From positions 1,472,001 to 1,536,000 of the forward strand of contig CAVWVI010000003.1 in assembly GCA_963758495.1 (NCBI GenBank): a stretch of 64,000 bases of DNA. The letters run 5' to 3'. The position numbers and the translations under genes are program-made. Below are positions 1-64,000 of the stretch, piece after piece; position 1 is the first letter of the stretch, and each line of letters begins with the position of its first letter. A model generated the notes under the pieces. The model saw only the letters and a list, made by a program, of their open reading frames with translations, did no database searches and was not told the DNA's origin. This DNA is from Oligoflexia bacterium (GTDB taxonomy: Bacteria; Bdellovibrionota; UBA1018).

Positions 1-2237
1 AGAAGTCTATGCGTCCCTATAATAATATCCACGCGACCCTTCTTAACGGCTTCAAGCAGACTTTTTTGGTTTTTAGGTGTTTTAAATCGCGAAATGGTTT
101 CAATGATGAGTGGATAATCTTTCAAGCGGGATTTAAAGGATTGTTCATGCTGTTGAGCTAAAATAGTAGTAGGAACCAGAACCGCCACTTGCTTTCCATC
201 GGAGACAGCTCGAAAGGCAGCACGAATTGCGACTTCAGTCTTTCCGTATCCCACGTCTCCACAGATTAAACGATCCATGACTCGTCCCGCTTCCATATCT
301 GCAAGAGCAGCGTCAATGGCTTTGAGTTGATCAGGAGTTTCATCAAAGGGAAATTTTGCTTCGAACTCCCGAAAATCTGCATCACGAGGAGAAAATTGAA
401 TGCCCGTACTTATTTTGCGTTTTGCATAGAGTTGGACTAAGTCAAAAGCAAGTCTTTTTACGCTTTCTCGTACTTTCTCCTTTGTTTTTGCGAACTGTTG
501 GCTTCCAAGGCGGTCCAGTGCGATGCTATCTCCCATGCCAATATACTTTTGAATGACGTTGAGTCGATAAACAGGAAGATAAAGTTTATCTTTATTGGCG
601 TATTCTAATGAGAGGAAATCACTGAGCGCACCCGAAAGGTCGAGACGAATAATGCCCTGGTATCGTCCAATCCCATGGTCGACATGAACAATAGCATCAC
701 CTATTTCTAAGTCTGATAAAGCTTGTAGTCCAGACCAGTCTTTCGCTGCGGAGCCACTTTCAAGAGTGGATACTTTACGTTGTTTTCTGAGATGTTTGGC
801 CCCTAGAATTTCTCCTTCTGTTAATATAACTAATCCTTCATCTGCCCAACGGAATCCTTCTGATAGAGAGCCAATACTTAATGTTATGTTGGAAGGCTGT
901 AACAGCCCCTCTTGTTTGCATGAAAGTCCTCTCCCCTCTAATAGAAAGCGAATGCGCTCTAGCTGACTTTGAGTAGAGGCAAGGATCAGAACTCTAAAAC
1001 CTTGTTTGATCCAAACTCGAAATTCAGGTTCTAGCTCCCCCAATGAATGGCGAGAACCATGAGAAAGATGAGTATTGGGATGGATAGAGACGCGATGCGA
1101 ATTTGGGGAATCATCTGATGTCGCAGATGCTAACTCCATTCGATCCATAAAAATGTGTGAGTGGTCCTGAATGGTCTTTTTTAAGGAAGGGCTCCAATGA
1201 AAAAGAGCTTCAATTGTGGGCGCAATGACCTCAGACTGTGCCGCTTCTGCTGAGCGTTTATTTTGTTCCTCTTGAAATCGATCCCATTCCTGTTGGCAAC
1301 TGAATGCGTCATTCCAAATCGTCCTATAGTCTACTGGAAGGTAATGCCAAAAGTGAGCAGGTTTGTCGTAAACAAAAGGTGCCCAAGAATCGCTATGACT
1401 TGGATAAATACCATCTCGGACGGAAGCAAGAAGAGGGTCTCGAATGGCACGAGAGATTCCCATGTCATCTGCTCGGCTTTTGATGCGTTCTCTGAGAATG
1501 CAAGACGTTGTTTTGTTAATCAGAACCTCTCGAGCAGGAGGAATAAAGACTTTTAAATAGAGTGCTTGTTCATGAGCGACTGCTCGTTGGGTGCTGGGAT
1601 CAAAAGAGCGTATTCGTTCGACGGTATCGCCAAAAAGCTCAATTCGGATAGGCCGGACTTGGTCGGGAGGAAAAATATCGATGATTTCACCCCTCACTGC
1701 AAAAGTTCCAGGGTCTTCTACAGGGTCTACCCTCAGGTATCCAGATTCCAGGAGTCTGGTAATAAAAGTTTCGCGTGAACCCAAACTTTGTTCTATTTGG
1801 ATGAGGAGAGACGACTGGAGAAAGTAGTTTTTCGTAAGAGTGGCTTGAGAAGATGCAGCAGGAGTCGTGATAATGATGTGTGGGAACTCATTTTTTGCCA
1901 AAGCGCTTAAAACTTTGATTCTTGCAAGCCGAGTTTGAAGCGAAAGAGAGATGGGGCTGTATGGAGATTGTTCCCAAGTAGGAAAATGGTAAACATTCAA
2001 ACTTTTTCCCTCTACTGTGGTAGCTAGACATTCTAAGTCCGCACAAAATTCACTAGCGATGTCATCATTAGGGCAAAGTACGACAAGGGGCCCCTGTTTT
2101 TCAGTCTGTTGTGTACGGACTAAGGAATAGCGTGCGACAATTAAGGCACGAGTGGATGCAGTGGTTCCCAGTATATGAGTAGGTGCAGCCTGTTCAGTGA
2201 TAGAACGGAGAAGCGAATCAATATTGCAGGAAACCAT
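1..2237 (-). CDS. mfd: Transcription-repair coupling factor, 5' part (runs off window edge)
   Basis: Manual minus-strand translation from ATG 2237: UvrB-like AVRGEIIDIFPP, RID VHVDHGIGRYQG and LYLPVYRLNVIQKY, helicase motif FDETPDQ...MDRLICGDVGYGKTEVAIRAAF. Absent from the ORF track because it has no stop in the window. Confidence 0.95.
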   Translation of the reverse strand, partial: MVSCNIDSLLRSITEQAAPTHILGTTASTRALIVARYSLVRTQQTEKQGPLVVLCPNDDIASEFCADLECLATTVEGKSLNVYHFPTWEQSPYSPISLSLQTRLARIKVLSALAKNEFPHIIITTPAASSQATLTKNYFLQSSLLIQIEQSLGSRETFITRLLESGYLRVDPVEDPGTFAVRGEIIDIFPPDQVRPIRIELFGDTVERIRSFDPSTQRAVAHEQALYLKVFIPPAREVLINKTTSCILRERIKSRADDMGISRAIRDPLLASVRDGIYPSHSDSWAPFVYDKPAHFWHYLPVDYRTIWNDAFSCQQEWDRFQEEQNKRSAEAAQSEVIAPTIEALFHWSPSLKKTIQDHSHIFMDRMELASATSDDSPNSHRVSIHPNTHLSHGSRHSLGELEPEFRVWIKQGFRVLILASTQSQLERIRFLLEGRGLSCKQEGLLQPSNITLSIGSLSEGFRWADEGLVILTEGEILGAKHLRKQRKVSTLESGSAAKDWSGLQALSDLEIGDAIVHVDHGIGRYQGIIRLDLSGALSDFLSLEYANKDKLYLPVYRLNVIQKYIGMGDSIALDRLGSQQFAKTKEKVRESVKRLAFDLVQLYAKRKISTGIQFSPRDADFREFEAKFPFDETPDQLKAIDAALADMEAGRVMDRLICGDVGYGKTEVAIRAAFRAVSDGKQVAVLVPTTILAQQHEQSFKSRLKDYPLIIETISRFKTPKNQKSLLEAVKKGRVDIIIGTHRL

Positions 2238-2285
2238 AGGTTGCAATCTACTTACCTTGACACAAAATTTCAACTTCAGTAACCT
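2238..2285. promoter_or_regulatory. Overlapping divergent sigma70-type promoters (mfd / nuo cluster 1)
   Basis: Plus strand: TTGACA (2257-2262), 17 nt, TAACCT (2280-2285), then GGAG at 2300 before ATG 2306. Minus strand: TTGAAA (2273-2268), 17 nt, TAGATT (2250-2245), 7 nt before the mfd ATG. Confidence 0.65.
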
Positions 2286-2305
2286 TTTCGCAAACTATCG
2301 GAGAT

Positions 2306-2734
2306 ATGCTAATCATGAGGAGTTGGGATTCCTATTATATCGTATTTTTGGCTGCAATTCTATCGCTGGGGATTCCGGCTAGCCTAGCTGCGATTTCATA
2401 TGTCTTTTTTAATAAAAATAGAGGCAAAGCCTTCAATCTACCTAAAGTTCAAGGCGCTAAACCTAACCGAACGATTCTAGGCCAAAGAATAAATGTCCGC
2501 TTTTTTTTGGCGGCTAATGCCGCATTGATCTTGATTACATTAGCATTAGAGCTGATACCTTGTGCAATTACCCTTAAATCTGAGAATCGAGAGGGATTAA
2601 TAAAAGGCTTAGTCGCAATAGTGACTCTAGCGGGATTTGCTGTATTAGGGTTACTCTACTCAGTGAGGAAGGGTGATATGGGTTGGTTGAGTTCATTTCA
2701 AATGGAAATTCGAAAAGAAAAGAAGAGCGATTAG
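2306..2734 (+). CDS. nuoA: NuoA-like subunit, divergent (cluster 1)
   Basis: Three hydrophobic segments; RINVRFFL and RKGDMGW align to RISVRFYL and KKGALEW of copy 2; FDVE motif lost. Confidence 0.75.
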   Translation: MLIMRSWDSYYIVFLAAILSLGIPASLAAISYVFFNKNRGKAFNLPKVQGAKPNRTILGQRINVRFFLAANAALILITLALELIPCAITLKSENREGLIKGLVAIVTLAGFAVLGLLYSVRKGDMGWLSSFQMEIRKEKKSD

Positions 2735-2737
2735 TTC

Positions 2738-3211
2738 ATGAAAGGATCCTTTTATTTATCAACCGTGGGTAGGCTTTTGAAATGGGCGAGTTCTCGTTCT
2801 CTTTGGTATTTGTCAACGGGGGGTGGGTGTTGCGCAGATGAGGTATTGAGCGCTATGGGTTGCAGATATGATTTGGAGAGATTCGGATGTCTACCCCAGG
2901 TCGATCCGCGACAAGCAGATTTGCTCATAGTTTGTGGGATGGTTTCCTATAAAGTGGCTCCGCATTTGAAGAGTCTTTATGATGCCATGCTTGCTCCGAA
3001 ATATGTTTTAGCGGTGGGGGCATGTGCGAATTGTGGTGGAGCATTCTCTCCCGAGTTCAGTTATTCGGTCGTTCCAGGTGTAGATCGGGTTATTCCTGTG
3101 GACGTCTATGTGCCCGGCTGTCCGCCTAGACCAGAAGCAATTATGAATGGGTTAATAGCCTTACAGGAAAAAATTTGTGGACAAGAATTCTCTCATCGCG
3201 AAGTTAAATAA
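2738..3211 (+). CDS. nuoB: NuoB-like subunit (cluster 1), N2 ligands intact
   Basis: [43 protein letters not shown]. Confidence 0.92.
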   Translation: MKGSFYLSTVGRLLKWASSRSLWYLSTGGGCCADEVLSAMGCRYDLERFGCLPQVDPRQADLLIVCGMVSYKVAPHLKSLYDAMLAPKYVLAVGACANCGGAFSPEFSYSVVPGVDRVIPVDVYVPGCPPRPEAIMNGLIALQEKICGQEFSHREVK

Positions 3212-3719
3212 AACAGTTCCAGGGGCTATCCTTGAAAGTAGACGTTTTGGGCGCTCTGACCTTTCATCGATTTGGATTGAAGGGCAAGTGATCCAGAAGG
3301 TTGCTTTTGCCTTAAAGTCCTGGGTTGAAGTCAAGATAGACTGGTTGGAGAATTTATCTGTAGTAGAGTTTGATAAAGTATTGGTTATTACCTATTTCGT
3401 TCGTTCAACTTCTACAGGAGATAGTTTAGTGATACGAGCCTCTGCAGTTCCAGAGAGTTCAGAAAGTAGAGTCTTGTTTCCATCCATTCGCTCGATTTGG
3501 CCCATGGGAGAGCCAATGGAGCAAGAGGCTGAAGAAATGTTTGGAATTCAATTTCGATTGAATGAAGAAGATGGGGATTTACGAAAGATGAATCGGCTTC
3601 CTGAGGATTGGGACGGATTTCCATTACGAAAGAGTTATCTGTTTCCTGAAAGTTTTTTGGGAATAACGCATGCACGTACCTTGGATCGAACAAATCCAAA
3701 GAAGTTTTCTTCCTCATGA
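3177..3719 (+). CDS. nuoC: NuoC-like subunit (cluster 1)
   Basis: EQEAEEMFGIQF and LPEDWDGFPLRKSY motifs; position between B and D. Confidence 0.85.
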   Translation: MDKNSLIAKLNKTVPGAILESRRFGRSDLSSIWIEGQVIQKVAFALKSWVEVKIDWLENLSVVEFDKVLVITYFVRSTSTGDSLVIRASAVPESSESRVLFPSIRSIWPMGEPMEQEAEEMFGIQFRLNEEDGDLRKMNRLPEDWDGFPLRKSYLFPESFLGITHARTLDRTNPKKFSSS

Positions 3720-4852
3720 AACAGAACTCGAGGGACGCCCTAAAAACGGATTTAACTACTTGGGAAATTGGCCCCTACCACGGAGCGTTGCCTGCGCCGA
3801 TGAGGTTGCAGTTGAGTTTAGATGGTGAGATTATTGCGTCTTGTAAAGTTGAAACAGGATTTTTGCATAGAGGTTTAGAAAAGGCATGTGAGCTACATAC
3901 TTGGCATTCTACAGTGGCCTATGCAGATCATTTGGATCCGGAGGTTTCATTATTTGGAGAGCTTGCTGTTTGCTTAGCTGTTGAGGAAATCGCGAATATT
4001 GAAGTTCCTAAAAGAGCACAAAATATTCGACTTATTTTATCTGAGCTTACACGAATGTCCGCCCATCTTTATTACATGGTGCGAATGGCCAAATCCGTAG
4101 GTTCTGAAACTATTATTCACTATGTACTGAGAGACCGTGAGAAAATTTTGGATTTGTTTGAGTTACTCACCGGTGCTCGGTTTTCATTAAACTTCCTCCG
4201 TTTCGGAGGCGTGAGTGCCGACGTAACTGATGGTTTTATTGAACGAGTTTTAGAGACGTGCGAAATAATTCGAATTCGCATGAAAGAATATAACGATTTA
4301 TTTACTTTTAATCATATTTTTTTAAAGAGAACCGCTTATGTCGGGACCTTGCCTGCAAACTTGGTTCGTTCCTGTGGCATTACAGGTCCCAATGCTCGAG
4401 CCTCAGGAATTTCAAATGATGTTAGAAAAAGCAATCCTTATATGGGCTATGATCAAATAGAATTTACAATCCCTTTAGGAAGAGGCGAAGAAGGATATCT
4501 GGGTGATGTTCATGATCGATTCATCTTACGGCTGAGAGAGTTAACGCAAAGTATAGAAATTCTTAAACAGTTGGTAAATGCAGTTCCAGGCGGAGCATTT
4601 CTTAATCGAGAATTAGGAAAAGAATATGTGGTCCCAGCAGGCGAAGCTTACTCAAGGATCGAGAGTTCTAGGGGTTTGTTAGGATGCCATGTAGTGTCAG
4701 ATGGAAGAGAGTGTCCGAGTAGAATTCAGTTTCGAACACCTACTGTTGCCGTTCTAATGGCTATTCCAAAGTTAATTACAGGAATTAGGATTGAAGATCT
4801 TCCCGTTGTTTTGGCAAGTTTGGATTTAGGAATTGCAGAGGCAGATCGATGA
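3716..4852 (+). CDS. nuoD: NuoD-like subunit (cluster 1), quinone-site residues altered
   Basis: GFLHRGLEK, ELLTGARF, GPNARASG, GEAYSRIESSRG, C-terminal EADR; no NiFe CxxC motifs. Confidence 0.9.
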   Translation: MKQNSRDALKTDLTTWEIGPYHGALPAPMRLQLSLDGEIIASCKVETGFLHRGLEKACELHTWHSTVAYADHLDPEVSLFGELAVCLAVEEIANIEVPKRAQNIRLILSELTRMSAHLYYMVRMAKSVGSETIIHYVLRDREKILDLFELLTGARFSLNFLRFGGVSADVTDGFIERVLETCEIIRIRMKEYNDLFTFNHIFLKRTAYVGTLPANLVRSCGITGPNARASGISNDVRKSNPYMGYDQIEFTIPLGRGEEGYLGDVHDRFILRLRELTQSIEILKQLVNAVPGGAFLNRELGKEYVVPAGEAYSRIESSRGLLGCHVVSDGRECPSRIQFRTPTVAVLMAIPKLITGIRIEDLPVVLASLDLGIAEADR

Positions 4853-5928
4853 CAAATCCGACGGTTTCCTGGATGGTTGCTTGGTGTGGTCTTTTTGGAA
4901 TTCGTACTGATTTGCCTGAAGCAGTTTATACTTTACTTGCTTTAATTTGCACCTATTGTTTTGTGGTAGTGCCCTCTGGTGGGGTGATGCTTTATTTGGA
5001 GCGTAAATTAAGTGCTGATCTTCAAGCCCGCGTGGGTCCAAAAAGAAGCGGCCCAGTGGGGATGCTACAACCCCTTGTCGATTTATTAAAATTATTACAA
5101 AAGGAAACTCGTGAAGAATGGAGTTGGCAAGAGAATGTCTGGTTGAGTATTTATACCATGGCGCTCTATTCAACGGTTGCAGTCATGCCGTTGGGTTCGT
5201 TAGCTCTTTTAGTAAATACTGAAATGAGTTCATTCATTCCTTTTTGGGCTGCTTTAGTTTTAGCCCTGGGCACGATGTTGTTAGGCTTGAGTCAAGGTTC
5301 GGTTCCTGGATGGTTTGGGGGAATTCGAGTTGCCGCGCAAACTCTTGCAGGATCATTCCCTGCTCTGATTGCATTTATCTGTACAGGTGTTCGCGCTAGT
5401 AGTTTTCGTTGGAGCGTGCTTGCAGAATCGCAAAGATTTGCCCCTTGGCACTGGACTCTTTTTTCTAATCCCTTTCAGACTTTGGCGTTTATTATTTTTG
5501 TGTTGAGTGGACTCGTATTGTTAGCGGTACCTCCTTTGGATGGAGGTCTTTCGATGTCTGATATTCATGGAGGAGTTTCATCTCATCTTTATGGGAGGCG
5601 ACTCAGCTTATTCAGGTTTGGAAGATTTTATGGTTTTTTCTTTTGGTCAGTGATCACCGTTGTTTTATTTCTAGGGGCATGGGCTTTACCTTTTGGCCTT
5701 TCAGAATGGCTGAAAAGAAATGAATTATTTGCCCCATTAGGGTTTTTAGAATTGATTTGGTTATTATTGAAGACGTTTGCTCTCATGCTCCTTGTGATTT
5801 GGATTGCACGAGTGAACTCTAGAAGTCGAGTCGATCAGATTACAGATTTTTCCTGGAAGGTTTTGAGTCCATTTTCTCTAGTCGCTCTAATAGGTGCAAG
5901 TTTATGGGCAGGATGGAGGGCTTTTTAA
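4849..5928 (+). CDS. nuoH: NuoH-like subunit, divergent (cluster 1)
   Basis: ERKLSADLQARVGP...QPLVDLLKLLQKE and RVDQITDFSWK. Confidence 0.88.
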   Translation: MTNPTVSWMVAWCGLFGIRTDLPEAVYTLLALICTYCFVVVPSGGVMLYLERKLSADLQARVGPKRSGPVGMLQPLVDLLKLLQKETREEWSWQENVWLSIYTMALYSTVAVMPLGSLALLVNTEMSSFIPFWAALVLALGTMLLGLSQGSVPGWFGGIRVAAQTLAGSFPALIAFICTGVRASSFRWSVLAESQRFAPWHWTLFSNPFQTLAFIIFVLSGLVLLAVPPLDGGLSMSDIHGGVSSHLYGRRLSLFRFGRFYGFFFWSVITVVLFLGAWALPFGLSEWLKRNELFAPLGFLELIWLLLKTFALMLLVIWIARVNSRSRVDQITDFSWKVLSPFSLVALIGASLWAGWRAF

Positions 5929-6461
5929 TGAAAACTTCCATTTTTTCAATCATAAGAGCCTATGTCCGAAATGTTTGTTTAGGAGCATGGTCAATTGCAG
6001 GGTCTTGTATGACTGCATTTCCTTATATATTTAGATGGGGTGATCTTCGTAAAGAGGTAACAGAAGGTTATCCAGATCCTGTTTCCTCTAAAACGGCGGA
6101 TGATTTGCCTCAACGAAGTCGTGGCTTATTATTCAATGACATTGATCGGTGCACCGGTTGCAAGGCATGTGAAACCATTTGTCCGGCTCAATGCATTCGG
6201 GTGGAAGAAGAACCTGGAGCCGATACCTCTAAAACTTGGGTTTCTACTTTTGATATTGATTTTTCAAGGTGTATTTTTTGTGGACTTTGTGTAGAGACGT
6301 GCCAACCTGGATCTTTAATTCATACTCGCCAGTACGAAGGAGCAGCTTATAATCTAACGGATTTAGTGGCAAATTTTGGAAGAGGCCAAGTGACTCCTGA
6401 GCAACGAGAGAAGTGGGCTGCTTTAAGGCAACTCAGTGAGAACGATGAGGCAACTTTATGA
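5928..6461 (+). CDS. nuoI: NuoI-like 2x[4Fe-4S] subunit (cluster 1)
   Basis: CTGCKACETICP and CIFCGLCVETCQ; ATG overlaps the nuoH stop (TAATG). Confidence 0.9.
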   Translation: MKTSIFSIIRAYVRNVCLGAWSIAGSCMTAFPYIFRWGDLRKEVTEGYPDPVSSKTADDLPQRSRGLLFNDIDRCTGCKACETICPAQCIRVEEEPGADTSKTWVSTFDIDFSRCIFCGLCVETCQPGSLIHTRQYEGAAYNLTDLVANFGRGQVTPEQREKWAALRQLSENDEATL

Positions 6462-6952
6462 TGGAGTGGATTTTCGCAGGAATGACTATCTTTGCTGTCG
6501 TTTTGGCTACGTTTGCGAGACACACTCGCCATGCCATTCTAGCTCTTTGGGTGGCAGGACTCGGTGTGGGCGGGATGTATTTAATTTTAGGAGCAGAATT
6601 TCTAGCTATTATTCAGTGGATTGTCTCTACACTAGTGACGATTGCATTTATCTTTTTTTCCGTAATGTTTGGCGAGTATAATTCACCTGCCCCACGGGCT
6701 ATCGGTAATGGCTTATTGCTCACGCTCTTGTCAGTGGTCATCGGAGTTGGTTTTACGGTGGTCATTTGGTTAGGTGTTAAAGAATTACCCACAAGCTCCT
6801 TCATAGTAGAATCGGGTAGTAATGACTTGGAGCTCATGGGTCAAATGTTAACGCAAGAAAATTTACTTTCTTTAGAGGTTTTAGCACTGACTCTCTTCTT
6901 AGTTTTAGTAGGAGGAGGCGTAATCGCACGATTAGAAGGGAGTAATGAATGA
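6458..6952 (+). CDS. nuoJ: NuoJ-like subunit, divergent (cluster 1)
   Basis: Five hydrophobic segments, LGAEFLAIIQ, LSLEVLALTL; operon position. Confidence 0.82.
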   Translation: MMEWIFAGMTIFAVVLATFARHTRHAILALWVAGLGVGGMYLILGAEFLAIIQWIVSTLVTIAFIFFSVMFGEYNSPAPRAIGNGLLLTLLSVVIGVGFTVVIWLGVKELPTSSFIVESGSNDLELMGQMLTQENLLSLEVLALTLFLVLVGGGVIARLEGSNE

Positions 6953-7239
6953 TGATGCTAGTGGCCGGCCTAATCGGTGGATTAGGTTTAGTATGCATGA
7001 TTTCTCGTAAAAGCTTATTAGGTCTTCTTATCGGAGTTCAGCTTCTTATTTTGGGATCTACAATGATGTTCGTCATAGCTGGAATATTTTCGGGCTTACG
7101 AATTCAAGGTCATATTTTTGGTTTATTTATTACGCTTGGGGGAATAGCACAGTTAGTAGTGGGATACTCACTTGCCATCCGGTTATTTTTCTTAAAAAAG
7201 GGGATATCCATGAATAAAGTACAGGCGCTCAAACAATGA
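6949..7239 (+). CDS. nuoK: NuoK-like subunit, divergent (cluster 1)
   Basis: 96 aa, three hydrophobic segments, SRKSLLGLLIGVQL; operon position. Confidence 0.8.
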   Translation: MMMLVAGLIGGLGLVCMISRKSLLGLLIGVQLLILGSTMMFVIAGIFSGLRIQGHIFGLFITLGGIAQLVVGYSLAIRLFFLKKGISMNKVQALKQ

Positions 7240-9179
7240 CGATCCTTGAAAGTTCACCTACTCTTCTTACTATTTGTATTCTTTTCCTACTTTTTTTTGG
7301 GATCGTGATTATTTGTCTAGGAAAGGATCTCCCTGGCAAAGGAAGTTGGCTGGTTTGGGGTGGGATACTAGCAATTATCGCTTGTGTCGGCTTTGATTCC
7401 GGATTTTTTTTAAAACAAGCATTTAAAACTAAAATTTGGTCAGTGGGCTGGATTGGATTTCGGGGCGACACGGGTGCAATCACTGTGGGTATATTCGAAG
7501 ATCCAGTCGCTCTTGCAATGACTACTTTGGCGGCTCTTGTAACTTCGGGACTACTTTTGAATCATGGGGTGCTGTTACGGGAGTCTCGACCCGAGAGGAT
7601 TTATGCTGCGCTTGCAATTTCCACTTCAGGAGTTGCGCTCGCATGGAATTCACTCACTCCCTGGCTGATGTTCTCAGGGTTGAGTTTAACTCTTCTGGGT
7701 GGATTCGTTGCAATTGGATCAAGATGGGAAGTGAATTCAGAAGCACACTTAGGGATAAAGTTTATATTGGAACGGTCAGCAGGATTCTTGCTAGCTTTTT
7801 TTGGTACTTGTATTCTTGCTGCAAATCGTTCAGCGTTAACTTTAAACCAACCTCAAGTGTGGGAGGCTACTGCTGATCATTTGGGGTCAACATGGATTGG
7901 TTCTATTCTGCTTGTGGCGGGTTTATTTATACAAATGCAACCCTTTCCCTTCACGAGTGGGACAGCTACAAATTCACAAATCTATCCTCCGATTAAGGTC
8001 TTATTAAATCAGATATTCCCTGCTTGGGCGGTTTTTCCTTTATTGCTTCGATTGGAGCCTTTTTTTGTCAATCTAGGACTTTTTCCTCATTTTGGATGGA
8101 TCGCTCTAGGCTCCTCTATCCTGATTATTTTTTCAGGTCTTTTTCAAAATAAGTGGAGACAAACACTTGGAGCCTGGCTGGCCGCCGGTTTATCACTCTC
8201 TTGTGCCTTTCTTGCATTTGCGGGTCCTCTTGCAGCAATGGCATTGTTGTTAGGGGTGAGCTTAGGCGCTCTTTGTTTATCTGCTGCAGGGAGTGGGTTG
8301 GAAGATGAATGTCCTCAGAGCCATGGAAATAAAAAGCGTGCAGCTTGGGTTAAGGTAGGCGCATTTTTAGGGGCAGCGGCTGGGACTGGTGTGGTCGGTT
8401 TTATATCGGCGACAGGAGCAGTCCGGTGGATTGTCCAATCCATTAATTTTCCTGGTGTGATGACCTTTTTTCTTTTGGTATTTTTTCTATATGTATTGCT
8501 GAGTTGGAAATTAACTTGGAGCATTAATAAATTACGTAAATTTTCAAAAGTCTCGTGGTTGTCAATACTTTCTCTTTTTTTATGGGTATTACTCTCTTTA
8601 GGAGTAATTTGGACAGGATCTGTTACCGGAAGTGTTTTTCCCGGTGATTCTGATCGATTCCTAGGTTCTTTTTTTGATGAGTTCTTTGTGACAAAGTCAG
8701 TTGAACTTACCCCGTCTAGCGATTTTCTACTGGCCTCCAGTTTGTATTGGGGGACGTGGTTATTTGCTTTTGTTGCAGCTTATTGGACTGCGGGTAGAAA
8801 GGAAGATGTATGGGCCACTCTCGGTAAAGCGATCCCAAAAACAAGTAAATTTATCTCACAAGGCTATGGAATAACCGGGGCCATGCGCAGAGTACTTATT
8901 GGAGTTAAATGGGCTGGAGAGTGCGCAGAAGGTCTAATTGATCGAAGAATTTGGAATAATTGGATTCCTCGGGGATTATTTACGGGGATAAAAATTATTT
9001 CTGAACGAGTGAGTCAGATGGATGTTAGGTTATCTTTTGTATTAGGTAATGTCTTAAGAAAATCCGTCGAGATTCCTGCTAAAATTCTTCAATTGGTCCA
9101 AACAGGAGATCTGCAGTGGTATTTAGTTTTTGCTTTGGGTTCAGGGTTCGCGTTGTTGTCTCATTTTATAAAACTATAA
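7236..9179 (+). CDS. nuoL: NuoL-like antiporter-family subunit, highly divergent (cluster 1)
   Basis: 647 aa polytopic membrane protein; C-terminal QLVQTGDLQWY matches RLIQTGSIQIY of copy 2; operon position. Confidence 0.8.
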   Translation: MTILESSPTLLTICILFLLFFGIVIICLGKDLPGKGSWLVWGGILAIIACVGFDSGFFLKQAFKTKIWSVGWIGFRGDTGAITVGIFEDPVALAMTTLAALVTSGLLLNHGVLLRESRPERIYAALAISTSGVALAWNSLTPWLMFSGLSLTLLGGFVAIGSRWEVNSEAHLGIKFILERSAGFLLAFFGTCILAANRSALTLNQPQVWEATADHLGSTWIGSILLVAGLFIQMQPFPFTSGTATNSQIYPPIKVLLNQIFPAWAVFPLLLRLEPFFVNLGLFPHFGWIALGSSILIIFSGLFQNKWRQTLGAWLAAGLSLSCAFLAFAGPLAAMALLLGVSLGALCLSAAGSGLEDECPQSHGNKKRAAWVKVGAFLGAAAGTGVVGFISATGAVRWIVQSINFPGVMTFFLLVFFLYVLLSWKLTWSINKLRKFSKVSWLSILSLFLWVLLSLGVIWTGSVTGSVFPGDSDRFLGSFFDEFFVTKSVELTPSSDFLLASSLYWGTWLFAFVAAYWTAGRKEDVWATLGKAIPKTSKFISQGYGITGAMRRVLIGVKWAGECAEGLIDRRIWNNWIPRGLFTGIKIISERVSQMDVRLSFVLGNVLRKSVEIPAKILQLVQTGDLQWYLVFALGSGFALLSHFIKL

Positions 9180-9188
9180 GGGAATGAT

Positions 9189-10688
9189 GTGAGTAATCAT
9201 TTAATCAGTTTGATGGTATTTTTCCCAACACTGGGTGCAATTCTACAGGCATTTTTACCTCCTACTCGAAGTCGGTGGGCTGCGCTAGGTGCGAGTATTG
9301 TTGCAAGCATATTTGCGATTTTTCTAGTTGCTTCATTGCAGACGCAGACTGCGGATTTGCAAGCTACTGAGTTTTTGGGTTGGGTAGGTTCCTATGCCAT
9401 TAGTTATGAAATGGGAATTGACGGACTCAATGTTTTGCTCGTTTTACTCATCGCAATTCTTTTTCCCGTTCTCATTGCTTGCGAGTGGAATCAAAAGACA
9501 GGTGCACGAGGTATGCATGGTCTTTTTTTAATTTTACAGACGTCGTTATTTGGAGCAGTTTGTGCGCAAGACTTATTCTTACAGTTTTTCTTTTGGGGTT
9601 TAAGCGCTTTACCTTTTTACTTTCTTGTCGGGATTTGGGGAGGAGAGGGTCGAGAAAGTGCTTCATTTAGATCGATGGTGACGGCCTCATTGGGCGATGC
9701 ATTCATTTTTGCAGCCCTGATTCTTGTTTATTATTCAGTTGATCCTCACAGCTTTTCTTTAAGAGAATTAGCGGGAGGAAGACTTGTAGGGAAGACATTT
9801 GATTTACTCGGCTATGAGCTTCCTGTTTCGGGGGTGTCTTTTGTCTTAATGAGCATGGGTTTATCTTTGCGAGCACCTGTCTGGCCTTTTCATGGTTGGT
9901 TTACAGAGGTTGCGCAAGAAGCACCTTCTTCAGTTTTTGTTGCCCTTTGTGCCGGGACTGTTCCAGTAGCAATGTATATCTTTGTGAAAGACTGTTATCT
10001 CTTATTTCCTGAAACTTTAGGTTATACGGGTAAGATTATAGTGATCGTGGGCGCCATTAATCTGATTATGGGTGGTATTTGCGCAGTTTCTCAAAAAGGC
10101 CTCCGTAAATTGCTTGCGTTTATTTGCATTGGCGAAGTGGGTTTGGTTTTAATGGGCATGGGTTCACTGAGTCCGCTAGGTGTTGTAGGGGCAATTTACC
10201 AACAGTTAATTTTAGGTTTAGGATTAGCTGGGTTTGGACTTTTTTCTGGTATTCTAGCTCATAGGACAGGCCATTCTGATTTTTTAAGTGAAGACAATGA
10301 GCGCATTTTTGGTGGTATTGCAACTCAGGCTCCTGCAATGGCCGTCATAGCGGGGATTGTGGTTGCATCGTTACTGGGTTTTCCCGGTTTAGGTGGATTT
10401 GTAGGGCATGCATTAGTCATCATTGGAACTTATTCGATTCATCCTATGGCAGTTGTAGTATCCGGCTTTGCACTCCTGCTTGCATCCTATTATTTATTTA
10501 CAATGTATCGTTGTATATTCTTGGGTAACTCTGGTGTAAATTCACATTCTTTTGAAGACTTAACTTATAGAGAACGTGCCTATATGTTGCCAGTTGTATT
10601 TGGACTTTTGTTTTTCGGGCTTTATCCAAAGCCTTTGCTTGAATGGATTAGACCTACTGTGCTGACTTTGCTGTCGACGATCAAATGA
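9189..10688 (+). CDS. nuoM: NuoM-like antiporter-family subunit, divergent (cluster 1)
   Basis: ISYEMGIDGL, YFLVGIWGG, PVWPFHGW, LGFPGLGGFVG, FFGLYP. Confidence 0.88.
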   Translation: MSNHLISLMVFFPTLGAILQAFLPPTRSRWAALGASIVASIFAIFLVASLQTQTADLQATEFLGWVGSYAISYEMGIDGLNVLLVLLIAILFPVLIACEWNQKTGARGMHGLFLILQTSLFGAVCAQDLFLQFFFWGLSALPFYFLVGIWGGEGRESASFRSMVTASLGDAFIFAALILVYYSVDPHSFSLRELAGGRLVGKTFDLLGYELPVSGVSFVLMSMGLSLRAPVWPFHGWFTEVAQEAPSSVFVALCAGTVPVAMYIFVKDCYLLFPETLGYTGKIIVIVGAINLIMGGICAVSQKGLRKLLAFICIGEVGLVLMGMGSLSPLGVVGAIYQQLILGLGLAGFGLFSGILAHRTGHSDFLSEDNERIFGGIATQAPAMAVIAGIVVASLLGFPGLGGFVGHALVIIGTYSIHPMAVVVSGFALLLASYYLFTMYRCIFLGNSGVNSHSFEDLTYRERAYMLPVVFGLLFFGLYPKPLLEWIRPTVLTLLSTIK

Positions 10689-10721
10689 TCGTTTAAGCTT
10701 GAGAAAAGAGGAGGAAGGCCT

Positions 10722-12191
10722 TTGAAAGAGTTTTTTTTGATTATGCCCGAAATCTTTCTGGCCTTAACTTTAGCTTTTGTAATTATAGGAGAAATCACCT
10801 ATTTTGGTGAACAAATCCGACTCATCACTGCCACTTCCCTTCTGGGTTTAGCAGGCGCTTTTGTTCAGACTATTATTTCGTATGAATATGGAGCAGCACA
10901 AGTATTTGGAGGAACTCTTTCTGTAGATGGGTTTTCTTTATTTTTTAAATTACTTTTTATTACGCTAGCGATGCTTTCTATTTTCTCAGTTTCGCAATCT
11001 CAGGAAATTGCTGCAAGTAGAAGAACTGAGTATTGCGCTTTGATTCTAGCCTCGGCTTTGGCGATGTGTTTGGTCGCCTCTGCTGCCGATCTGACACTGA
11101 TCTTTTTGTCGCTCTTATTTTTGAATGTGATCGGGTATTTTCTTGCCGCATATGGGTGGCGCTCTCTATTGTCCACCGAGGCAGCTGTAAAATATTTGGC
11201 TTTTGGGGCGGTCGCCACCGCGTTGTTGCTTTATTCTCTAGCCATTCTTTTTGCATTCACTCATACATTGAATATTTACCAAATGCATAAAGCCCTCGAG
11301 CTGGCGCCCTTATCCTACAATGTCATGTTGGTTCTGTTTACTTTGTGTTTTTTGGCTTTTAGTTTTCAAATAGGCGCGTTTCCTATGTATCTCTTAGTTC
11401 CTGATATACTAGAAGGTGCACCTACGCCGGTCTCTGCGTTTTTATCTTTTGGGGCTCGAGCCGCGGGGTTTGCAGCTGCAATTCGATTCCTTATTGTGGT
11501 TTTTGCCAAGCCTGGGACTGCTCCTGGGCAATGGGAAGTACTCGGGCAATTTGATTGGACTCAAATTGTTTCATTCGTCTCAGGCATGACTATGTTGGTG
11601 GGAGCATTGCTCGCCTTTCTTCAAAAGGGGGCAAAGCGTCTGGTAGGCTATCTCGTCGTAGCTGAAACAGGCTTTTTGTTGATGGGCTTGCTTGTTCTAG
11701 ATCAAGTTGGAATTGCAGCTTTACTTTATAATTTAGTGATAGAGCTTTTTGCTTTAATGGGGAGCTTTTATCTTTTATCTTTTATTTTTGACGAGCTCAA
11801 ATCAGACCGCCTTGAAGACTTAAAAGGAATGTTGAAACGAGCTGTACCTGAGTGCGTTTGTTTAGTTATATTCCTCCTCTGTCTAGTAGGAAGCCCACCT
11901 ATGCCGGGATTTATTGGAAAATTTGCATTGATAGGTGTTGCTATTCGGCACCATCGGATTGTTTTGGCAATGATCGGTATAGTTTCAATGGTTATTTCTA
12001 CCGGAGCAGTGATCCGACTGGCGTTTAACTTAGTTGGAAACTTCCAGGAATCTACGGGCCCAGTCATGACTGCAAGTTTTTCAAGAAAAGCTTACTTAAC
12101 TATTCTAGTCGTTCCCATGGTTCTTGTCGGAATCTTTGCTGATTTCGTATTTAGATGGGCCGGGCAATCACTTGGCTTTATTTTCTGGTAG
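10722..12191 (+). CDS. nuoN: NuoN-like antiporter-family subunit, divergent (cluster 1)
   Basis: STEAAVKY, PDILEGAPTPVSAFLS, GSPPMPGFIGKF. Confidence 0.88.
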   Translation: MKEFFLIMPEIFLALTLAFVIIGEITYFGEQIRLITATSLLGLAGAFVQTIISYEYGAAQVFGGTLSVDGFSLFFKLLFITLAMLSIFSVSQSQEIAASRRTEYCALILASALAMCLVASAADLTLIFLSLLFLNVIGYFLAAYGWRSLLSTEAAVKYLAFGAVATALLLYSLAILFAFTHTLNIYQMHKALELAPLSYNVMLVLFTLCFLAFSFQIGAFPMYLLVPDILEGAPTPVSAFLSFGARAAGFAAAIRFLIVVFAKPGTAPGQWEVLGQFDWTQIVSFVSGMTMLVGALLAFLQKGAKRLVGYLVVAETGFLLMGLLVLDQVGIAALLYNLVIELFALMGSFYLLSFIFDELKSDRLEDLKGMLKRAVPECVCLVIFLLCLVGSPPMPGFIGKFALIGVAIRHHRIVLAMIGIVSMVISTGAVIRLAFNLVGNFQESTGPVMTASFSRKAYLTILVVPMVLVGIFADFVFRWAGQSLGFIFW

Positions 12192-12224
12192 CACCTAGCT
12201 GCGCGTAGAGTTATAAAAAGTAAC

Positions 12225-12584
12225 ATGAGCTATATCCCTGTCTTAATTCTCATGTTGGTGGGACTGACCATTGGTGGAGCTATTCTTGTGCTTTCTACGT
12301 TATTGGGAAAGGGAATTCCTAATAAAAGAAAGAATATGGCATTTGAATGTGGTGTTCCTTCGTTTGGTTCCGCACGCCACAGAATCTCTGTCCGGTTTTA
12401 TTTGGTTGCGATTCTTTTTCTTTTATTTGATGTCGAGGGGATTTTCTTTTACCCTTGGGCAGTCGTTTATAAAAAATATCTCACTATTAATTCCTTTATT
12501 TTCATTGAGATGGCGTTTTTTGCTGCGATTTTATTAGTGGGATATCTTTACGTTTTGAAAAAAGGCGCTCTTGAATGGGAGTGA
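12225..12584 (+). CDS. nuoA: NADH-quinone oxidoreductase subunit A (cluster 2, canonical)
   Basis: FECG loop, FYLVAILFLLFDVE, KKGALEWE. Confidence 0.95.
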   Translation: MSYIPVLILMLVGLTIGGAILVLSTLLGKGIPNKRKNMAFECGVPSFGSARHRISVRFYLVAILFLLFDVEGIFFYPWAVVYKKYLTINSFIFIEMAFFAAILLVGYLYVLKKGALEWE

Positions 12585-12629
12585 CTTTTGCCGATAGTCG
12601 TCGGAGCAGTTTCTTGAAAGGTAAGTATT

Positions 12630-13254
12630 ATGGGTAAAGATGGATCAGTAGGATTTTTAACTACACGCTTGGATGCGTTTGTAAATTGGGGTCGTAAGAA
12701 TGCTCTCTGGCCCCTTCCCTTTGGGACGAGCTGCTGTGGAATTGAGATGATGGCTACACTTTGTTCAGATTACGATATGTCCCGATTTGGAGCTGAAGTA
12801 GTCGGTTTTCTCCTAGGCAGAGTGATTTACTCATTGTTGCCGGGATCATTAATCTAAAGATGGCGCCTGTATTGAAGACGCGTCTATGACCAAATGAGCG
12901 ATCCAAAGTTTGTGATGTCGTTTGGCGCTTGTGCTTCTTCGGGTGGCATTTTCAATGTTTATAGTGTGCTTACAAGGGATTGATACTATGATTCCTGTAG
13001 ATGTGTATGTACCCGGATGTCCTCCGGCTCCAGAAGGAGTTATTCACGCTCTGATGAGGCTTCAAGATATGGTAGCCAAAGGTGAAACTCATTCGCAGAG
13101 GCAGCTTGCTCAGCGTAAAAAACGGTGCAAACGCTTAAGGTTTGAAATCGAAAAAGAGGTAATGAGAATGGATATTAGACACCCATTCCAACGAATGGCG
13201 GCGATTGGTTACAAAGTTTGGAGATATTATGGAAAAAACAAACCGCCAAATTAA
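12630..13254 (+). CDS. nuoB: NADH-quinone oxidoreductase subunit B (cluster 2); about 3 frameshifts, ends uncertain
   Basis: [10 protein letters not shown], then shifted frames give [39 protein letters not shown]; indels near 12802, 12878 and 12970. Confidence 0.88.
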
Positions 13255-13730
13255 AGAAAAATTTGGGGCAGCGATCGAAGAAATTCGGATGCCCGACGAA
13301 TATCCAACAGATGTGCCAATTATTTATGTGAAAAAAGAGTCAATTGTGAGGTATTAAGGGTTTTAAAAGAAGAAGCGGAATTTGAGTATGGGTTCCTTTC
13401 TGATATTACAGCGACCGATGAAGAAATTGAGCCGCGCTTTGAGGTTGTTTACAATCTCTTTTCTCATCTTCATCGAGCTAGAATTCGGATAAAAGTGCGA
13501 GTACCCGAAGGTGAAGAAGTTCCTACCGTTACTCCTGTTTGGAAAGGTGCGGACTGGGCAGAGCGAGAAGTTTACGACATGTTTGGTGTTAAGTTTACTG
13601 GTCACCCCGATCTTCGCAGAATCCTCATGGATTCTCGTTGGGTAGGACATCCGTTGCGTAAGGATTACCCTTTAAGAGGATACCAAATCTTTACAGATGC
13701 AGAACCCATTGATCCAACCTTTTGGAGTGA
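13229..13730 (+). CDS. nuoC: NADH-quinone oxidoreductase subunit C (cluster 2); frameshifted
   Basis: GGAG + ATG 13229; after an indel near 13346, [38 protein letters not shown]; probable stop TGA 13728-13730 if one T is missing from the T-run near 13722. Confidence 0.85.
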
Positions 13731-13740
13731 GAAGGAATCC

Positions 13741-14992
13741 ATGATTGAAAGAATTGAAGCTCAGCCAAAGAAATTTGATTTGCCCGATAGCTATCAGGTC
13801 GAGCATGATCCAGACGATCTATGGGGCGATTCACGTTTTATAGTGAATATTGGCCCGACTCACCCTGCGATGCACGGCGCATTAAGAATGGTAGCGAAGC
13901 TCAATGGAGAAACTATCGAAAAATCTTACTGTGAATTTGGTTTTACCCATCGGGCTAAAGAGAAGTTGGGTGAAAATCGAACTTTTCACAATTTCATCGT
14001 TTATACTGATCGACTTAATTATTGCTCAGCTCTTCTGAATAATGTGGTTTACGCCATGTCAGTTGAGCGATTGATGGGCGTAGAAGTTCCTGATCGTTGT
14101 ATTTGGATTCGGATGATTTGTTGTGAGCTAGCACGAGTCATTGATCATCTGATCTGTATTGGAATTAATGCAGTTGACCTAGGGGCTTTTTCCTTCTTTC
14201 TTTATGGATTTCATCAAAGAGAAGAAGCGTATACTTTGATTGAAAAGCTGTGCGGAGCTCGTCTGACAACCTCTTATACTCGTATTGGGGGGTTGATGGC
14301 GGATGCTCCTGAGGGCTTTGAAAAAGAGCTGAAAGTCTGGATTACCAAAACCAGAAAAGTAATCGATGAGATGGATGAGCTTCTGACCAATAATAAGATT
14401 TGGCGTAAGCGAACGGTAGGTGTGTCGGTATTTAATAAGGAAAATTGTCTTCAGTTATAGCTATTCAGGTCCGAATGCGCGGGCAGCGGGGATTGATTTG
14501 GATCTTCGCAGGGACCAACCTTGCATGTTCTATAAGGATGTCGAGTTTGATGTTCCTGTGACTCAAAATGGGGATGTTTATGATCGATATATGATTCGGT
14601 TGGCAGAGATTAGACAATCCTTAAATATTTTAAGTCAATGCGCTGATCGCATTAAAAAGGGCCCTATTTGGTCAGAAGATAAAAGAGTTCGAATTCCAGA
14701 TAAAGACGTTGTTCATAATACAATGGAAGGAATGATTCATCATTTTAAATTCTTTATGACTGGTTTTGAAGTTCCTGAAGGTGAAGCCTATACTCAGTTT
14801 GAAGCTGCTAATGGGGAGTTGGGATTTTACATTGTGAGTAAAGGTTCGCCTCGTGCCCATCGGATGAGGATTCGGGGACCGTCGGTTTGGCATTATCAAG
14901 GTCTTTCGACGATGGTTCAAGGAGAGAAGATCGCAGATATGGTTGCCGGGCTTGGAAGTATCAATGTAATTGCCGGTGAGCTCGATCGCTAA
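13741..14992 (+). CDS. nuoD: NADH-quinone oxidoreductase subunit D (cluster 2); one frameshift near 14451
   Basis: AAGGA + ATG 13741; [36 protein letters not shown]. Confidence 0.92.
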
Positions 14993-15001
14993 AAAGAGGC
15001 T

Positions 15002-15487
15002 ATGTTAAAGATGGAAACCAAAATTCTTTCGAAAAAATTCTATGACCAGATGGCAAAATTGGAGCCACGCTATCCAACAAAAGTAGCGCTTCTTTTGCCC
15101 GCTCTCCATGCGGCTCAAGATGAATTCGGCTGGCTTCCGCCAGAGGTGATGGATGAAGTCGCTCGTTATATTGGAATTCACCCGGCGCAAGTTCGAGAAG
15201 TCGCTAGTTTTTATACAATGTATAATTTAAAAAGTGTGGGTAAATATCACTTAAAATTTTGTACAAATGTTGCCTGCTGCCTCAGAGGTTCTGATGAACT
15301 TTTGGAGCATTGCGAGAAAAAATTCGGAATTAAATGTGGTGAAACTACCAAAGATAAGAAATTCACACTGATGGAAGAAGAATGTTTGGGCGCTTGTGGT
15401 ACGGCGCCTGCGATGATGCTCAATAATGACTATCATGAAAAACTAAACATTCAGACCCTTGATCAGCTGCTAAATAGCTTGGAGTAA
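15002..15487 (+). CDS. nuoE: NADH-quinone oxidoreductase subunit E
   Basis: EVASFYTMY, CTNVAC, ECLGACGTAP. Confidence 0.95.
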   Translation: MLKMETKILSKKFYDQMAKLEPRYPTKVALLLPALHAAQDEFGWLPPEVMDEVARYIGIHPAQVREVASFYTMYNLKSVGKYHLKFCTNVACCLRGSDELLEHCEKKFGIKCGETTKDKKFTLMEEECLGACGTAPAMMLNNDYHEKLNIQTLDQLLNSLE

Positions 15488-15490
15488 TTT

Positions 15491-16769
15491 ATGGTGGATG
15501 ATTTTGATACTCTTTATATCCAGCATTTCAATGAGGAAGCACGCCCTCTTAATTATTATTTGAAGAGCATGGCGGGTTATACGGCCTCTAAAAAAGCTCT
15601 GGGTATGCCTCAAGACGAAATCATTGCAGAAGTGAAGAAATCCAATTTGCGAGGCCGAGGAGGCGCTGGGTTTCCAACGGGGATGAAGTGGGGATTCATT
15701 CCAAAGCAATCGAGTAAGCCAAAGTATTTGGTTTGCAATGCAGATGAATCGGAACCGGGTACTTTTAAAGATCGTGATATTATGAGGTACACCCCTCACC
15801 TTTTAATTGAGGGGATGATTATTGGTGCCCATGCTATTGGCGCAAATGTGGGCTATATTTATATTCGTGGTGAATATACTCGCGAAGCAAAACTTTTAGA
15901 TCAAGCTATTGATGAAGCCTATCTGAATGGGTATTTAGGTAAGAATATTCAAGGCTCAGGGTTTCACTTTGATCTCACCGTGCATCGTGGGGCGGGTGCT
16001 TATATTTGTGGTGAAGAAACTGGCATTATTGAACTCACTCGAAGGAAAGCGAGGAGAGCCTCGCGTGAAGCCACCTTTTCCTGCGCAGGCAGGAGCATTT
16101 GGTGGACCCACGATCGTGAATAATGTGGAAACTTTAGCAGCAATCCCATTTATTATGAATCGCGGAGGCGAGTGGTTTTCAAAATTAGGTAAGCTCGAAA
16201 AATCAGGTGGAACTCGCCTTTTTTGTGTCTCTGGACATGTGAAAAAGCCGGGCGTTTATGAATTGCCTGCAGGAAGTGTCACTCTGAGGCAACTGATTTA
16301 TGATTACTGTCATGGAATCTTAGATGATAAAAAACTTAAAGCGGTGATTCCTGGAGGATCTTCGGCTCCTGTCCTGACAGCGGATGAGATTGACGTCATA
16401 GTAGACATTGAACCGCTGATGAAGATCGGAACCATGTTGGGTTCAGCCGGAATTATGGTTGTAAGTGAAGACTATTGTGTCGTTAAACTCATTAAAAGAA
16501 TCACCAAGTTTTATGCTCATGAGTCCTGTGGGCAATGCACGCCCTGTCGAGAAGGCTGTAGATGGATGGAAGATATATTAGAGAGAATTGAACACGGCAA
16601 AGGGCGCGAGCAAGATTTGGCTCTGCTTTTGGAGATTGCAGATAATATTAATGGCAAAACTCTTTGTGCATTGGGAGATGCGGCAGCAGGTCCAGTAACA
16701 AGCTTTGTTAAGAAATTTCGAGCAGATTTTGAAGCTCATATTCGAGGTGGAAAATGCCCAAATGCGTGA
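15491..16769 (+). CDS. nuoF: NADH-quinone oxidoreductase subunit F; one frameshift near 16022
   Basis: [55 protein letters not shown]. Confidence 0.94.
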
Positions 16770-18175
16770 TTGATGGACGTGAAGTAGAGTTTACGCCAGG
16801 ACAAAATATCATTGAGGTCGCAAAGAAGGCTGGAGTATCCATTCCTTACTTTTGTTATCACCCAGGGCTTTCTGTAGTTGCTCAGTGTCGGATGTGCGCG
16901 GTTGAAGTGGAGAAAATGCCTAAGCTTCAGACAGCATGTTCCACTGTAGCCACCGAAGGAATGGTGATTAAAACGACCTCTCCTCGGTCTCTCCAAAATC
17001 AAAAATCAACCATGGAATTCTTACTCATTAATCATCCCTTGGATTGTCCTATCTGCGATAAGTCCGGGGAATGTGATCTCCAAGATTTCTCATTTCAGTA
17101 TGGTGATTCTTATTCCCGTTATACTGAAGAGCGACGCACTTACATGGACTTAGATATGGGTCCGGTAATTAAAAAGAATATGAATCGCTGTATTCATTGT
17201 ACACGATGTATTCGGTTTGGTGAAGAAGTTGCTGGTATTCATGAAATGGTGGCTGTGAAGCGAGGTAACAATACTGAGATTACCACCATAGATGGTAGGG
17301 CATTGGAAACAGATTACGCAGGTAATTATGCAGATATTTGTCCAACCGGTTCTTTAACTTTAAATGATTTCAGATTTAAAAAGCGAGTTTGGTATCTTAA
17401 AAAGACGCCCACAGTGTGTGAGGGCTGCTCCAAGGGCTGTAATATGGATATTCATCAGGATGCCGACCTGATTCACCGCTGTACTCCACGTGAAAATATG
17501 GAGATTAATAAATATTGGATGTGTGATGAAGGACGGATGAACTTTCATTACGTGAATAATAAAGAGCGCGTGATCGAACCTTCTGTTGGAAAAGAGTTAA
17601 ATTTAAGTGCTTCAGATTGGGGAGCTTCAATTGACTTTGTGAAGCATGCCGTTGCAGGAAAAAAAGTCACCGTATTAGTGGGATCCGATCTGACTCAAGA
17701 AGAGGGAGCTCTTTTGCTTCAGTTCCTGCCAAAGCATCTGCCTCATTCTTCAATGTATCATTTTGGAACTCCGGGGGTTGTTTTCGCTGAGGATGATGCT
17801 GCAGCAGATAAGATATTAAAAAGAAAAAGCAAGACCTCCAATCTTCATGGTTTTGAAAAACTAGGCATTAAAGGTTTTGAAAAAATGCCAACAGATACAG
17901 ATGTCGTCTTGGTGATTCGGGGCGGGCGTGCTGTAGTCCCTGATCTCAATGGTCTTAAAGCAATTGGATTAGGTGTATTTATGAGGTCAGATGTGGAGCG
18001 CTTTTTAGCGATTTTACCTGGAACCTCATTTGCTGAAAAAGACGGAACGGTTTTGAATTACGAAGGACGCGAGCAGAAAATCCGACGGGCTATTCTCCCA
18101 CCTGGAGCGTGTAAACCGCTATCCGAAATTTTAATGATGTGGGCAAATCGCAAGACTTCGTCTGGAGCAGCTTAA
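16754..18175 (+). CDS. nuoG: NADH-quinone oxidoreductase subunit G, short form (473 aa)
   Basis: FCYHP, CRMC, HPLDCPICDKSGECDLQ, RCIHCTRCIRF, CEGCSKGC...WMCDEGR. Confidence 0.92.
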   Translation: MPKCVIDGREVEFTPGQNIIEVAKKAGVSIPYFCYHPGLSVVAQCRMCAVEVEKMPKLQTACSTVATEGMVIKTTSPRSLQNQKSTMEFLLINHPLDCPICDKSGECDLQDFSFQYGDSYSRYTEERRTYMDLDMGPVIKKNMNRCIHCTRCIRFGEEVAGIHEMVAVKRGNNTEITTIDGRALETDYAGNYADICPTGSLTLNDFRFKKRVWYLKKTPTVCEGCSKGCNMDIHQDADLIHRCTPRENMEINKYWMCDEGRMNFHYVNNKERVIEPSVGKELNLSASDWGASIDFVKHAVAGKKVTVLVGSDLTQEEGALLLQFLPKHLPHSSMYHFGTPGVVFAEDDAAADKILKRKSKTSNLHGFEKLGIKGFEKMPTDTDVVLVIRGGRAVVPDLNGLKAIGLGVFMRSDVERFLAILPGTSFAEKDGTVLNYEGREQKIRRAILPPGACKPLSEILMMWANRKTSSGAA

Positions 18176-18178
18176 CCT

Positions 18179-19294
18179 ATGGATACTTTTAGCTGGATTG
18201 CATTAGGAGCGAAAGCTGGGTTTTTGGTATTAGTTCTTCTTCAAGTTGTGCCGATTATGGCTTGGGTAGAGCGTCGAGGTTCTGCGCTTTTGCAAAACCG
18301 TCTAGGTCCCAACCGGGTAGGGCCGTTAGGAATCATTCAATCTCTTGCAGATGCAATTAAATTTATTTGGAAGGAAGATCCAGTCCCCGGTCATGTTACG
18401 CCCTTTTATTATATTATTGCGCCGCTGGTTTCTCTCATCCCCGCTTTTATGACCTTTGCGGTGATCCCATTCGCAAGTTCTATTACGATAGAGGGTCGTG
18501 TTGTAAATTTTCAAGTGGCGGAACTGAATGTTGGATTATTATACGTATTTTCGATCGCCTCCCTGGGTGTTTACGGAATTATCATGGCGGGTTGGGCATC
18601 CAATAGTAAGTACACGATGTTGGGAAGTCTTCGCAGTGCCTCGCAAATGATTAGTTATGAATTATCAATGGGACTCTCTGTAGTGGGTCTTATCATGGCG
18701 TTCTCGAGTATCAAATTGGGAGATATCGTTCGACAGCAAGGTGAACTTCTGACTTCCTTAGGGCCCATTCCGATTTCATCTGCATTGCAAATTCCTAAAT
18801 GGGGAATTTTTATTCAGCCGCTTGGGTTTTTAATTTTTCTGGTTTCTGTATTTGCTGAAACCAACCGATTGCCCTTTGACTTGCCTGAAGGTGAATCGGA
18901 AATTGTGGCAGGATATCATCTTGAGTACGGCTCAATGAAATTCGCCATGTTCATGATGGCGGAATACATCAATATGATGACCGCTTCAGGTCTTCTCGCT
19001 ACCTTGTTTTTTGGGGGTTGGCAGCTGCTTCCTGGAATGGGCTTGATGCTTCATGGGGTTCAGGGGTTTTTTCAACAAACAGAGATGGCAGCAGAGTGGA
19101 CCCGAGTTATTTTTGAAATGATTTCATTCTGGCTTAAAGTCGGCTTTTTCATGTGGTTCTTTGTTTGGGTACGTTGGACCTTGCCTCGCTTCAGGTATGA
19201 TCAGCTGATGGATTTGGGATGGAAAGTGATGCTTCCACTTGCTTTGGCTAATGTGGTGGGCACAGGTATTTTTGTTTATTATGGGTGGATTTAA
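18179..19294 (+). CDS. nuoH: NADH-quinone oxidoreductase subunit H
   Basis: QNRLGPNRVGP, QMISYE, AETNRLPFDLPEGESEIVAGY, PRFRYDQLM. Confidence 0.96.
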   Translation: MDTFSWIALGAKAGFLVLVLLQVVPIMAWVERRGSALLQNRLGPNRVGPLGIIQSLADAIKFIWKEDPVPGHVTPFYYIIAPLVSLIPAFMTFAVIPFASSITIEGRVVNFQVAELNVGLLYVFSIASLGVYGIIMAGWASNSKYTMLGSLRSASQMISYELSMGLSVVGLIMAFSSIKLGDIVRQQGELLTSLGPIPISSALQIPKWGIFIQPLGFLIFLVSVFAETNRLPFDLPEGESEIVAGYHLEYGSMKFAMFMMAEYINMMTASGLLATLFFGGWQLLPGMGLMLHGVQGFFQQTEMAAEWTRVIFEMISFWLKVGFFMWFFVWVRWTLPRFRYDQLMDLGWKVMLPLALANVVGTGIFVYYGWI

Positions 19295-19297
19295 TTT

Positions 19298-19741
19298 ATG
19301 CTATTGAAAAAGAAAAAAGGGGTTTTGCAGGAGCTTTACCTTTTAGAGATTATAAAAGGGCTCTGGATTACAATTAAAAACTTTTTCTTTGCGCCTAAGG
19401 TAACGATTCAATTCCCAGAAGAGCGTAGAGTTTATTCGGAGCGGTTTCGGGGTGCTCATTATATCAAAGCGACCAATGGCGTAGAGAATTGTACCGCTTG
19501 TATGCTTTGTCCTACGGTTTGCCCTGCCGAATGTATTCATATTGAAGCTGGGGAGCGACCTGATAAGGAAAAATACCCTGTGAAATTTGAAATAGATTTA
19601 CTCCGGTGTTGCTTTTGCGGGATGTGCGAAGAGGCTTGTCCAAAGGATGCAATTAAATTGAGTACCATTTATGAAATGAGCACCACTACTCGTGAAGTTT
19701 ATGACAAAGAATTTTTACTCGAACAAAGGGGTGGTAAATAA
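19298..19741 (+). CDS. nuoI: NADH-quinone oxidoreductase subunit I
   Basis: CTACMLCPTVCP and CCFCGMCEEACP. Confidence 0.95.
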   Translation: MLLKKKKGVLQELYLLEIIKGLWITIKNFFFAPKVTIQFPEERRVYSERFRGAHYIKATNGVENCTACMLCPTVCPAECIHIEAGERPDKEKYPVKFEIDLLRCCFCGMCEEACPKDAIKLSTIYEMSTTTREVYDKEFLLEQRGGK

Positions 19742-20277
19742 TGGATATATCCCCGGTCTTTTTTTATGGGTTTGCTGGACTTGCTCTAGCTTGTTCTATG
19801 CTTGTGATCTTGAAAAAGAATCCTGTTTCGAGTGCATTTAGTTTAGTGATGGTATTCTTCGCATTTGCGGGAATTTATGCAATGCTGGACGCCCATTTGA
19901 TTGCTGCATTACAGATCTTTGTTTATGCAGGTGCGATCATGGTTCTTTTTATTTTCGTGATTATGTTGCTCAATGCTGATGTTCCTTCTTTCGACCTTGG
20001 CAGGTCACATATTTTAGTTCGCCTCTTATCCGGATTCCTGTGTGCGGCATTATTGGGAGTCTTTATTTGGGCTTTTAAAGAGAGTCATATGGGTGCTCCT
20101 ATCGGAGAGTTCACTCCAGAAAATATTGAAGCGGCAGGTGGCAATTCGCAAGTGATCTCCGAGCTGATGTTCTCCGAATATATCTTGCCGTTTGAGCTGA
20201 CGTCGGTACTTTTGTTGGCGGCAATAGTTGGGGCAGTTGCTATTGCCAAGAGAAAACTCTCCAGTGTGAGGTCTTAG
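19741..20277 (+). CDS. nuoJ: NADH-quinone oxidoreductase subunit J
   Basis: QIFVYAGAIMVLF, LPFELTSVLLL. Confidence 0.95.
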   Translation: MDISPVFFYGFAGLALACSMLVILKKNPVSSAFSLVMVFFAFAGIYAMLDAHLIAALQIFVYAGAIMVLFIFVIMLLNADVPSFDLGRSHILVRLLSGFLCAALLGVFIWAFKESHMGAPIGEFTPENIEAAGGNSQVISELMFSEYILPFELTSVLLLAAIVGAVAIAKRKLSSVRS

Positions 20278-20586
20278 ATGATGCAAGTTGAACCGTGGGT
20301 TGTTTTATCCTTTTGTGCTGCTATCTTTTTTATCGGATTTACGGGTGTGCTCATTCGTAGAAATATTCTGGTAATTTTGATGAGTATCGAATTGATGCTG
20401 AACGCAGTGAATCTTACCTTTGTTACTTTTTCTAAGCAATTGCACCACATGGGTGGGCAAATGTCAGTTTTTTTCATTATCACTGTAGCTGCTGCTGAGT
20501 CAGCTGTGGGTCTGGGGTTGGTCATCGCGATGTTTCGAACATTGCGAAGTGTAGACACGGACGAAATTCAGTTATTAAGGGAGTAA
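20278..20586 (+). CDS. nuoK: NADH-quinone oxidoreductase subunit K
   Basis: RRNILVILMSIELMLNA, VAAAESAVG. Confidence 0.96.
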   Translation: MMQVEPWVVLSFCAAIFFIGFTGVLIRRNILVILMSIELMLNAVNLTFVTFSKQLHHMGGQMSVFFIITVAAAESAVGLGLVIAMFRTLRSVDTDEIQLLRE

Positions 20587-20589
20587 CTT

Positions 20590-22596
20590 ATGTTGGCCCT
20601 GATCCCCGTATTTCCGCTTTTGGGTTTTTTGGTGAATGGTCTTTGGTATGCATTTGGGCAAGCCCCTGCTGGCAAGAAAAAGGCAAGCGCCCAGGTGACT
20701 GGATGGATAGCGACAGTATTTATCTTTCTGTCGTTTATTGTATCTTTGATGTTCTTTCTGAAGCTCTTTGGCTTGGAAGGCGAACATCGAGTTTTTGAAG
20801 AAGTGATCTACCCATGGATGACAGTGGGTCCGCTTCATCTGGATATGGCGTTTCGAGTCGATTCTCTTTCAACGCTTTTCACCTTGGTCATTACGGGTGT
20901 CGGGACTTTGATTCATATTTATTCTATCGGATATATGTCTCATGATGAGTCACCTGGAAAATTTTTCGCATATTTAAATCTATTTTGTTTTGCAATGCTG
21001 ATGCTTGTTTTAGGTGCATCCTTGCCTATTTTATTTTTAGGTTGGGAAGGCGTAGGGCTTTGCAGTTACTTGCTGATTGGCTTTTGGTATGCCGATGAAG
21101 AGAAGGCTAAAGCAGGAAAGAAAGCATTCATTGTAAATCGTATTGGAGATTTTGGTTTTTTATTAGGAATGTTCATTATCTTTTCCGTATTTGGGACTCT
21201 AGATTTTGAGGCACTGCGTATCGCGGTGACGCATTTAGGGGAAAATTCTGCTTTAGTGAGTAATGGAGTGATCACCACTATTTGTCTTATGCTCTTTGTT
21301 GGATGTATGGGGAAGTCTGCCCAAATTCCACTCTATGTCTGGTTGCCCGATGCAATGGCGGGGCCCACTCCTGTTTCAGCATTGATCCATGCGGCGACTA
21401 TGGTGACATCTGGAATTTACATGGTTTCAAGACTGAACTTTCTCTACAGTCTTTCACCTACTGCGCTGAGCGTTGTAGCGAGTGTGGGAGCTTTTACCGC
21501 TTTTTTTGCGGCGACAATCGCGTTGGTACAAAAAGATATTAAAAAGGTTTTAGCTTATTCCACAGTTTCGCAACTCGGTTACATGTTTTTGGGATGTGGT
21601 GTAGGTGCCTATTCAGCAGGAGTATTCCACGTGATTACCCATGCCTTCTTCAAAGCACTTCTGTTTTTAGGTGCGGGCAGTGTGATTCATGGAATGAGTG
21701 GAGAACAAGACATTTGGAAAATGGGCGGGTTGAAATCAAAAATGCCGAAGACCTTTCTAACCTTTGCATTAGGATGGTTGGCTATTTGTGGAATTCCTCC
21801 CTTCTCCGGATTTTTTTCCAAAGATGAAATTTTATGGCAAGCCTTTAGTTCACCGCAGGGTTCTACCTTCTTGTGGATTATGGGTATGCTCACGGCTGTT
21901 ATGACAGCATTTTACATGACTCGATTATTTTATCTGACGTTTTTAGGTGCTCCTCGGTTTAAATCCGAAGAAAGCCATGACTCTCATCACAGTCATCAAA
22001 ATCATCACCAGGGTACTGCGAGTGATCATACTAAAGAACACGCCATACATGTGCACGAGTCTCCTTCAGTGATTACCATACCTCTCCAGATTTTAGCTGT
22101 TTGCAGCGCGATTGCTGGTTTTATAGGTATGCCTCATTTGAATTGGCTTGAACATTGGCTAGAGCCGGTAATTCCAGTTCATGAAGGGATGGGCTCTGTG
22201 GTGCCTCCCCATATGGAGTGGGCACTCATGGCCCTGAGTGTGGTGGGTGCGGCTTTTGGTATTGGCGTGGCATTTTTCAGTTATGGTAATTTGAAACAAA
22301 TTCAGGCCAATGCAAAACGGTTTAGTTTATTACATCGGTTATTAGAAAATAAATGGTATGTCGATGAGATTTACGAAGCTCTCCTAGTTCGTCCGATTCA
22401 CAGACTCTCACAGGCACTCTGGAAAGGGTTTGATGTCGCCTTTATTGATCGAATAGTCTTAGGAGTCGGTATGATTTCTGAGCGGACTGGACGAACAGTA
22501 CGCCTCATTCAAACGGGTTCGATTCAAATTTATGCAGTGATGCTTCTTATTGGGCTTGTTGCGACAGCGGGGTATTTAGTTTATGGCTGGACTTGA
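20590..22596 (+). CDS. nuoL: NADH-quinone oxidoreductase subunit L
   Basis: GWEGVG, GKSAQIPL, PDAMAGPTPVSALIHAATMV, HAFFKALLFL, GFFSKD. Confidence 0.97.
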   Translation: MLALIPVFPLLGFLVNGLWYAFGQAPAGKKKASAQVTGWIATVFIFLSFIVSLMFFLKLFGLEGEHRVFEEVIYPWMTVGPLHLDMAFRVDSLSTLFTLVITGVGTLIHIYSIGYMSHDESPGKFFAYLNLFCFAMLMLVLGASLPILFLGWEGVGLCSYLLIGFWYADEEKAKAGKKAFIVNRIGDFGFLLGMFIIFSVFGTLDFEALRIAVTHLGENSALVSNGVITTICLMLFVGCMGKSAQIPLYVWLPDAMAGPTPVSALIHAATMVTSGIYMVSRLNFLYSLSPTALSVVASVGAFTAFFAATIALVQKDIKKVLAYSTVSQLGYMFLGCGVGAYSAGVFHVITHAFFKALLFLGAGSVIHGMSGEQDIWKMGGLKSKMPKTFLTFALGWLAICGIPPFSGFFSKDEILWQAFSSPQGSTFLWIMGMLTAVMTAFYMTRLFYLTFLGAPRFKSEESHDSHHSHQNHHQGTASDHTKEHAIHVHESPSVITIPLQILAVCSAIAGFIGMPHLNWLEHWLEPVIPVHEGMGSVVPPHMEWALMALSVVGAAFGIGVAFFSYGNLKQIQANAKRFSLLHRLLENKWYVDEIYEALLVRPIHRLSQALWKGFDVAFIDRIVLGVGMISERTGRTVRLIQTGSIQIYAVMLLIGLVATAGYLVYGWT

Positions 22597-24160
22597 AAAA
22601 TATTTGCTCACTTTTACAGTTTTTTTACCTCTTCTATGGGCATTTGTAGGCTTTCTTATTTTTCCGAATGAGAAGAAGGGTAAAGCCGCACTCCCCATTT
22701 GGAGTTTATTAGGATCATTGGCTACATTTGTTTTGTCTTTGATGCTTTATTTACAATTTAATTCGGCAGGTCCAGATTTTCAGTTTCTCGAAAAAGTAGA
22801 TTGGCTGCCGGTGCTCGGAATTAGCTACTCGGTAGGGATTGATGGCATTAGTCTTTGGCTAATCCTCTTAACAACCTTTTTGATGCCAGTTGCGATTCTT
22901 TGCTCCTTTCGTGCTGTTGAAAATAGAGTCAAAGAATACTATTTTCTTCTCCTTGCCCTTGAGACCGCAATGTTAGGTGCATTTGTCGCAATTGATATGT
23001 TTCTATTTTATGTTTTTTGGGAAGCAATGCTCATCCCTATGTATTTCCTCATCGGAATTTGGGGTGGAAAAGAACGCATTTATGCTGCAACGAAGTTTTT
23101 TCTTTATACTTTGGTAGGCTCCCTCTTGATGTTAGTGGCGATTTTCTTTCTTGCTTACCAGCATAAAGTGCAAATGGGGACTTATTCCACGGCTCTCTTA
23201 GATCTTTATCAGGTCAAAATAGCAAGCGGTGGATTATGGAGTCCTCAAAATCTCCTGTTTCTCGCATTTGCGTTAGCATTTGCAATCAAAGTCCCTCTCT
23301 TTCCATTGCACACTTGGCTACCTGACGCACACGTGCAAGCTCCTACAGCCGGCAGTGTAATATTAGCAGCTGTATTATTGAAAATGGGTGGATACGGATT
23401 CATGCGTTTTAGCTTCCCTCTTTTTCCCCAAGCAGTAGCGTACTTTCAATATCCATTTATGATTTTAGGCGCGATTGCTATTATTTATGGCGCATGGGTC
23501 GCGATGGTACAGCCGGATATTAAGAAACTCGTGGCCTACTCGTCAGTGAGTCATATGGGGTATGTCATTCTTGGATTATTTTCACTCAATGAAGTCGCTG
23601 TTACGGGATCTGTTTACCAAATGCTCAATCATGGGATCTCTACCGGGGCTCTCTTTCTTTTAGTCGGAATGATTTACGAGAGGCGGCACACAAGAGATAT
23701 CGCTGCGTTTGGGGGTATAACAAAAGTTATGCCTTTGTTTGCTGTGGCGTTTATGATTGTGACCCTTTCCTCTGTGGGACTTCCTGGCACAAATGGATTT
23801 GTGGGAGAATTTTTGATTCTTCTAGGTACATGGAAAGTAAATCCGGCTCTGACCGCTCTTGGTGCTTTGGGTGTCATCTTTGGTGCCGTTTATATGTTGT
23901 GGATGTATCAGCGAGTGATGTTTGGGCCAATTAAGCATTCGGAAAATGAAAAATTAACGGATCTTTCTTTGAGAGAAATGATTGTACTAGCCCCTCTTTT
24001 GTTGGCGATTTTTGTAATGGGGATTTTTCCAAATTTCTTTTTTGAAAAAATGGAACCCTCCATTCAGAGATTTTTGACTCGGAGTTCAATTGGCTTAGTG
24101 ACGCAATCAGAAAAAAGTGTGATTCCAACTGCGGAGATCGCTCTTATTAGAGGAAATTAA
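22583..24160 (+). CDS. nuoM: NADH-quinone oxidoreductase subunit M
   Basis: FWEAMLIP, IKVPLFPLHTWLPDAH, LLKMGGYG, FVGEF. Confidence 0.97.
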   Translation: MAGLEKYLLTFTVFLPLLWAFVGFLIFPNEKKGKAALPIWSLLGSLATFVLSLMLYLQFNSAGPDFQFLEKVDWLPVLGISYSVGIDGISLWLILLTTFLMPVAILCSFRAVENRVKEYYFLLLALETAMLGAFVAIDMFLFYVFWEAMLIPMYFLIGIWGGKERIYAATKFFLYTLVGSLLMLVAIFFLAYQHKVQMGTYSTALLDLYQVKIASGGLWSPQNLLFLAFALAFAIKVPLFPLHTWLPDAHVQAPTAGSVILAAVLLKMGGYGFMRFSFPLFPQAVAYFQYPFMILGAIAIIYGAWVAMVQPDIKKLVAYSSVSHMGYVILGLFSLNEVAVTGSVYQMLNHGISTGALFLLVGMIYERRHTRDIAAFGGITKVMPLFAVAFMIVTLSSVGLPGTNGFVGEFLILLGTWKVNPALTALGALGVIFGAVYMLWMYQRVMFGPIKHSENEKLTDLSLREMIVLAPLLLAIFVMGIFPNFFFEKMEPSIQRFLTRSSIGLVTQSEKSVIPTAEIALIRGN

Positions 24161-24162
24161 AA

Positions 24163-25669
24163 ATGGAATCTTTAAAAATAATTCGCCCTGAATTACTGAG
24201 TTTGAGTCAAAGCCAAATTCATGCTTTAATGCCTTATTTTTGGACTTTTGGCGGTACTTTGGTGGCGGTTTTAGCAAGTGTGTCTCGATTGCTAAAACCA
24301 AAGTGGCCTGTATTTATTATTACAGTTTTAACCTGTATTGCAGGCATTTTCTTCTCGTTGGATCTGGTACCTCAAAGCCCTGTTTCACTGTTTAATGGGA
24401 TGATGATTTCTGATCCTTACTCAAATATCTTCAATATCGTTTTCTTATCCTCGGTTTGTCTCACTTCTTTTTCTTCGTTACGCTATCTCGATAAGGAGAA
24501 GTTACAACATCCAGAATATTATATTTTGATGCTGTTTTCTGCATTGGGTATGATGTTGATGGTTTCCTCACTGGATCTCATTGTGATCTTTATTGCGTTA
24601 GAGCTCATGTCTCTCGCTGTTTATGTATTAGTAGGATTTCGAAGGGCCGACCGGAAATCTAATGAAGCCTCAATGAAGTACTTTATTTTAGGATCGGCAG
24701 CTTCTGCGGTCCTTCTCTATGGGGCAGCCCTTCTTTATGGGTGCAGTGGCTCTACGGGCATCAAGTCTATTTTTTCTGTAATTCAGTCTCATCCTGAAAA
24801 TGTGAGCCCTGTTTTTATTTTAGGAGCAGCGTTAGTGCTTTTTGGATTTTTATTTAAGATTGCAGCGGTGCCTTTTCACATGTGGATGCCTGATGTTTAT
24901 GAGGGTGCTCCTACCCCGATTACAGGATTTATGACGACTGGCTCTCAAAGCCGCTGCGATTGCTACGTTAGTTCGAGTCTTTATCGCTTTAGGGTATGGA
25001 GCGGGTCTTTCGGAGTCGTTCCAGAGTCATATTCATGACGTATTATGGGTATGCGCTATTGCCACACTTGTAGTAGGCAATTTTGTCGCACTGACTCAAA
25101 CCAATTTGAAGAGAATGTTGGCTTTTTCATCCATTGCTCATACAGGGTATCTCTTAATCGGAATTATTTCCGGCTCAAAGAGTGAACTTGGATTTGCGCC
25201 TGTTGTTTTTTATATTATCGTTTATGCCATAATGAATTTAGGTGCTTTCGTCGTGCTCACTCTTTTGGCAGGGCGAGAAGATACTGGACTCAATCTTCAT
25301 GATTTTTCAGGAATTTCACGGAGGCATCCTTGGTTAGCATTTGCGATGGCGGTCCTTTTGCTGTCTATGGCGGGAATTCCACCGACTGCTGGGTTTACCG
25401 CTAAATATATCCTTTTTTACTCAGCTATTCAGGCAAATGAAATTATACTGGTAGTGATTGGCGTGCTTTGTAGTGCTGTTTCAGTATATTATTATCTCAG
25501 GGTCTTGGTTTACATGTACATGCGTGATCCGATTGGTAGTCCAGCAACTCTACGTGTGTCAGTTTGGTCCGGTTTCGCTTTAGCTGCAATGGTTCTATTA
25601 ACTTTCCAGTTCGGTATTTTGCCAGCTTGGATAGTTGACATAGCAAAAAAAGCTGTGACCAGCTTGTAA
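24163..25669 (+). CDS. nuoN: NADH-quinone oxidoreductase subunit N; one frameshift near 24940
   Basis: ALELMSL, FKIAAVPFHMWMPDVYEGAPTP, then shifted frame LKAA...KRMLAFSSIAHTGY, AGIPPTAGFTAK. Confidence 0.93.
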
Positions 25670-25704
25670 AAACAGGGATCCTGCCTCCAGGGAGGGCGGC
25701 CAGG

Positions 25705-28700
25705 ATGGAGCTGAACAAAAAGCAGACCTATAAAATTAAGTTATCATCGGGTCGAATATTAGGTCCTTTGGATCTCGAACGGATTCAGCTTCTTATTTTA
25801 AAGAATCAAATCGTAGGTACAGAGGTTGCCCGAGAATATCCTCAAGGCGATTGGCAAAATATTAATCAAATACCCAAAATCGCTGAATTATTGATTAGCA
25901 AAATTGAAAAAGATTTAGGGCAAAGCATTCTTGATAAGCCAATCGATGCCACTCAAGGATTAAGTTTCCAAACAAAAACTGCAGTGCTACCTGGAGCAAC
26001 CCAAGTCCTTACTACAAATTCATGGGGTTCTTTACCTTCCCTCGAGACGAATAGTCAATTAGATGAGCAAAAAGTCGAAGGTATTGGACCCAATTCAGAA
26101 GAAGATCAGGACAGGACACTCGTGGGGAGTTTAGAGCCTCTGTTGGAAATCATAGCTCAGCCCGAAGATCAGGAGCAAAAAACCCGTATTTCGAGTGAGA
26201 GTGCTGAAGTAGTTTTAGATCATGTAGTTTTGGAAAATAATAGTGACAGGGATGTCTTTAAACAGGCTTTGGGGGGGGCTAATCGTCAAATCTCTCAAGA
26301 AAAGACCATTGTTTTTCAAGGGAAGCCTCGGGGTGTTGACGGTACTGGGGCTAAGAAATCAAAAGTGAGAGAAATGGTGGTGGGGCTGATTCTCGCTCTT
26401 GTTTTAGGTACCTTGGGTTACGATCTTTTATTGCCTGAGCCGGAGAGTTCGCAAATAGTACGGATGGCTCCCATAAGACCCCAGCTTCCTGGTTATATCC
26501 AGGGGCGATCTGATCCGGCCAAAAGTGTTCAAATCTACAATGAGGCAATGAAATTTTATGTGGCAGATACTGTGCAAGGATACAAAATCGCGGCCGATAA
26601 GCTCAGGTTATCAGCATCCTATGATATTAATAATGTGAAGTCGCTTGCCATGCTCGCATCAAGCTATTTGAATCTAATTGATTCTTCCAATAAGGATGAA
26701 AATTATTTCTCAGTTATTTCAAAATTAATTGAAATGTCCAGGGCTAAGGCTATTGATTTGGCGGAAGCTGTAGTTGCAGATGTAGAGTTTTATATCGTTG
26801 TAAACAAACCAGAAGCTGCACAAAATCGACTTGTAGAATACACGAAGTCTCACCAAAATTATGGACCAGAGATGTTCTATTATCTTGCGCTCACATTTTT
26901 TTCCAGGGGTGATGCAGGAAATGGAGCGAAGTATTTAGCGGATATTCCCGATAATAAAGTATATAGCTCAAAAATATTTTATTTGAGAGGAATGATAGCA
27001 GAAAATTTGAATGATTTTGATTCAGCGATGAGAGAATATCAAAAAGCAATTAAGTTCAATCCGAGTCATGTAAAATCTCGGCTTAAATTAGCTAGTTTGA
27101 TGAGTAAAAATGGCAAATTGAGTGATGCCGCTAGCCATCTTGAATTTATTCTCGGGCATCAAAATTTGATCTCTTCAAAGGAGTTGGGATTGGCTTATTA
27201 TCTCTATGCTCAATTTGAAGAGATCGGTAAAAAATGGAATTTAGCATTAGGCGATGTAGAACGCGCAGTTAAACTGGATCCTGATAACCATAATTATCTT
27301 TTGGAATTGTATACCTTGAGAGCAAAAGCGGGAGAATCCATTCAGGCTGCTCAGAAACAGGCACGAATGTATTACTATTTAGGCGAGGGTGAGAAGCTGA
27401 TTCAGCTGGGAAAATTCCAAGATGCGCTTGTCCCTCTTCTTCAAGCACGAGAGTCAAATACTGAATCCCCACTTCCTTTAGTGAAGATAGGGGATATGTT
27501 TAATTATTTGCACAATATAGAAAATGCGAGAGTGAATTATAAACTTGCCGCAGAGCGCGCTCCGAAGGATATTCAGGTTTGGTCTAAATATATAGAAAGT
27601 CTAATTGATACTTTTGAATGGGAAGAAGCCAGTCAGGCAATGGATAAATTTCGAAAACTTCCTGTAAGTCAAAGTTCAATTGATAAGGCAGCCGCCGATA
27701 TGTATCAAAAGCAGGGTTATTTTATCGAAGCCCAGACTTTTTACAAAAAAGCTATGGCTCGTGATTCCATTGATCCAGACGTTTATATTGCCTATGCCAA
27801 GAGTCTCATGTCGATAAAAAACTTTAAAGATGCCCCCTTCTTTTTTGCGCTGGCACTTCGATTCGATCCACTCAATATAGATGCTATCATTAATACAAGC
27901 AAATGTGTCGCAGAGACTGAATCCATTGATAAAGCGATCAGTATGTTGCAAGAGGAGCTTCAGAAAGGGGCGGGCGCTCGCGCAGAGTATTTAGCGGCAA
28001 TTGCGGAATTTCAGATTCAAAGGGGGGATTGGCAACAAGCCCAGCAAAACATAGATCAAGCTATGCAGGTCAATCCTGATTATGCATATACATGGAAACT
28101 CCAAGCTCAGATTTTTATGAATCAGGAACAGACTGACAAAGGGGCTTTGGATAAAGCGCAATTAGCATTCAAGTCCTATTCAGATAGAAATCCATCAGAT
28201 CCGTCGGGCTATTTAGAGCGGTATAAAATTTTTATAAAAAAAGCAGATTTCGAAAAAGCGAAAGAAGAGTTAAATCGAATTTTTGCAATTTATCCAAAAT
28301 ATCCAAATTTGCATTTTTATTTAGGAACCTTATATTCAGTCCAAGGAAATCATAATATTGCAGCGGAAGAGTTTAAAAAAGAATTACAAAATAATTCAAA
28401 TAACTTACAAACGGTTCTCTCTTATGGCAAAGAGCTTTTAGAAATGAATCATCCACAGGATGCGCTGACGCAATTCAGCAAAGCAATGCAGATTCTTCCG
28501 ACTTCATCCGATGCGAAACAAAACGCGGCTTGGGCAAATTATCGGTTAAAAAACTATCAGGCTGCAGTCATGCTTATGAAGACGGCGATTACTCTCGATG
28601 TAGCCAATCCGACGCTTTATAAACGGTTAGGTATTATCTATCGGGATACGGCTGACCTTGGAAACGCTTGCGGAGCGTTTAAAAAATATCTCGAGATGGA

Positions 28701-28743
28701 ACCTGATGCGCCGGATAAGAATGAATATCAATCTTGTTTTTGA
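25705..28743 (+). CDS. Large membrane-anchored TPR-repeat protein with GYF_2-like N-terminal domain
   Basis: N-terminal GRILGPLD...GDW; acidic linker; one TM (MVVGLILALVLGTLGY); many TPR-like repeats (e.g. YYLGEGEKLIQLGKFQDA, YKRLGIIYRD...FKKYLEMEPDAPD). Confidence 0.75.
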   Translation: MELNKKQTYKIKLSSGRILGPLDLERIQLLILKNQIVGTEVAREYPQGDWQNINQIPKIAELLISKIEKDLGQSILDKPIDATQGLSFQTKTAVLPGATQVLTTNSWGSLPSLETNSQLDEQKVEGIGPNSEEDQDRTLVGSLEPLLEIIAQPEDQEQKTRISSESAEVVLDHVVLENNSDRDVFKQALGGANRQISQEKTIVFQGKPRGVDGTGAKKSKVREMVVGLILALVLGTLGYDLLLPEPESSQIVRMAPIRPQLPGYIQGRSDPAKSVQIYNEAMKFYVADTVQGYKIAADKLRLSASYDINNVKSLAMLASSYLNLIDSSNKDENYFSVISKLIEMSRAKAIDLAEAVVADVEFYIVVNKPEAAQNRLVEYTKSHQNYGPEMFYYLALTFFSRGDAGNGAKYLADIPDNKVYSSKIFYLRGMIAENLNDFDSAMREYQKAIKFNPSHVKSRLKLASLMSKNGKLSDAASHLEFILGHQNLISSKELGLAYYLYAQFEEIGKKWNLALGDVERAVKLDPDNHNYLLELYTLRAKAGESIQAAQKQARMYYYLGEGEKLIQLGKFQDALVPLLQARESNTESPLPLVKIGDMFNYLHNIENARVNYKLAAERAPKDIQVWSKYIESLIDTFEWEEASQAMDKFRKLPVSQSSIDKAAADMYQKQGYFIEAQTFYKKAMARDSIDPDVYIAYAKSLMSIKNFKDAPFFFALALRFDPLNIDAIINTSKCVAETESIDKAISMLQEELQKGAGARAEYLAAIAEFQIQRGDWQQAQQNIDQAMQVNPDYAYTWKLQAQIFMNQEQTDKGALDKAQLAFKSYSDRNPSDPSGYLERYKIFIKKADFEKAKEELNRIFAIYPKYPNLHFYLGTLYSVQGNHNIAAEEFKKELQNNSNNLQTVLSYGKELLEMNHPQDALTQFSKAMQILPTSSDAKQNAAWANYRLKNYQAAVMLMKTAITLDVANPTLYKRLGIIYRDTADLGNACGAFKKYLEMEPDAPDKNEYQSCF

Positions 28744-28762
28744 TAGTTTTCAGCAGACCCAA

Positions 28763-29662
28763 TTATTTAGGGAGAATGTGTTTTAGAACTTCACATTCTT
28801 CAGCAGTTTCATCTGGCGTGTTCACTTTAAGAACAAAAAGATGCACTCCTTTAGACTTTTTGAAAGTTTGAATCATATTTTTAATATTTATGGCAGAATC
28901 ATCAGCAAAAAAGATACAGTCGTAGTCGAGTAATTCATGAGGATTTGATTTTTTAAGATAGTCTAAAAAAGCTTGGAATACTCTGCCTTTATTCTGTCCT
29001 GAAACTGATAATACCCCATTTGAAAAACTGAGCATTCCCTTCATATCCTCACAAGATTTTATTCTTAAAAACGTATCATCTTGGTCTGCAAGCTCAAGTT
29101 TGGGAGGGTGACTGGAGTAAAAAAAATATGGATTTTTGTGCGTCAGATTAAAGGTAAATGCCTCGGAAGCTTTAGCGGATTTTAAAGCTGAATTGAGAGC
29201 TTTATAAGTTTCTAATTGATCTTTTTTTAGAATAAAATCCTTGGCCCTATGATTTTTCTTATAATTTTCACATATTTTATAATATTTGTTCATGATTGTA
29301 GGTTGAGGCCATATAGATTCATCAAAAAGGAGAGCAGCCCTGGCGGTTAAACCTAAGGTGGTAAACCTGTGCTTTTCTAATTTTTCCCAGTAAGTGGGGC
29401 TATTTCTTATAGGTATTACGCTTCCCGGTAAAAGAGTAGTGAGGATGGTGTCATCAATATCAAAAATGGCCAGCTTATTTTTACAACTCACTTGATCTAT
29501 CATTTTGATGACGTCGTCTATTTCAATATGAGGTGAATTGACACCGCATTTCAAATTGGTCGCCTTAGATCCAGAACTCCCGGATAGTGCACTTTGGGAA
29601 GTAAATAAAATAAAAATATAAAATAGGATCAAAGAAGATTGAAATAGGCAGTTTCTAGTCAT
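28763..29662 (-). CDS. Secreted HAD-superfamily (DUF2608-like) protein
   Basis: Signal peptide; HAD motif I AIFDIDDT, NKG, motif IV FFADD; visibly AT-rich. Confidence 0.6.
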   Translation of the reverse strand: MTRNCLFQSSLILFYIFILFTSQSALSGSSGSKATNLKCGVNSPHIEIDDVIKMIDQVSCKNKLAIFDIDDTILTTLLPGSVIPIRNSPTYWEKLEKHRFTTLGLTARAALLFDESIWPQPTIMNKYYKICENYKKNHRAKDFILKKDQLETYKALNSALKSAKASEAFTFNLTHKNPYFFYSSHPPKLELADQDDTFLRIKSCEDMKGMLSFSNGVLSVSGQNKGRVFQAFLDYLKKSNPHELLDYDCIFFADDSAINIKNMIQTFKKSKGVHLFVLKVNTPDETAEECEVLKHILPK

Positions 29663-29774
29663 AGTTTATATGATAATGTATAATTTATAAAATCTATATA
29701 AATTCAAATGCTAGAATGAATTTTGCTTGCGGTTGTGCCTGGCGTTAAAAGAGAAAAAGGATTTATTTTTTTTC

Positions 29775-30266
29775 TCAAGGGGTTAGGATTGTACCAATGG
29801 GGTTTTCTAGATCCTTGGGTTCAGTCTGGGGGCTAAATCGCTCTACTACATTTCCATGGCGGTCAATTAGGAACTTAGTAAAGTTCCACTTGATTGCTTG
29901 GGTACCCAGGATTCCCTTTTTCTCATTTTTTAAATACTCGTAAAGAGGATGGGCATCAGCCCCATTTACTTCAATTTTAGAAAACATTGGAAAAGTCACG
30001 TTGTAATTCAGGCTGCAGAAATTTTTAATCTCTTCTTCATTGCCGGGCTCTTGATTTCCGAATTGATCACAAGGGAATCCGAGGACGACTAATCCTTTGT
30101 CTTTGTTTTTTTGGTAAAGCGCTTCAAGTCCTGCATATTGATTTGTAAATCCGCATTTACTGGCCACATTTACAATCAATAAAGCCTTATTTTTATATTC
30201 AGCAAGAGTGGTTGTTTTTCCCTCAATTGTTTTTACTTGGAATGAATATAGTTTTGAGTCGTTCAT
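29775..30266 (-). CDS. Glutathione peroxidase family protein
   Basis: VNVASKCGFT, LGFPCDQFGNQEP, IKWNFTKFLID. Confidence 0.95.
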   Translation of the reverse strand: MNDSKLYSFQVKTIEGKTTTLAEYKNKALLIVNVASKCGFTNQYAGLEALYQKNKDKGLVVLGFPCDQFGNQEPGNEEEIKNFCSLNYNVTFPMFSKIEVNGADAHPLYEYLKNEKKGILGTQAIKWNFTKFLIDRHGNVVERFSPQTEPKDLENPIGTILTP

Positions 30267-31771
30267 TGAGTTCTTCTTTCATTTTTATATACGTCATTTT
30301 TTGGTGATGCGAGTACTACAAGCCATTTTGCAAAGGAGGTTCTAATGGACCTAATTTCAAGCGTTCTACCTTCGCAAAAGGTTGCTGGCAATGGTTTATT
30401 TTCAGAAACAATCGCCAGAGGCAGTTGACTATAATTTGGATGGTCACAGATTGCCCAAGGATGATCCCGGCCGATCGTGCCACTTCTTCCAATAAAAAGC
30501 ATCCTTTGGGGATAAGGGCCGTCGTCACTGACCAGGTGATAGGAGTGGGGGATCAGTGCGTTAGCCTTTTCGCCCATTTTCCAAAAGTCTACGTGCCAAT
30601 AATGAGAATCACGAGCCCAAGTCCATACGTTAAGTCGGATATTATAAATGACTCCCCAAATTAAAAGGATGAATAGAAAGCGATGAAGGGCAAGATGTTT
30701 TTGGGTCCTTGCCAATACGCGGGTCATAAGTAAAAGTGAAAATAAGCAAGTGCCTATAAAATAGTAACTGTGAACCGCTATATGTGTTCCATCTAGGCAA
30801 ATTGCCGCAATCAAAGCCAATAGATAAAGTAGGAGTGGAATCCATTCTCGACTTAAGAGTGCAACTACCACCCAAATCCATCCTACAAACATAGGAAGTC
30901 CGCCTTGATTCAGTTGATCTTTCATTAAGCCGAGGACTCCAGTAAGTCCGACCTCTTTCAGTTGAGTCAGGGGGTCAAAATGAGCGAGTGCAAAAATTTG
31001 CGGACCTTGAGCAAAGCTTAAAATATTTTTTGCATGAACGGTGTACCAGTAAGCAGGTAGTACAATGCTCATGAGCGTAGCCATTACATACCGAAGAGAA
31101 TATTTACGGTTTTCTTTAATAATTAAGAGAGCAATGACACCTGCGAGCGTAATAATCAGGGTAGGTTTTACAGCGACCCCTAGATTACAAAAGAGAATCC
31201 CTAAAAGGGATTGATTCCACTTTTGAGGAGCGCGTAGAATAAGACAAATTCCAATGATCATTAAAGGAAAAGCCAGGCCTTCAGGCATAATAGTGTTGGT
31301 TTGCTGAGCGAGTGTGGGTGCTGCAAACCAAAGCAACATTCCCATTTTTCCATCGATTTCCACTTTCCAAAACCGGAGCAGGCGAGGTAAATAATGGTAA
31401 GATGTATATAGATTAAGTAAGAGTATAAAAAGCGAGGAAAGAAACACACCCATCCACGGGGAGCCAAAGAGATAGAAAGGCCCCGTTATTACATTGAGGA
31501 GTGGAAATTCAGATGCATTGATTCCATCAGATAGACCTTTTTGAAGAACCTGAGGGTAGATGATAAAATCTAGTGCAGCAATACCACGTGTTTGAAGTTC
31601 TTGCGCAAACATCATCGACATTCCAATGGTGTCAGATTGTCTATAGGTGTGAGCGCCACTCGGATGAATTGAAAATCTTTGCAATGATGTTGCAACAAAA
31701 ATACTGATGAGGATAATAATGATTTGTGCAAGACGCTTTGGAGAAGTCATAATATAAAAATTTTTTATCAT
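30263..31771 (-). CDS. Polytopic membrane GT-C (ArnT/PMT-like) glycosyltransferase
   Basis: HTYRQSDT, EFPL, MPEGL and VKP motifs; many TM segments. Confidence 0.6.
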   Translation of the reverse strand: MIKNFYIMTSPKRLAQIIIILISIFVATSLQRFSIHPSGAHTYRQSDTIGMSMMFAQELQTRGIAALDFIIYPQVLQKGLSDGINASEFPLLNVITGPFYLFGSPWMGVFLSSLFILLLNLYTSYHYLPRLLRFWKVEIDGKMGMLLWFAAPTLAQQTNTIMPEGLAFPLMIIGICLILRAPQKWNQSLLGILFCNLGVAVKPTLIITLAGVIALLIIKENRKYSLRYVMATLMSIVLPAYWYTVHAKNILSFAQGPQIFALAHFDPLTQLKEVGLTGVLGLMKDQLNQGGLPMFVGWIWVVVALLSREWIPLLLYLLALIAAICLDGTHIAVHSYYFIGTCLFSLLLMTRVLARTQKHLALHRFLFILLIWGVIYNIRLNVWTWARDSHYWHVDFWKMGEKANALIPHSYHLVSDDGPYPQRMLFIGRSGTIGRDHPWAICDHPNYSQLPLAIVSENKPLPATFCEGRTLEIRSIRTSFAKWLVVLASPKNDVYKNERRTQ

Positions 31772-31867
31772 TTCTCAGCAGAGTAGCGGATTAATTTTAG
31801 TGAGTAAATAGTCCAACTTTGACCTATCATTGAGTCTTCAATTTAATATTTGGGAGGTTTAGATTCA

Positions 31868-32308
31868 ATGCATACACCCAGTTCTTCTGCTCCATCTGTG
31901 TCCAATCGAGTTGACAACGAAACCATACTTCTCGTTGAAGATGAAACCCAGCTTCGCGTGCTTGTCGCAAGTGGTTTGCGTCGGCATGGTTATCAGGTGC
32001 TCGAGGCCAGTCGTCCATCTGAAGCTATTTTTTTGGCTGAAACGCACCCTCTTCCCATTCATCTTCTCCTGACAGATGTGATGATGCCGGAAATGGGGGG
32101 AGCGATATTAGCTGAAAAGCTGATTACACTCCACCCCCAGATTCATGTACTCTTTATGTCGGGATATACGAACGATGCGATCCTTCAGGATGGAGTTCAG
32201 AATGCGAGTATTCCATTCATTCAAAAACCTTTTAAAATGGATAAGCTGACTCATGTCGTTCGTGAGGTCATGAACTCACCCTTACCTCATCTGCATCAGC
32301 ATCTCTAG
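31868..32308 (+). CDS. Single-domain response regulator receiver
   Basis: ILLVEDE, LLLTDVMMPEMGG, FMSGY, FIQKPF; GGAGG upstream of ATG 31868. Confidence 0.88.
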   Translation: MHTPSSSAPSVSNRVDNETILLVEDETQLRVLVASGLRRHGYQVLEASRPSEAIFLAETHPLPIHLLLTDVMMPEMGGAILAEKLITLHPQIHVLFMSGYTNDAILQDGVQNASIPFIQKPFKMDKLTHVVREVMNSPLPHLHQHL

Positions 32309-32321
32309 ATAGCCGCCTCGT

Positions 32322-33092
32322 TTAGTAGTCATTATACCATTTTCGATTATACACCTGATACAAGACCATCCTCGAATCATTTGTTTGGTTTGCGCGACCT
32401 CGATGAAAAACCCGCCCATCAAAGAGCAGTACTGATCCCACTTCTATATCGGATTGAAATCGAGGAATGTCTTTAGCTTCTTCATAGGTCAATCGATGAG
32501 AACCGGGAATAAATTCGGTAGCGCCATTATTTGCAGTCATTTTTCCCAGAGGAATGAGTAGCGTATAGTAGAAGGGCGGCATGATTTTTACTTCGATTGA
32601 GTCATCATAACTACCAGTCAATTCTTCGCCGTTGTCAAAAAGTGGATAAATATCCCGATGCCAGAGGCCATCGTCAGACTGAGGTACTGCAGGTACGGCA
32701 CCTGCGAAGGTTGTATATTGAGTTCCCAGCTTCGTTTTCATAAGCTTCTTGATGGGTTCTGGATTTAGGAATGAGTCAGAAGCGAAAATTCCATGATTTC
32801 CATTCAGTCCAAAATCATAACGTCCTTTTGCTAACTCAATGATGCTAGGATTTCCTTCGTGGTCATCATAATAGTATTTTCTATTATGATACACCTTATC
32901 AAAGGCAGTGATGTAGTCTCTTTGTTTTCCGGTGGAATTTTCTACCGTCACTTTCACTTTTTCAAAAGCTTTTTGGCTTTCAGCAATAAATGTTTCAATT
33001 TGTTCAGGACTAAATACATTTGGAATGACAACGACGCCTGTCTCATCTAGTGTGTTGGAATATTCGTCAATAACTTCTTCATGGAAGATCAT
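32322..33092 (-). CDS. Phytanoyl-CoA dioxygenase-family Fe(II)/2OG oxygenase
   Basis: WHRD (HxD), NGATEFIPGSH, GSVLLFDGRVFHRG. Confidence 0.82.
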   Translation of the reverse strand: MIFHEEVIDEYSNTLDETGVVVIPNVFSPEQIETFIAESQKAFEKVKVTVENSTGKQRDYITAFDKVYHNRKYYYDDHEGNPSIIELAKGRYDFGLNGNHGIFASDSFLNPEPIKKLMKTKLGTQYTTFAGAVPAVPQSDDGLWHRDIYPLFDNGEELTGSYDDSIEVKIMPPFYYTLLIPLGKMTANNGATEFIPGSHRLTYEEAKDIPRFQSDIEVGSVLLFDGRVFHRGRANQTNDSRMVLYQVYNRKWYNDY

Positions 33093-33121
33093 AATTTTTT
33101 CTCCTGGGAAATTCCCTTGTG

Positions 33122-34306
33122 TTATGAATAAGACGAGGCACGAGTAAAGTCGGGTTGCCCTCCTGTTTTAATATATAAAAAATAGGCAAGAGGGAGGAAG
33201 AGAAGCATCATAAATCCTATGAGGAAGAGTGCTGTTTGTAAGGAAAAAAAACTTGCGAGTACACCTGCCGTAGTGTCGCTTCCCATCATGCCAATCGAGT
33301 AAGCCATATTATATATAGAATACACAGAAGCATAGGCGCTACTTCCTCGGCGATCGACTGCCGCTGCTAACTGAGTGAGCGTGGGATTCATGGCAAATCC
33401 GTAAGCCACATTGATGAGAGCAAGGAGTATTCCTGCTCCTACAATGCTCTTGGGCACTGCCAGCAGGGGTAGAATCAACGACATCAGGACAAGCCCCACA
33501 ATCATGGTACGCCAAGTGCCATAACGATCGGTTACGGCCCCTGCCACAGGGCAACTGATGCCATAAATAATTGTGCCTAGTGTAAAAATGATTCCCACAG
33601 AAGTGGGGGATTCGTCAGCCGAATATTTAAGATGATGAGGAAGAAGTGCTTCAAGAACACTCCAGCACCACGCACCGAGAACAACGACGGCACTGGCTGC
33701 TAGAACTGTGCGATCACGTAACAGAAGGCCGAGTTCAGATGGGTTTGTATGGTTTTTCGGGAGATCGACTATGAGTCCCCAACGTAATATTCCATCAAAT
33801 ATTAAAAGCAGACCTGCTATCCAAAAAGGAAATCTGTAACCATACCAATCGAAAAGAAACCCACCCATGAGGGGGCCAAGTACCAAACCACAAGTATTTC
33901 CCAGCATCACTATGCCCATCATCCGGGCACGATTTTTGTGAAACCTCTCAGCCACCAAGGCTAATCCCGTTGTCCATGTAGCAGCAGCAGCAGCTCCTTG
34001 TGCCATTCGAGCCAAAAGGATCTCAGGAAAGTAGGTCGCGGTAGCAAAAGTAAAAACAGCTAAAATTTGAACCCCTACTCCAACAAGCATAGGTTTGCGG
34101 CGTCCAATGCGGTCAGAAAGAATCCCAAAAAGGGGTGTCGCAATCATCACGCCAAGCGCATAGCCCCCATACATCATTCCTAGCATCCAGGGTTCATTGA
34201 TTTTGGCTGGTGAATTGGGCGTCAGAGGGATAACCAGGCCATAAAGAAGCCCATCCGTGAAGAGCGCCATTGTGACCATAATCATGGTCATTTGAGAAAA
34301 TTGCAC
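33122..34306 (-). CDS. MFS transporter
   Basis: Motif A GILSDRIGRRK, ARMAQG, about 12 TM segments; exact start uncertain. Confidence 0.9.
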   Translation of the reverse strand: MQFSQMTMIMVTMALFTDGLLYGLVIPLTPNSPAKINEPWMLGMMYGGYALGVMIATPLFGILSDRIGRRKPMLVGVGVQILAVFTFATATYFPEILLARMAQGAAAAATWTTGLALVAERFHKNRARMMGIVMLGNTCGLVLGPLMGGFLFDWYGYRFPFWIAGLLLIFDGILRWGLIVDLPKNHTNPSELGLLLRDRTVLAASAVVVLGAWCWSVLEALLPHHLKYSADESPTSVGIIFTLGTIIYGISCPVAGAVTDRYGTWRTMIVGLVLMSLILPLLAVPKSIVGAGILLALINVAYGFAMNPTLTQLAAAVDRRGSSAYASVYSIYNMAYSIGMMGSDTTAGVLASFFSLQTALFLIGFMMLLFLPLAYFLYIKTGGQPDFTRASSYS

Positions 34307-34393
34307 TATCCCACACCCCCAAGTCCCCGAGGTGGATCTAGTTCATTTTTTGTTATTCTGTCAATGAGTAATTGGGTCTTTGATGGATTTGTA

Positions 34394-34483
34394 TGGCGGA
34401 GAGAGAGGGGTTCGAACCCCCGGTGGGGTTGCCCCCACATCGGTTTTCAAAACCGACGCTTTCGACCACTCAGCCATCTCTCC
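34394..34483 (-). tRNA. tRNA-Ser(TGA)
   Basis: GGAGAGA acceptor stem, anticodon arm TCGGT-TTTGAAA-ACCGA, long variable arm, GGTTCGAACC, encoded CCA; directly downstream of serS. Confidence 0.96.
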
Positions 34484-34545
34484 GTAGTAGTCGGACTTAG
34501 ATGTTATCTTTACACGGGAAAAGAAGAGTTTGCAGCAGAGAAATC

Positions 34546-35886
34546 CTAGTTCCCGCTAAATTTTATCCAAAGCTGGTCCCCTTCACGAGTAAAGCCAGGA
34601 GCACCTTCTAGATATCTATGGAGGGCTGGAGGTATGAGGACATTTCCTTCGGAATCCTGATAGTTTTCCAAAAGAGCGATCCAGGTTCTACCTACGGCTA
34701 ATCCGGAGCCATTTAAAGTATGAGCAAAAAGAGGTTTGGCCTGGGGTTCCGGGCGGAAGCGAATTTGAGCACGGCGGGCTTGAAAATCCTCACAATTTGA
34801 ACAGGATGAGATTTCTCGGTAGGCATTTTGCCCCGGAAGCCAAACCTCGATATCGTAAGTTTTTGAAGCTCCAAAGCCCATATCTCCGGCACAAAGAGCC
34901 ATGACTCGATAAGGAAGGCCGAGAAGTTGGAGAACTTTTTCAGCATTGTGAGTCATCTTTTCCAGTTCTTCGTAGGATTGATCAGGTTTAACTATTTTAA
35001 CCATTTCGACTTTTTGGAACTGATGCTGGCGGATCAGGCCTCGAGTATCCTTTCCATAAGATCCCGCTTCACTTCTAAAGCAAGGAGAATAAGCAGTAAA
35101 ATAGCGGGGTAATATCCCTGGATCTAAAATTTCATCCCGATAGATATTCGTCAAAGGGACTTCAGACGTAGGAATCAGGAAAAGTTCTTTATCTGCTAGA
35201 TGAGTTTTAAATAAATCCTCTTCAAACTTAGGAAGCTGCCCAGTTCCAGTCATGCTCGCACGATTGACCATAAAAGGAGGGATCACTTCTTGATAGCCAT
35301 GTTGACGTGTATGTAAATCCAGCATGAACTGAATCAAGGCGCGCTCTAGAGCAGCCCCTGCGCCAAAATAGAGCGCAAAACGAGCGCCCGCTATTTTGCT
35401 TGCCCGTTCAAAATCCAAAATGCGCAACTTTTCGCCGATTTCTATATGCTCTTTGGGTTGAAAGCTAAAATGAGGGAGGGTGCCCCATTTTCGAATTTCT
35501 ACATTTCCACTGCTGTCCGACCCTTCAGGGACACTTGCATGAGGGATATTGGGAACGCGAAGAGCAAAGTCTTGAAATTCTTCTTCGGTTTTTCGCAAAT
35601 CCTCATCTAATCCTTTAATTTGATCGCCAACGGCACGCATGGCGCTGACTTTCTGATCGGCTTCTGTGGCGGCGGCGGGATCTGATTTGGCCTTTGATTT
35701 AAGCTGCGCGATTTCCTGAGATGCGGAGTTTCTCTGAGCTTTTAAGGATTCTACTCCTTGAATCAGTTCTTTCCGGCGCCGAGAGAGTTCTGCGAGGCGG
35801 GAAATCAGCTCCGGCCCAACATTGCGTCGTTTCAGAGCCTTTTCTAAGTCAGTCACATTTTCCTGAAAATATCGCGAATCAAGCAT
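34546..35886 (-). CDS. serS: Serine--tRNA ligase
   Basis: [56 protein letters not shown]. Confidence 0.98.
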
Positions 35887-35968
35887 AGTGACAGCCTACC
35901 ACACGATGAGATAGGCGAAAAGTCATCAGGCGAAGCTATTGAAATTAAAGCCCTCCTTTTAGGGGGGC

Positions 35969-36040
35969 AAGCACTGTCTGGAGCCCTATAGCGCCGTAAA
36001 GATTTGGATCTCCGGCGCTATAGGGCTCCAGACAGTGCTT
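35969..36040. repeat. Perfect 28-bp inverted repeat with 16-nt spacer
   Basis: AAGCACTGTCTGGAGCCCTATAGCGCCG (35969-35996) and its exact reverse complement (36013-36040). Confidence 0.95.
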
Positions 36041-36080
36041 ACAGTTGATAGCAGTTGGAGTTCCAGGTATATAAGGTTCC

Positions 36081-38519
36081 ATGGCCTATCATCCGAGCGC
36101 AATTGAACCGAAGTGGCAGAAGTTTTGGGACGATCATTCTATTTTCCGAGCTGAAACGAAAAGTAGCAAACCCAAGTATTACATTCTCGACATGTTTCCC
36201 TATCCTAGTAGCTCAGGGCTTCATGTGGGACATCCTGAAGGCTATACAGCGACGGATATTTTAGCTCGATATAAACGGGCTAAGGGTTTTAATGTTCTGC
36301 ATCCGATGGGTTGGGATGCTTTTGGATTACCTGCCGAGCAATATGCACTTCAAACAGGGGTTCATCCCGCGATCACGACTCAAAGTGCCATTGAAAACTT
36401 TCGAAGACAGTTGAAGCTTCTCGGGTTTAGTTACGATTGGTCACGCGAATTTGCGACTTGTAATGCCACTTATTATAAGTGGACGCAGTTCATTTTTCTT
36501 AAGCTATTTGAAAGAGGATTAGCCTATCAAAAGGAAGTCCCTGTCAATTGGTGCCCCGCGCTGAAAACAGTATTAGCAAATGAAGAAGTGGTGGACGGAG
36601 TCTCTGAACGAGGGGGGCATCCTGTTTTTCGCGTACCTATGAAGCAATGGATGTTGAAAATCACTGCCTATGCTGAAAAGCTTTTAAAAGGCTTGGACGA
36701 TTTAGATTGGCCTGAAGGGACTAAAGAGCTCCAACGGAACTGGATCGGACGGAGCGAAGGTCTTCAGATGAAGTTTCCAGTTTCTGAATCTGACGATCAA
36801 ATTGAAATTTTTACAACACGAGCAGATACCATTTTTGGAGTGACTTATATGGTATTGGCCCCAGAGCACCCCTTAGTGGAAAGGCTCACCACGGCTGATC
36901 GCAAAACAGCAGTGACCACCTATCAGGCGAAAGCAGCTCAAAAATCAGACATGTCCCGTCAAGAGGCGAGTCAAGAAAAGACAGGCGCTTTTACGGGAAG
37001 CTACGCGATCAATCCGTTGTCTGGAGAGAAAATTCCAGTTTGGATATCTGATTATGTTTTAATGAGTTATGGCACAGGTGCAGTCATGGCGGTTCCGGCA
37101 CATGACGAAAGAGATTTAGAATTTGCTAAGACGTTTCATCTCCCGATTAAGAAAGTAATAGAAGGAGGCTCTTCAGAGTTAGAGTGCTTCAGTGGAGAAG
37201 GGATTGCGATTCACTCTGATTTTATTACAGGGATGACGAGTCAAAAAGGAAAGATGGCCGTAACTGAATGGGCCGAAAAAAAGGGATTCGGGCAGAGAAC
37301 GGTGCAGTATAAGCTACGAGATTGGCTTTTCTCTCGGCAAAGATATTGGGGCGAACCCTTCCCTATTCTTCATCTGGATACGGGAGAGAAGACCCCAGTT
37401 CCTTTGAATGAGCTCCCCGTATTGTTGCCGGATGTGAAAAGTTATGAACCCTCAGGGACAGGTGAAAGTCCACTTTCAGCGATTCGAGAATGGGTAGATA
37501 CTCGCGACCCTCGAACAGGAAAACCTGCGCGCCGTGAAACCGATACAATGCCGGGTAGCGCGGGATCCTCTTGGTATTTTTTACGTTATTGTGATCCGAA
37601 TAATGATGAAGCCCCTTTTAGTTCTGAAGCAGAAAAATATTGGATGCCAGTTGATCTCTACCTAGGAGGGCCTGAGCATGCTGTAGGCCATCTTCTCTAT
37701 GCACGGTTTTGGACCAAGGTGCTTTACGATGCGGGTTTGGTGTCCCATGATGAGCCTTTTAAGAAGCTGGTCCATCAAGGCATGATTTTAGGCGAAGATG
37801 GCGAAAAGATGTCCAAATCTCGGGGCAATGTGATTAATCCAGATTCTGTCGTGGATAAATATGGAGCGGATACACTTCGTATTTATGAAATGTTCATGGG
37901 GCCTTTGGAGAGAGATAAGCCTTGGTCTACGACTGCGATTGAAGGAGTGTATCGGTTTCTTCAGCGGACTTGGCGTCTCTTTGTCGAAGATGAAGAAAGT
38001 ACTTCAGGGACAGTAAAAGAATCTAAGCTCTTAGTGGGGGATATTGAGCCCACCGAAGATGATCTCAAAGTCACGCACAAGATGATTAAAATCGTTACCG
38101 AACATATTGAAGGGATGCGATTTAATACGGCCATTAGTCAGATGATGATTTTTGTAAATCATATGACAAAACTTCCGGTGAAACCGAGAGCTTGTTTAAA
38201 GCCTTTTATTCAGCTCCTCAATCCTTTTGCCCCTCACTTGGCGGAAGAACTTTGGGAAAAAATAGGTGAGAAATCTGTTCTTACGTTTGAGCCATGGCCT
38301 CTCTATCAAGCTGATTTGGCGAGAGATCAGTTCCTCACTGTTGCGGTGCAAGTGATGGGCAAGACTCGGGGCACACTTGAAGTGGAGCCTGGAACAGACC
38401 AAGCTATTTTAGAGAAGTTGGCTAAAGAAATCACCTCAGTCTCTAATCAACTTCAAGGGAAGCAGATTCGGAAAGTGATTTTTGTAAAAGATAAAATTTT
38501 AAACTTCGTAGTCAGTTAG
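36081..38519 (+). CDS. leuS: Leucine--tRNA ligase
   Basis: MFPYPS..LHVGH, GWDAFGLPAE, LRDWLFSRQRYWG, KMSKS. Confidence 0.98.
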   Translation: MAYHPSAIEPKWQKFWDDHSIFRAETKSSKPKYYILDMFPYPSSSGLHVGHPEGYTATDILARYKRAKGFNVLHPMGWDAFGLPAEQYALQTGVHPAITTQSAIENFRRQLKLLGFSYDWSREFATCNATYYKWTQFIFLKLFERGLAYQKEVPVNWCPALKTVLANEEVVDGVSERGGHPVFRVPMKQWMLKITAYAEKLLKGLDDLDWPEGTKELQRNWIGRSEGLQMKFPVSESDDQIEIFTTRADTIFGVTYMVLAPEHPLVERLTTADRKTAVTTYQAKAAQKSDMSRQEASQEKTGAFTGSYAINPLSGEKIPVWISDYVLMSYGTGAVMAVPAHDERDLEFAKTFHLPIKKVIEGGSSELECFSGEGIAIHSDFITGMTSQKGKMAVTEWAEKKGFGQRTVQYKLRDWLFSRQRYWGEPFPILHLDTGEKTPVPLNELPVLLPDVKSYEPSGTGESPLSAIREWVDTRDPRTGKPARRETDTMPGSAGSSWYFLRYCDPNNDEAPFSSEAEKYWMPVDLYLGGPEHAVGHLLYARFWTKVLYDAGLVSHDEPFKKLVHQGMILGEDGEKMSKSRGNVINPDSVVDKYGADTLRIYEMFMGPLERDKPWSTTAIEGVYRFLQRTWRLFVEDEESTSGTVKESKLLVGDIEPTEDDLKVTHKMIKIVTEHIEGMRFNTAISQMMIFVNHMTKLPVKPRACLKPFIQLLNPFAPHLAEELWEKIGEKSVLTFEPWPLYQADLARDQFLTVAVQVMGKTRGTLEVEPGTDQAILEKLAKEITSVSNQLQGKQIRKVIFVKDKILNFVVS

Positions 38520-38555
38520 CGTAAGCTGTCCTGTGTGACGCATTGGATGAAAGCG

Positions 38556-39926
38556 TTAGGTTGAAATTGCGGGCCTTCTCCTTCGTGGCGCGCGTCCGTC
38601 CAGTGCTGAGGTAGCTTGTGCTTTTAATTTAGGAACGATCCATTTTACATAAATGGCAACGAGGACTGCTCCCACTGACATGGAAATGGCTGCGGGTGTG
38701 TTGTCTAAGAGAAGTCCAATTCCTAAAGCTGTGAAGAAAATCGCAACGAATACGGGAATGGCGAGTGTTTTGACTCGAAATGGTCGCTCTTGATGGGGAT
38801 GAGTTTTTCGAAGTCGAATCAAAGAGATCGCCATGGTGACATAAATCAGACATTCGGCAAATGCCCCCATATAGATAAAGGGTTTGACGATTCCAGTATA
38901 AGCTACAAAGAGAGAGAGAAGCGTGCAGACCGTAAATAACATCCATATAGCAATATGAGGGGTGAGGTATTTTTCATGAATTTGGGCCAGTGCTTTGGGT
39001 GCTGCATGATCTCGAGCCAAGGCATAAAGAAACCGCGATGCGGTGAGTAATCCAGCATTAAAACAGGTGATACTCGCCACCAGACTCATAAGCATCATGA
39101 TCATCACTCCCGGAGCCCCAAAAGCTTTTACGGCGAAGAGAATATGGGGAATAGGATGTCCCGATGCTACCGCTTGACTCAAAGTTTCCTTACCTCCGAT
39201 ACTGGTCATGGCGGTGACGAGTGAGCCGTAAGCCACGAAGAGAAGAAGAATAGAAATCGCCATTCCTTTCGGAATGGAGCGATATTCTTGGACTTCTTCG
39301 GCAAGAGGGGTAACCCACTCAAAACCAAGATAGAGAAAAACCCCTACCCCCACCGCCTGAAAAAAATCAAAAGGGGACTTGTCTAGCATGGGGTGCAAAG
39401 TGTGCTCTAATGGGAAATGAAATTGGGTGAGGGCAATCCAGGAGATACTGATGAGGGCAAAAAATTTAAAATAGGCCACAACATCTTGAAATGCACCGGT
39501 TAATTTAACACCTCGAATATTGATCAAGCAGATCGATAGCAAAAATACAAAGATCCAAGCGAGGACTGGGATTCCAGGGAATCCATAAGAAAGGACATTT
39601 CCCAGGATGTAAGTCTCGGCGCCTACAATGGAAAGAGTGGTCATAATGTAAAGACTTGCGAGAATGAGAGCGGTGGTTTCGCCAAAGGCTTTTTCAATAA
39701 AAAGCTTGATTCCAGCAGCAGAGGGAAACATTCCGCCGAGCTCCGCAAAGCAAAGAGAGGAAAGATAACAAATGATTCCGGCCACTAAAAGAGCCAACCA
39801 GCCCGAGTGACCTGAAACGTGATCAGACATTTCAATGAGCGATACATAAGAGATGGAAGCAAGTGCCAATCCTGCTCCGGTAGAAATGACTGTTCTGAGG
39901 CCAACTTGTCTTTTAAGTGTCTGCAT
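38556..39926 (-). CDS. APC-family amino acid permease
   Basis: FAELGGMFPSAAG, YLGFEWVTPLAEE, SRFLYALARD, RPFRV. Confidence 0.9.
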   Translation of the reverse strand: MQTLKRQVGLRTVISTGAGLALASISYVSLIEMSDHVSGHSGWLALLVAGIICYLSSLCFAELGGMFPSAAGIKLFIEKAFGETTALILASLYIMTTLSIVGAETYILGNVLSYGFPGIPVLAWIFVFLLSICLINIRGVKLTGAFQDVVAYFKFFALISISWIALTQFHFPLEHTLHPMLDKSPFDFFQAVGVGVFLYLGFEWVTPLAEEVQEYRSIPKGMAISILLLFVAYGSLVTAMTSIGGKETLSQAVASGHPIPHILFAVKAFGAPGVMIMMLMSLVASITCFNAGLLTASRFLYALARDHAAPKALAQIHEKYLTPHIAIWMLFTVCTLLSLFVAYTGIVKPFIYMGAFAECLIYVTMAISLIRLRKTHPHQERPFRVKTLAIPVFVAIFFTALGIGLLLDNTPAAISMSVGAVLVAIYVKWIVPKLKAQATSALDGRAPRRRRPAIST

Positions 39927-40109
39927 GTGTCCTCTTCCTTTCTTGTAAGCGGTTCTTTGCCGTGCTTACCTTTTTATTGTATCGGAAATCCAGATCGCCG
40001 CTAGAAACTCTGTAAATCAGGTGATTGGGAGGCTCCTTGGGCGTTCAAAGTTTGACATATATTCTCAAGATCTCTTGAGAGTTTGATCGGGTTAAGGTAT
40101 CCCATATTC

Positions 40110-41060
40110 ATGCGAATGAGAGACTGGGTCATCTTATCAGGAAGCGCAAATCGGCCGCTAGCCGAAAAGATTTGTGAAAAGCTAGGCAAACCATTGAGTC
40201 ATGCTGATGTCCGTCGGTTTAGTGACGGTGAGGTCTTTGTTGAAATTGGAGAAAATGTTCGCGGACGTGATGCCTATATTATTCAAAGTACTTGCCGGCC
40301 TGTGAACGACACTTTGATGGAGCTTCTGATTATGATTGACGCGCTTAAGCGCGCGAGTGCAAAGGAGATTACAGCGATAGTCCCCTACTTCGGTTATGCA
40401 AGACAAGACCGAAAAGTCGCTCCTCGTACTCCTATTAGCGCAAAATTAGTGGCAGATCTATTTACTGCGGCAGGTGCCACTCGCATCGTTGCAATGGATC
40501 TTCATGCTGGACAGATTCAGGGATTTTTTAATATCCCATTTGATAATCTTTTCGCTTCACCGGTGATCTTAGATTACGTTAAGAATCAAAAACTCAGTAG
40601 TGATAACTTGGTCATTGTGAGTCCCGATACGGGGGGCGTTGAGCGTGCTCGTGCCTTTGCAAAACGTTTAAATGCAAGTGTCGCGATGATTGATAAAAGG
40701 CGCACGGGCCCTAACGTAGCTAAAGCAATGAATGTGATTGGAGAAGTTGAGGGCAAGGTTGCTATGATTTTAGATGACATGATTGACACTGCAGGAACCT
40801 TGACCGAAGCAGCTCATGCCGTTTTACAACATGGCGCCAAAACAGTCTATGCGGCTGCAACTCATGGAGTCTTGTCCGGTCCTGCTATCGAGCGAATTAA
40901 GAAGTCACAGATTGAGCGCGTCATTGTAACGGATACGATTCCATTATCACCTGAAGCGGCGACGCATCCTAAATTTGTGCAGTTGTCTGTGGCCAATCTA
41001 TTAGCGGAAGCCATACATCGAATTCACAATTATGATAGCGTCAGTAGCCTTTTTATTTAA
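40110..41060 (+). CDS. prs: Ribose-phosphate pyrophosphokinase
   Basis: [39 protein letters not shown]. Confidence 0.98.
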
Positions 41061-41648
41061 ATGAAAATTATCGCCGGCCTGGGGAATCCAGGACCTCAGT
41101 ATGAGACTACCCGACATAATGTGGGGTTTTTAGCGATAGATCGCTTGGTCGATCGATGGCGCGCTACACGTGCAGGGTCAAAGTACCAGGGAGAAATTTA
41201 TCAGACCTTTTTTGGTGGAGAAAGTATTGCCTTAGTCAAACCCCAGACTTTTATGAATCTTTCTGGTAAGAGTATTGGTTCTCTCTTTAATTTTTACCGG
41301 TGCTTGCCAGAAGATCTGATCGTGATTCATGACGACCTTGACTTACCGCCGATGACTTTGAAGCTTAAAACCGGGGGGGGCACCGGAGGACATAATGGAC
41401 TCAAGTCGATTGATGAGGTTTTAGGAAAAGAGAAGAATCAGTACCATCGAGTGCGAATTGGAATAGGGCATCCCTCTCAGTCTGAGACGAACTCTAGAAT
41501 GTCTCCAGCCAATTATGTGCTTCAAGCCATGGAGCAGGATGAACTCAATGCGCTCGATCCTTTGTTAGATGGGGTAGCGGCAGCTATTGAAGAAATTTTA
41601 AAGAGCGGGATCCAAACTGCGATGAATCGGTTTCATCGTTCAAAATAG
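41061..41648 (+). CDS. pth: Peptidyl-tRNA hydrolase
   Basis: GLGNPG..YETTRHNVGF, KPQTFMNLSG, HDDLD, GGHNGLKS. Confidence 0.97.
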   Translation: MKIIAGLGNPGPQYETTRHNVGFLAIDRLVDRWRATRAGSKYQGEIYQTFFGGESIALVKPQTFMNLSGKSIGSLFNFYRCLPEDLIVIHDDLDLPPMTLKLKTGGGTGGHNGLKSIDEVLGKEKNQYHRVRIGIGHPSQSETNSRMSPANYVLQAMEQDELNALDPLLDGVAAAIEEILKSGIQTAMNRFHRSK

Positions 41649-41659
41649 GAGTTAGATTT

Positions 41660-42763
41660 ATGGGCTTTCAATGTGGCATCGTGGGACTACCCAATGTTGG
41701 AAAATCGACGATTTTTAATGCATTGACATCAGCTAAAGCTGAGGCAGCTAACTATCCTTTTTGTACCATTGATCCCAATACTGGGATTGTGAAAGTTCCC
41801 GATCCTCGATTAGCGGAAATTGCTAAATATATTCCTCCACAGAAGCTTGTGCCTGCCAGTATGGTGTTTGTGGACATTGCTGGATTAGTGAAAGGCGCCT
41901 CCAAGGGCGAAGGATTAGGTAATCAATTCTTAGGTCACATTCGTGAAACCAATGCGATTGCTCATGTGGTTCGTTGTTTTTCAGATCCTAATGTAATCCA
42001 TGTTGATGGCTCAGTTGATCCTGTTCGTGATATTTCTGTGATCGATACGGAGCTCATTTTGGCTGATTTAGATACGATTAGTAAGCGGTTTTCATCCATG
42101 CAAAAAGCAGCTAAATCCGGCACTGATAAGAAAGCAGCGGCAATCATATCCGTATTGGAGCCCGTGAAAGCCGCACTGGAGTCAGGAAAACCAGTGCGCT
42201 CTTTGGAGCTGAGTGAAGACCAGTTGGCATTAATTCATGACTTTCATCTGATTACCGCTAAAAAGGTGATGTATGTCGCAAATGTGGATGACAATGATAT
42301 TGGGAAGTCTGAGCCCAATGAGCATGTAAAAAAACTTTTGGAATATGCCAAAATCGAGGGTAGTCCTGTGGTGCAAATCTGCGGTAAAATCGAATCAGAA
42401 ATCGCAGAGCTTTCAGAAGATGAAAAAATTTCATTTTTAAAAGAAATGGGAATGGAAGAGCCAGGACTGAATCGTGTGATTCGTGCAGGATATGAGTTAT
42501 TAGGGCTGCAAACTTATTTCACCGCTGGAGAAACTGAAGTTCGTGCTTGGACGATTCAGAAGGGGGCAAAAGCTCCTCAGGCCGCGGGTGTGATTCACAC
42601 CGATTTTGAAAAAGGATTTATTAAAGCAGAAGTTTATCACTTCAATGATTTAATGAAATATAAGACCGAACAAGCGATCCGAGATGCGGGCGCCTTAAAG
42701 CTTGAAGGCAAAGAGTACGTGGTTCGCGATGGCGATATCATGCATTTCCGTTTTGCCGTTTGA
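41660..42763 (+). CDS. ychF: Redox-regulated ATPase YchF
   Basis: [53 protein letters not shown]. Confidence 0.97.
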
Positions 42764-44720
42764 GATGCTGACTGGTAGGGAGTTTTGCAGACGCTTTTGG
42801 TGAGATATGGGTAGTCCAAAAGTAATTAAAATCTTTGTGTAAGGAACCCTTGAGTTGTCGGGAATACCAGATGTAATTTCTGACAATGCCGGCGACATAT
42901 TCGCGTGTTTCACGATAAGGTATGGTTTCGATAAATTCCTGCATACTGACCTGGGCAGGGGCGCATTTAATCCATCGATCCACGGCTTTGGGACCCGCAT
43001 TATAACCGGCTAATGCCAAAGAGATATTGCCGTTAAAATATTTTAATAATTTTTTGAGATAAAGAATCCCTACTTTAATATTTCCGTCGGCCTCCAAAAG
43101 TCTTACAGAACTGACCGTGGAATCAGTATCGCTGGCTGTTCCTGGCATGAGCTGCATCAATCCGAGCGCGCCTACAGGTGATTTTACTTTTTCGTCAAAT
43201 CCTGATTCCTGCTTGATTAGACTTAAAACAAGAATGGGATCTAAGTCGTTTTGAACAGCATATTTTTTTATTAAATCTAAAAAATCGACAGGAAAAATAA
43301 TTTGCAACCCGTAAGAAGAAAGAACTCCGTCGTACCCGCGTTGAATGAGTTCAGTGATGACTTGAAAATTCGAATTATAATTTTTTGCTTTAGAATTTAA
43401 CATGGCTAGATAAACAAGAAACGGGCTGGAGAGTCCTTCGCGAGGTTTGAGAGCTTTGAGTTCATAAGTGGCGAGCTCATAAGCGCCTTCCGCTACTAAG
43501 TGTTGCGCTCTATTGAGATGAAACTGTTCGGGAGGTTGAAGAGCTGAATCATTTTCTGTCGCCATTGGAATGGTCATGCTGATAACTGAGTCAATAGGTT
43601 TTCCGCTGAGTTGGGACGCAAGAAGTCCATAGTAGCTCAGGGGAGAATCGTTTTGAAGTTCCGTAAGTACCGTTATCGCTTCAGCGTGCACTCCATCGTG
43701 CTCAAGAGATTGAGCTAACCAATATCGAGCTCTCAGGCGATGAGTGGAGCGAGGATAGTCATCTAGGAATTGTCTGAAGTTTTTAATGGCTACACTATAT
43801 TTCCTATCGAGATAGGATTTCATAGCAGCATCAAATGCCAATTGATCTAAGTCGGGAGCTTTATAGGGAATAGTCAGTTTATTCGCTATTCGATAGGTTT
43901 TCGTCTTTTCGGGAGTGAGTGAGGTAAATGCTGAAATCGCTTTAAATTCATTTGATTTTTTAAGGTACACACCGAGGAGTGTTCGAAGCCAACTTGTACA
44001 GAGCGGACCTGATTTCTTTTGGCAGCTCTCCGCGTATTTTCCTAAATGATAAGAATCAATTAAAGAAAGTTGATTTTGGGATTGGAGCCGATGAAAGGCA
44101 TGTTCAAAGCTGTTTTGCGCGAGCAGCCATTTGCGACTTCCCCAATAAGAATCTCCGATCAAGAGTTCTCCTTGGGCAAGGGAACTAGGCACAGTTCGGA
44201 TAAAAGGAGACTCAGGATTTTCTTTTATAATCTGTAAATTGAGAGCAATGGATTTTTTGGCTGCACCGAATACTTTAGTGTAGCTTTTCTTACTCATGAG
44301 TTTCTCTGCCTCTGAGAGATAAGCGGAGGCAGAAATCCAATAACCATAATCTGAATAAGTAGGATCTGTTTGAATTTTTGTGGCAAGCTTAATGGCTTGG
44401 GTAAACTGTTCTTTTTTAAATGCTTCAAAAGCCTGTTTTAATATCCGTACTTTTTTAGAAGAATAATTTTTTATTAGAGTTTGTTGAAGACGATCCACCG
44501 GTGATAATGCCTCGACACAAGATGGTGACGGAAGTAACGATGGATGTGGAGACGGGTTTGACGGAGACGGATTTAATGGAGAGGGATTTAATAATGGACG
44601 AGGTGCTTGAATCGTAGGACCAGCGTAAAGAGAAGCTGGAAAGAACGGTAACGTTAATGTTACCGTTAAGGATAATAAAACTGAGACTAGTATTGGAATA
44701 AATTGGTAAGTTCGAGCCAT
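42738..44720 (-). CDS. Exported soluble lytic transglycosylase with TPR-like N-terminal region
   Basis: Signal peptide; IKQESGF, GALGLMQLMPGTA, AGYNAGP, IPYRETREYV. Confidence 0.9.
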   Translation of the reverse strand: MARTYQFIPILVSVLLSLTVTLTLPFFPASLYAGPTIQAPRPLLNPSPLNPSPSNPSPHPSLLPSPSCVEALSPVDRLQQTLIKNYSSKKVRILKQAFEAFKKEQFTQAIKLATKIQTDPTYSDYGYWISASAYLSEAEKLMSKKSYTKVFGAAKKSIALNLQIIKENPESPFIRTVPSSLAQGELLIGDSYWGSRKWLLAQNSFEHAFHRLQSQNQLSLIDSYHLGKYAESCQKKSGPLCTSWLRTLLGVYLKKSNEFKAISAFTSLTPEKTKTYRIANKLTIPYKAPDLDQLAFDAAMKSYLDRKYSVAIKNFRQFLDDYPRSTHRLRARYWLAQSLEHDGVHAEAITVLTELQNDSPLSYYGLLASQLSGKPIDSVISMTIPMATENDSALQPPEQFHLNRAQHLVAEGAYELATYELKALKPREGLSSPFLVYLAMLNSKAKNYNSNFQVITELIQRGYDGVLSSYGLQIIFPVDFLDLIKKYAVQNDLDPILVLSLIKQESGFDEKVKSPVGALGLMQLMPGTASDTDSTVSSVRLLEADGNIKVGILYLKKLLKYFNGNISLALAGYNAGPKAVDRWIKCAPAQVSMQEFIETIPYRETREYVAGIVRNYIWYSRQLKGSLHKDFNYFWTTHISPKASAKLPTSQHLKRQNGNA

Positions 44721-44757
44721 TTGATTGCTAATCTAACAGCTTAATTCATTTGATGTT

Positions 44758-45336
44758 CTAGTTTTTTTCAATTTCTTGCAAAGCGGCTAATGCTGCGTCG
44801 AGTTCATTCTTGGCTTCTTGCAAGCTCTTGGCTTCTGGCAAAGAAGATAAGATTATTGCTTTTTCAATTCTTGGAATAGCCGCCTGAGCCAATTCGCGAG
44901 TTTTTAAAACTCTCGTCATTACGCCCTCCATCATGCCGTTGTAGTCTTCGGCCAGCTCTGGGAAATAATCCCCTTTTCGGAACCTGAGTCTTTGCTCAAT
45001 ATTTCCTGTTCGAGCCTCTTGAAAGAACTTTCTCAGTCGATACAGAGGACCTGCGATTTTATGAGACATGAAAATGCTGACTAAAAAAGTCAGAATAATC
45101 AAAATCCCTTGCATCAATACGAGCAGCCAAAGGAGATCAGACCTAGTTTTTTCCAGACCCGCTATGGCAGGGCCCATTGGATCCGCCGCTACATATCGAA
45201 TAAAATAATCAAAAAGAGTCGAAATCACCATGACGTAGGCAAAGCTGAGTGCGATGAGCCATGAGCAGACATAGAATGCGAAACGAAACTGAAATCTCTT
45301 ATTAATTAAGAAGATTCTTCTTTTGAAGCCGCTCAT
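44758..45336 (-). CDS. Two-TM membrane protein with HAMP-like domain
   Basis: KRRIFLINKRFQ, two TM segments, SHKIAGPLYRL...RKGDYFPELAEDYN; AGGA before ATG 45336. Confidence 0.65.
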   Translation of the reverse strand: MSGFKRRIFLINKRFQFRFAFYVCSWLIALSFAYVMVISTLFDYFIRYVAADPMGPAIAGLEKTRSDLLWLLVLMQGILIILTFLVSIFMSHKIAGPLYRLRKFFQEARTGNIEQRLRFRKGDYFPELAEDYNGMMEGVMTRVLKTRELAQAAIPRIEKAIILSSLPEAKSLQEAKNELDAALAALQEIEKN

Positions 45337-45527
45337 ATCCTGAAGTCGCTCATATTCTAAAATCTTAACGCTTCTTATGACCCTGTGCCAAGATTTCTTC
45401 CAAAAAGGGTATTTTCCAAGCAAAGGATGGATGTCCTCTTTGCAGGCGATGGCTATTTTCCAGATGCGATGGATGCTTTGCAGAGGCTTTAGTTACTTTG
45501 CATGTAGTGCAGGGAGTGTGGCGGTTA

Positions 45528-45845
45528 CTACTTTCCTGGCATCTTCAGTCTCTCCACGGGATGACCCCCCACAATGTGGGATTGAACGATTTCAGCTACG
45601 TCAGATGGAGTTACATTCCCGTACCAGACATTATCTGGGTAGACGACGATAGCAGGGCCAAATTCGCACGCATCCAGGCACCCTGCTTTTTGGGCCCTTA
45701 CCTCTTTGGCAAGCCCTGCTTTAGCTAGTTCTTGCTTGAATAGTGGAATCAACTGCTCAGAATTTTTGGCTTTACAGCATCCCCTGGGGTGGCCAGGAGG
45801 TCTTTCGTTAGTGCAAATAAAAATGTGTGCTTTAAGTTTTGTCAT
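45528..45845 (-). CDS. Thioredoxin-like [2Fe-2S] ferredoxin
   Basis: HIFICTNER...CC, AGCLDACEFGP, VVYPDNVWY. Confidence 0.9.
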   Translation of the reverse strand: MTKLKAHIFICTNERPPGHPRGCCKAKNSEQLIPLFKQELAKAGLAKEVRAQKAGCLDACEFGPAIVVYPDNVWYGNVTPSDVAEIVQSHIVGGHPVERLKMPGK

Positions 45846-45990
45846 ATAATGATAATAATCAAGTATAGTTTTAGAAACATTTTATTAATCAGTCACTTTC
45901 TAATTGACGACACTAGACAAAGCAACGAGTTTAGATTAATGAAAGATGCTAAGTTTTATATGTTTGTCTGCTGAGCTCAGTTTTTAATAT

Positions 45991-46065
45991 TCAGGAGTAG
46001 CTCAGTGGTAGAGCAGCCGGCTGTTAACCGGCTGGTCGGGGGTTCGAATCCCTCCTCCTGAGCCA
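45991..46065 (+). tRNA. tRNA-Asn(GTT), used as an integration site
   Basis: TCAGGAG acceptor stem, anticodon arm GCCGG-CTGTTAA-CCGGC, GGTTCGAATCC, encoded CCA. Confidence 0.97.
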
Positions 46066-46077
46066 TTATTCAGCACC

Positions 46078-46120
46078 AAATCCCTCGTAGATCATTGAAT
46101 CTACGGGGGATTTTTATTTT
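46078..46120 (+). terminator. Rho-independent terminator after tRNA-Asn
   Basis: AAATCCCTCGTAGAT-cattga-ATCTACGGGGGATTT followed by a T-rich tract. Confidence 0.8.
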
Positions 46121-46197
46121 GTGGGTGTGGACGTGGTGCAGAATGTTCGGTCGTGATTTCAGGTACCTATACGATTTGGTGCAGAGGCTCGTTTTTT

Positions 46198-46518
46198 ATG
46201 AAATGGAATGAATTGGATCTGAAAATCTCGTTGTCTCCATCGCAGGCTGTAGCCATGCAGGCGATGATTGAGAAGTTTCTCGCGAGAAAACAGCACTTTT
46301 TTTGTGAGCCGGTCCTTGAGAGCAATACGTTAAAAATAAATTCTAGCGACTTCATCAACTTCTTGGATCAGGCGGAATTTGGGAATGAGTTTGATCAGTT
46401 CAGATTAAAAGCGGCGGCAGTAAAGGCGATCTGCGCAGCGAAGGTCCGAAAACGGGACCCTCTTGTAGTCCAACATTATCGACGTTGCGAAGAAATCGTG
46501 CGTGAATTAAATCGCTGA
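46198..46518 (+). CDS. Hypothetical protein
   Basis: Open frame of about 106 aa from ATG 46198, co-oriented 22 bp upstream of the Lamassu-like genes; no recognisable motif. Confidence 0.45.
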   Translation: MKWNELDLKISLSPSQAVAMQAMIEKFLARKQHFFCEPVLESNTLKINSSDFINFLDQAEFGNEFDQFRLKAAAVKAICAAKVRKRDPLVVQHYRRCEEIVRELNR

Positions 46519-46540
46519 ACAATATAAGGTTTCAACCAAT

Positions 46541-47487
46541 ATGATTAGCGAACAGAGGTACATTGCTCGGCTACTTTTCAAGAATAAAGTTCTGAAGAGT
46601 GATGGCCAGGCTTTCGAGGACCTTTTCACTGCTATCATGACCAAGGCCAATCCCAACTTTACTCCGGTGAAACCTCAGGGGTCAATTGGCGATCGAAAAA
46701 ATGACGGCTGGGATAGAACAAAGGGGATTTATTACCAAGTTTATGCGCCGGAAAACCTAACTGCAAAACAATCTGATGCGATCAATAAACTTGAAGAAGA
46801 TTTTAAAGGCCTCAAGGCTGCGTGGAACGATATTGTTCCGATTCGAGAATTTCATTACGTTTTGAATGACAAGGGCAAGGGTTCCTATCCGACGCTTGAA
46901 GTGGCTTTAGCCAACATTAAGCGTGACCATTCATTGGACGAAGCACTGCCATTCCTCATCAAGGACCTCGAGGAGGCGGTTTTCTCTCTTAGTGACGACG
47001 TAATTTTTGAAATTATTGGTCACGTTCCGTCGCCAACTTTAATAGAGAACATCCAATTCTCCGCCTTGAACGAGGTTGTTGATCATCTACATAAGCATGG
47101 AAAAGGCCTAACCCGAGACGACGTATTAAATGCTCCTGATTTTGAAGATAAAATCAGGATAACGGCTTAACTCAGCCCATCGCGGCTATGTTGCAAACAG
47201 CAAGTTATCAGGTCGGGGAAATAGAGCGATATTTCGGGATGAACAGCCAATACGCAAAGGATGATTTGAAAGCATACTTTGTGGCGTGCTATCTAGCCGC
47301 GAAAAATCAATGGAAGGACGAAGGCGAGTCTACAAGAGCTGATCAGGTATTCTTTTCTGTTCTCGATCAAGCGGTTCCGAAAAACTCTCGTCCTTATCAG
47401 GATGCGGCTCTTGTTGTGATGGCCTACTTTTTTGAGGCTTGCGATATTTTCGAAGCACCTGGGGGCGGCCATGTTGCTACCCACTAA
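46541..47487 (+). CDS. Lamassu/ABC-3C effector (LmuA-like; putative restriction-endonuclease-fold N-terminus); one frameshift near 47160
   Basis: GQAFEDLF...VKPQGSIGDRKNDGW...YYQVYAP; C-terminus ...VVMAYFFEACDIFE typical of ABC-3C CTD; adding one base joins the two ORFs. Confidence 0.75.
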
Positions 47488-47719
47488 ACACACAAAACTG
47501 GGAGAGTCGATTTTGGGTTTGGGTTCTTTCGTTCTTGGAGCGCTGACGAAACCAAAAACAATCGATGAGCTATGGGCCGAGTTTCAAGCTGTGAATAACA
47601 CCGATGCGTTTCCGGCCCATCATTCATTCGACAATTTAGTTTTAGCCCTAGATTTTTTGTTCATGACAGGTGTGGTCGCTCAAGAGGAGCGAGGAAAGTT
47701 CAGACGTGAAGCTCGTTAG
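47471..47719 (+). CDS. ABC-3C middle component (LmuC-like)
   Basis: MLLPTKH...ESILGLG...TIDELW...FDNLVLALDFLF; overlaps both neighbours. Confidence 0.78.
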   Translation: MLLPTKHTKLGESILGLGSFVLGALTKPKTIDELWAEFQAVNNTDAFPAHHSFDNLVLALDFLFMTGVVAQEERGKFRREAR

Positions 47720-49427
47720 GCTTTTTGCAAACAAGCCGAGTTTTCACCCTGTGAAATTCAACCCCACAGGACTGACGCTCATTCTTGGCAAAGAGGCTGG
47801 GTCTGGTGAAAAGAAGAAGACCTATAATGGCGTTGGAAAATCGTTAATCATACGGCTGGTTGATTTCTGTTTGGGCTGTAAAGCCATAGAGTCCTTTGAA
47901 AAGAATCTGCCTGGCTGGGAATTTTCACTGACCTTCGAGATAAATGGAACCGAGCATACTGCCTCCCGGGCTACACTTGCTCAGTCGGCAATAGTCCTTG
48001 ATGACAAAGAAATAAAACTTGATGAATATAAGAAGTTCCTCGAAGAAAATGTTTTCGATTTAGAGTCCGACTTATCTCTCTCATTTCGTTCTCTTATTTC
48101 GCGATTCCTTCGCCCGAGTAAAGCAGCATATACCAAGCCCGAGATATTTGGTGCTAAGGAACAGCCATATAACTGTCTTCTGAATAACGGATTTTTACTT
48201 GGTCTTGACCCGCATCTAATTAAGGCTAAGCGTGACAAAAAGAAAGAATTGGATGACACGTTTACCAAAAAGCAAAACTTCGATAAGGACCCAATTCTTC
48301 GAGAATTCTATTCTGGCACAAAAGATGCCGATTTAGAGCTTCAGGCATTGGACGAAAAAATTGCCGCATTAGATCGCAACCTCGCAGTTTTTGATGTAGC
48401 TGAAGACTACCATCAAATTCGAGCCGAAGCTGATTTGTGTTCTAAGAAGACTCGCGACCTCGAAAACACAGCGGTCGTTTATCAAAATTCCATTTCTAAC
48501 ATTGAGCAATCACTTAAGACTCGCGCAGATATCCCAAAAGAACGAGTTATTCGGCTTTACGAGGAAGCGCAATTTCATTTTTCTGATAAAAATCTTCGCT
48601 CCCTAGACGAAGTTCTCGAATTCCAAGCCACCCTTCTTGCTAATCGCAAGAAAAGACTGCTCGAGCAGAAAAAAGCGCTCTCGGAACGTCTATCTAAGGC
48701 CGAGCAAGAGAGAAAGGAATTGGGAAAGAAGCTCGATGAGGCTCTAAAATACCTAAATTCACACAGGGCGCTTGATGATTTTGTAGCAGTGTCGAATCAT
48801 CGAAACGATTTAAATGCACGAGTAGGAAAAATAAGGGATTACCAACAACTCATCAAACAATATGAATTGAGATTAGAAGAAATCAAGATCGACTTAAAGC
48901 GCCAAAACATCAAAGCCCAGAGATATCTTGACGAACACCAAGCGGCAATAGATCAGAACACCAGTCTTTTTCGAGTTCTCGCGAAGCGTTTCTATCAAGA
49001 AAAACAAGGTAGAATTTCGATTTCAAACAACGACGGTGAAAATCAGCAACGCTTTAACATTGAAGCCAAGATCCAAGACGACGCTTCTGATGGAATCAAC
49101 GAAGTAAAAATTTTCTGTTTTGACCTCACCATCCTCCTTGCTCGACAGGGACATAAGGTTGACTTTCTATTTCATGACAGCCGACTTTTTGCCGACATTG
49201 ATTACCGTCAGCGCGAAACCCTTTTTAGGGTGGTACATGAATATAGCAATGCTAAGGGATTTCAATACATTGCCTCCGTAAATGAAGATCAGATAAATTC
49301 CTTCAAACAGAATCTGACCGAGCAGGAATACAAGGAGATCATCACCGACAGCGTGACATTGGAACTTACCGATGAATCTCCAAAGAATAAGCTGCTAGGC
49401 ATCGAGATTGATATGGATTACGAATAA
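47706..49427 (+). CDS. SMC-like ABC ATPase, DUF2326-type (LmuB-like)
   Basis: Walker A NGVGKS, long coiled coil, SDGINEVKIFCFD, FLFHDS, QYIASVN. Confidence 0.85.
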   Translation: MKLVRLFANKPSFHPVKFNPTGLTLILGKEAGSGEKKKTYNGVGKSLIIRLVDFCLGCKAIESFEKNLPGWEFSLTFEINGTEHTASRATLAQSAIVLDDKEIKLDEYKKFLEENVFDLESDLSLSFRSLISRFLRPSKAAYTKPEIFGAKEQPYNCLLNNGFLLGLDPHLIKAKRDKKKELDDTFTKKQNFDKDPILREFYSGTKDADLELQALDEKIAALDRNLAVFDVAEDYHQIRAEADLCSKKTRDLENTAVVYQNSISNIEQSLKTRADIPKERVIRLYEEAQFHFSDKNLRSLDEVLEFQATLLANRKKRLLEQKKALSERLSKAEQERKELGKKLDEALKYLNSHRALDDFVAVSNHRNDLNARVGKIRDYQQLIKQYELRLEEIKIDLKRQNIKAQRYLDEHQAAIDQNTSLFRVLAKRFYQEKQGRISISNNDGENQQRFNIEAKIQDDASDGINEVKIFCFDLTILLARQGHKVDFLFHDSRLFADIDYRQRETLFRVVHEYSNAKGFQYIASVNEDQINSFKQNLTEQEYKEIITDSVTLELTDESPKNKLLGIEIDMDYE

Positions 49428-49434
49428 GCGTCGA

Positions 49435-50215
49435 TTACTCAATCAACGAAATCCCCTCCCGCAACTGTTCTTCACTCTTCAAGTCCTTCTGAATTTGCTC
49501 CCATAGGTGGATGTACCTTTTAGTGGTGCTGATATCCGCATGACCGAGCACAAGTGAGCACAGAAAAATATTTCCCATGACCATTCCCGTAAATTCTGTG
49601 GCAAACGTATGTCGGCAACAGTGTGGCGTATAAGGCCCGATCTTATGACGACTACAGATCGACCTGAGATAATTACCAAAGACGTTTTTGTTCAAACCGT
49701 CAAAGAGCAGGTAGTTCTTTGGATCAGCTCCGTAAGGTTGTTTCTTGAAAAGCTCCTTCTGCTGAAGCCAGAGCTCGGCCAGAATGTTGAACGTTTCTTT
49801 ATTGAGAATTGGGATCGTCCGTCCATGCTGGGACGAGATAACCCTTTTTCCTTTGAGCGGTTTCCGAGCGACGATTCCATCGGCGCTTCTGAGCGCAAAC
49901 CTGCATCCGGGTTGGCTTTCCAAAACAAGATAGCCAAAATACTGGATCCCCTCTTTCTTGAGTTGGGCAGCCAGGCTTTTATTGGAGATCTCACCCTTGA
50001 ACAGGTCATCCAATGAAAGACCAAGCCCTTCATTGATCCTCAGACCGGTATCAACCAGAACTTTGAAGAAGTAGGCCGCTAACTTGGATTGCTCATGTAG
50101 GGCGGGATAGATGATTTCCTTCTCCGATGGTGAAATCACGGACTCCGCGTCTTTCTGGTTTTCAAGGTGTCTTGCGAATTGTGGGCATTGATCGAGTCGC
50201 TCGATCTTGTTCTTA
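49435..50215 (-). pseudogene. Tyrosine recombinase/integrase, 5'-truncated at the IS21 end
   Basis: DTGLRINE, HCCRHTFAT, LGHADISTTKRY (R-HxxR-H-Y); the frame runs into the IS left end at 50216. Confidence 0.85.
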
Positions 50216-50369
50216 TGCAAAATTTCATTATAGGGATCACCCCGATTTCAAGTTAGGGATCACCTCAATTTCATCGTAGGGATCACCCTGATTTCACTAT
50301 TGGGATCACCCCTCGGAGCGCCAAAACAGGCGGGTGTATAGTCCTCTTCAATTAAAAAGGAGAGAACTG

Positions 50370-51881
50370 ATGGCCCGGAAAGGATTAACTGTGGCGCGTG
50401 TAGAGGATATTAAAAGACTCATTAGAGAGGGACAATCAAACAAGTTTATAGCGCGAGCTCTGAAGTGTCGGAGGACACTAGTTGCAGATCTTAGAACCCA
50501 AATGGATCAACCTAATGAAGAATTAGCGAGTCCAGCTAAAAGCCCACTTTGGATTGAACTTGTAGACTGGATAGAGATAGCTAAAGAAATTTCCCTAGGA
50601 TTTGAACTCCTAAGAATATGGGAGGAGAAGGCAAGCCCAGTCACGAGTTATTCGAATTTCTGGAAGACTCTGCAGCGTAAGTTTCCCCACCTACTCAAAG
50701 CAACAGTGACCTTAAGAGACTTCGCTCCCGGAAGTCAATGTGAGGTGGACTATGCCGGAGATAAGATTGAATGGATCAATTCTCAAGGTGAGATTCATTA
50801 TGCGCATATTTTTATCGGGGCACTGGCTTTCAGTCAGTATTTGTTTGCCTGGGCCTCTGAAGATGAAAAGAGTCGAAACTGGCTATTGGCCCATCAAAAA
50901 ATGTACACTCACTTCCAGGGTGTCCCAGCCGTTACAGTCTGTGATTGCCTTAAGAACGGTGTAATTAAAGCCCACCGATATGATCCAGATCTGAATCCAG
51001 CTTATACTGAATTGGCAACTCATTACGGAACAGCAATTGTTCCAGCAAGGCCCCGACGCCCAAAGGACAAGCCTATCGTCGAAGGAGCTGTGAAATTGAT
51101 CATGAGACTATTCAGGTGGAACTATAGACGACACACGTTCTTCTCTCTTGATGAAATTAACAGAGCACTTTCTGAAGTGGTGAAGCAGATCAATGAAAGA
51201 AGTCATACACGATTTAAAACTTCTCGATTGGAGCGCTGGCAGCTTCTTGAAAAGAAGGCTCTGAAGGCTCTCCCTGATTCTCCATTTGAATCCATTGAAT
51301 GGACAAAAGCAAGAGTCCACCCTGATTCCACCATTTCTGTGGATCAAGTATTTTACTCAGTGCCATACCTTTATCGGGGAAAAGAGGTACGAGTTAAGTT
51401 AACTCAGAATCAGGTTGAGATTTTTTATGAAAATCAAAGACTAGCCATCCACGCCAGACACCGAAGACATGCCTCAAGAGTGATTCAAAATGATCATTTA
51501 CCTCCTAATTCACAAGCATATCGTGAAGCTACGCCACAGAATCTATTATCACAAGCAAGATTTATTCACTCAGATCTAAGGTCTTTAGTGGATGACTTAT
51601 TTAATGAAAATGCACTTGGGAATATTAGAAGAGTGCAGGGACTTCTGAGGGTTGCTCAGGAGGAGATCAAAAGCTCCGGAAGGGCATTGGCAGAACCTCG
51701 AATTATAAATGCCATTCAGCAGATGAGACGCTTTGAAAAAATCCGAGTGACCTACTTCCGAGAATGTCTCAATGGTCTTAAGAAACACCAATTTTCTCAG
51801 GCTCAGGATTTTAATATCCAGAGAATGCCTGGAAACCCCATGCTTCGCCAGGCAAATGCGAAGTCTGAGGTAGCAACCTAA
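50370..51881 (+). CDS. istA: IS21 transposase IstA
   Basis: PGSQCEVDY, VCDCLKNGV, PRRPKDKPIVE (DDE), YSVP. Confidence 0.93.
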   Translation: MARKGLTVARVEDIKRLIREGQSNKFIARALKCRRTLVADLRTQMDQPNEELASPAKSPLWIELVDWIEIAKEISLGFELLRIWEEKASPVTSYSNFWKTLQRKFPHLLKATVTLRDFAPGSQCEVDYAGDKIEWINSQGEIHYAHIFIGALAFSQYLFAWASEDEKSRNWLLAHQKMYTHFQGVPAVTVCDCLKNGVIKAHRYDPDLNPAYTELATHYGTAIVPARPRRPKDKPIVEGAVKLIMRLFRWNYRRHTFFSLDEINRALSEVVKQINERSHTRFKTSRLERWQLLEKKALKALPDSPFESIEWTKARVHPDSTISVDQVFYSVPYLYRGKEVRVKLTQNQVEIFYENQRLAIHARHRRHASRVIQNDHLPPNSQAYREATPQNLLSQARFIHSDLRSLVDDLFNENALGNIRRVQGLLRVAQEEIKSSGRALAEPRIINAIQQMRRFEKIRVTYFRECLNGLKKHQFSQAQDFNIQRMPGNPMLRQANAKSEVAT

Positions 51882-51912
51882 TATTGCCGCAATCAATAAA
51901 ATAAGGAGAATA

Positions 51913-52677
51913 ATGATTATGAGTCCAACTCAAATCAGACAACTATTGTCTGAGCTCAGGTTAAATGGAATTGCAGACACACTCGAGAAAACCCTAACAG
52001 ATGGCACTCAGGCTGGGTGGAGTTACTTAGAGTTTTTAAATGTCTTACTTCAAGCAGAGTCAGACCATCGGAACAAAAAGAAAATAGAGAGCCGAATCAA
52101 GAATTCCAAGTTGAAGCGATCCGCATCCTTCGAAGACTTTGACTTCACAGCCAAAAGAAGTATTACGAAAACGCAGGTAAAAGAACTACATTCTATGAAA
52201 TGGCTCGAAGATGGCCGACCACTGCTCCTCATCGGGCAAACTGGCGTGGGTAAAACATATCTATCCCAAGCGATTGGACTCAGAGCATGTCAGTTGGGAA
52301 AAACGGTGATCTTCCTGTCGGCAAGCACATTCCTAGAGCAACAAATCCTTGCGAGAAGTACCCATAGCTATCTCAAATTCAAAGAAAAGCTCACAAAGCC
52401 CGACTTGCTCATTATTGACGATTTTGGACTTAGAAAATTTAATCCATTGGAGGCTGAAGACTTGAGAGAGATCTTAGAAGAGAGATCCTATGGGAAATCC
52501 ACTCTTGTCACTACTCAGTTACCCCTGGAACACTGGGCTGAGGTTCTTCCAGATCCAGTTCTCTCAGAAGCAATCATTGACCGAATTGAGGGGATGGCTG
52601 TTCAGATAAAAATTACTGGCGAGAGTTATAGACGAATAAAAGCAAAAAAACTTGATCAACTTAAAGAGACGCAGTAA
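51913..52677 (+). CDS. istB: IS21 helper ATPase IstB
   Basis: GQTGVGKT, LLIIDDFG, AIIDR, GESYR. Confidence 0.95.
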   Translation: MIMSPTQIRQLLSELRLNGIADTLEKTLTDGTQAGWSYLEFLNVLLQAESDHRNKKKIESRIKNSKLKRSASFEDFDFTAKRSITKTQVKELHSMKWLEDGRPLLLIGQTGVGKTYLSQAIGLRACQLGKTVIFLSASTFLEQQILARSTHSYLKFKEKLTKPDLLIIDDFGLRKFNPLEAEDLREILEERSYGKSTLVTTQLPLEHWAEVLPDPVLSEAIIDRIEGMAVQIKITGESYRRIKAKKLDQLKETQ

Positions 52678-52771
52678 CAATCGTCGCTTCGCTCCGAGGG
52701 GTGATCCCTACGATGAAATTGAGGTGATCCCTAACTTGAAATCGGGGTGCTCCCATCTCTGAAATTGCGCA

Positions 52772-55395
52772 CTTTTCAGTAAGGTAAGTAGAAAGGTCAG
52801 CTATAATCTCCTGCTTGTGCCCTGCAAAGATTCCGAGAAAGTAAGTCAGAGTTCTCATGCCCAATGAAGTGCATCGTTTCGTTAGTTCTAGCTTTCCTTC
52901 TCTATTTAATGATCCTTGGTATGTGCGCAGAATCTGGCCTGCAACCTGAATTGTTTTAAGCGCCTTGTTTACTTCACTCAGTGTATCGACCTTGGATTGC
53001 TGATCTGAACTAAAGATTTCGTCGATCCGATCAGAGCTCTCTGCCACGGTAGCGCGGTTTTCTTTTGGGCTCTCAATTCCTAATTGTAGTTTTGGACCTT
53101 TACCTCCTGCCAGATCATTGGCGAACTGAGTATCCTTGTCGAGATCGCAGGGATTTAAGTTTGAAAAAAGACCGTCACAAGTTTTCTTTATTTCGGATAT
53201 CAGGAAATCGCTTTGGGAAAAGTAGCTCACAAAAATAATAGTATTGGCATAGTCCTCTCTGTAAAGGTTTTCACACATTCCACTTATAGTTACTTTAGTT
53301 TCTTCTTTCTCAATGTGGTCTGCGAGATATCTGCCCAAAAAGTATGTATAATAGTATCTGTATTTAAATTTATAGTTGCCGTGCACGCTTTCCAATATGA
53401 AACAATTTAATAGATAACCTTTAAGCTCACTGTATGGAACTGAAAGAGCATATATTCGACAATGATTGTTATGAAACTGTTCAAGGTCGTCATCGGACAG
53501 TGAAATTACGTTACTATTATGTAAATTAAATGCTAAATTACAAAGAAATCCTCTCAGAATCCCAAGATCTATAGACGTTGTGTTCCCCTTAACTAATGAC
53601 TCTGTCACCAAGAAGTCAAAAAGGTGACCATAAGAACCTGATGCGGTTGTATGCTGCTTGCTAGTCTCTACCTGTTGAAGAAGAGCCAAGATGTAAATCG
53701 GATAAGATGGCACCAAGTCTTTTCCAATTATCATAGTAATTATTCGATTAATTTGATCTGAGTGGCTTGCAAACTCGCTTGGAGCATATGTGTCCTCTCT
53801 GCCCAAAAGTAACCATCGTTCAATCAGCTCTAGCCGCTGTTTGTGTCCGAATGGAAGAATTTCAAGTTGGCTAAAGTCCGCAAGGAAGGTTTTTGTTCTT
53901 CCTAAGGCAGCCAATTCCTGAATCTTTAGAGAGGTGTCTCCAAGAAGAATAACTTTTCCAAACAGTCCAGAAAGAACCGTTAGTAATTTTTCTATCCCAT
54001 CCGGATTTAGGAACAACTTATCAAAGTTATCGACAATTATAACTTTATTACTCTGATTGAGTTGAACGTAGGTGTTCCATTCAGTATCGAGATAGAAGTT
54101 AGAGAAAGTTTGCTCTGAAAGTCTCAAGAAGGAATCTCTGGTTAGATGAGAATTGGTGAGTTTTTGACCATCTACTATGAGAGGAACAAATTCCTTTTCA
54201 CGCAGGACAGAAAAGCTTCGTTTGCCAAGACAAGTCTTGCCGGAGTCAAGATCTCCAAAAATAATTATTTTTTCGTGCTCGATTAGGAATTTATGGAAAT
54301 TTTCAGGACGAAGGCGTTCTTCTTCGGTATTTTTTGATAGATGTTGAGTTAGGATCTTCAGTGTTGGAAGGATGAAAATATCATTTAGATAAATCGTACT
54401 TTTTGCGGGGTGACTGAAATTCGCTCCGAGGTCATTGATATAGCGGATAGAGGCGTCAGTTAATTGGAAGGTGTTCTTTAGTAGATGTGAGTTTCGATTG
54501 AATGGAAGTTCCGTGGGAGTGTACCCCTCGATGGGAACATATTCAGTTTTTTTCCATTTAAAACGGAATCTCTTCTGCGTTTTATTGCTGAGATCAACGA
54601 GAATAGCGGCGAATTCACTGCTATTTGGATTAGAGGTTTCATTGAGAACGCCCCCTTCAAAATAATGGTTTTCAATATCTTCACTTTTTTTGAGATAGAT
54701 TGAGGGATTGTGTTCGTGGCCTGTCACTATAACGTCTGAGGTTTGTTCCACTATCTGTTTAAAGTGGGGCATAGTTTCCGGACTAAACCATGGATAAGGA
54801 TGGTGGAAAGCGGTAATCACCAATCGGAAGAGATCGATTTTAGTTCATTTGTCGGAAATGCAAGGGTACCTGGCGATTCGTCTAATTGAGACATCCAGGC
54901 CGAATTAATGCAGCGAATCGCTACCTTTTTCTCTTCAAATATTTGTTCTTCAATCCAATGCAATCTATTTTGAAACACATGGCCATTCATTTCTTCGTAA
55001 AATGAGAAAAAGTTAGTCTGTGGTTCTAAGCATGAACCAAGGTATTGAGGCTTGATTGAGCTTGGTGACTTGAGGTGGCCTAAGATCAGATCTCTAACGT
55101 CATCTTGCTGAAAGTGACAATCATGATTTCCCGGAACAACAAAAAAAGAAATGGATTTTTTTGTGGCTTCTTGGAGTGCATCACGAATCCGAGATAATAA
55201 GTCAGCACAGACCTTATACTCTTCAGCTTTTCCAGAAAAAGCTAGAACGCCGCTTACAATTAGAAGAATTCCTGAAATACTTGTGTCGGAGCAAATCGGC
55301 AGGATCGCTGAAATGAGTTTATCTACTTTTTGGAAAATCGGTTCACGTTCGTTTTTTATATGAATGTCACTGAGATGTAATATCAATAGTTGCAT
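52772..55395 (-). pseudogene. Calcineurin-like metallophosphoesterase fused to a STAND/NACHT-like P-loop NTPase; frameshifted near 54820 and 3'-truncated by IS21
   Basis: HLSDIH, SGVLAFSG, VPGNHD, FHHP, TGHEH; then GDLDSGKT, IIVDNFD, ILPFG, YP helical motif and YKFKYRY winged-helix-like motif. Confidence 0.78.
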
Positions 55396-55551
55396 GAGTG
55401 TCCTCTAGATGTCGTCCCCAAGTAGGGCAGAGCCATGCTACCTCGTTTTGGAGAACGTCCAATAGGCCTATAGGCTATAGGTTGATATAGGTTGAGGGTT
55501 TTGGCAATCCAGTTCAATTCCCGAAAGTGCTTACATTTCATAGATCTAAAT

Positions 55552-55631
55552 ATAAACCCCATATATACTAAGGGGTTTATTGACGTGCTGCAAAGACTAT
55601 GAGATTATATCCCTTAATGAGTAAGGGCTAT
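55552..55631 (+). promoter_or_regulatory. Putative abiE promoter with two CCC-N11-GGG inverted-repeat operators
   Basis: ATAAACCCC-N11-GGGGTTTAT (55552-55580) and TATATCCC-N11-GGGCTATA (55606-55632), flanking TTGACG at 55580. Confidence 0.5.
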
Positions 55632-56252
55632 AAAGAACAAAAACATCAAAATCCGCGGGATAACGAGCGACGTCTTTTTGAGATTGCTGATTCTCTACAA
55701 GGTTTTTTTACCGCCAAACAGGCGGTAGCTGCTGGTTATAGCGAAAAGAATCACGCATTCCACGTTCACGCCGGAAATTGGGTTCGGGAACTCCACGGAG
55801 TCTATCGTCTTCGAAGTTATCCACAGAGCACTGAGTCGGATCTAGTGCTTTGGTCCCTTTGGTCAAGAGGTAAGGATGGTATTCCCCATGGGATTTATTC
55901 CCATGAAACGGTGCTCAGTCACTACGATCTTTCCGATATCAATCCTGCCCGTTTGCATATGACAGTACCTACTCGTTTTAAAAGAATGGTAAAACCTCCT
56001 GAAAATCTCGTTCTTTATAAGAGTGACCTTCCAAAGGAAGACATCCGCCAAATGCATGGCTATCAAATGACTACAGTGAAGCGAGCTCTCGAAGATATGT
56101 TTCAAGCAGGAACTTATCCAAAAGATCTCATTGAAAGTGCAGTCGCAGAAGCTCTAAAGTCAGGACACCTTACAGTTTCCGAACTTGAAAACTCTCAAGT
56201 TCTAAAGCCCTTTCAAAAATTTCTTCAAACAAGAAAGCAACTGGCATCATGA
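55617..56252 (+). CDS. abiEi: Type IV TA antitoxin, AbiEi family
   Basis: QGFFTAKQA wHTH, WVRELHGVYRL, YSHETVL, QMTTVKRALED; start could be 55599. Confidence 0.85.
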   Translation: MSKGYKEQKHQNPRDNERRLFEIADSLQGFFTAKQAVAAGYSEKNHAFHVHAGNWVRELHGVYRLRSYPQSTESDLVLWSLWSRGKDGIPHGIYSHETVLSHYDLSDINPARLHMTVPTRFKRMVKPPENLVLYKSDLPKEDIRQMHGYQMTTVKRALEDMFQAGTYPKDLIESAVAEALKSGHLTVSELENSQVLKPFQKFLQTRKQLAS

Positions 56253-57142
56253 ATTCTGAGGAAAAGAGCTATATGTCGGCACGATCCTTTTCGCAGGCCT
56301 TAGCTGAAAAGCTGCGTGCCCAAGTGAAAAATCAACCTGGTTATGACATTGTACGGATTCGTCGCCAAGTAGCATTCGATCGGCTTTTAGCTAGACTCTT
56401 TGTTGAAGAGCCCTCTCCCTGGATTCTCAAAGGCGGATATGCGATGGAACTTAGATCTAATCGAGCGAGAGCTACTCGTGATATCGATTTATCGCTCCCC
56501 GATGGAAAATTCTTAGGTTTAAAGGACGAAGAGGTTTTAGGAATCGCACTTCAGCGAGAGATACAGAATCAAGCCTCAAAGGAACTTGGGGATTTTTTCC
56601 ATTTCATTATCAGTGAGCCTATTTTGGATTTAGAAGCAGCTCCTTATGGTGGTGCTCGTTTCCATATTGAAGCACGTCTTGACGAAAGAACATTTGCGAA
56701 GTTTCATCTGGATGTCGGAGTCGGCGATGCTATTTTAAAGCCTCTTGATGTATTACAAAGTCATGATTGGCTAGCTTTTGCGGGTATCCCCGCCAGTTCC
56801 TATCCAACTCTATCGAAAGAACAGCAATTTGCAGAGAAGGTACATGCTTATACCCTTCCAAGGGATGAGAATCGAAGTAACTCAAGGGTAAAAGATCTGA
56901 TTGATCTATTGCTTTTAATTCAGAGCAATGAACTTGATCGATCACGTCTTAGAGCTGCGCTTGAGGCAACTTTTATGAGGCGGGAGACTCACTCTCTTCC
57001 AGCGGAATTTCCCGATCCCCCTTTACACTGGGAAAAGCCATTTCAACATCTCGCTAAGGAAGTTGGGTTAGATGAGAATTTGGCTGCAGGTGTTAACATT
57101 GTAAGACGCTTTTTTCATGAGACGACTTATGAATCAAAATGA
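56249..57142 (+). CDS. abiEii: Type IV TA toxin, AbiEii nucleotidyltransferase
   Basis: WILKGGYAM, RATRDID, AEKVHAY, SRVKDLID. Confidence 0.9.
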   Translation: MNSEEKSYMSARSFSQALAEKLRAQVKNQPGYDIVRIRRQVAFDRLLARLFVEEPSPWILKGGYAMELRSNRARATRDIDLSLPDGKFLGLKDEEVLGIALQREIQNQASKELGDFFHFIISEPILDLEAAPYGGARFHIEARLDERTFAKFHLDVGVGDAILKPLDVLQSHDWLAFAGIPASSYPTLSKEQQFAEKVHAYTLPRDENRSNSRVKDLIDLLLLIQSNELDRSRLRAALEATFMRRETHSLPAEFPDPPLHWEKPFQHLAKEVGLDENLAAGVNIVRRFFHETTYESK

Positions 57143-57260
57143 GCTTTGGAAATACGATTTTTCACGGAAACTTCAAGTAGGCGGTCGGCCCGGCTGGTTG
57201 CATCATTCTGCTCGGGTCAGTCATATTATCTGGCCTAGGGAAGTTTAATTGAGGTCAAGA

Positions 57261-57398
57261 ATGACAGATTTTTTTCGCTATTTAGCGGTGAATCCAGGAC
57301 AAACATTTGTTTTTCTCGGCACTATGTTAACTGTCTTTGCTGGATTTTATGTGACCTATTCTCAAAATAGAGAACAAATCAAGCAGAAAAATGAGATC
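57261..57398 (+). pseudogene. Small membrane protein truncated by IS21 element 2
   Basis: GAGG + ATG, one TM segment; the frame is cut at the IS end 57399. Confidence 0.45.
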
Positions 57399-57533
57399 TG
57401 GCTAGTGCCAATGAATCTTGCCGGTCCAGTGCCAATTAAATTTGCCGGTTAACTGAAATAGTTAACAGTACCTGGAGGTTTTGCCTCCAGTCGTCTCTCG
57501 GGTAGAACTCGCTCTATTGGAGTTAACCGGAGT

Positions 57534-59043
57534 ATGATTTTAATGACTGAGTTCAAAAGGATTATTCAGCTAAGGAATGATGGCAAAACCCAAAAAGAAA
57601 TTGGAATTGAACTAGGGTTGTCCGAAAGGACTGTGAGAAATTATCTTAAAAGTGGGTCAGTTCCGTCTTATACACGGACTGTATCTACCCGCCCTGATCC
57701 CCTGTCTGAAGCTCATCTCCAAATTGCACATGAGATGCTTCGCCAATACCCAAAAACCCAAGTAAAGAGCATTTTGTCACGACTGAGAAGGGAAGGTTAC
57801 AAGGGGAGTTATCGGACCCTTCTGAGACGGTTGGAGAGTATAACCAGGGTATCGGATCCGGCGCCAGTATTCTTTCAACGCGAACATTTCCCAGGTGATG
57901 TTATGGAGGGAGACTTTACCGAGCTTTCTGGGATTTCAATCGGTGGCGAAATTTTGAAGATCCAACTCTGGGTAGTTCGGCTTATTTTCAGTGGCAGAAT
58001 TTCAGCTACGGCATTTTTTAATACTACTTGGGAGTGCTTTCTAGAAGGCAGTGTGCAGGCTTTTAATTCTTTTGGTGGCATAGCCCAGCGCTATCGCCTC
58101 GATAATTTATTATGTGGAGCTCCACATAATTAAGGACTCAACATAAAATTTAAGTCCTGTGGTAAAACTCTTGGGTCGTGGGGAGCGAAAAATTACGGCC
58201 CGCTTTGCTCAATTTCAAAATCATTATGGGTTTAAAGCCGATTTCTGCAACCCAGCGTCAGGATGGGAGAAGGGATCGATTGAAAGTACAGTTGGGCATC
58301 TTAAAATACGAATCCGTGAAGTCATTGGCCTCGGGAATCTTCACTTCCGAGACCTAGCGTCATTCCAGCAATTGGTGAACAAAGTTGTAAATGAACAGAA
58401 TGCGGAAGCTGCAGTGGAAGAGAAGTTTAACCAGGAACCCTTGATACTCCTTCCTCGAGAGCCATTCCCTGCCTTTGAAGAAGTCGTAGTAAATATTGAT
58501 AAGTATTCGACTTTCAGTCCTCTGAAGAATGGCCATCGGTATTCTGCTCCTAGCCATTTAAGTGGTCTTTCCCTCGAAGCCCGGATCTATGCTTCGAGGA
58601 TTGATCTCATTTATGAATCGAAAGTAGTTGCCACCCATTGCAGGCTATGGGGTAAATCTAACCAGACTAAGATCGAAGTTGTCCATATTATCCGCGAACT
58701 CTGTAAGAAACCTGGAGTCGTCCTGGAGTGGAAACACCGCCATGTTCTCTTCTCTCATCCCATTTGGAATCGCTTTTACGAAAGATTGAAAGTCCAGCCT
58801 GCCAACGGTCCGACAGCCTTAAAGGAATACTTAAACTGTTTAAAATATATGGCTGAATATGGCCGTGAAAACGTCACTGCGGCTATGGAGCTCTGCCTCG
58901 AGGGCAGCAACGAATTATCATTACTAAAACTAAAGGAGGTCCTTACCAATGAACCTGTAGCTGACATTCTCAACATAAAACCAGCTCGTAGAGATCTTAA
59001 TCAATACGACGAATTATTTAGCCTCCAAAGAAAGGAAAATTAA
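57534..59043 (+). pseudogene. istA: IS21 transposase IstA interrupted by a 43-bp insertion
   Basis: HTH LGLSERTVRNY, PGDVMEGDF, YRLDNL | SPVVK, CNPASGWEKGSIE. Confidence 0.9.
58104..58152. repeat. 37-bp palindromic insertion flanked by a 6-bp direct repeat (AATTTA)
   Basis: AATTTA [TTATGTGGAGCTCCACATAA TTAAGGA CTCAACATAA] AATTTA; removing 43 bp restores the istA frame. Confidence 0.85.
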
Positions 59044-59045
59044 TA

Positions 59046-59825
59046 ATGGCCACCAGCCAAAATATGCAAATACACCTTGAGTTGAATTTAAAAACACTAA
59101 AACTTCCCAGTATCCTCAGATCCTATCAAAAGGTGAGCGAAGCCGCCGCTGAAGAGGGTCTCACGTGTGAGCAATACCTGTATCGCCTAACCGGCATCGA
59201 AGTTGAGAAGCGAAAGGAGAAAAAAATCAATGCACTCATACAACATGCAAAATTCCCCCTTAAGAAGCTACTGAGTGATTTTAAGTTTGAAGAAACACCC
59301 ACTATCAGCAGGCAAACCTTTATTGAATTGGCTGAAGGGCATTTCTTAGCTGACGCCAAAAATGTCCTACTTTATGGAGCACCAGGAGCAGGCAAAAGCC
59401 ATTTGGCCATGGGGTTGGCCAGGGAGCTGTGTCTCAGAGAAAAAAAAGTTGTCTTTTTTACTGCCTGCGATCTTACTCAACGGCTAATTAAAGAAAAAAA
59501 CAATCTAAGACTCTCTGAGTTTTTGAAAAAGCTGAACCGATATGACTTGATCTGCATTGATGAACTTGGCTTTATCCCATTTGAAAGAACAGAAGCTGAT
59601 CTCCTCTTCCAGTGCTTCAGTGCCTGCTACGAAAGGACTTCAATTCTTATTACGACAAATTTGGTTTTTAGTGAATGGGACCAAATATTCAAAGATACAA
59701 AAACCACTACTGCAGCAATTGATCGCCTGATTCATCACGCTTATTTATTTGATATCAGTAGCGAGGAAAGCTTCAGGAAGAAAGAAGCCAGAAAAAACAT
59801 GGACCAAAAACAACAAAAATGTTAG
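59046..59825 (+). CDS. istB: IS21 helper ATPase IstB
   Basis: GAPGAGKSHL, LICIDELGF, ITTNLVFSEW, AAIDRLIHH. Confidence 0.95.
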   Translation: MATSQNMQIHLELNLKTLKLPSILRSYQKVSEAAAEEGLTCEQYLYRLTGIEVEKRKEKKINALIQHAKFPLKKLLSDFKFEETPTISRQTFIELAEGHFLADAKNVLLYGAPGAGKSHLAMGLARELCLREKKVVFFTACDLTQRLIKEKNNLRLSEFLKKLNRYDLICIDELGFIPFERTEADLLFQCFSACYERTSILITTNLVFSEWDQIFKDTKTTTAAIDRLIHHAYLFDISSEESFRKKEARKNMDQKQQKC

Positions 59826-59904
59826 CCGGAAACCGGCAAATTTAGTTGTCACTCACCGGCAATTTTTATTGGCACTCTCCAATAAATAATAAGTAGAGTT
59901 CGTC

Positions 59905-60318
59905 CTACGCAACTTCACCGAGTTCATGTGAGTAAGTCAGCTTTGGCATCTCAATAACAATCCGACGATAATTAAAAGCAAGCTTCGGCGCTTTAGAACC
60001 CTTGGCATCACCGCTCTCCTCCAATGTAATAAATCCCATAGCTTCCAGTGCAGTGCAGTCTCGCTGCACATTACCGAAGTCACGATCTAAGAGTTGAGCA
60101 AGCTGATAAATAGAAGTAGGCTTCTGGCTAATGATCGCTGCGAGAATGACTATCTTCTGTTCAGTCATGAATTTTTGATAATCCACCACTGAGTTGAACA
60201 AGATCGTATCCTTTTTCCCAATGCTAGGTTTTTGAGCTTTCAATGCAGCTTGTGTCCGAGCTTTGAAATCATCCCATTTCTCAAAACGAATATAGAGTGA
60301 TTTATCTTTATTTAGCAT
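59905..60318 (-). CDS. Winged-helix DNA-binding protein (HVO_A0114-like), putative antitoxin
   Basis: PTSIYQLAQLLDRDFGNVQRDCTALEAMGFI; overlaps the upstream gene. Confidence 0.72.
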   Translation of the reverse strand: MLNKDKSLYIRFEKWDDFKARTQAALKAQKPSIGKKDTILFNSVVDYQKFMTEQKIVILAAIISQKPTSIYQLAQLLDRDFGNVQRDCTALEAMGFITLEESGDAKGSKAPKLAFNYRRIVIEMPKLTYSHELGEVA

Positions 60319-60619
60319 CTTTCAAAATCCTTTCTACTTCCTGGTAGAATAGAGCCAGTGCCGCATTGTGGTCAGTTACTGGAAGCTCTACACGAACTTC
60401 TTTGTCTTCCGGTAACTCAGTGTGCATATGGAAACCAAAAGGTTCATGATTATCCACTAGTAGCCTCGGAAAGTTACCTTCCACGTCTATCAAGACAAAC
60501 TTAGCTTTAATTCCGTGAGGGAACTTCTCGCTTACCGGAACTTCGAGTGCATACAGGACAACCCTGTAACGGTTGTTGATGGCAAATTTCTCGTCGAGGA
60601 TAATCCGCGTTGCACTCAC
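60308..60619 (-). CDS. DUF6516/TumE-like putative toxin
   Basis: VPVSEKFPHGIK...LLVDNHEPFGFHMH pattern; paired with an HTH gene. Confidence 0.68.
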   Translation of the reverse strand: MSATRIILDEKFAINNRYRVVLYALEVPVSEKFPHGIKAKFVLIDVEGNFPRLLVDNHEPFGFHMHTELPEDKEVRVELPVTDHNAALALFYQEVERILKDAK

Positions 60620-60857
60620 CTCTAAATCATAGCTTAAAACATATGTTCAGTCACCATATATCTAACAAGGATCATTTGTCCGCTATATCGGTCGAGATGG
60701 GGCGCATTTGGGGCGTGTAACTGTGTACATGTGTAGCGCATCGTATCGGAGTGTATCGTTCGAGCGGTTTCTAAGTATCTAATATTTAAAAATATTCCAA
60801 ATCTATCAAGAAGTTAGAAACTGGATCAAAATCTCCCTCCTCCTGAGCCAATTAAAT

Positions 60858-60897
60858 CGAAACCCTCGGAAAACTTGAATGTTTTCCGGGGGTTTCG
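60858..60897 (+). terminator. Terminator-like hairpin after att copy 2
   Basis: CGAAACCCTCGGAAAAC-ttgaat-GTTTTCCGGGGGTTTCG. Confidence 0.6.
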
Positions 60898-60984
60898 TGT
60901 TCTAGGCTTCTCGAAATTTCATTTTTGCGGGCCTTTGCGGGCCATGATCGGGTCGATCATTTGCCTCGAAAAATTTACTGCTTC

Positions 60985-61018
60985 AAAATGGACGACAACT
61001 TCTCGTCCATTTTTTTTT
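60985..61018. terminator. Probable bidirectional terminator
   Basis: AAAATGGACGA-caacttc-TCGTCCATTTT with a T-run, just past the stop of the 61024-61995 ORF. Confidence 0.55.
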
Positions 61019-61023
61019 GGGTT

Positions 61024-61995
61024 TCAGCAATCTGCTGATCCCGGTTGTACATTATCAACATTACCGTCAGCAAAAACCGGCTGCCCCCCAACATCTTTAG
61101 CTACATCTCTAGTTAATTTGGTTAATCTAGGTTGAGTAACTTTAGCTTGCTCATACACATGGTTCAATAACTCCTTCCTTAGCTCTCCCCCATGCTCTTT
61201 GTCTTGAGATTTTGCTATAATTTCCGGCGAGATTACCTTCCCTTGTGAATCACGAACCTCTTGATTTACAGTTTTTTTATCTACTTGAAATGGGTTTTTA
61301 TGATTTACACCACCTGTTGTTGCACTGGAATTTAATCCGTCTTTTACTGATTTGCCAGTGGTGTGAAATTCTTGCATTCTTTGAAGATTTCTTTGGGCTT
61401 TGCCTGGATCATTGAAGGTTCCATAAATGGGATTGGAATTAATTTCACCATTTGATTTTGTTCTATTATGTATATTTTGAAATTTACTATCATTCCGAAG
61501 TTCGCGAACCTCGCTTATAGTGCCATTTGGACTTTTTAATTGAGCAGAGACTGTCGAATTCTCATTTAGGCCCGTTTCAGTGTGGCGATATGAATGCTTA
61601 TTGTCGATCGAGTTGTTCATCTCATTTTGAAAAAAGTGGAGTTCCTTTTCAGATCCAAACTTATGAGTCACTGACACAGAATTACCATTATGAAGCTGCA
61701 TATCAATTTTAGTGGAAACACTTCCTGTCGGAGTCGCAGGATCAGGATGTACGATCATTTTTTTTATAGGTTGTTTTTCTAAACTTTCTTTTCTTTTAAT
61801 GGAGGAAGTCGTTTTCAATAGGGGTAATCTTTTTCTTGTTTCGTTAACCCTTGAAGACCTTGGGCCGGTTTTAGGTTGTCCAGGCTGGTCAGATGAATTT
61901 GTTGCAAACACCTGTTTAATTACCAGGTCATTACGAGAAACATAGACAGCGACGAAAAGTAAAAAAAAGCGAATTAATTTTTTGCAGAGTAACAT
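61024..61995 (-). CDS. Hypothetical secreted protein
   Basis: 323-aa ORF with an N-terminal signal-like segment and a polar, low-complexity body. Confidence 0.6.
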   Translation of the reverse strand: MLLCKKLIRFFLLFVAVYVSRNDLVIKQVFATNSSDQPGQPKTGPRSSRVNETRKRLPLLKTTSSIKRKESLEKQPIKKMIVHPDPATPTGSVSTKIDMQLHNGNSVSVTHKFGSEKELHFFQNEMNNSIDNKHSYRHTETGLNENSTVSAQLKSPNGTISEVRELRNDSKFQNIHNRTKSNGEINSNPIYGTFNDPGKAQRNLQRMQEFHTTGKSVKDGLNSSATTGGVNHKNPFQVDKKTVNQEVRDSQGKVISPEIIAKSQDKEHGGELRKELLNHVYEQAKVTQPRLTKLTRDVAKDVGGQPVFADGNVDNVQPGSADC

Positions 61996-62002
61996 GCCTT
62001 AT

Positions 62003-63073
62003 ATGAAATTATATCTATCTGGAGTCCTTATTTTTATTGTAACGACTATTTTTAGCTTTTCTTCAGCCATTTCCATGGCTGCGCCTTCATCAGAAGGGCC
62101 AGAAATACCCAGCACCTCAATCACAAATAAGCCTACAGAGCTAAAACAAAAAAATAACAAGACTAGCGATGAAATCAGTCTTCTTCCAAAGGAAATGCAA
62201 GTTCATATTTTGAAGTATTTTACCACTAAGGAACTAGCAAAGATTAAAGAGGTCAATACAACTTTCAATTGTACTGCTCAAGATCGTCAGGTCAGAAAAG
62301 CTGGAGAAGAAAACTCTTTAAAGTTTCTTACTGAAGTAGGTATTCGCATGATTTCCCTTCCTGGTGGCACTTTTATGATGGGAAGTCCTGAAAATGAATC
62401 TGATGACAGATATGAAGAGGATTTGCATAAAGTTGAGCTCAGTCCGTTTAAAGTGACCCAATCTAAAATCACTCGCGCGCAATGGAGAAAGATCATGGGA
62501 TCAGATCCAAATTGCTCAGAATTCACTGCCGAGGATAAACAAACCTGGAATCAGTGCCCTGATTGTCCTGTCACTTACGTCTCTTGGAATGATATTCAAA
62601 GATTCATTGCGGTCCTAAAAAAACATGGAATCAAAGCAGATCTCCCTACCGAAGCCCAACAAGAATTTTATATGAGAGGCAAAAATCCAGATGGCACTGT
62701 AGTACAATCTGCATTTCCGTGGGGTAATGATCGCAACCTACTTCATCAACATGCTTGGTTTAGCGGAAATAATGAATATCTCCTTCATCCCGTTGGAACG
62801 ACTCCTATTAAGGAAAATACGTGGGGACTTTTTGACGCCATTGGGAATGCAGACGAATGGTCAAGGAATGAATATGCGCGAGCGAAGACTAGAGATCCTA
62901 TGAAAACAACTAAGGACCCAATAGGTAGCGATGATAACCATTTAACTAGTATACATGGAGGCTGTCAACCAGAAGAGTGCCGCCCTGCTAGCCATAGATT
63001 AGGGGAAAAAAAGGCTCGGAGTAATTGCACTAGCTTTCGTTTTGTAATCGAACAGGAGCCGAGTAAAAAATAA
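62003..63073 (+). CDS. Secreted protein with F-box-like motif and FGE-sulfatase (SUMF1/EgtB/PvdO) domain
   Basis: Signal peptide; LLPKEMQVHILKYFTTKELAKIKEVNTTFN; then PGGTFMMGS, PVTYVSWND, LPTEAQQE, FPWG, NTWGLFDAIGNADEW, SFRFV; start could be 61994. Confidence 0.8.
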   Translation: MKLYLSGVLIFIVTTIFSFSSAISMAAPSSEGPEIPSTSITNKPTELKQKNNKTSDEISLLPKEMQVHILKYFTTKELAKIKEVNTTFNCTAQDRQVRKAGEENSLKFLTEVGIRMISLPGGTFMMGSPENESDDRYEEDLHKVELSPFKVTQSKITRAQWRKIMGSDPNCSEFTAEDKQTWNQCPDCPVTYVSWNDIQRFIAVLKKHGIKADLPTEAQQEFYMRGKNPDGTVVQSAFPWGNDRNLLHQHAWFSGNNEYLLHPVGTTPIKENTWGLFDAIGNADEWSRNEYARAKTRDPMKTTKDPIGSDDNHLTSIHGGCQPEECRPASHRLGEKKARSNCTSFRFVIEQEPSKK

Positions 63074-63594
63074 TAGTACGATAATTATAGAAATTTTCCA
63101 TTCTCGAATTCCTTTTAATCATACACTTGAAATTAAACAATACGACACGCCGAGCTATAATATTGCCGGACAGTACGTAAAGAGATATTTTTGGAGCAAC
63201 TAAAGTCAGGCCACCCAGGAGACCCATATCCCGAATACCAAGGCTACTTCCGTAGGTAAGGCTCAATTTGATTTGTATGAGAATTTCTAAGGCGTCACCT
63301 GCCACCAAACTTTCCCATTTTCACCTAGCCAGACCAAGTACTCACAGGGCATCAGGTTCCATCACGTTCTAAGTTGATTGAGGGTTAAGTTGTTGATTTG
63401 ATTAAATACTACTATCATATTCACAGTTTACAAAAGTAGGGATTTCATTCCCTCCTCCTGAGCCAATTACCATCGGCGTACGAATCGCCGGTAAATTTAA
63501 TGGGGTATTTAAGTGTAATTGCTTAAATATCCCGCTTTTTTTGTATTTTAAGTTGAGTTATTTAATCGGAATAAGAATTAGCTCAGGAGCTTCA

Positions 63595-63783
63595 TCACTT
63601 TTTCTTTGCTAATTTCTGCTCGTAAATCTCGATTAGTTTTAAGACCGACCCTGGGATTGTATGTTCGCCGTTCTCCCATTGAGAGATTGAGCTGAAACCC
63701 ACCATACATACTTTCGCAAGGTCACGAACGGTCATTCCCATCTGAATTCGAAATTTTTTTAGGCGGGCACCCCCGTCACCCAC
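63595..63783 (-). CDS. XRE-family helix-turn-helix protein
   Basis: LKKFRIQMGMTVRDLA...SSISQWENGEHTIP. Confidence 0.8.
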   Translation of the reverse strand: MGDGGARLKKFRIQMGMTVRDLAKVCMVGFSSISQWENGEHTIPGSVLKLIEIYEQKLAKKK

Positions 63784-63854
63784 TCTTAATGGAAGAGGGT
63801 CCTTCCAACGGTTCCTCTCAACCCATTTTTGCGGGCTTAGTCGGAGTTGGAGAA

Positions 63855-63980
63855 ATCGAAAAAATGCAAAAAGTAGTCTCTAAGTATTTCGGACTCAAGA
63901 CTCATGATCTAAACGCCGCAACTCGCGTAAAAGAAGTGGCGATACCCAGGCAAATTGCGATCTACTTAATTCGAAAGTAG
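63855..63980 (+). pseudogene. Orphan DnaA C-terminal (domain IV) fragment
   Basis: IEKMQKVVSKYFGLKTHDLNAATRVKEVAIPRQIAIYLIRK, then TAG; no AAA+ domain upstream. Confidence 0.7.
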
Positions 63981-64000
63981 ACAAGACAATGATCTTGATA

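Follow-up and report, generated by a model that had tools for sequence, protein, structure and literature searches.

The window, the 64,000-nt stretch of DNA analyzed here, carries 11 nuo-type genes in the order nuoABCDHIJKLMN at positions 2306–12191, directly 5′ of a canonical 14-gene nuo operon (12225–25669) that starts 33 nt after the 11-gene operon; both lie on the forward strand. Comparison with relatives showed that in this class of the Bdellovibrionota the upstream type of complex I has lost its proton-transfer axis and its quinone-site residues, with subunits, fold, and Fe-S ligands being kept under purifying selection. We tentatively favor the explanation that the 11-gene operon encodes a non-pumping pseudo-complex I that is putatively co-transcribed with the functional complex I and retained as a structural partner of the latter.

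Gene content and distribution of the 11-gene operon

All 11 ORFs were confirmed to be full length and free of frameshifts and internal stops, and the original prediction also proved right in calling the genes mostly translationally coupled, as seven of the ten junctions overlap and the remaining gaps measure 3, 9, and 33 nt. The first three genes code for a NuoA-like protein (2306–2734, start possibly the Met codon at 2315; PF00507, E value 1.7e-4), a NuoB-like protein (2738–3211; TIGR01957 above cut-off), and a NuoC-like protein (3177–3719; PF00329). No NuoC match was found in the operons of the relatives L044, L046, and L066 and of family f10. NuoEFG are not among the 11 genes, the one NuoF of genome G000 belonging to the neighboring canonical operon, and Pfam and NCBIfam revealed no Na+ module genes of the MBS/Mrp type in the 11-gene operon. 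Automatic annotation labels the proteins of this twin operon as active NADH-quinone oxidoreductase subunits.

A sigma-70-like promoter, TTGACA-17-TAACCT (2257–2285, forward strand), is predicted upstream of nuoA, with TTGACA at 2257–2262 and TAACCT at 2280–2285. Its earlier description as a consensus promoter was overstated, since the −10 element matches at 3/6 positions, which is also why a promoter scan did not list it. The pattern recurs upstream of the 11-gene operon in 23/36 relatives compared to 16/902 control windows and was found solely before the first gene of tandem nuo loci. A divergent promoter-like site predicted on the minus strand (2273–2245) overlaps it.

Matching NuoI proteins are encoded in 115 of 127 genomes of the class and the 11-gene twin is present in 72 of the 75 near-complete ones; the complex is a near-universal single-copy feature of this bacterial class. 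Most complete loci contain all subunits in unchanged order, and the gap to the canonical nuoA is 6 to 80 nt in 32/33 loci. As NuoF is present in 79/79 class genomes, the twin never occurs without a working partner being available.

The canonical operon of this assembly contains four frameshifts (in nuoB, nuoD, nuoF, and nuoN) and is intact in 33 relatives. A first proxy, 40 kb outside nuo, showed no frame switches, but the essential genes of this assembly were found to contain 13 within 25.4 kb. The idea that the canonical operon is a pseudogene here was therefore rejected, and the four frameshifts are most likely assembly errors. The 11-gene twin, with no frame switch in 9.9 kb, was somewhat lucky against the rate in essential genes.

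Charged axis, quinone site, and Fe-S ligands

Motifs were compared after aligning the proteins with MAFFT to those of E. coli and of 33 canonical relatives. The 11-gene operon of the window retains 6 of 38 key membrane residues (axis Glu, Lys, and His of NuoA, H, J, K, L, M, and N), and 37 degenerate operons keep 3 to 16 of them, compared to 36 to 38 in 39 canonical operons. Of the motif pairs on which the original prediction was based, 11 of 13 fall in identical columns, and two NuoN pairs were verified directly against E. coli (E133>L132, K217>Q216). The NuoL pairs HAFFK and FSKD were out of register by one and three columns, respectively, but whichever register is used, the charged residues are missing. 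The claim that almost the whole central charged axis is lost agrees with the count of 6/38, but several axis charges persist in NuoM, NuoN, and NuoH.

NuoA D79 and E81, replaced by I and L in the window, are kept in 0/38 sequences, and Y59 of NuoJ (6458–6952; PF00499), replaced by S, in 0/45. NuoK (6949–7239; PF00420) carries the exchanges E36>Q and E72>Q; Q36 occurs in 36/46 and Q72 in 29/46 sequences, and E occurs at either position in none. In NuoL (7236–9179; profile match and predicted model), the most eroded subunit, every axis residue is lost. In the case of NuoH (4849–5928; PF00146), E157 is replaced by S and E241 by R, and the TM5-6 acidic loop is largely gone; K274 (45/45), D213 (29/45), D63, and R37 persist. 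NuoM (9189–10688; TIGR01972 above cut-off) shows E144>G, K234>R, K265>P, H322>E, and E407>H, with H241 kept, and NuoN (10722–12191; alignment and predicted model) shows K247>R and H305>E in addition to the two exchanges given above, with K395 kept. The exchange K234>R is found in 46/47 NuoM and K247>R in 29/47 NuoN sequences; position 395 of NuoN is K in 34/47 and R in 8/47. These features of NuoM and NuoN, like K274 and D213 of NuoH, had not been mentioned in the original prediction, and given NuoM K234R, NuoN K395, and NuoH K274, axis removal is not total. In E. coli, two lysines of NuoN are reported to be essential, namely K247 and K395 (PMC13073174).

The loss is selective. With NuoL and seven basal rows excluded, the 22 near-invariant axis columns were kept in 4% of the derived sequences. 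Off-axis D/E/K/H reached 57%, R 73%, G/P 76%, and the remaining residues 38%, the columns not being independent. When NuoL was pooled in, selectivity was gone (D/E/K/H 0.28 versus aliphatic 0.26) because NuoL is relaxed along its entire length.

The NuoD-like protein (3716–4852, forward strand) is of a short type lacking E. coli segment 494–517 and has lost two of three quinone-site residues as well as the proton-donor Asp: H224, Y273, and D325 of E. coli (596-aa numbering) correspond to P26, P75, and S127. These residues are kept in 0/43, 5/43, and 0/43 sequences, respectively, the Tyr keepers being basal members, and among 120 homologues His is changed to Pro in 113, Tyr to Pro in 118, and Asp is kept in none. 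NiFe cysteine pairs are absent from NuoD, with HLDP and LDLGIAEADR occupying the two sites.

Because the quinone site is altered too, the earlier idea of a non-electrogenic redox conduit is weakened in its plain quinone reductase version. We consider it improbable that the twin is an uncoupled, non-pumping quinone reductase, which would spill electrons without building proton motive force. The Fe-S chain, NuoH K274, D63, and R37, and the Tyr of basal members would fit such an enzyme, and since Fpo is reported to lack H38 and D139 and Sulfolobus NuoD to lack H38, Y87, and D139 (PMC4758237), residue loss alone would be no proof of a dead quinone site. However, His, Tyr, and Asp are replaced almost throughout the homologues, the His228-Asp329 pair is reported to supply substrate protons (PMC10212512), and E. 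coli axis mutants are reported to lose electron transfer too (PMC13073174). The twin probably reduces no quinone and very probably pumps no protons.

The NuoI-like protein (5904–6461, forward strand) retains both CxxCxxCxxxC motifs and has gained invariant class-specific motifs (insert PDPVSS.. and tail FGRG..W). Ligands of N2, N6a, and N6b are present: Fe-S cysteines are kept in 54/55 NuoI and 47/49 NuoB sequences (all four N2 cysteines, as in the window), even in the most eroded family, and NuoB and NuoI are among the best conserved subunits; NuoB of genome G149 has lost two N2 cysteines. The conservation of cysteines and subunits and the new NuoI surface motifs speak for the main rival to a structural partner, a redox sensor or electron conduit that is anchored in the membrane and operates through its Fe-S clusters, which we regard as possible but rather unlikely. 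N6a/N6b/N2 would be reduced by a soluble donor resembling ferredoxin, the kind presumed to have served the 11-subunit ancestor, and electrons or redox state would pass to a non-quinone acceptor or a regulator; in MBS, the Fe-S cluster is reported to act directly on a substrate other than quinone (PMC7684303). On the other hand, the clusters may serve folding only, G149 manages without two N2 cysteines, the operon contains no electron donor or acceptor gene, and the retention of the L, M, and N genes, which span 5 kb, and of an extra M would be unaccounted for.

A single-sequence search with NuoL gave no match in Pfam, NCBIfam, or PDB; a profile search matched NdhF/NuoL (E value 1.5e-27). Its predicted model (pLDDT 91) retains the long lateral helix (residues 546–622), and the best Foldseek match was E. 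coli NuoL (TM 0.71). The NuoN model (pLDDT 92.6) superimposes on NdhB with a Z score of 51.5 and an rmsd of 2.0 over 472 residues, and both proteins are confidently predicted to adopt complex I folds. In family f10, NuoL and NuoM are shrunken, and the class's other order has an additional NuoM-like gene; no axis is retained in either. In a profile comparison of f10 with complex I subunits, matches were limited to H (96%), N (85%), and M (84–90%), with none for A, J, K, and L. The assumption, based on weak NuoM matches, that f10 lacks both operons was wrong, as it carries both.

The main family shows conserved replacements in NuoM (R234, H241, E/Q322, H/Q407), NuoN (R247, E/Q305, K395), and NuoK (Q36, Q72), as might be expected if a different ion or a solute were channeled or carried along a remodeled polar path through NuoM and NuoN. 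This possibility, raised in the original prediction, is highly doubtful: the replacements are shared neither by the other order nor by f10, so no polar path is common to the class, and NuoL, proposed as the sole periplasmic exit (PMC10212512), is the most eroded subunit.

Origin and selection

The implied paralogy with the neighboring operon did not stand. A clade with the canonical copy was rejected (AU p 1.8e-99), and with it a recent duplication of that operon. The sister group consists of intact short-NuoD complexes of other Bdellovibrionota with 38/38 membrane residues and NuoD H/H/R/Y/D, and this phylogeny indicates that the twin descends from a separate 11-subunit complex, fully intact in other classes. 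Ancestral Bdellovibrionota had a tandem of two complex I types unrelated to each other; the upstream one comprised 11 subunits and lacked NuoEFG, and the downstream one comprised 14.

The twin resembles NUO11, an 11-subunit complex without N-module (PMC3144371, PMC4758237), in having the same genes (A B C D H I J K L M N) in the same order, the N2/N6a/N6b ligands, and neither NuoEFG nor NiFe cysteine pairs; intact NUO11 relatives keep 38/38 residues and NuoD H/H/R/Y/D, whereas the complex of the window, with 6/38 residues and without the NuoD His, Tyr, and Asp, has neither the charged axis nor the quinone site of working members. With 14-subunit complex I (E. coli Nuo, T. thermophilus Nqo) it shares 11 homologous subunits, NuoL and NuoN models matching solved folds, and the same cluster ligands, but it lacks the N-module (NuoEFG), the central axis, the quinone-site His/Tyr/Asp, and NuoD segment 494–517. 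The complex I-like architecture is common to MBS, MBH, Fpo, and Mrp, and MbsL aligns to twin NuoD in one unbroken stretch. Reviews regard the central charged axis as a shared feature of complex I, MBH, and MBS, in all of which it is reported to be maintained (PMC8165549), but it is lost in the twin. The twin also lacks the Na+ module of Mrp and MBS and, including at the NuoD C-terminus, the two cysteine pairs of group 4 NiFe hydrogenases/MBH; Fpo is reported to be likewise without two quinone-site residues (PMC4758237). A nuoAHJKLMN cluster has been described for the same phylum, with two divergent nuo clusters in one genome; the available text of that source (PMC13147790) reports neither catalytic-residue loss nor such an 11-gene operon. 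We found no description of a disarmed 11-gene complex I in the literature covered, which largely excludes subscription papers.

Where measurable, dN/dS of the twin was 0.02–0.23, well below 1 as the original prediction anticipated; between-genus comparisons were mostly saturated, and no ratio could be calculated for four of ten degenerate pair sets because dS was saturated. ORFs are intact across two orders, except for a split NuoD in L036 and a split NuoL in L070. Intact ORFs and these ratios rule out a pseudogene cluster. The twin evolves about 1.4–3x faster than the canonical operon, and erosion is progressive, forming a graded natural series of 38, 16, 14, 11, 9, 6, and 3 of 38 residues. 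Both observations, and the complete absence of one arm in other lineages, would suit a slowly decaying relic retained merely by its position between promoter and working operon. Such a relic is hardly credible in view of dN/dS with often saturated synonymous sites, the intact ORFs, and the presence in 72/75 near-complete genomes; selection on the amino acid sequence largely refutes it.

A possible structural partner of complex I

The dN/dS values, the predicted folds of NuoL and NuoN, and the selective axis loss uphold the view that the fold is under selection and proton pumping is not. According to the structural partner explanation, the twin and the working complex I would share one transcript, and the twin would assemble into a complex I-shaped particle, a non-catalytic partner on which the working enzyme came to depend, possibly as part of a hetero-oligomer or as an assembly scaffold. 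The Fe-S clusters might then be retained mainly for folding of NuoB and NuoI. This explanation is supported by the selective loss of catalytic residues with G/P and R positions staying, by the largely constant subunit order, the short gap to nuoA, the promoter pattern before the first gene only, and the ubiquity of NuoF, and by an arm length that varies (shrunken L and M in f10, extra M in the other order) without the axis reappearing. Arguing against it, the new invariant NuoI motifs would suit a newly acquired active function just as well as a structural role, and in one genus NuoM, NuoN, and NuoH of the twin change no faster than their canonical counterparts. At this site, G143 and G076 carry only a downstream-type arm and G128 only an upstream arm, which also argues against a structural partner, as neither type therefore needs its partner in general.

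In three genomes of another class, an intact upstream arm (38/38) is followed by seven hydrophobic ORFs in the size order A-H-J-K-L-M-N, with dN/dS of 0.11–0.41 in the one pair measured. By position, size, and hydrophobicity they are candidate homologues of complex I subunits; a profile comparison of these ORFs (family f22) with complex I subunits gave no significant match (all <5%), a further point against a structural partner. The arrangement suggests that either tandem partner can lose catalysis yet be retained, which speaks for the structural partner explanation. We give even chances to the broader proposition that a whole respiratory complex turned into a pseudo-enzyme, which serves its working counterpart either as an obligate partner without catalysis or as a regulator that senses redox state, twice in Bdellovibrionota and in opposite directions (upstream disarmed in this class, downstream in another).

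The labeling of twin proteins as active oxidoreductase subunits calls for caution. The graded series from 38 to 3 of 38 residues provides a means to separate structural from mechanistic positions, and the near-universal occurrence in a bacterial class of a full 11-subunit complex without axis and quinone site points to a non-catalytic role of the complex I scaffold. If true, this would represent pseudo-enzyme evolution of a whole machine, with complex I occurring as an "all-axis knockout" in nature, in an uncultured bacterial group that retains a disarmed copy of a core energy machine beside a working proton pump, seemingly for another job.

The twin operon and its surroundings

The upstream operon (the twin; window positions 2306 to 12191) has the gene order nuoA-B-C-D-H-I-J-K-L-M-N, and its 11 ORFs are all intact and of full length, as the original prediction had stated; 7 of the 10 gene junctions overlap. 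Pfam or NCBIfam assigns ten of the 11 proteins to complex I families, most of these matches falling under the curated NCBIfam cut-offs. The NuoL-position protein as a single sequence found no match in Pfam, NCBIfam, or a further single-sequence search; a profile of 44 such sequences matches NdhF/NuoL (E value, 1.5e-27). Its predicted model (pLDDT 91, helix at residues 546 to 622) has E. coli NuoL as nearest structure (TM 0.71), and the NuoN model (pLDDT 92.6) superposes on NdhB and NuoN (Z 49 to 51, rmsd about 2 Å). As modeled, the twin folds like complex I.

The canonical 14-gene nuo operon begins 33 nt past the twin and contains four frameshifts, one each in nuoB, nuoD, nuoF, and nuoN (12588 to 25669). 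These are most likely assembly errors, because 25.4 kb of essential genes in the same assembly contain 13 frame switches (about one per 2 kb) and the operon is unbroken in 33 relatives; gene breaks in this genome are therefore not trustworthy. The canonical NuoG is short (473 aa, 16754 to 18175; 908 aa in E. coli), its length in all 33 relatives being 455 to 508 aa.

Directly after nuoN lies the gene of a 1012-aa TPR-rich protein with one hydrophobic segment (25705 to 28743), whose N-terminus, for which Pfam gave no match, we take to be GYF-like. It occupies the same place in three relatives (G001, G041, G054) and is not there in G233 or G143; similar ORFs close the operon in family f22. On the minus strand, a long gene diverging from nuoA (1 to 2285), mfd-like judging by its motifs, is also found ahead of the operon in G054, G143, and G076. 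This gene's promoter-like site and the nuoA promoter overlap, a possible reason why the spacer is conserved. The promoter pattern before the twin nuoA was found in 23 of 36 loci versus 16 of 902 control windows.

Loss of the charged axis and changes at the quinone site

In comparison with E. coli K-12, the window twin retains 6 of 38 key membrane residues, a list drawn from the complex I literature. Part of it is confirmed in the accessible text of PMC9271201, PMC13073174, and PMC10212512. In operons that have a full set of the seven membrane subunits, 36 to 38 of these residues are kept in 39 canonical operons versus 3 to 16 in 37 degenerate ones, 32 of which have six or fewer. The axis motifs originally listed as replaced were traced in the alignments, where 11 of 13 tested motif pairs occupy exactly matching columns. 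In the degenerate sequences, NuoA D79 and E81 (0/38), NuoJ Y59 (0/45), and NuoH E157 (0/45) are gone, NuoM E144 is left in 1 of 47, and every NuoL axis residue is left in at most 2 of 46. Frequent replacements are NuoK E36Q (36/46) and E72Q (29/46), NuoN E133Q (31/47), NuoM K265P (37/47), and NuoH E241R (33/45). Axis loss is selective outside NuoL: with NuoL kept apart and seven basal rows excluded, axis columns are retained in 4% of degenerate sequences versus 38 to 76% for other near-invariant columns, a contrast that vanishes when NuoL is pooled in.

The claim that pumping residues had been systematically removed agrees with the few left in the window twin and goes too far for NuoM K234R (46/47) and H241 (38/47), NuoN K395 (as K or R, 42/47) and K247R (29/47), and NuoH K274 (45/45), which persist. 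According to the accessible text of PMC13073174, E. coli NuoN tolerates E133A without harm and K217A with a mild effect, while K247A and K395A are severe, so NuoN alone would not prove axis loss; the case rests chiefly on the losses in NuoA, H, J, K, L, and M. Judged by these residues, the twin very probably pumps no protons. That the arm, with its surviving lysines and arginines, serves as a channel for another ion seems improbable to us.

The original list had left out NuoD, which is also altered (numbering of the 596-residue E. coli form; add 4 for the 600-residue form). H224 is found in none of 43 degenerate sequences (Pro in 32), Y273 in 5 (Pro in 30), D325 in none, and H220 in 27. Among the best 120 database homologues, the His is Pro in 113, the Tyr is Pro in 118, and the Asp occurs in none. 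The twin probably reduces no quinone, though NuoD of Fpo and Sulfolobus is likewise without some of these residues (PMC4758237, accessible text). An uncoupled quinone reductase, which would share such losses with Fpo, appears quite unlikely.

Both ferredoxin motifs are present in 54 of 55 degenerate NuoI sequences, and all four N2 cysteines in 47 of 49 NuoB sequences; degenerate NuoI also has new invariant motifs absent from canonical and intact sister copies. A sensor or conduit built on these Fe-S clusters, lacking axis and quinone site, is a conceivable if unlikely function. NuoB of one genome of the other order (G149) is without two of the N2 cysteines.

Descent, distribution, and selection

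Other Bdellovibrionota classes have two tandem membrane arms, with BCDI in a cluster of its own whose NuoD is short, and their upstream arm is intact (38/38 key residues in each of the seven genomes read). An H+M+N tree places the degenerate clade with this arm (SH-aLRT 99; mixture model, 26 rows), as does the NuoD tree (FastTree support 1.00). Degenerate and intact short-type sequences have in common a 24-residue NuoD deletion, the segment holding 0 to 4 residues in 44 degenerate, 0 in 10 intact short-type, and 24 in all 34 canonical sequences. In two genomes (99% complete), the short NuoD was the sole strong NuoD match and NuoF was not found, in keeping with an ancestor that truly had no N-module. 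The NuoD Tyr and 9 to 16 axis residues survive in basal members, and erosion was therefore stepwise. Taken at sequence level, these data show that the twin descends from a working 11-subunit enzyme. A clade of the twin with the neighboring canonical copy was rejected (p-AU 1.8e-99, with long branches present and f10 and other-order rows left out). The twin's subunits are those of the 11-subunit complex I-like enzymes (PMC3144371, accessible text), but it differs from them in axis and quinone site, and it does not qualify as a hydrogenase, MBS, or Mrp. G048 (C110, L103) carries a third 11-gene operon, which looks intact and has a short NuoD; it is sister to the upstream type and was possibly acquired separately.

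The relatives sit in Bdellovibrionota. The degenerate-NuoI profile has a match, nearly always a single one, in 115 of the 127 class genomes and in 72 of 75 near-complete ones; NuoF was found in 79 of 79. Twin and canonical operon were read in tandem on a single contig in 33 genomes, picked for having both matches on one contig, and also in five other-order genomes and family f10. Same-genus dN/dS values (Nei-Gojobori) in the main family were 0.07, 0.09, 0.10, 0.20, and 0.23, four more pairs being saturated; in f10, whose degenerate operon has shrunk to ten genes, they were 0.02 to 0.07 in nine genes, the tenth having zero amino acid changes. The expectation of low dN/dS across orthologous clusters was borne out, and a mere relic, eroded as the axis is, is highly improbable. 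Genomes of the other order carry one more NuoM-like gene (97% to the degenerate M profile); their degenerate arm (L118, L120, L122, L124, L126) comprises four antiporter-like genes, L, M', M, and N.

Fates of the arm pair and a putative role

The twin is intact, under selection, without axis and quinone site, with Fe-S ligands kept, and always beside a working complex I. The reading we favor, tentatively, is that it is retained as a putative non-catalytic structural partner of that enzyme, which would explain whole-arm retention, the tolerated variation in arm length, the common operon, and an apparent reciprocal case; entrenchment of heteromers derived from homomers has experimental precedent (PMC10888846, accessible text). 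Against structural partnership, single-arm lineages exist: G143 and G076 have a downstream-type arm alone at this site, and G128 the upstream arm alone.

In three f22 genomes (G252, L145:9528-14490; G214, L148; G231, L147), seven hydrophobic ORFs, their sizes running in A-H-J-K-L-M-N order, come after an intact upstream arm and are under purifying selection in the one pair measured (dN/dS 0.11 to 0.41). Profile comparison of these ORFs with complex I did not confirm homology; they are a possible reciprocal ghost arm. Elsewhere in G252 (C3, ~574300; L151), an ORF of 509 aa, faintly similar to NuoC and NuoD and flanked by two unassigned ORFs (458 and 498 aa), may represent, with them, eroded soluble subunits. 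In other classes, the downstream-type arms of G162 and G130 (L109, L112) sit on long branches and have early changes of their own (J Y59N, N K247I, N H305S).

Two nuo clusters in Bdellovibrionota are noted in the accessible text of PMC13147790, which does not report residue loss, and neither Bdellovibrio nor Bacteriovorax is named in that of PMC4453560, which lists genomes with two isozymes. The literature searched, which mostly did not include subscription journals, gave no description of a disarmed complex I. The twin is real, conserved, and surprising: it belongs with the known 11-subunit kind and is yet disarmed, with a role that is putative.
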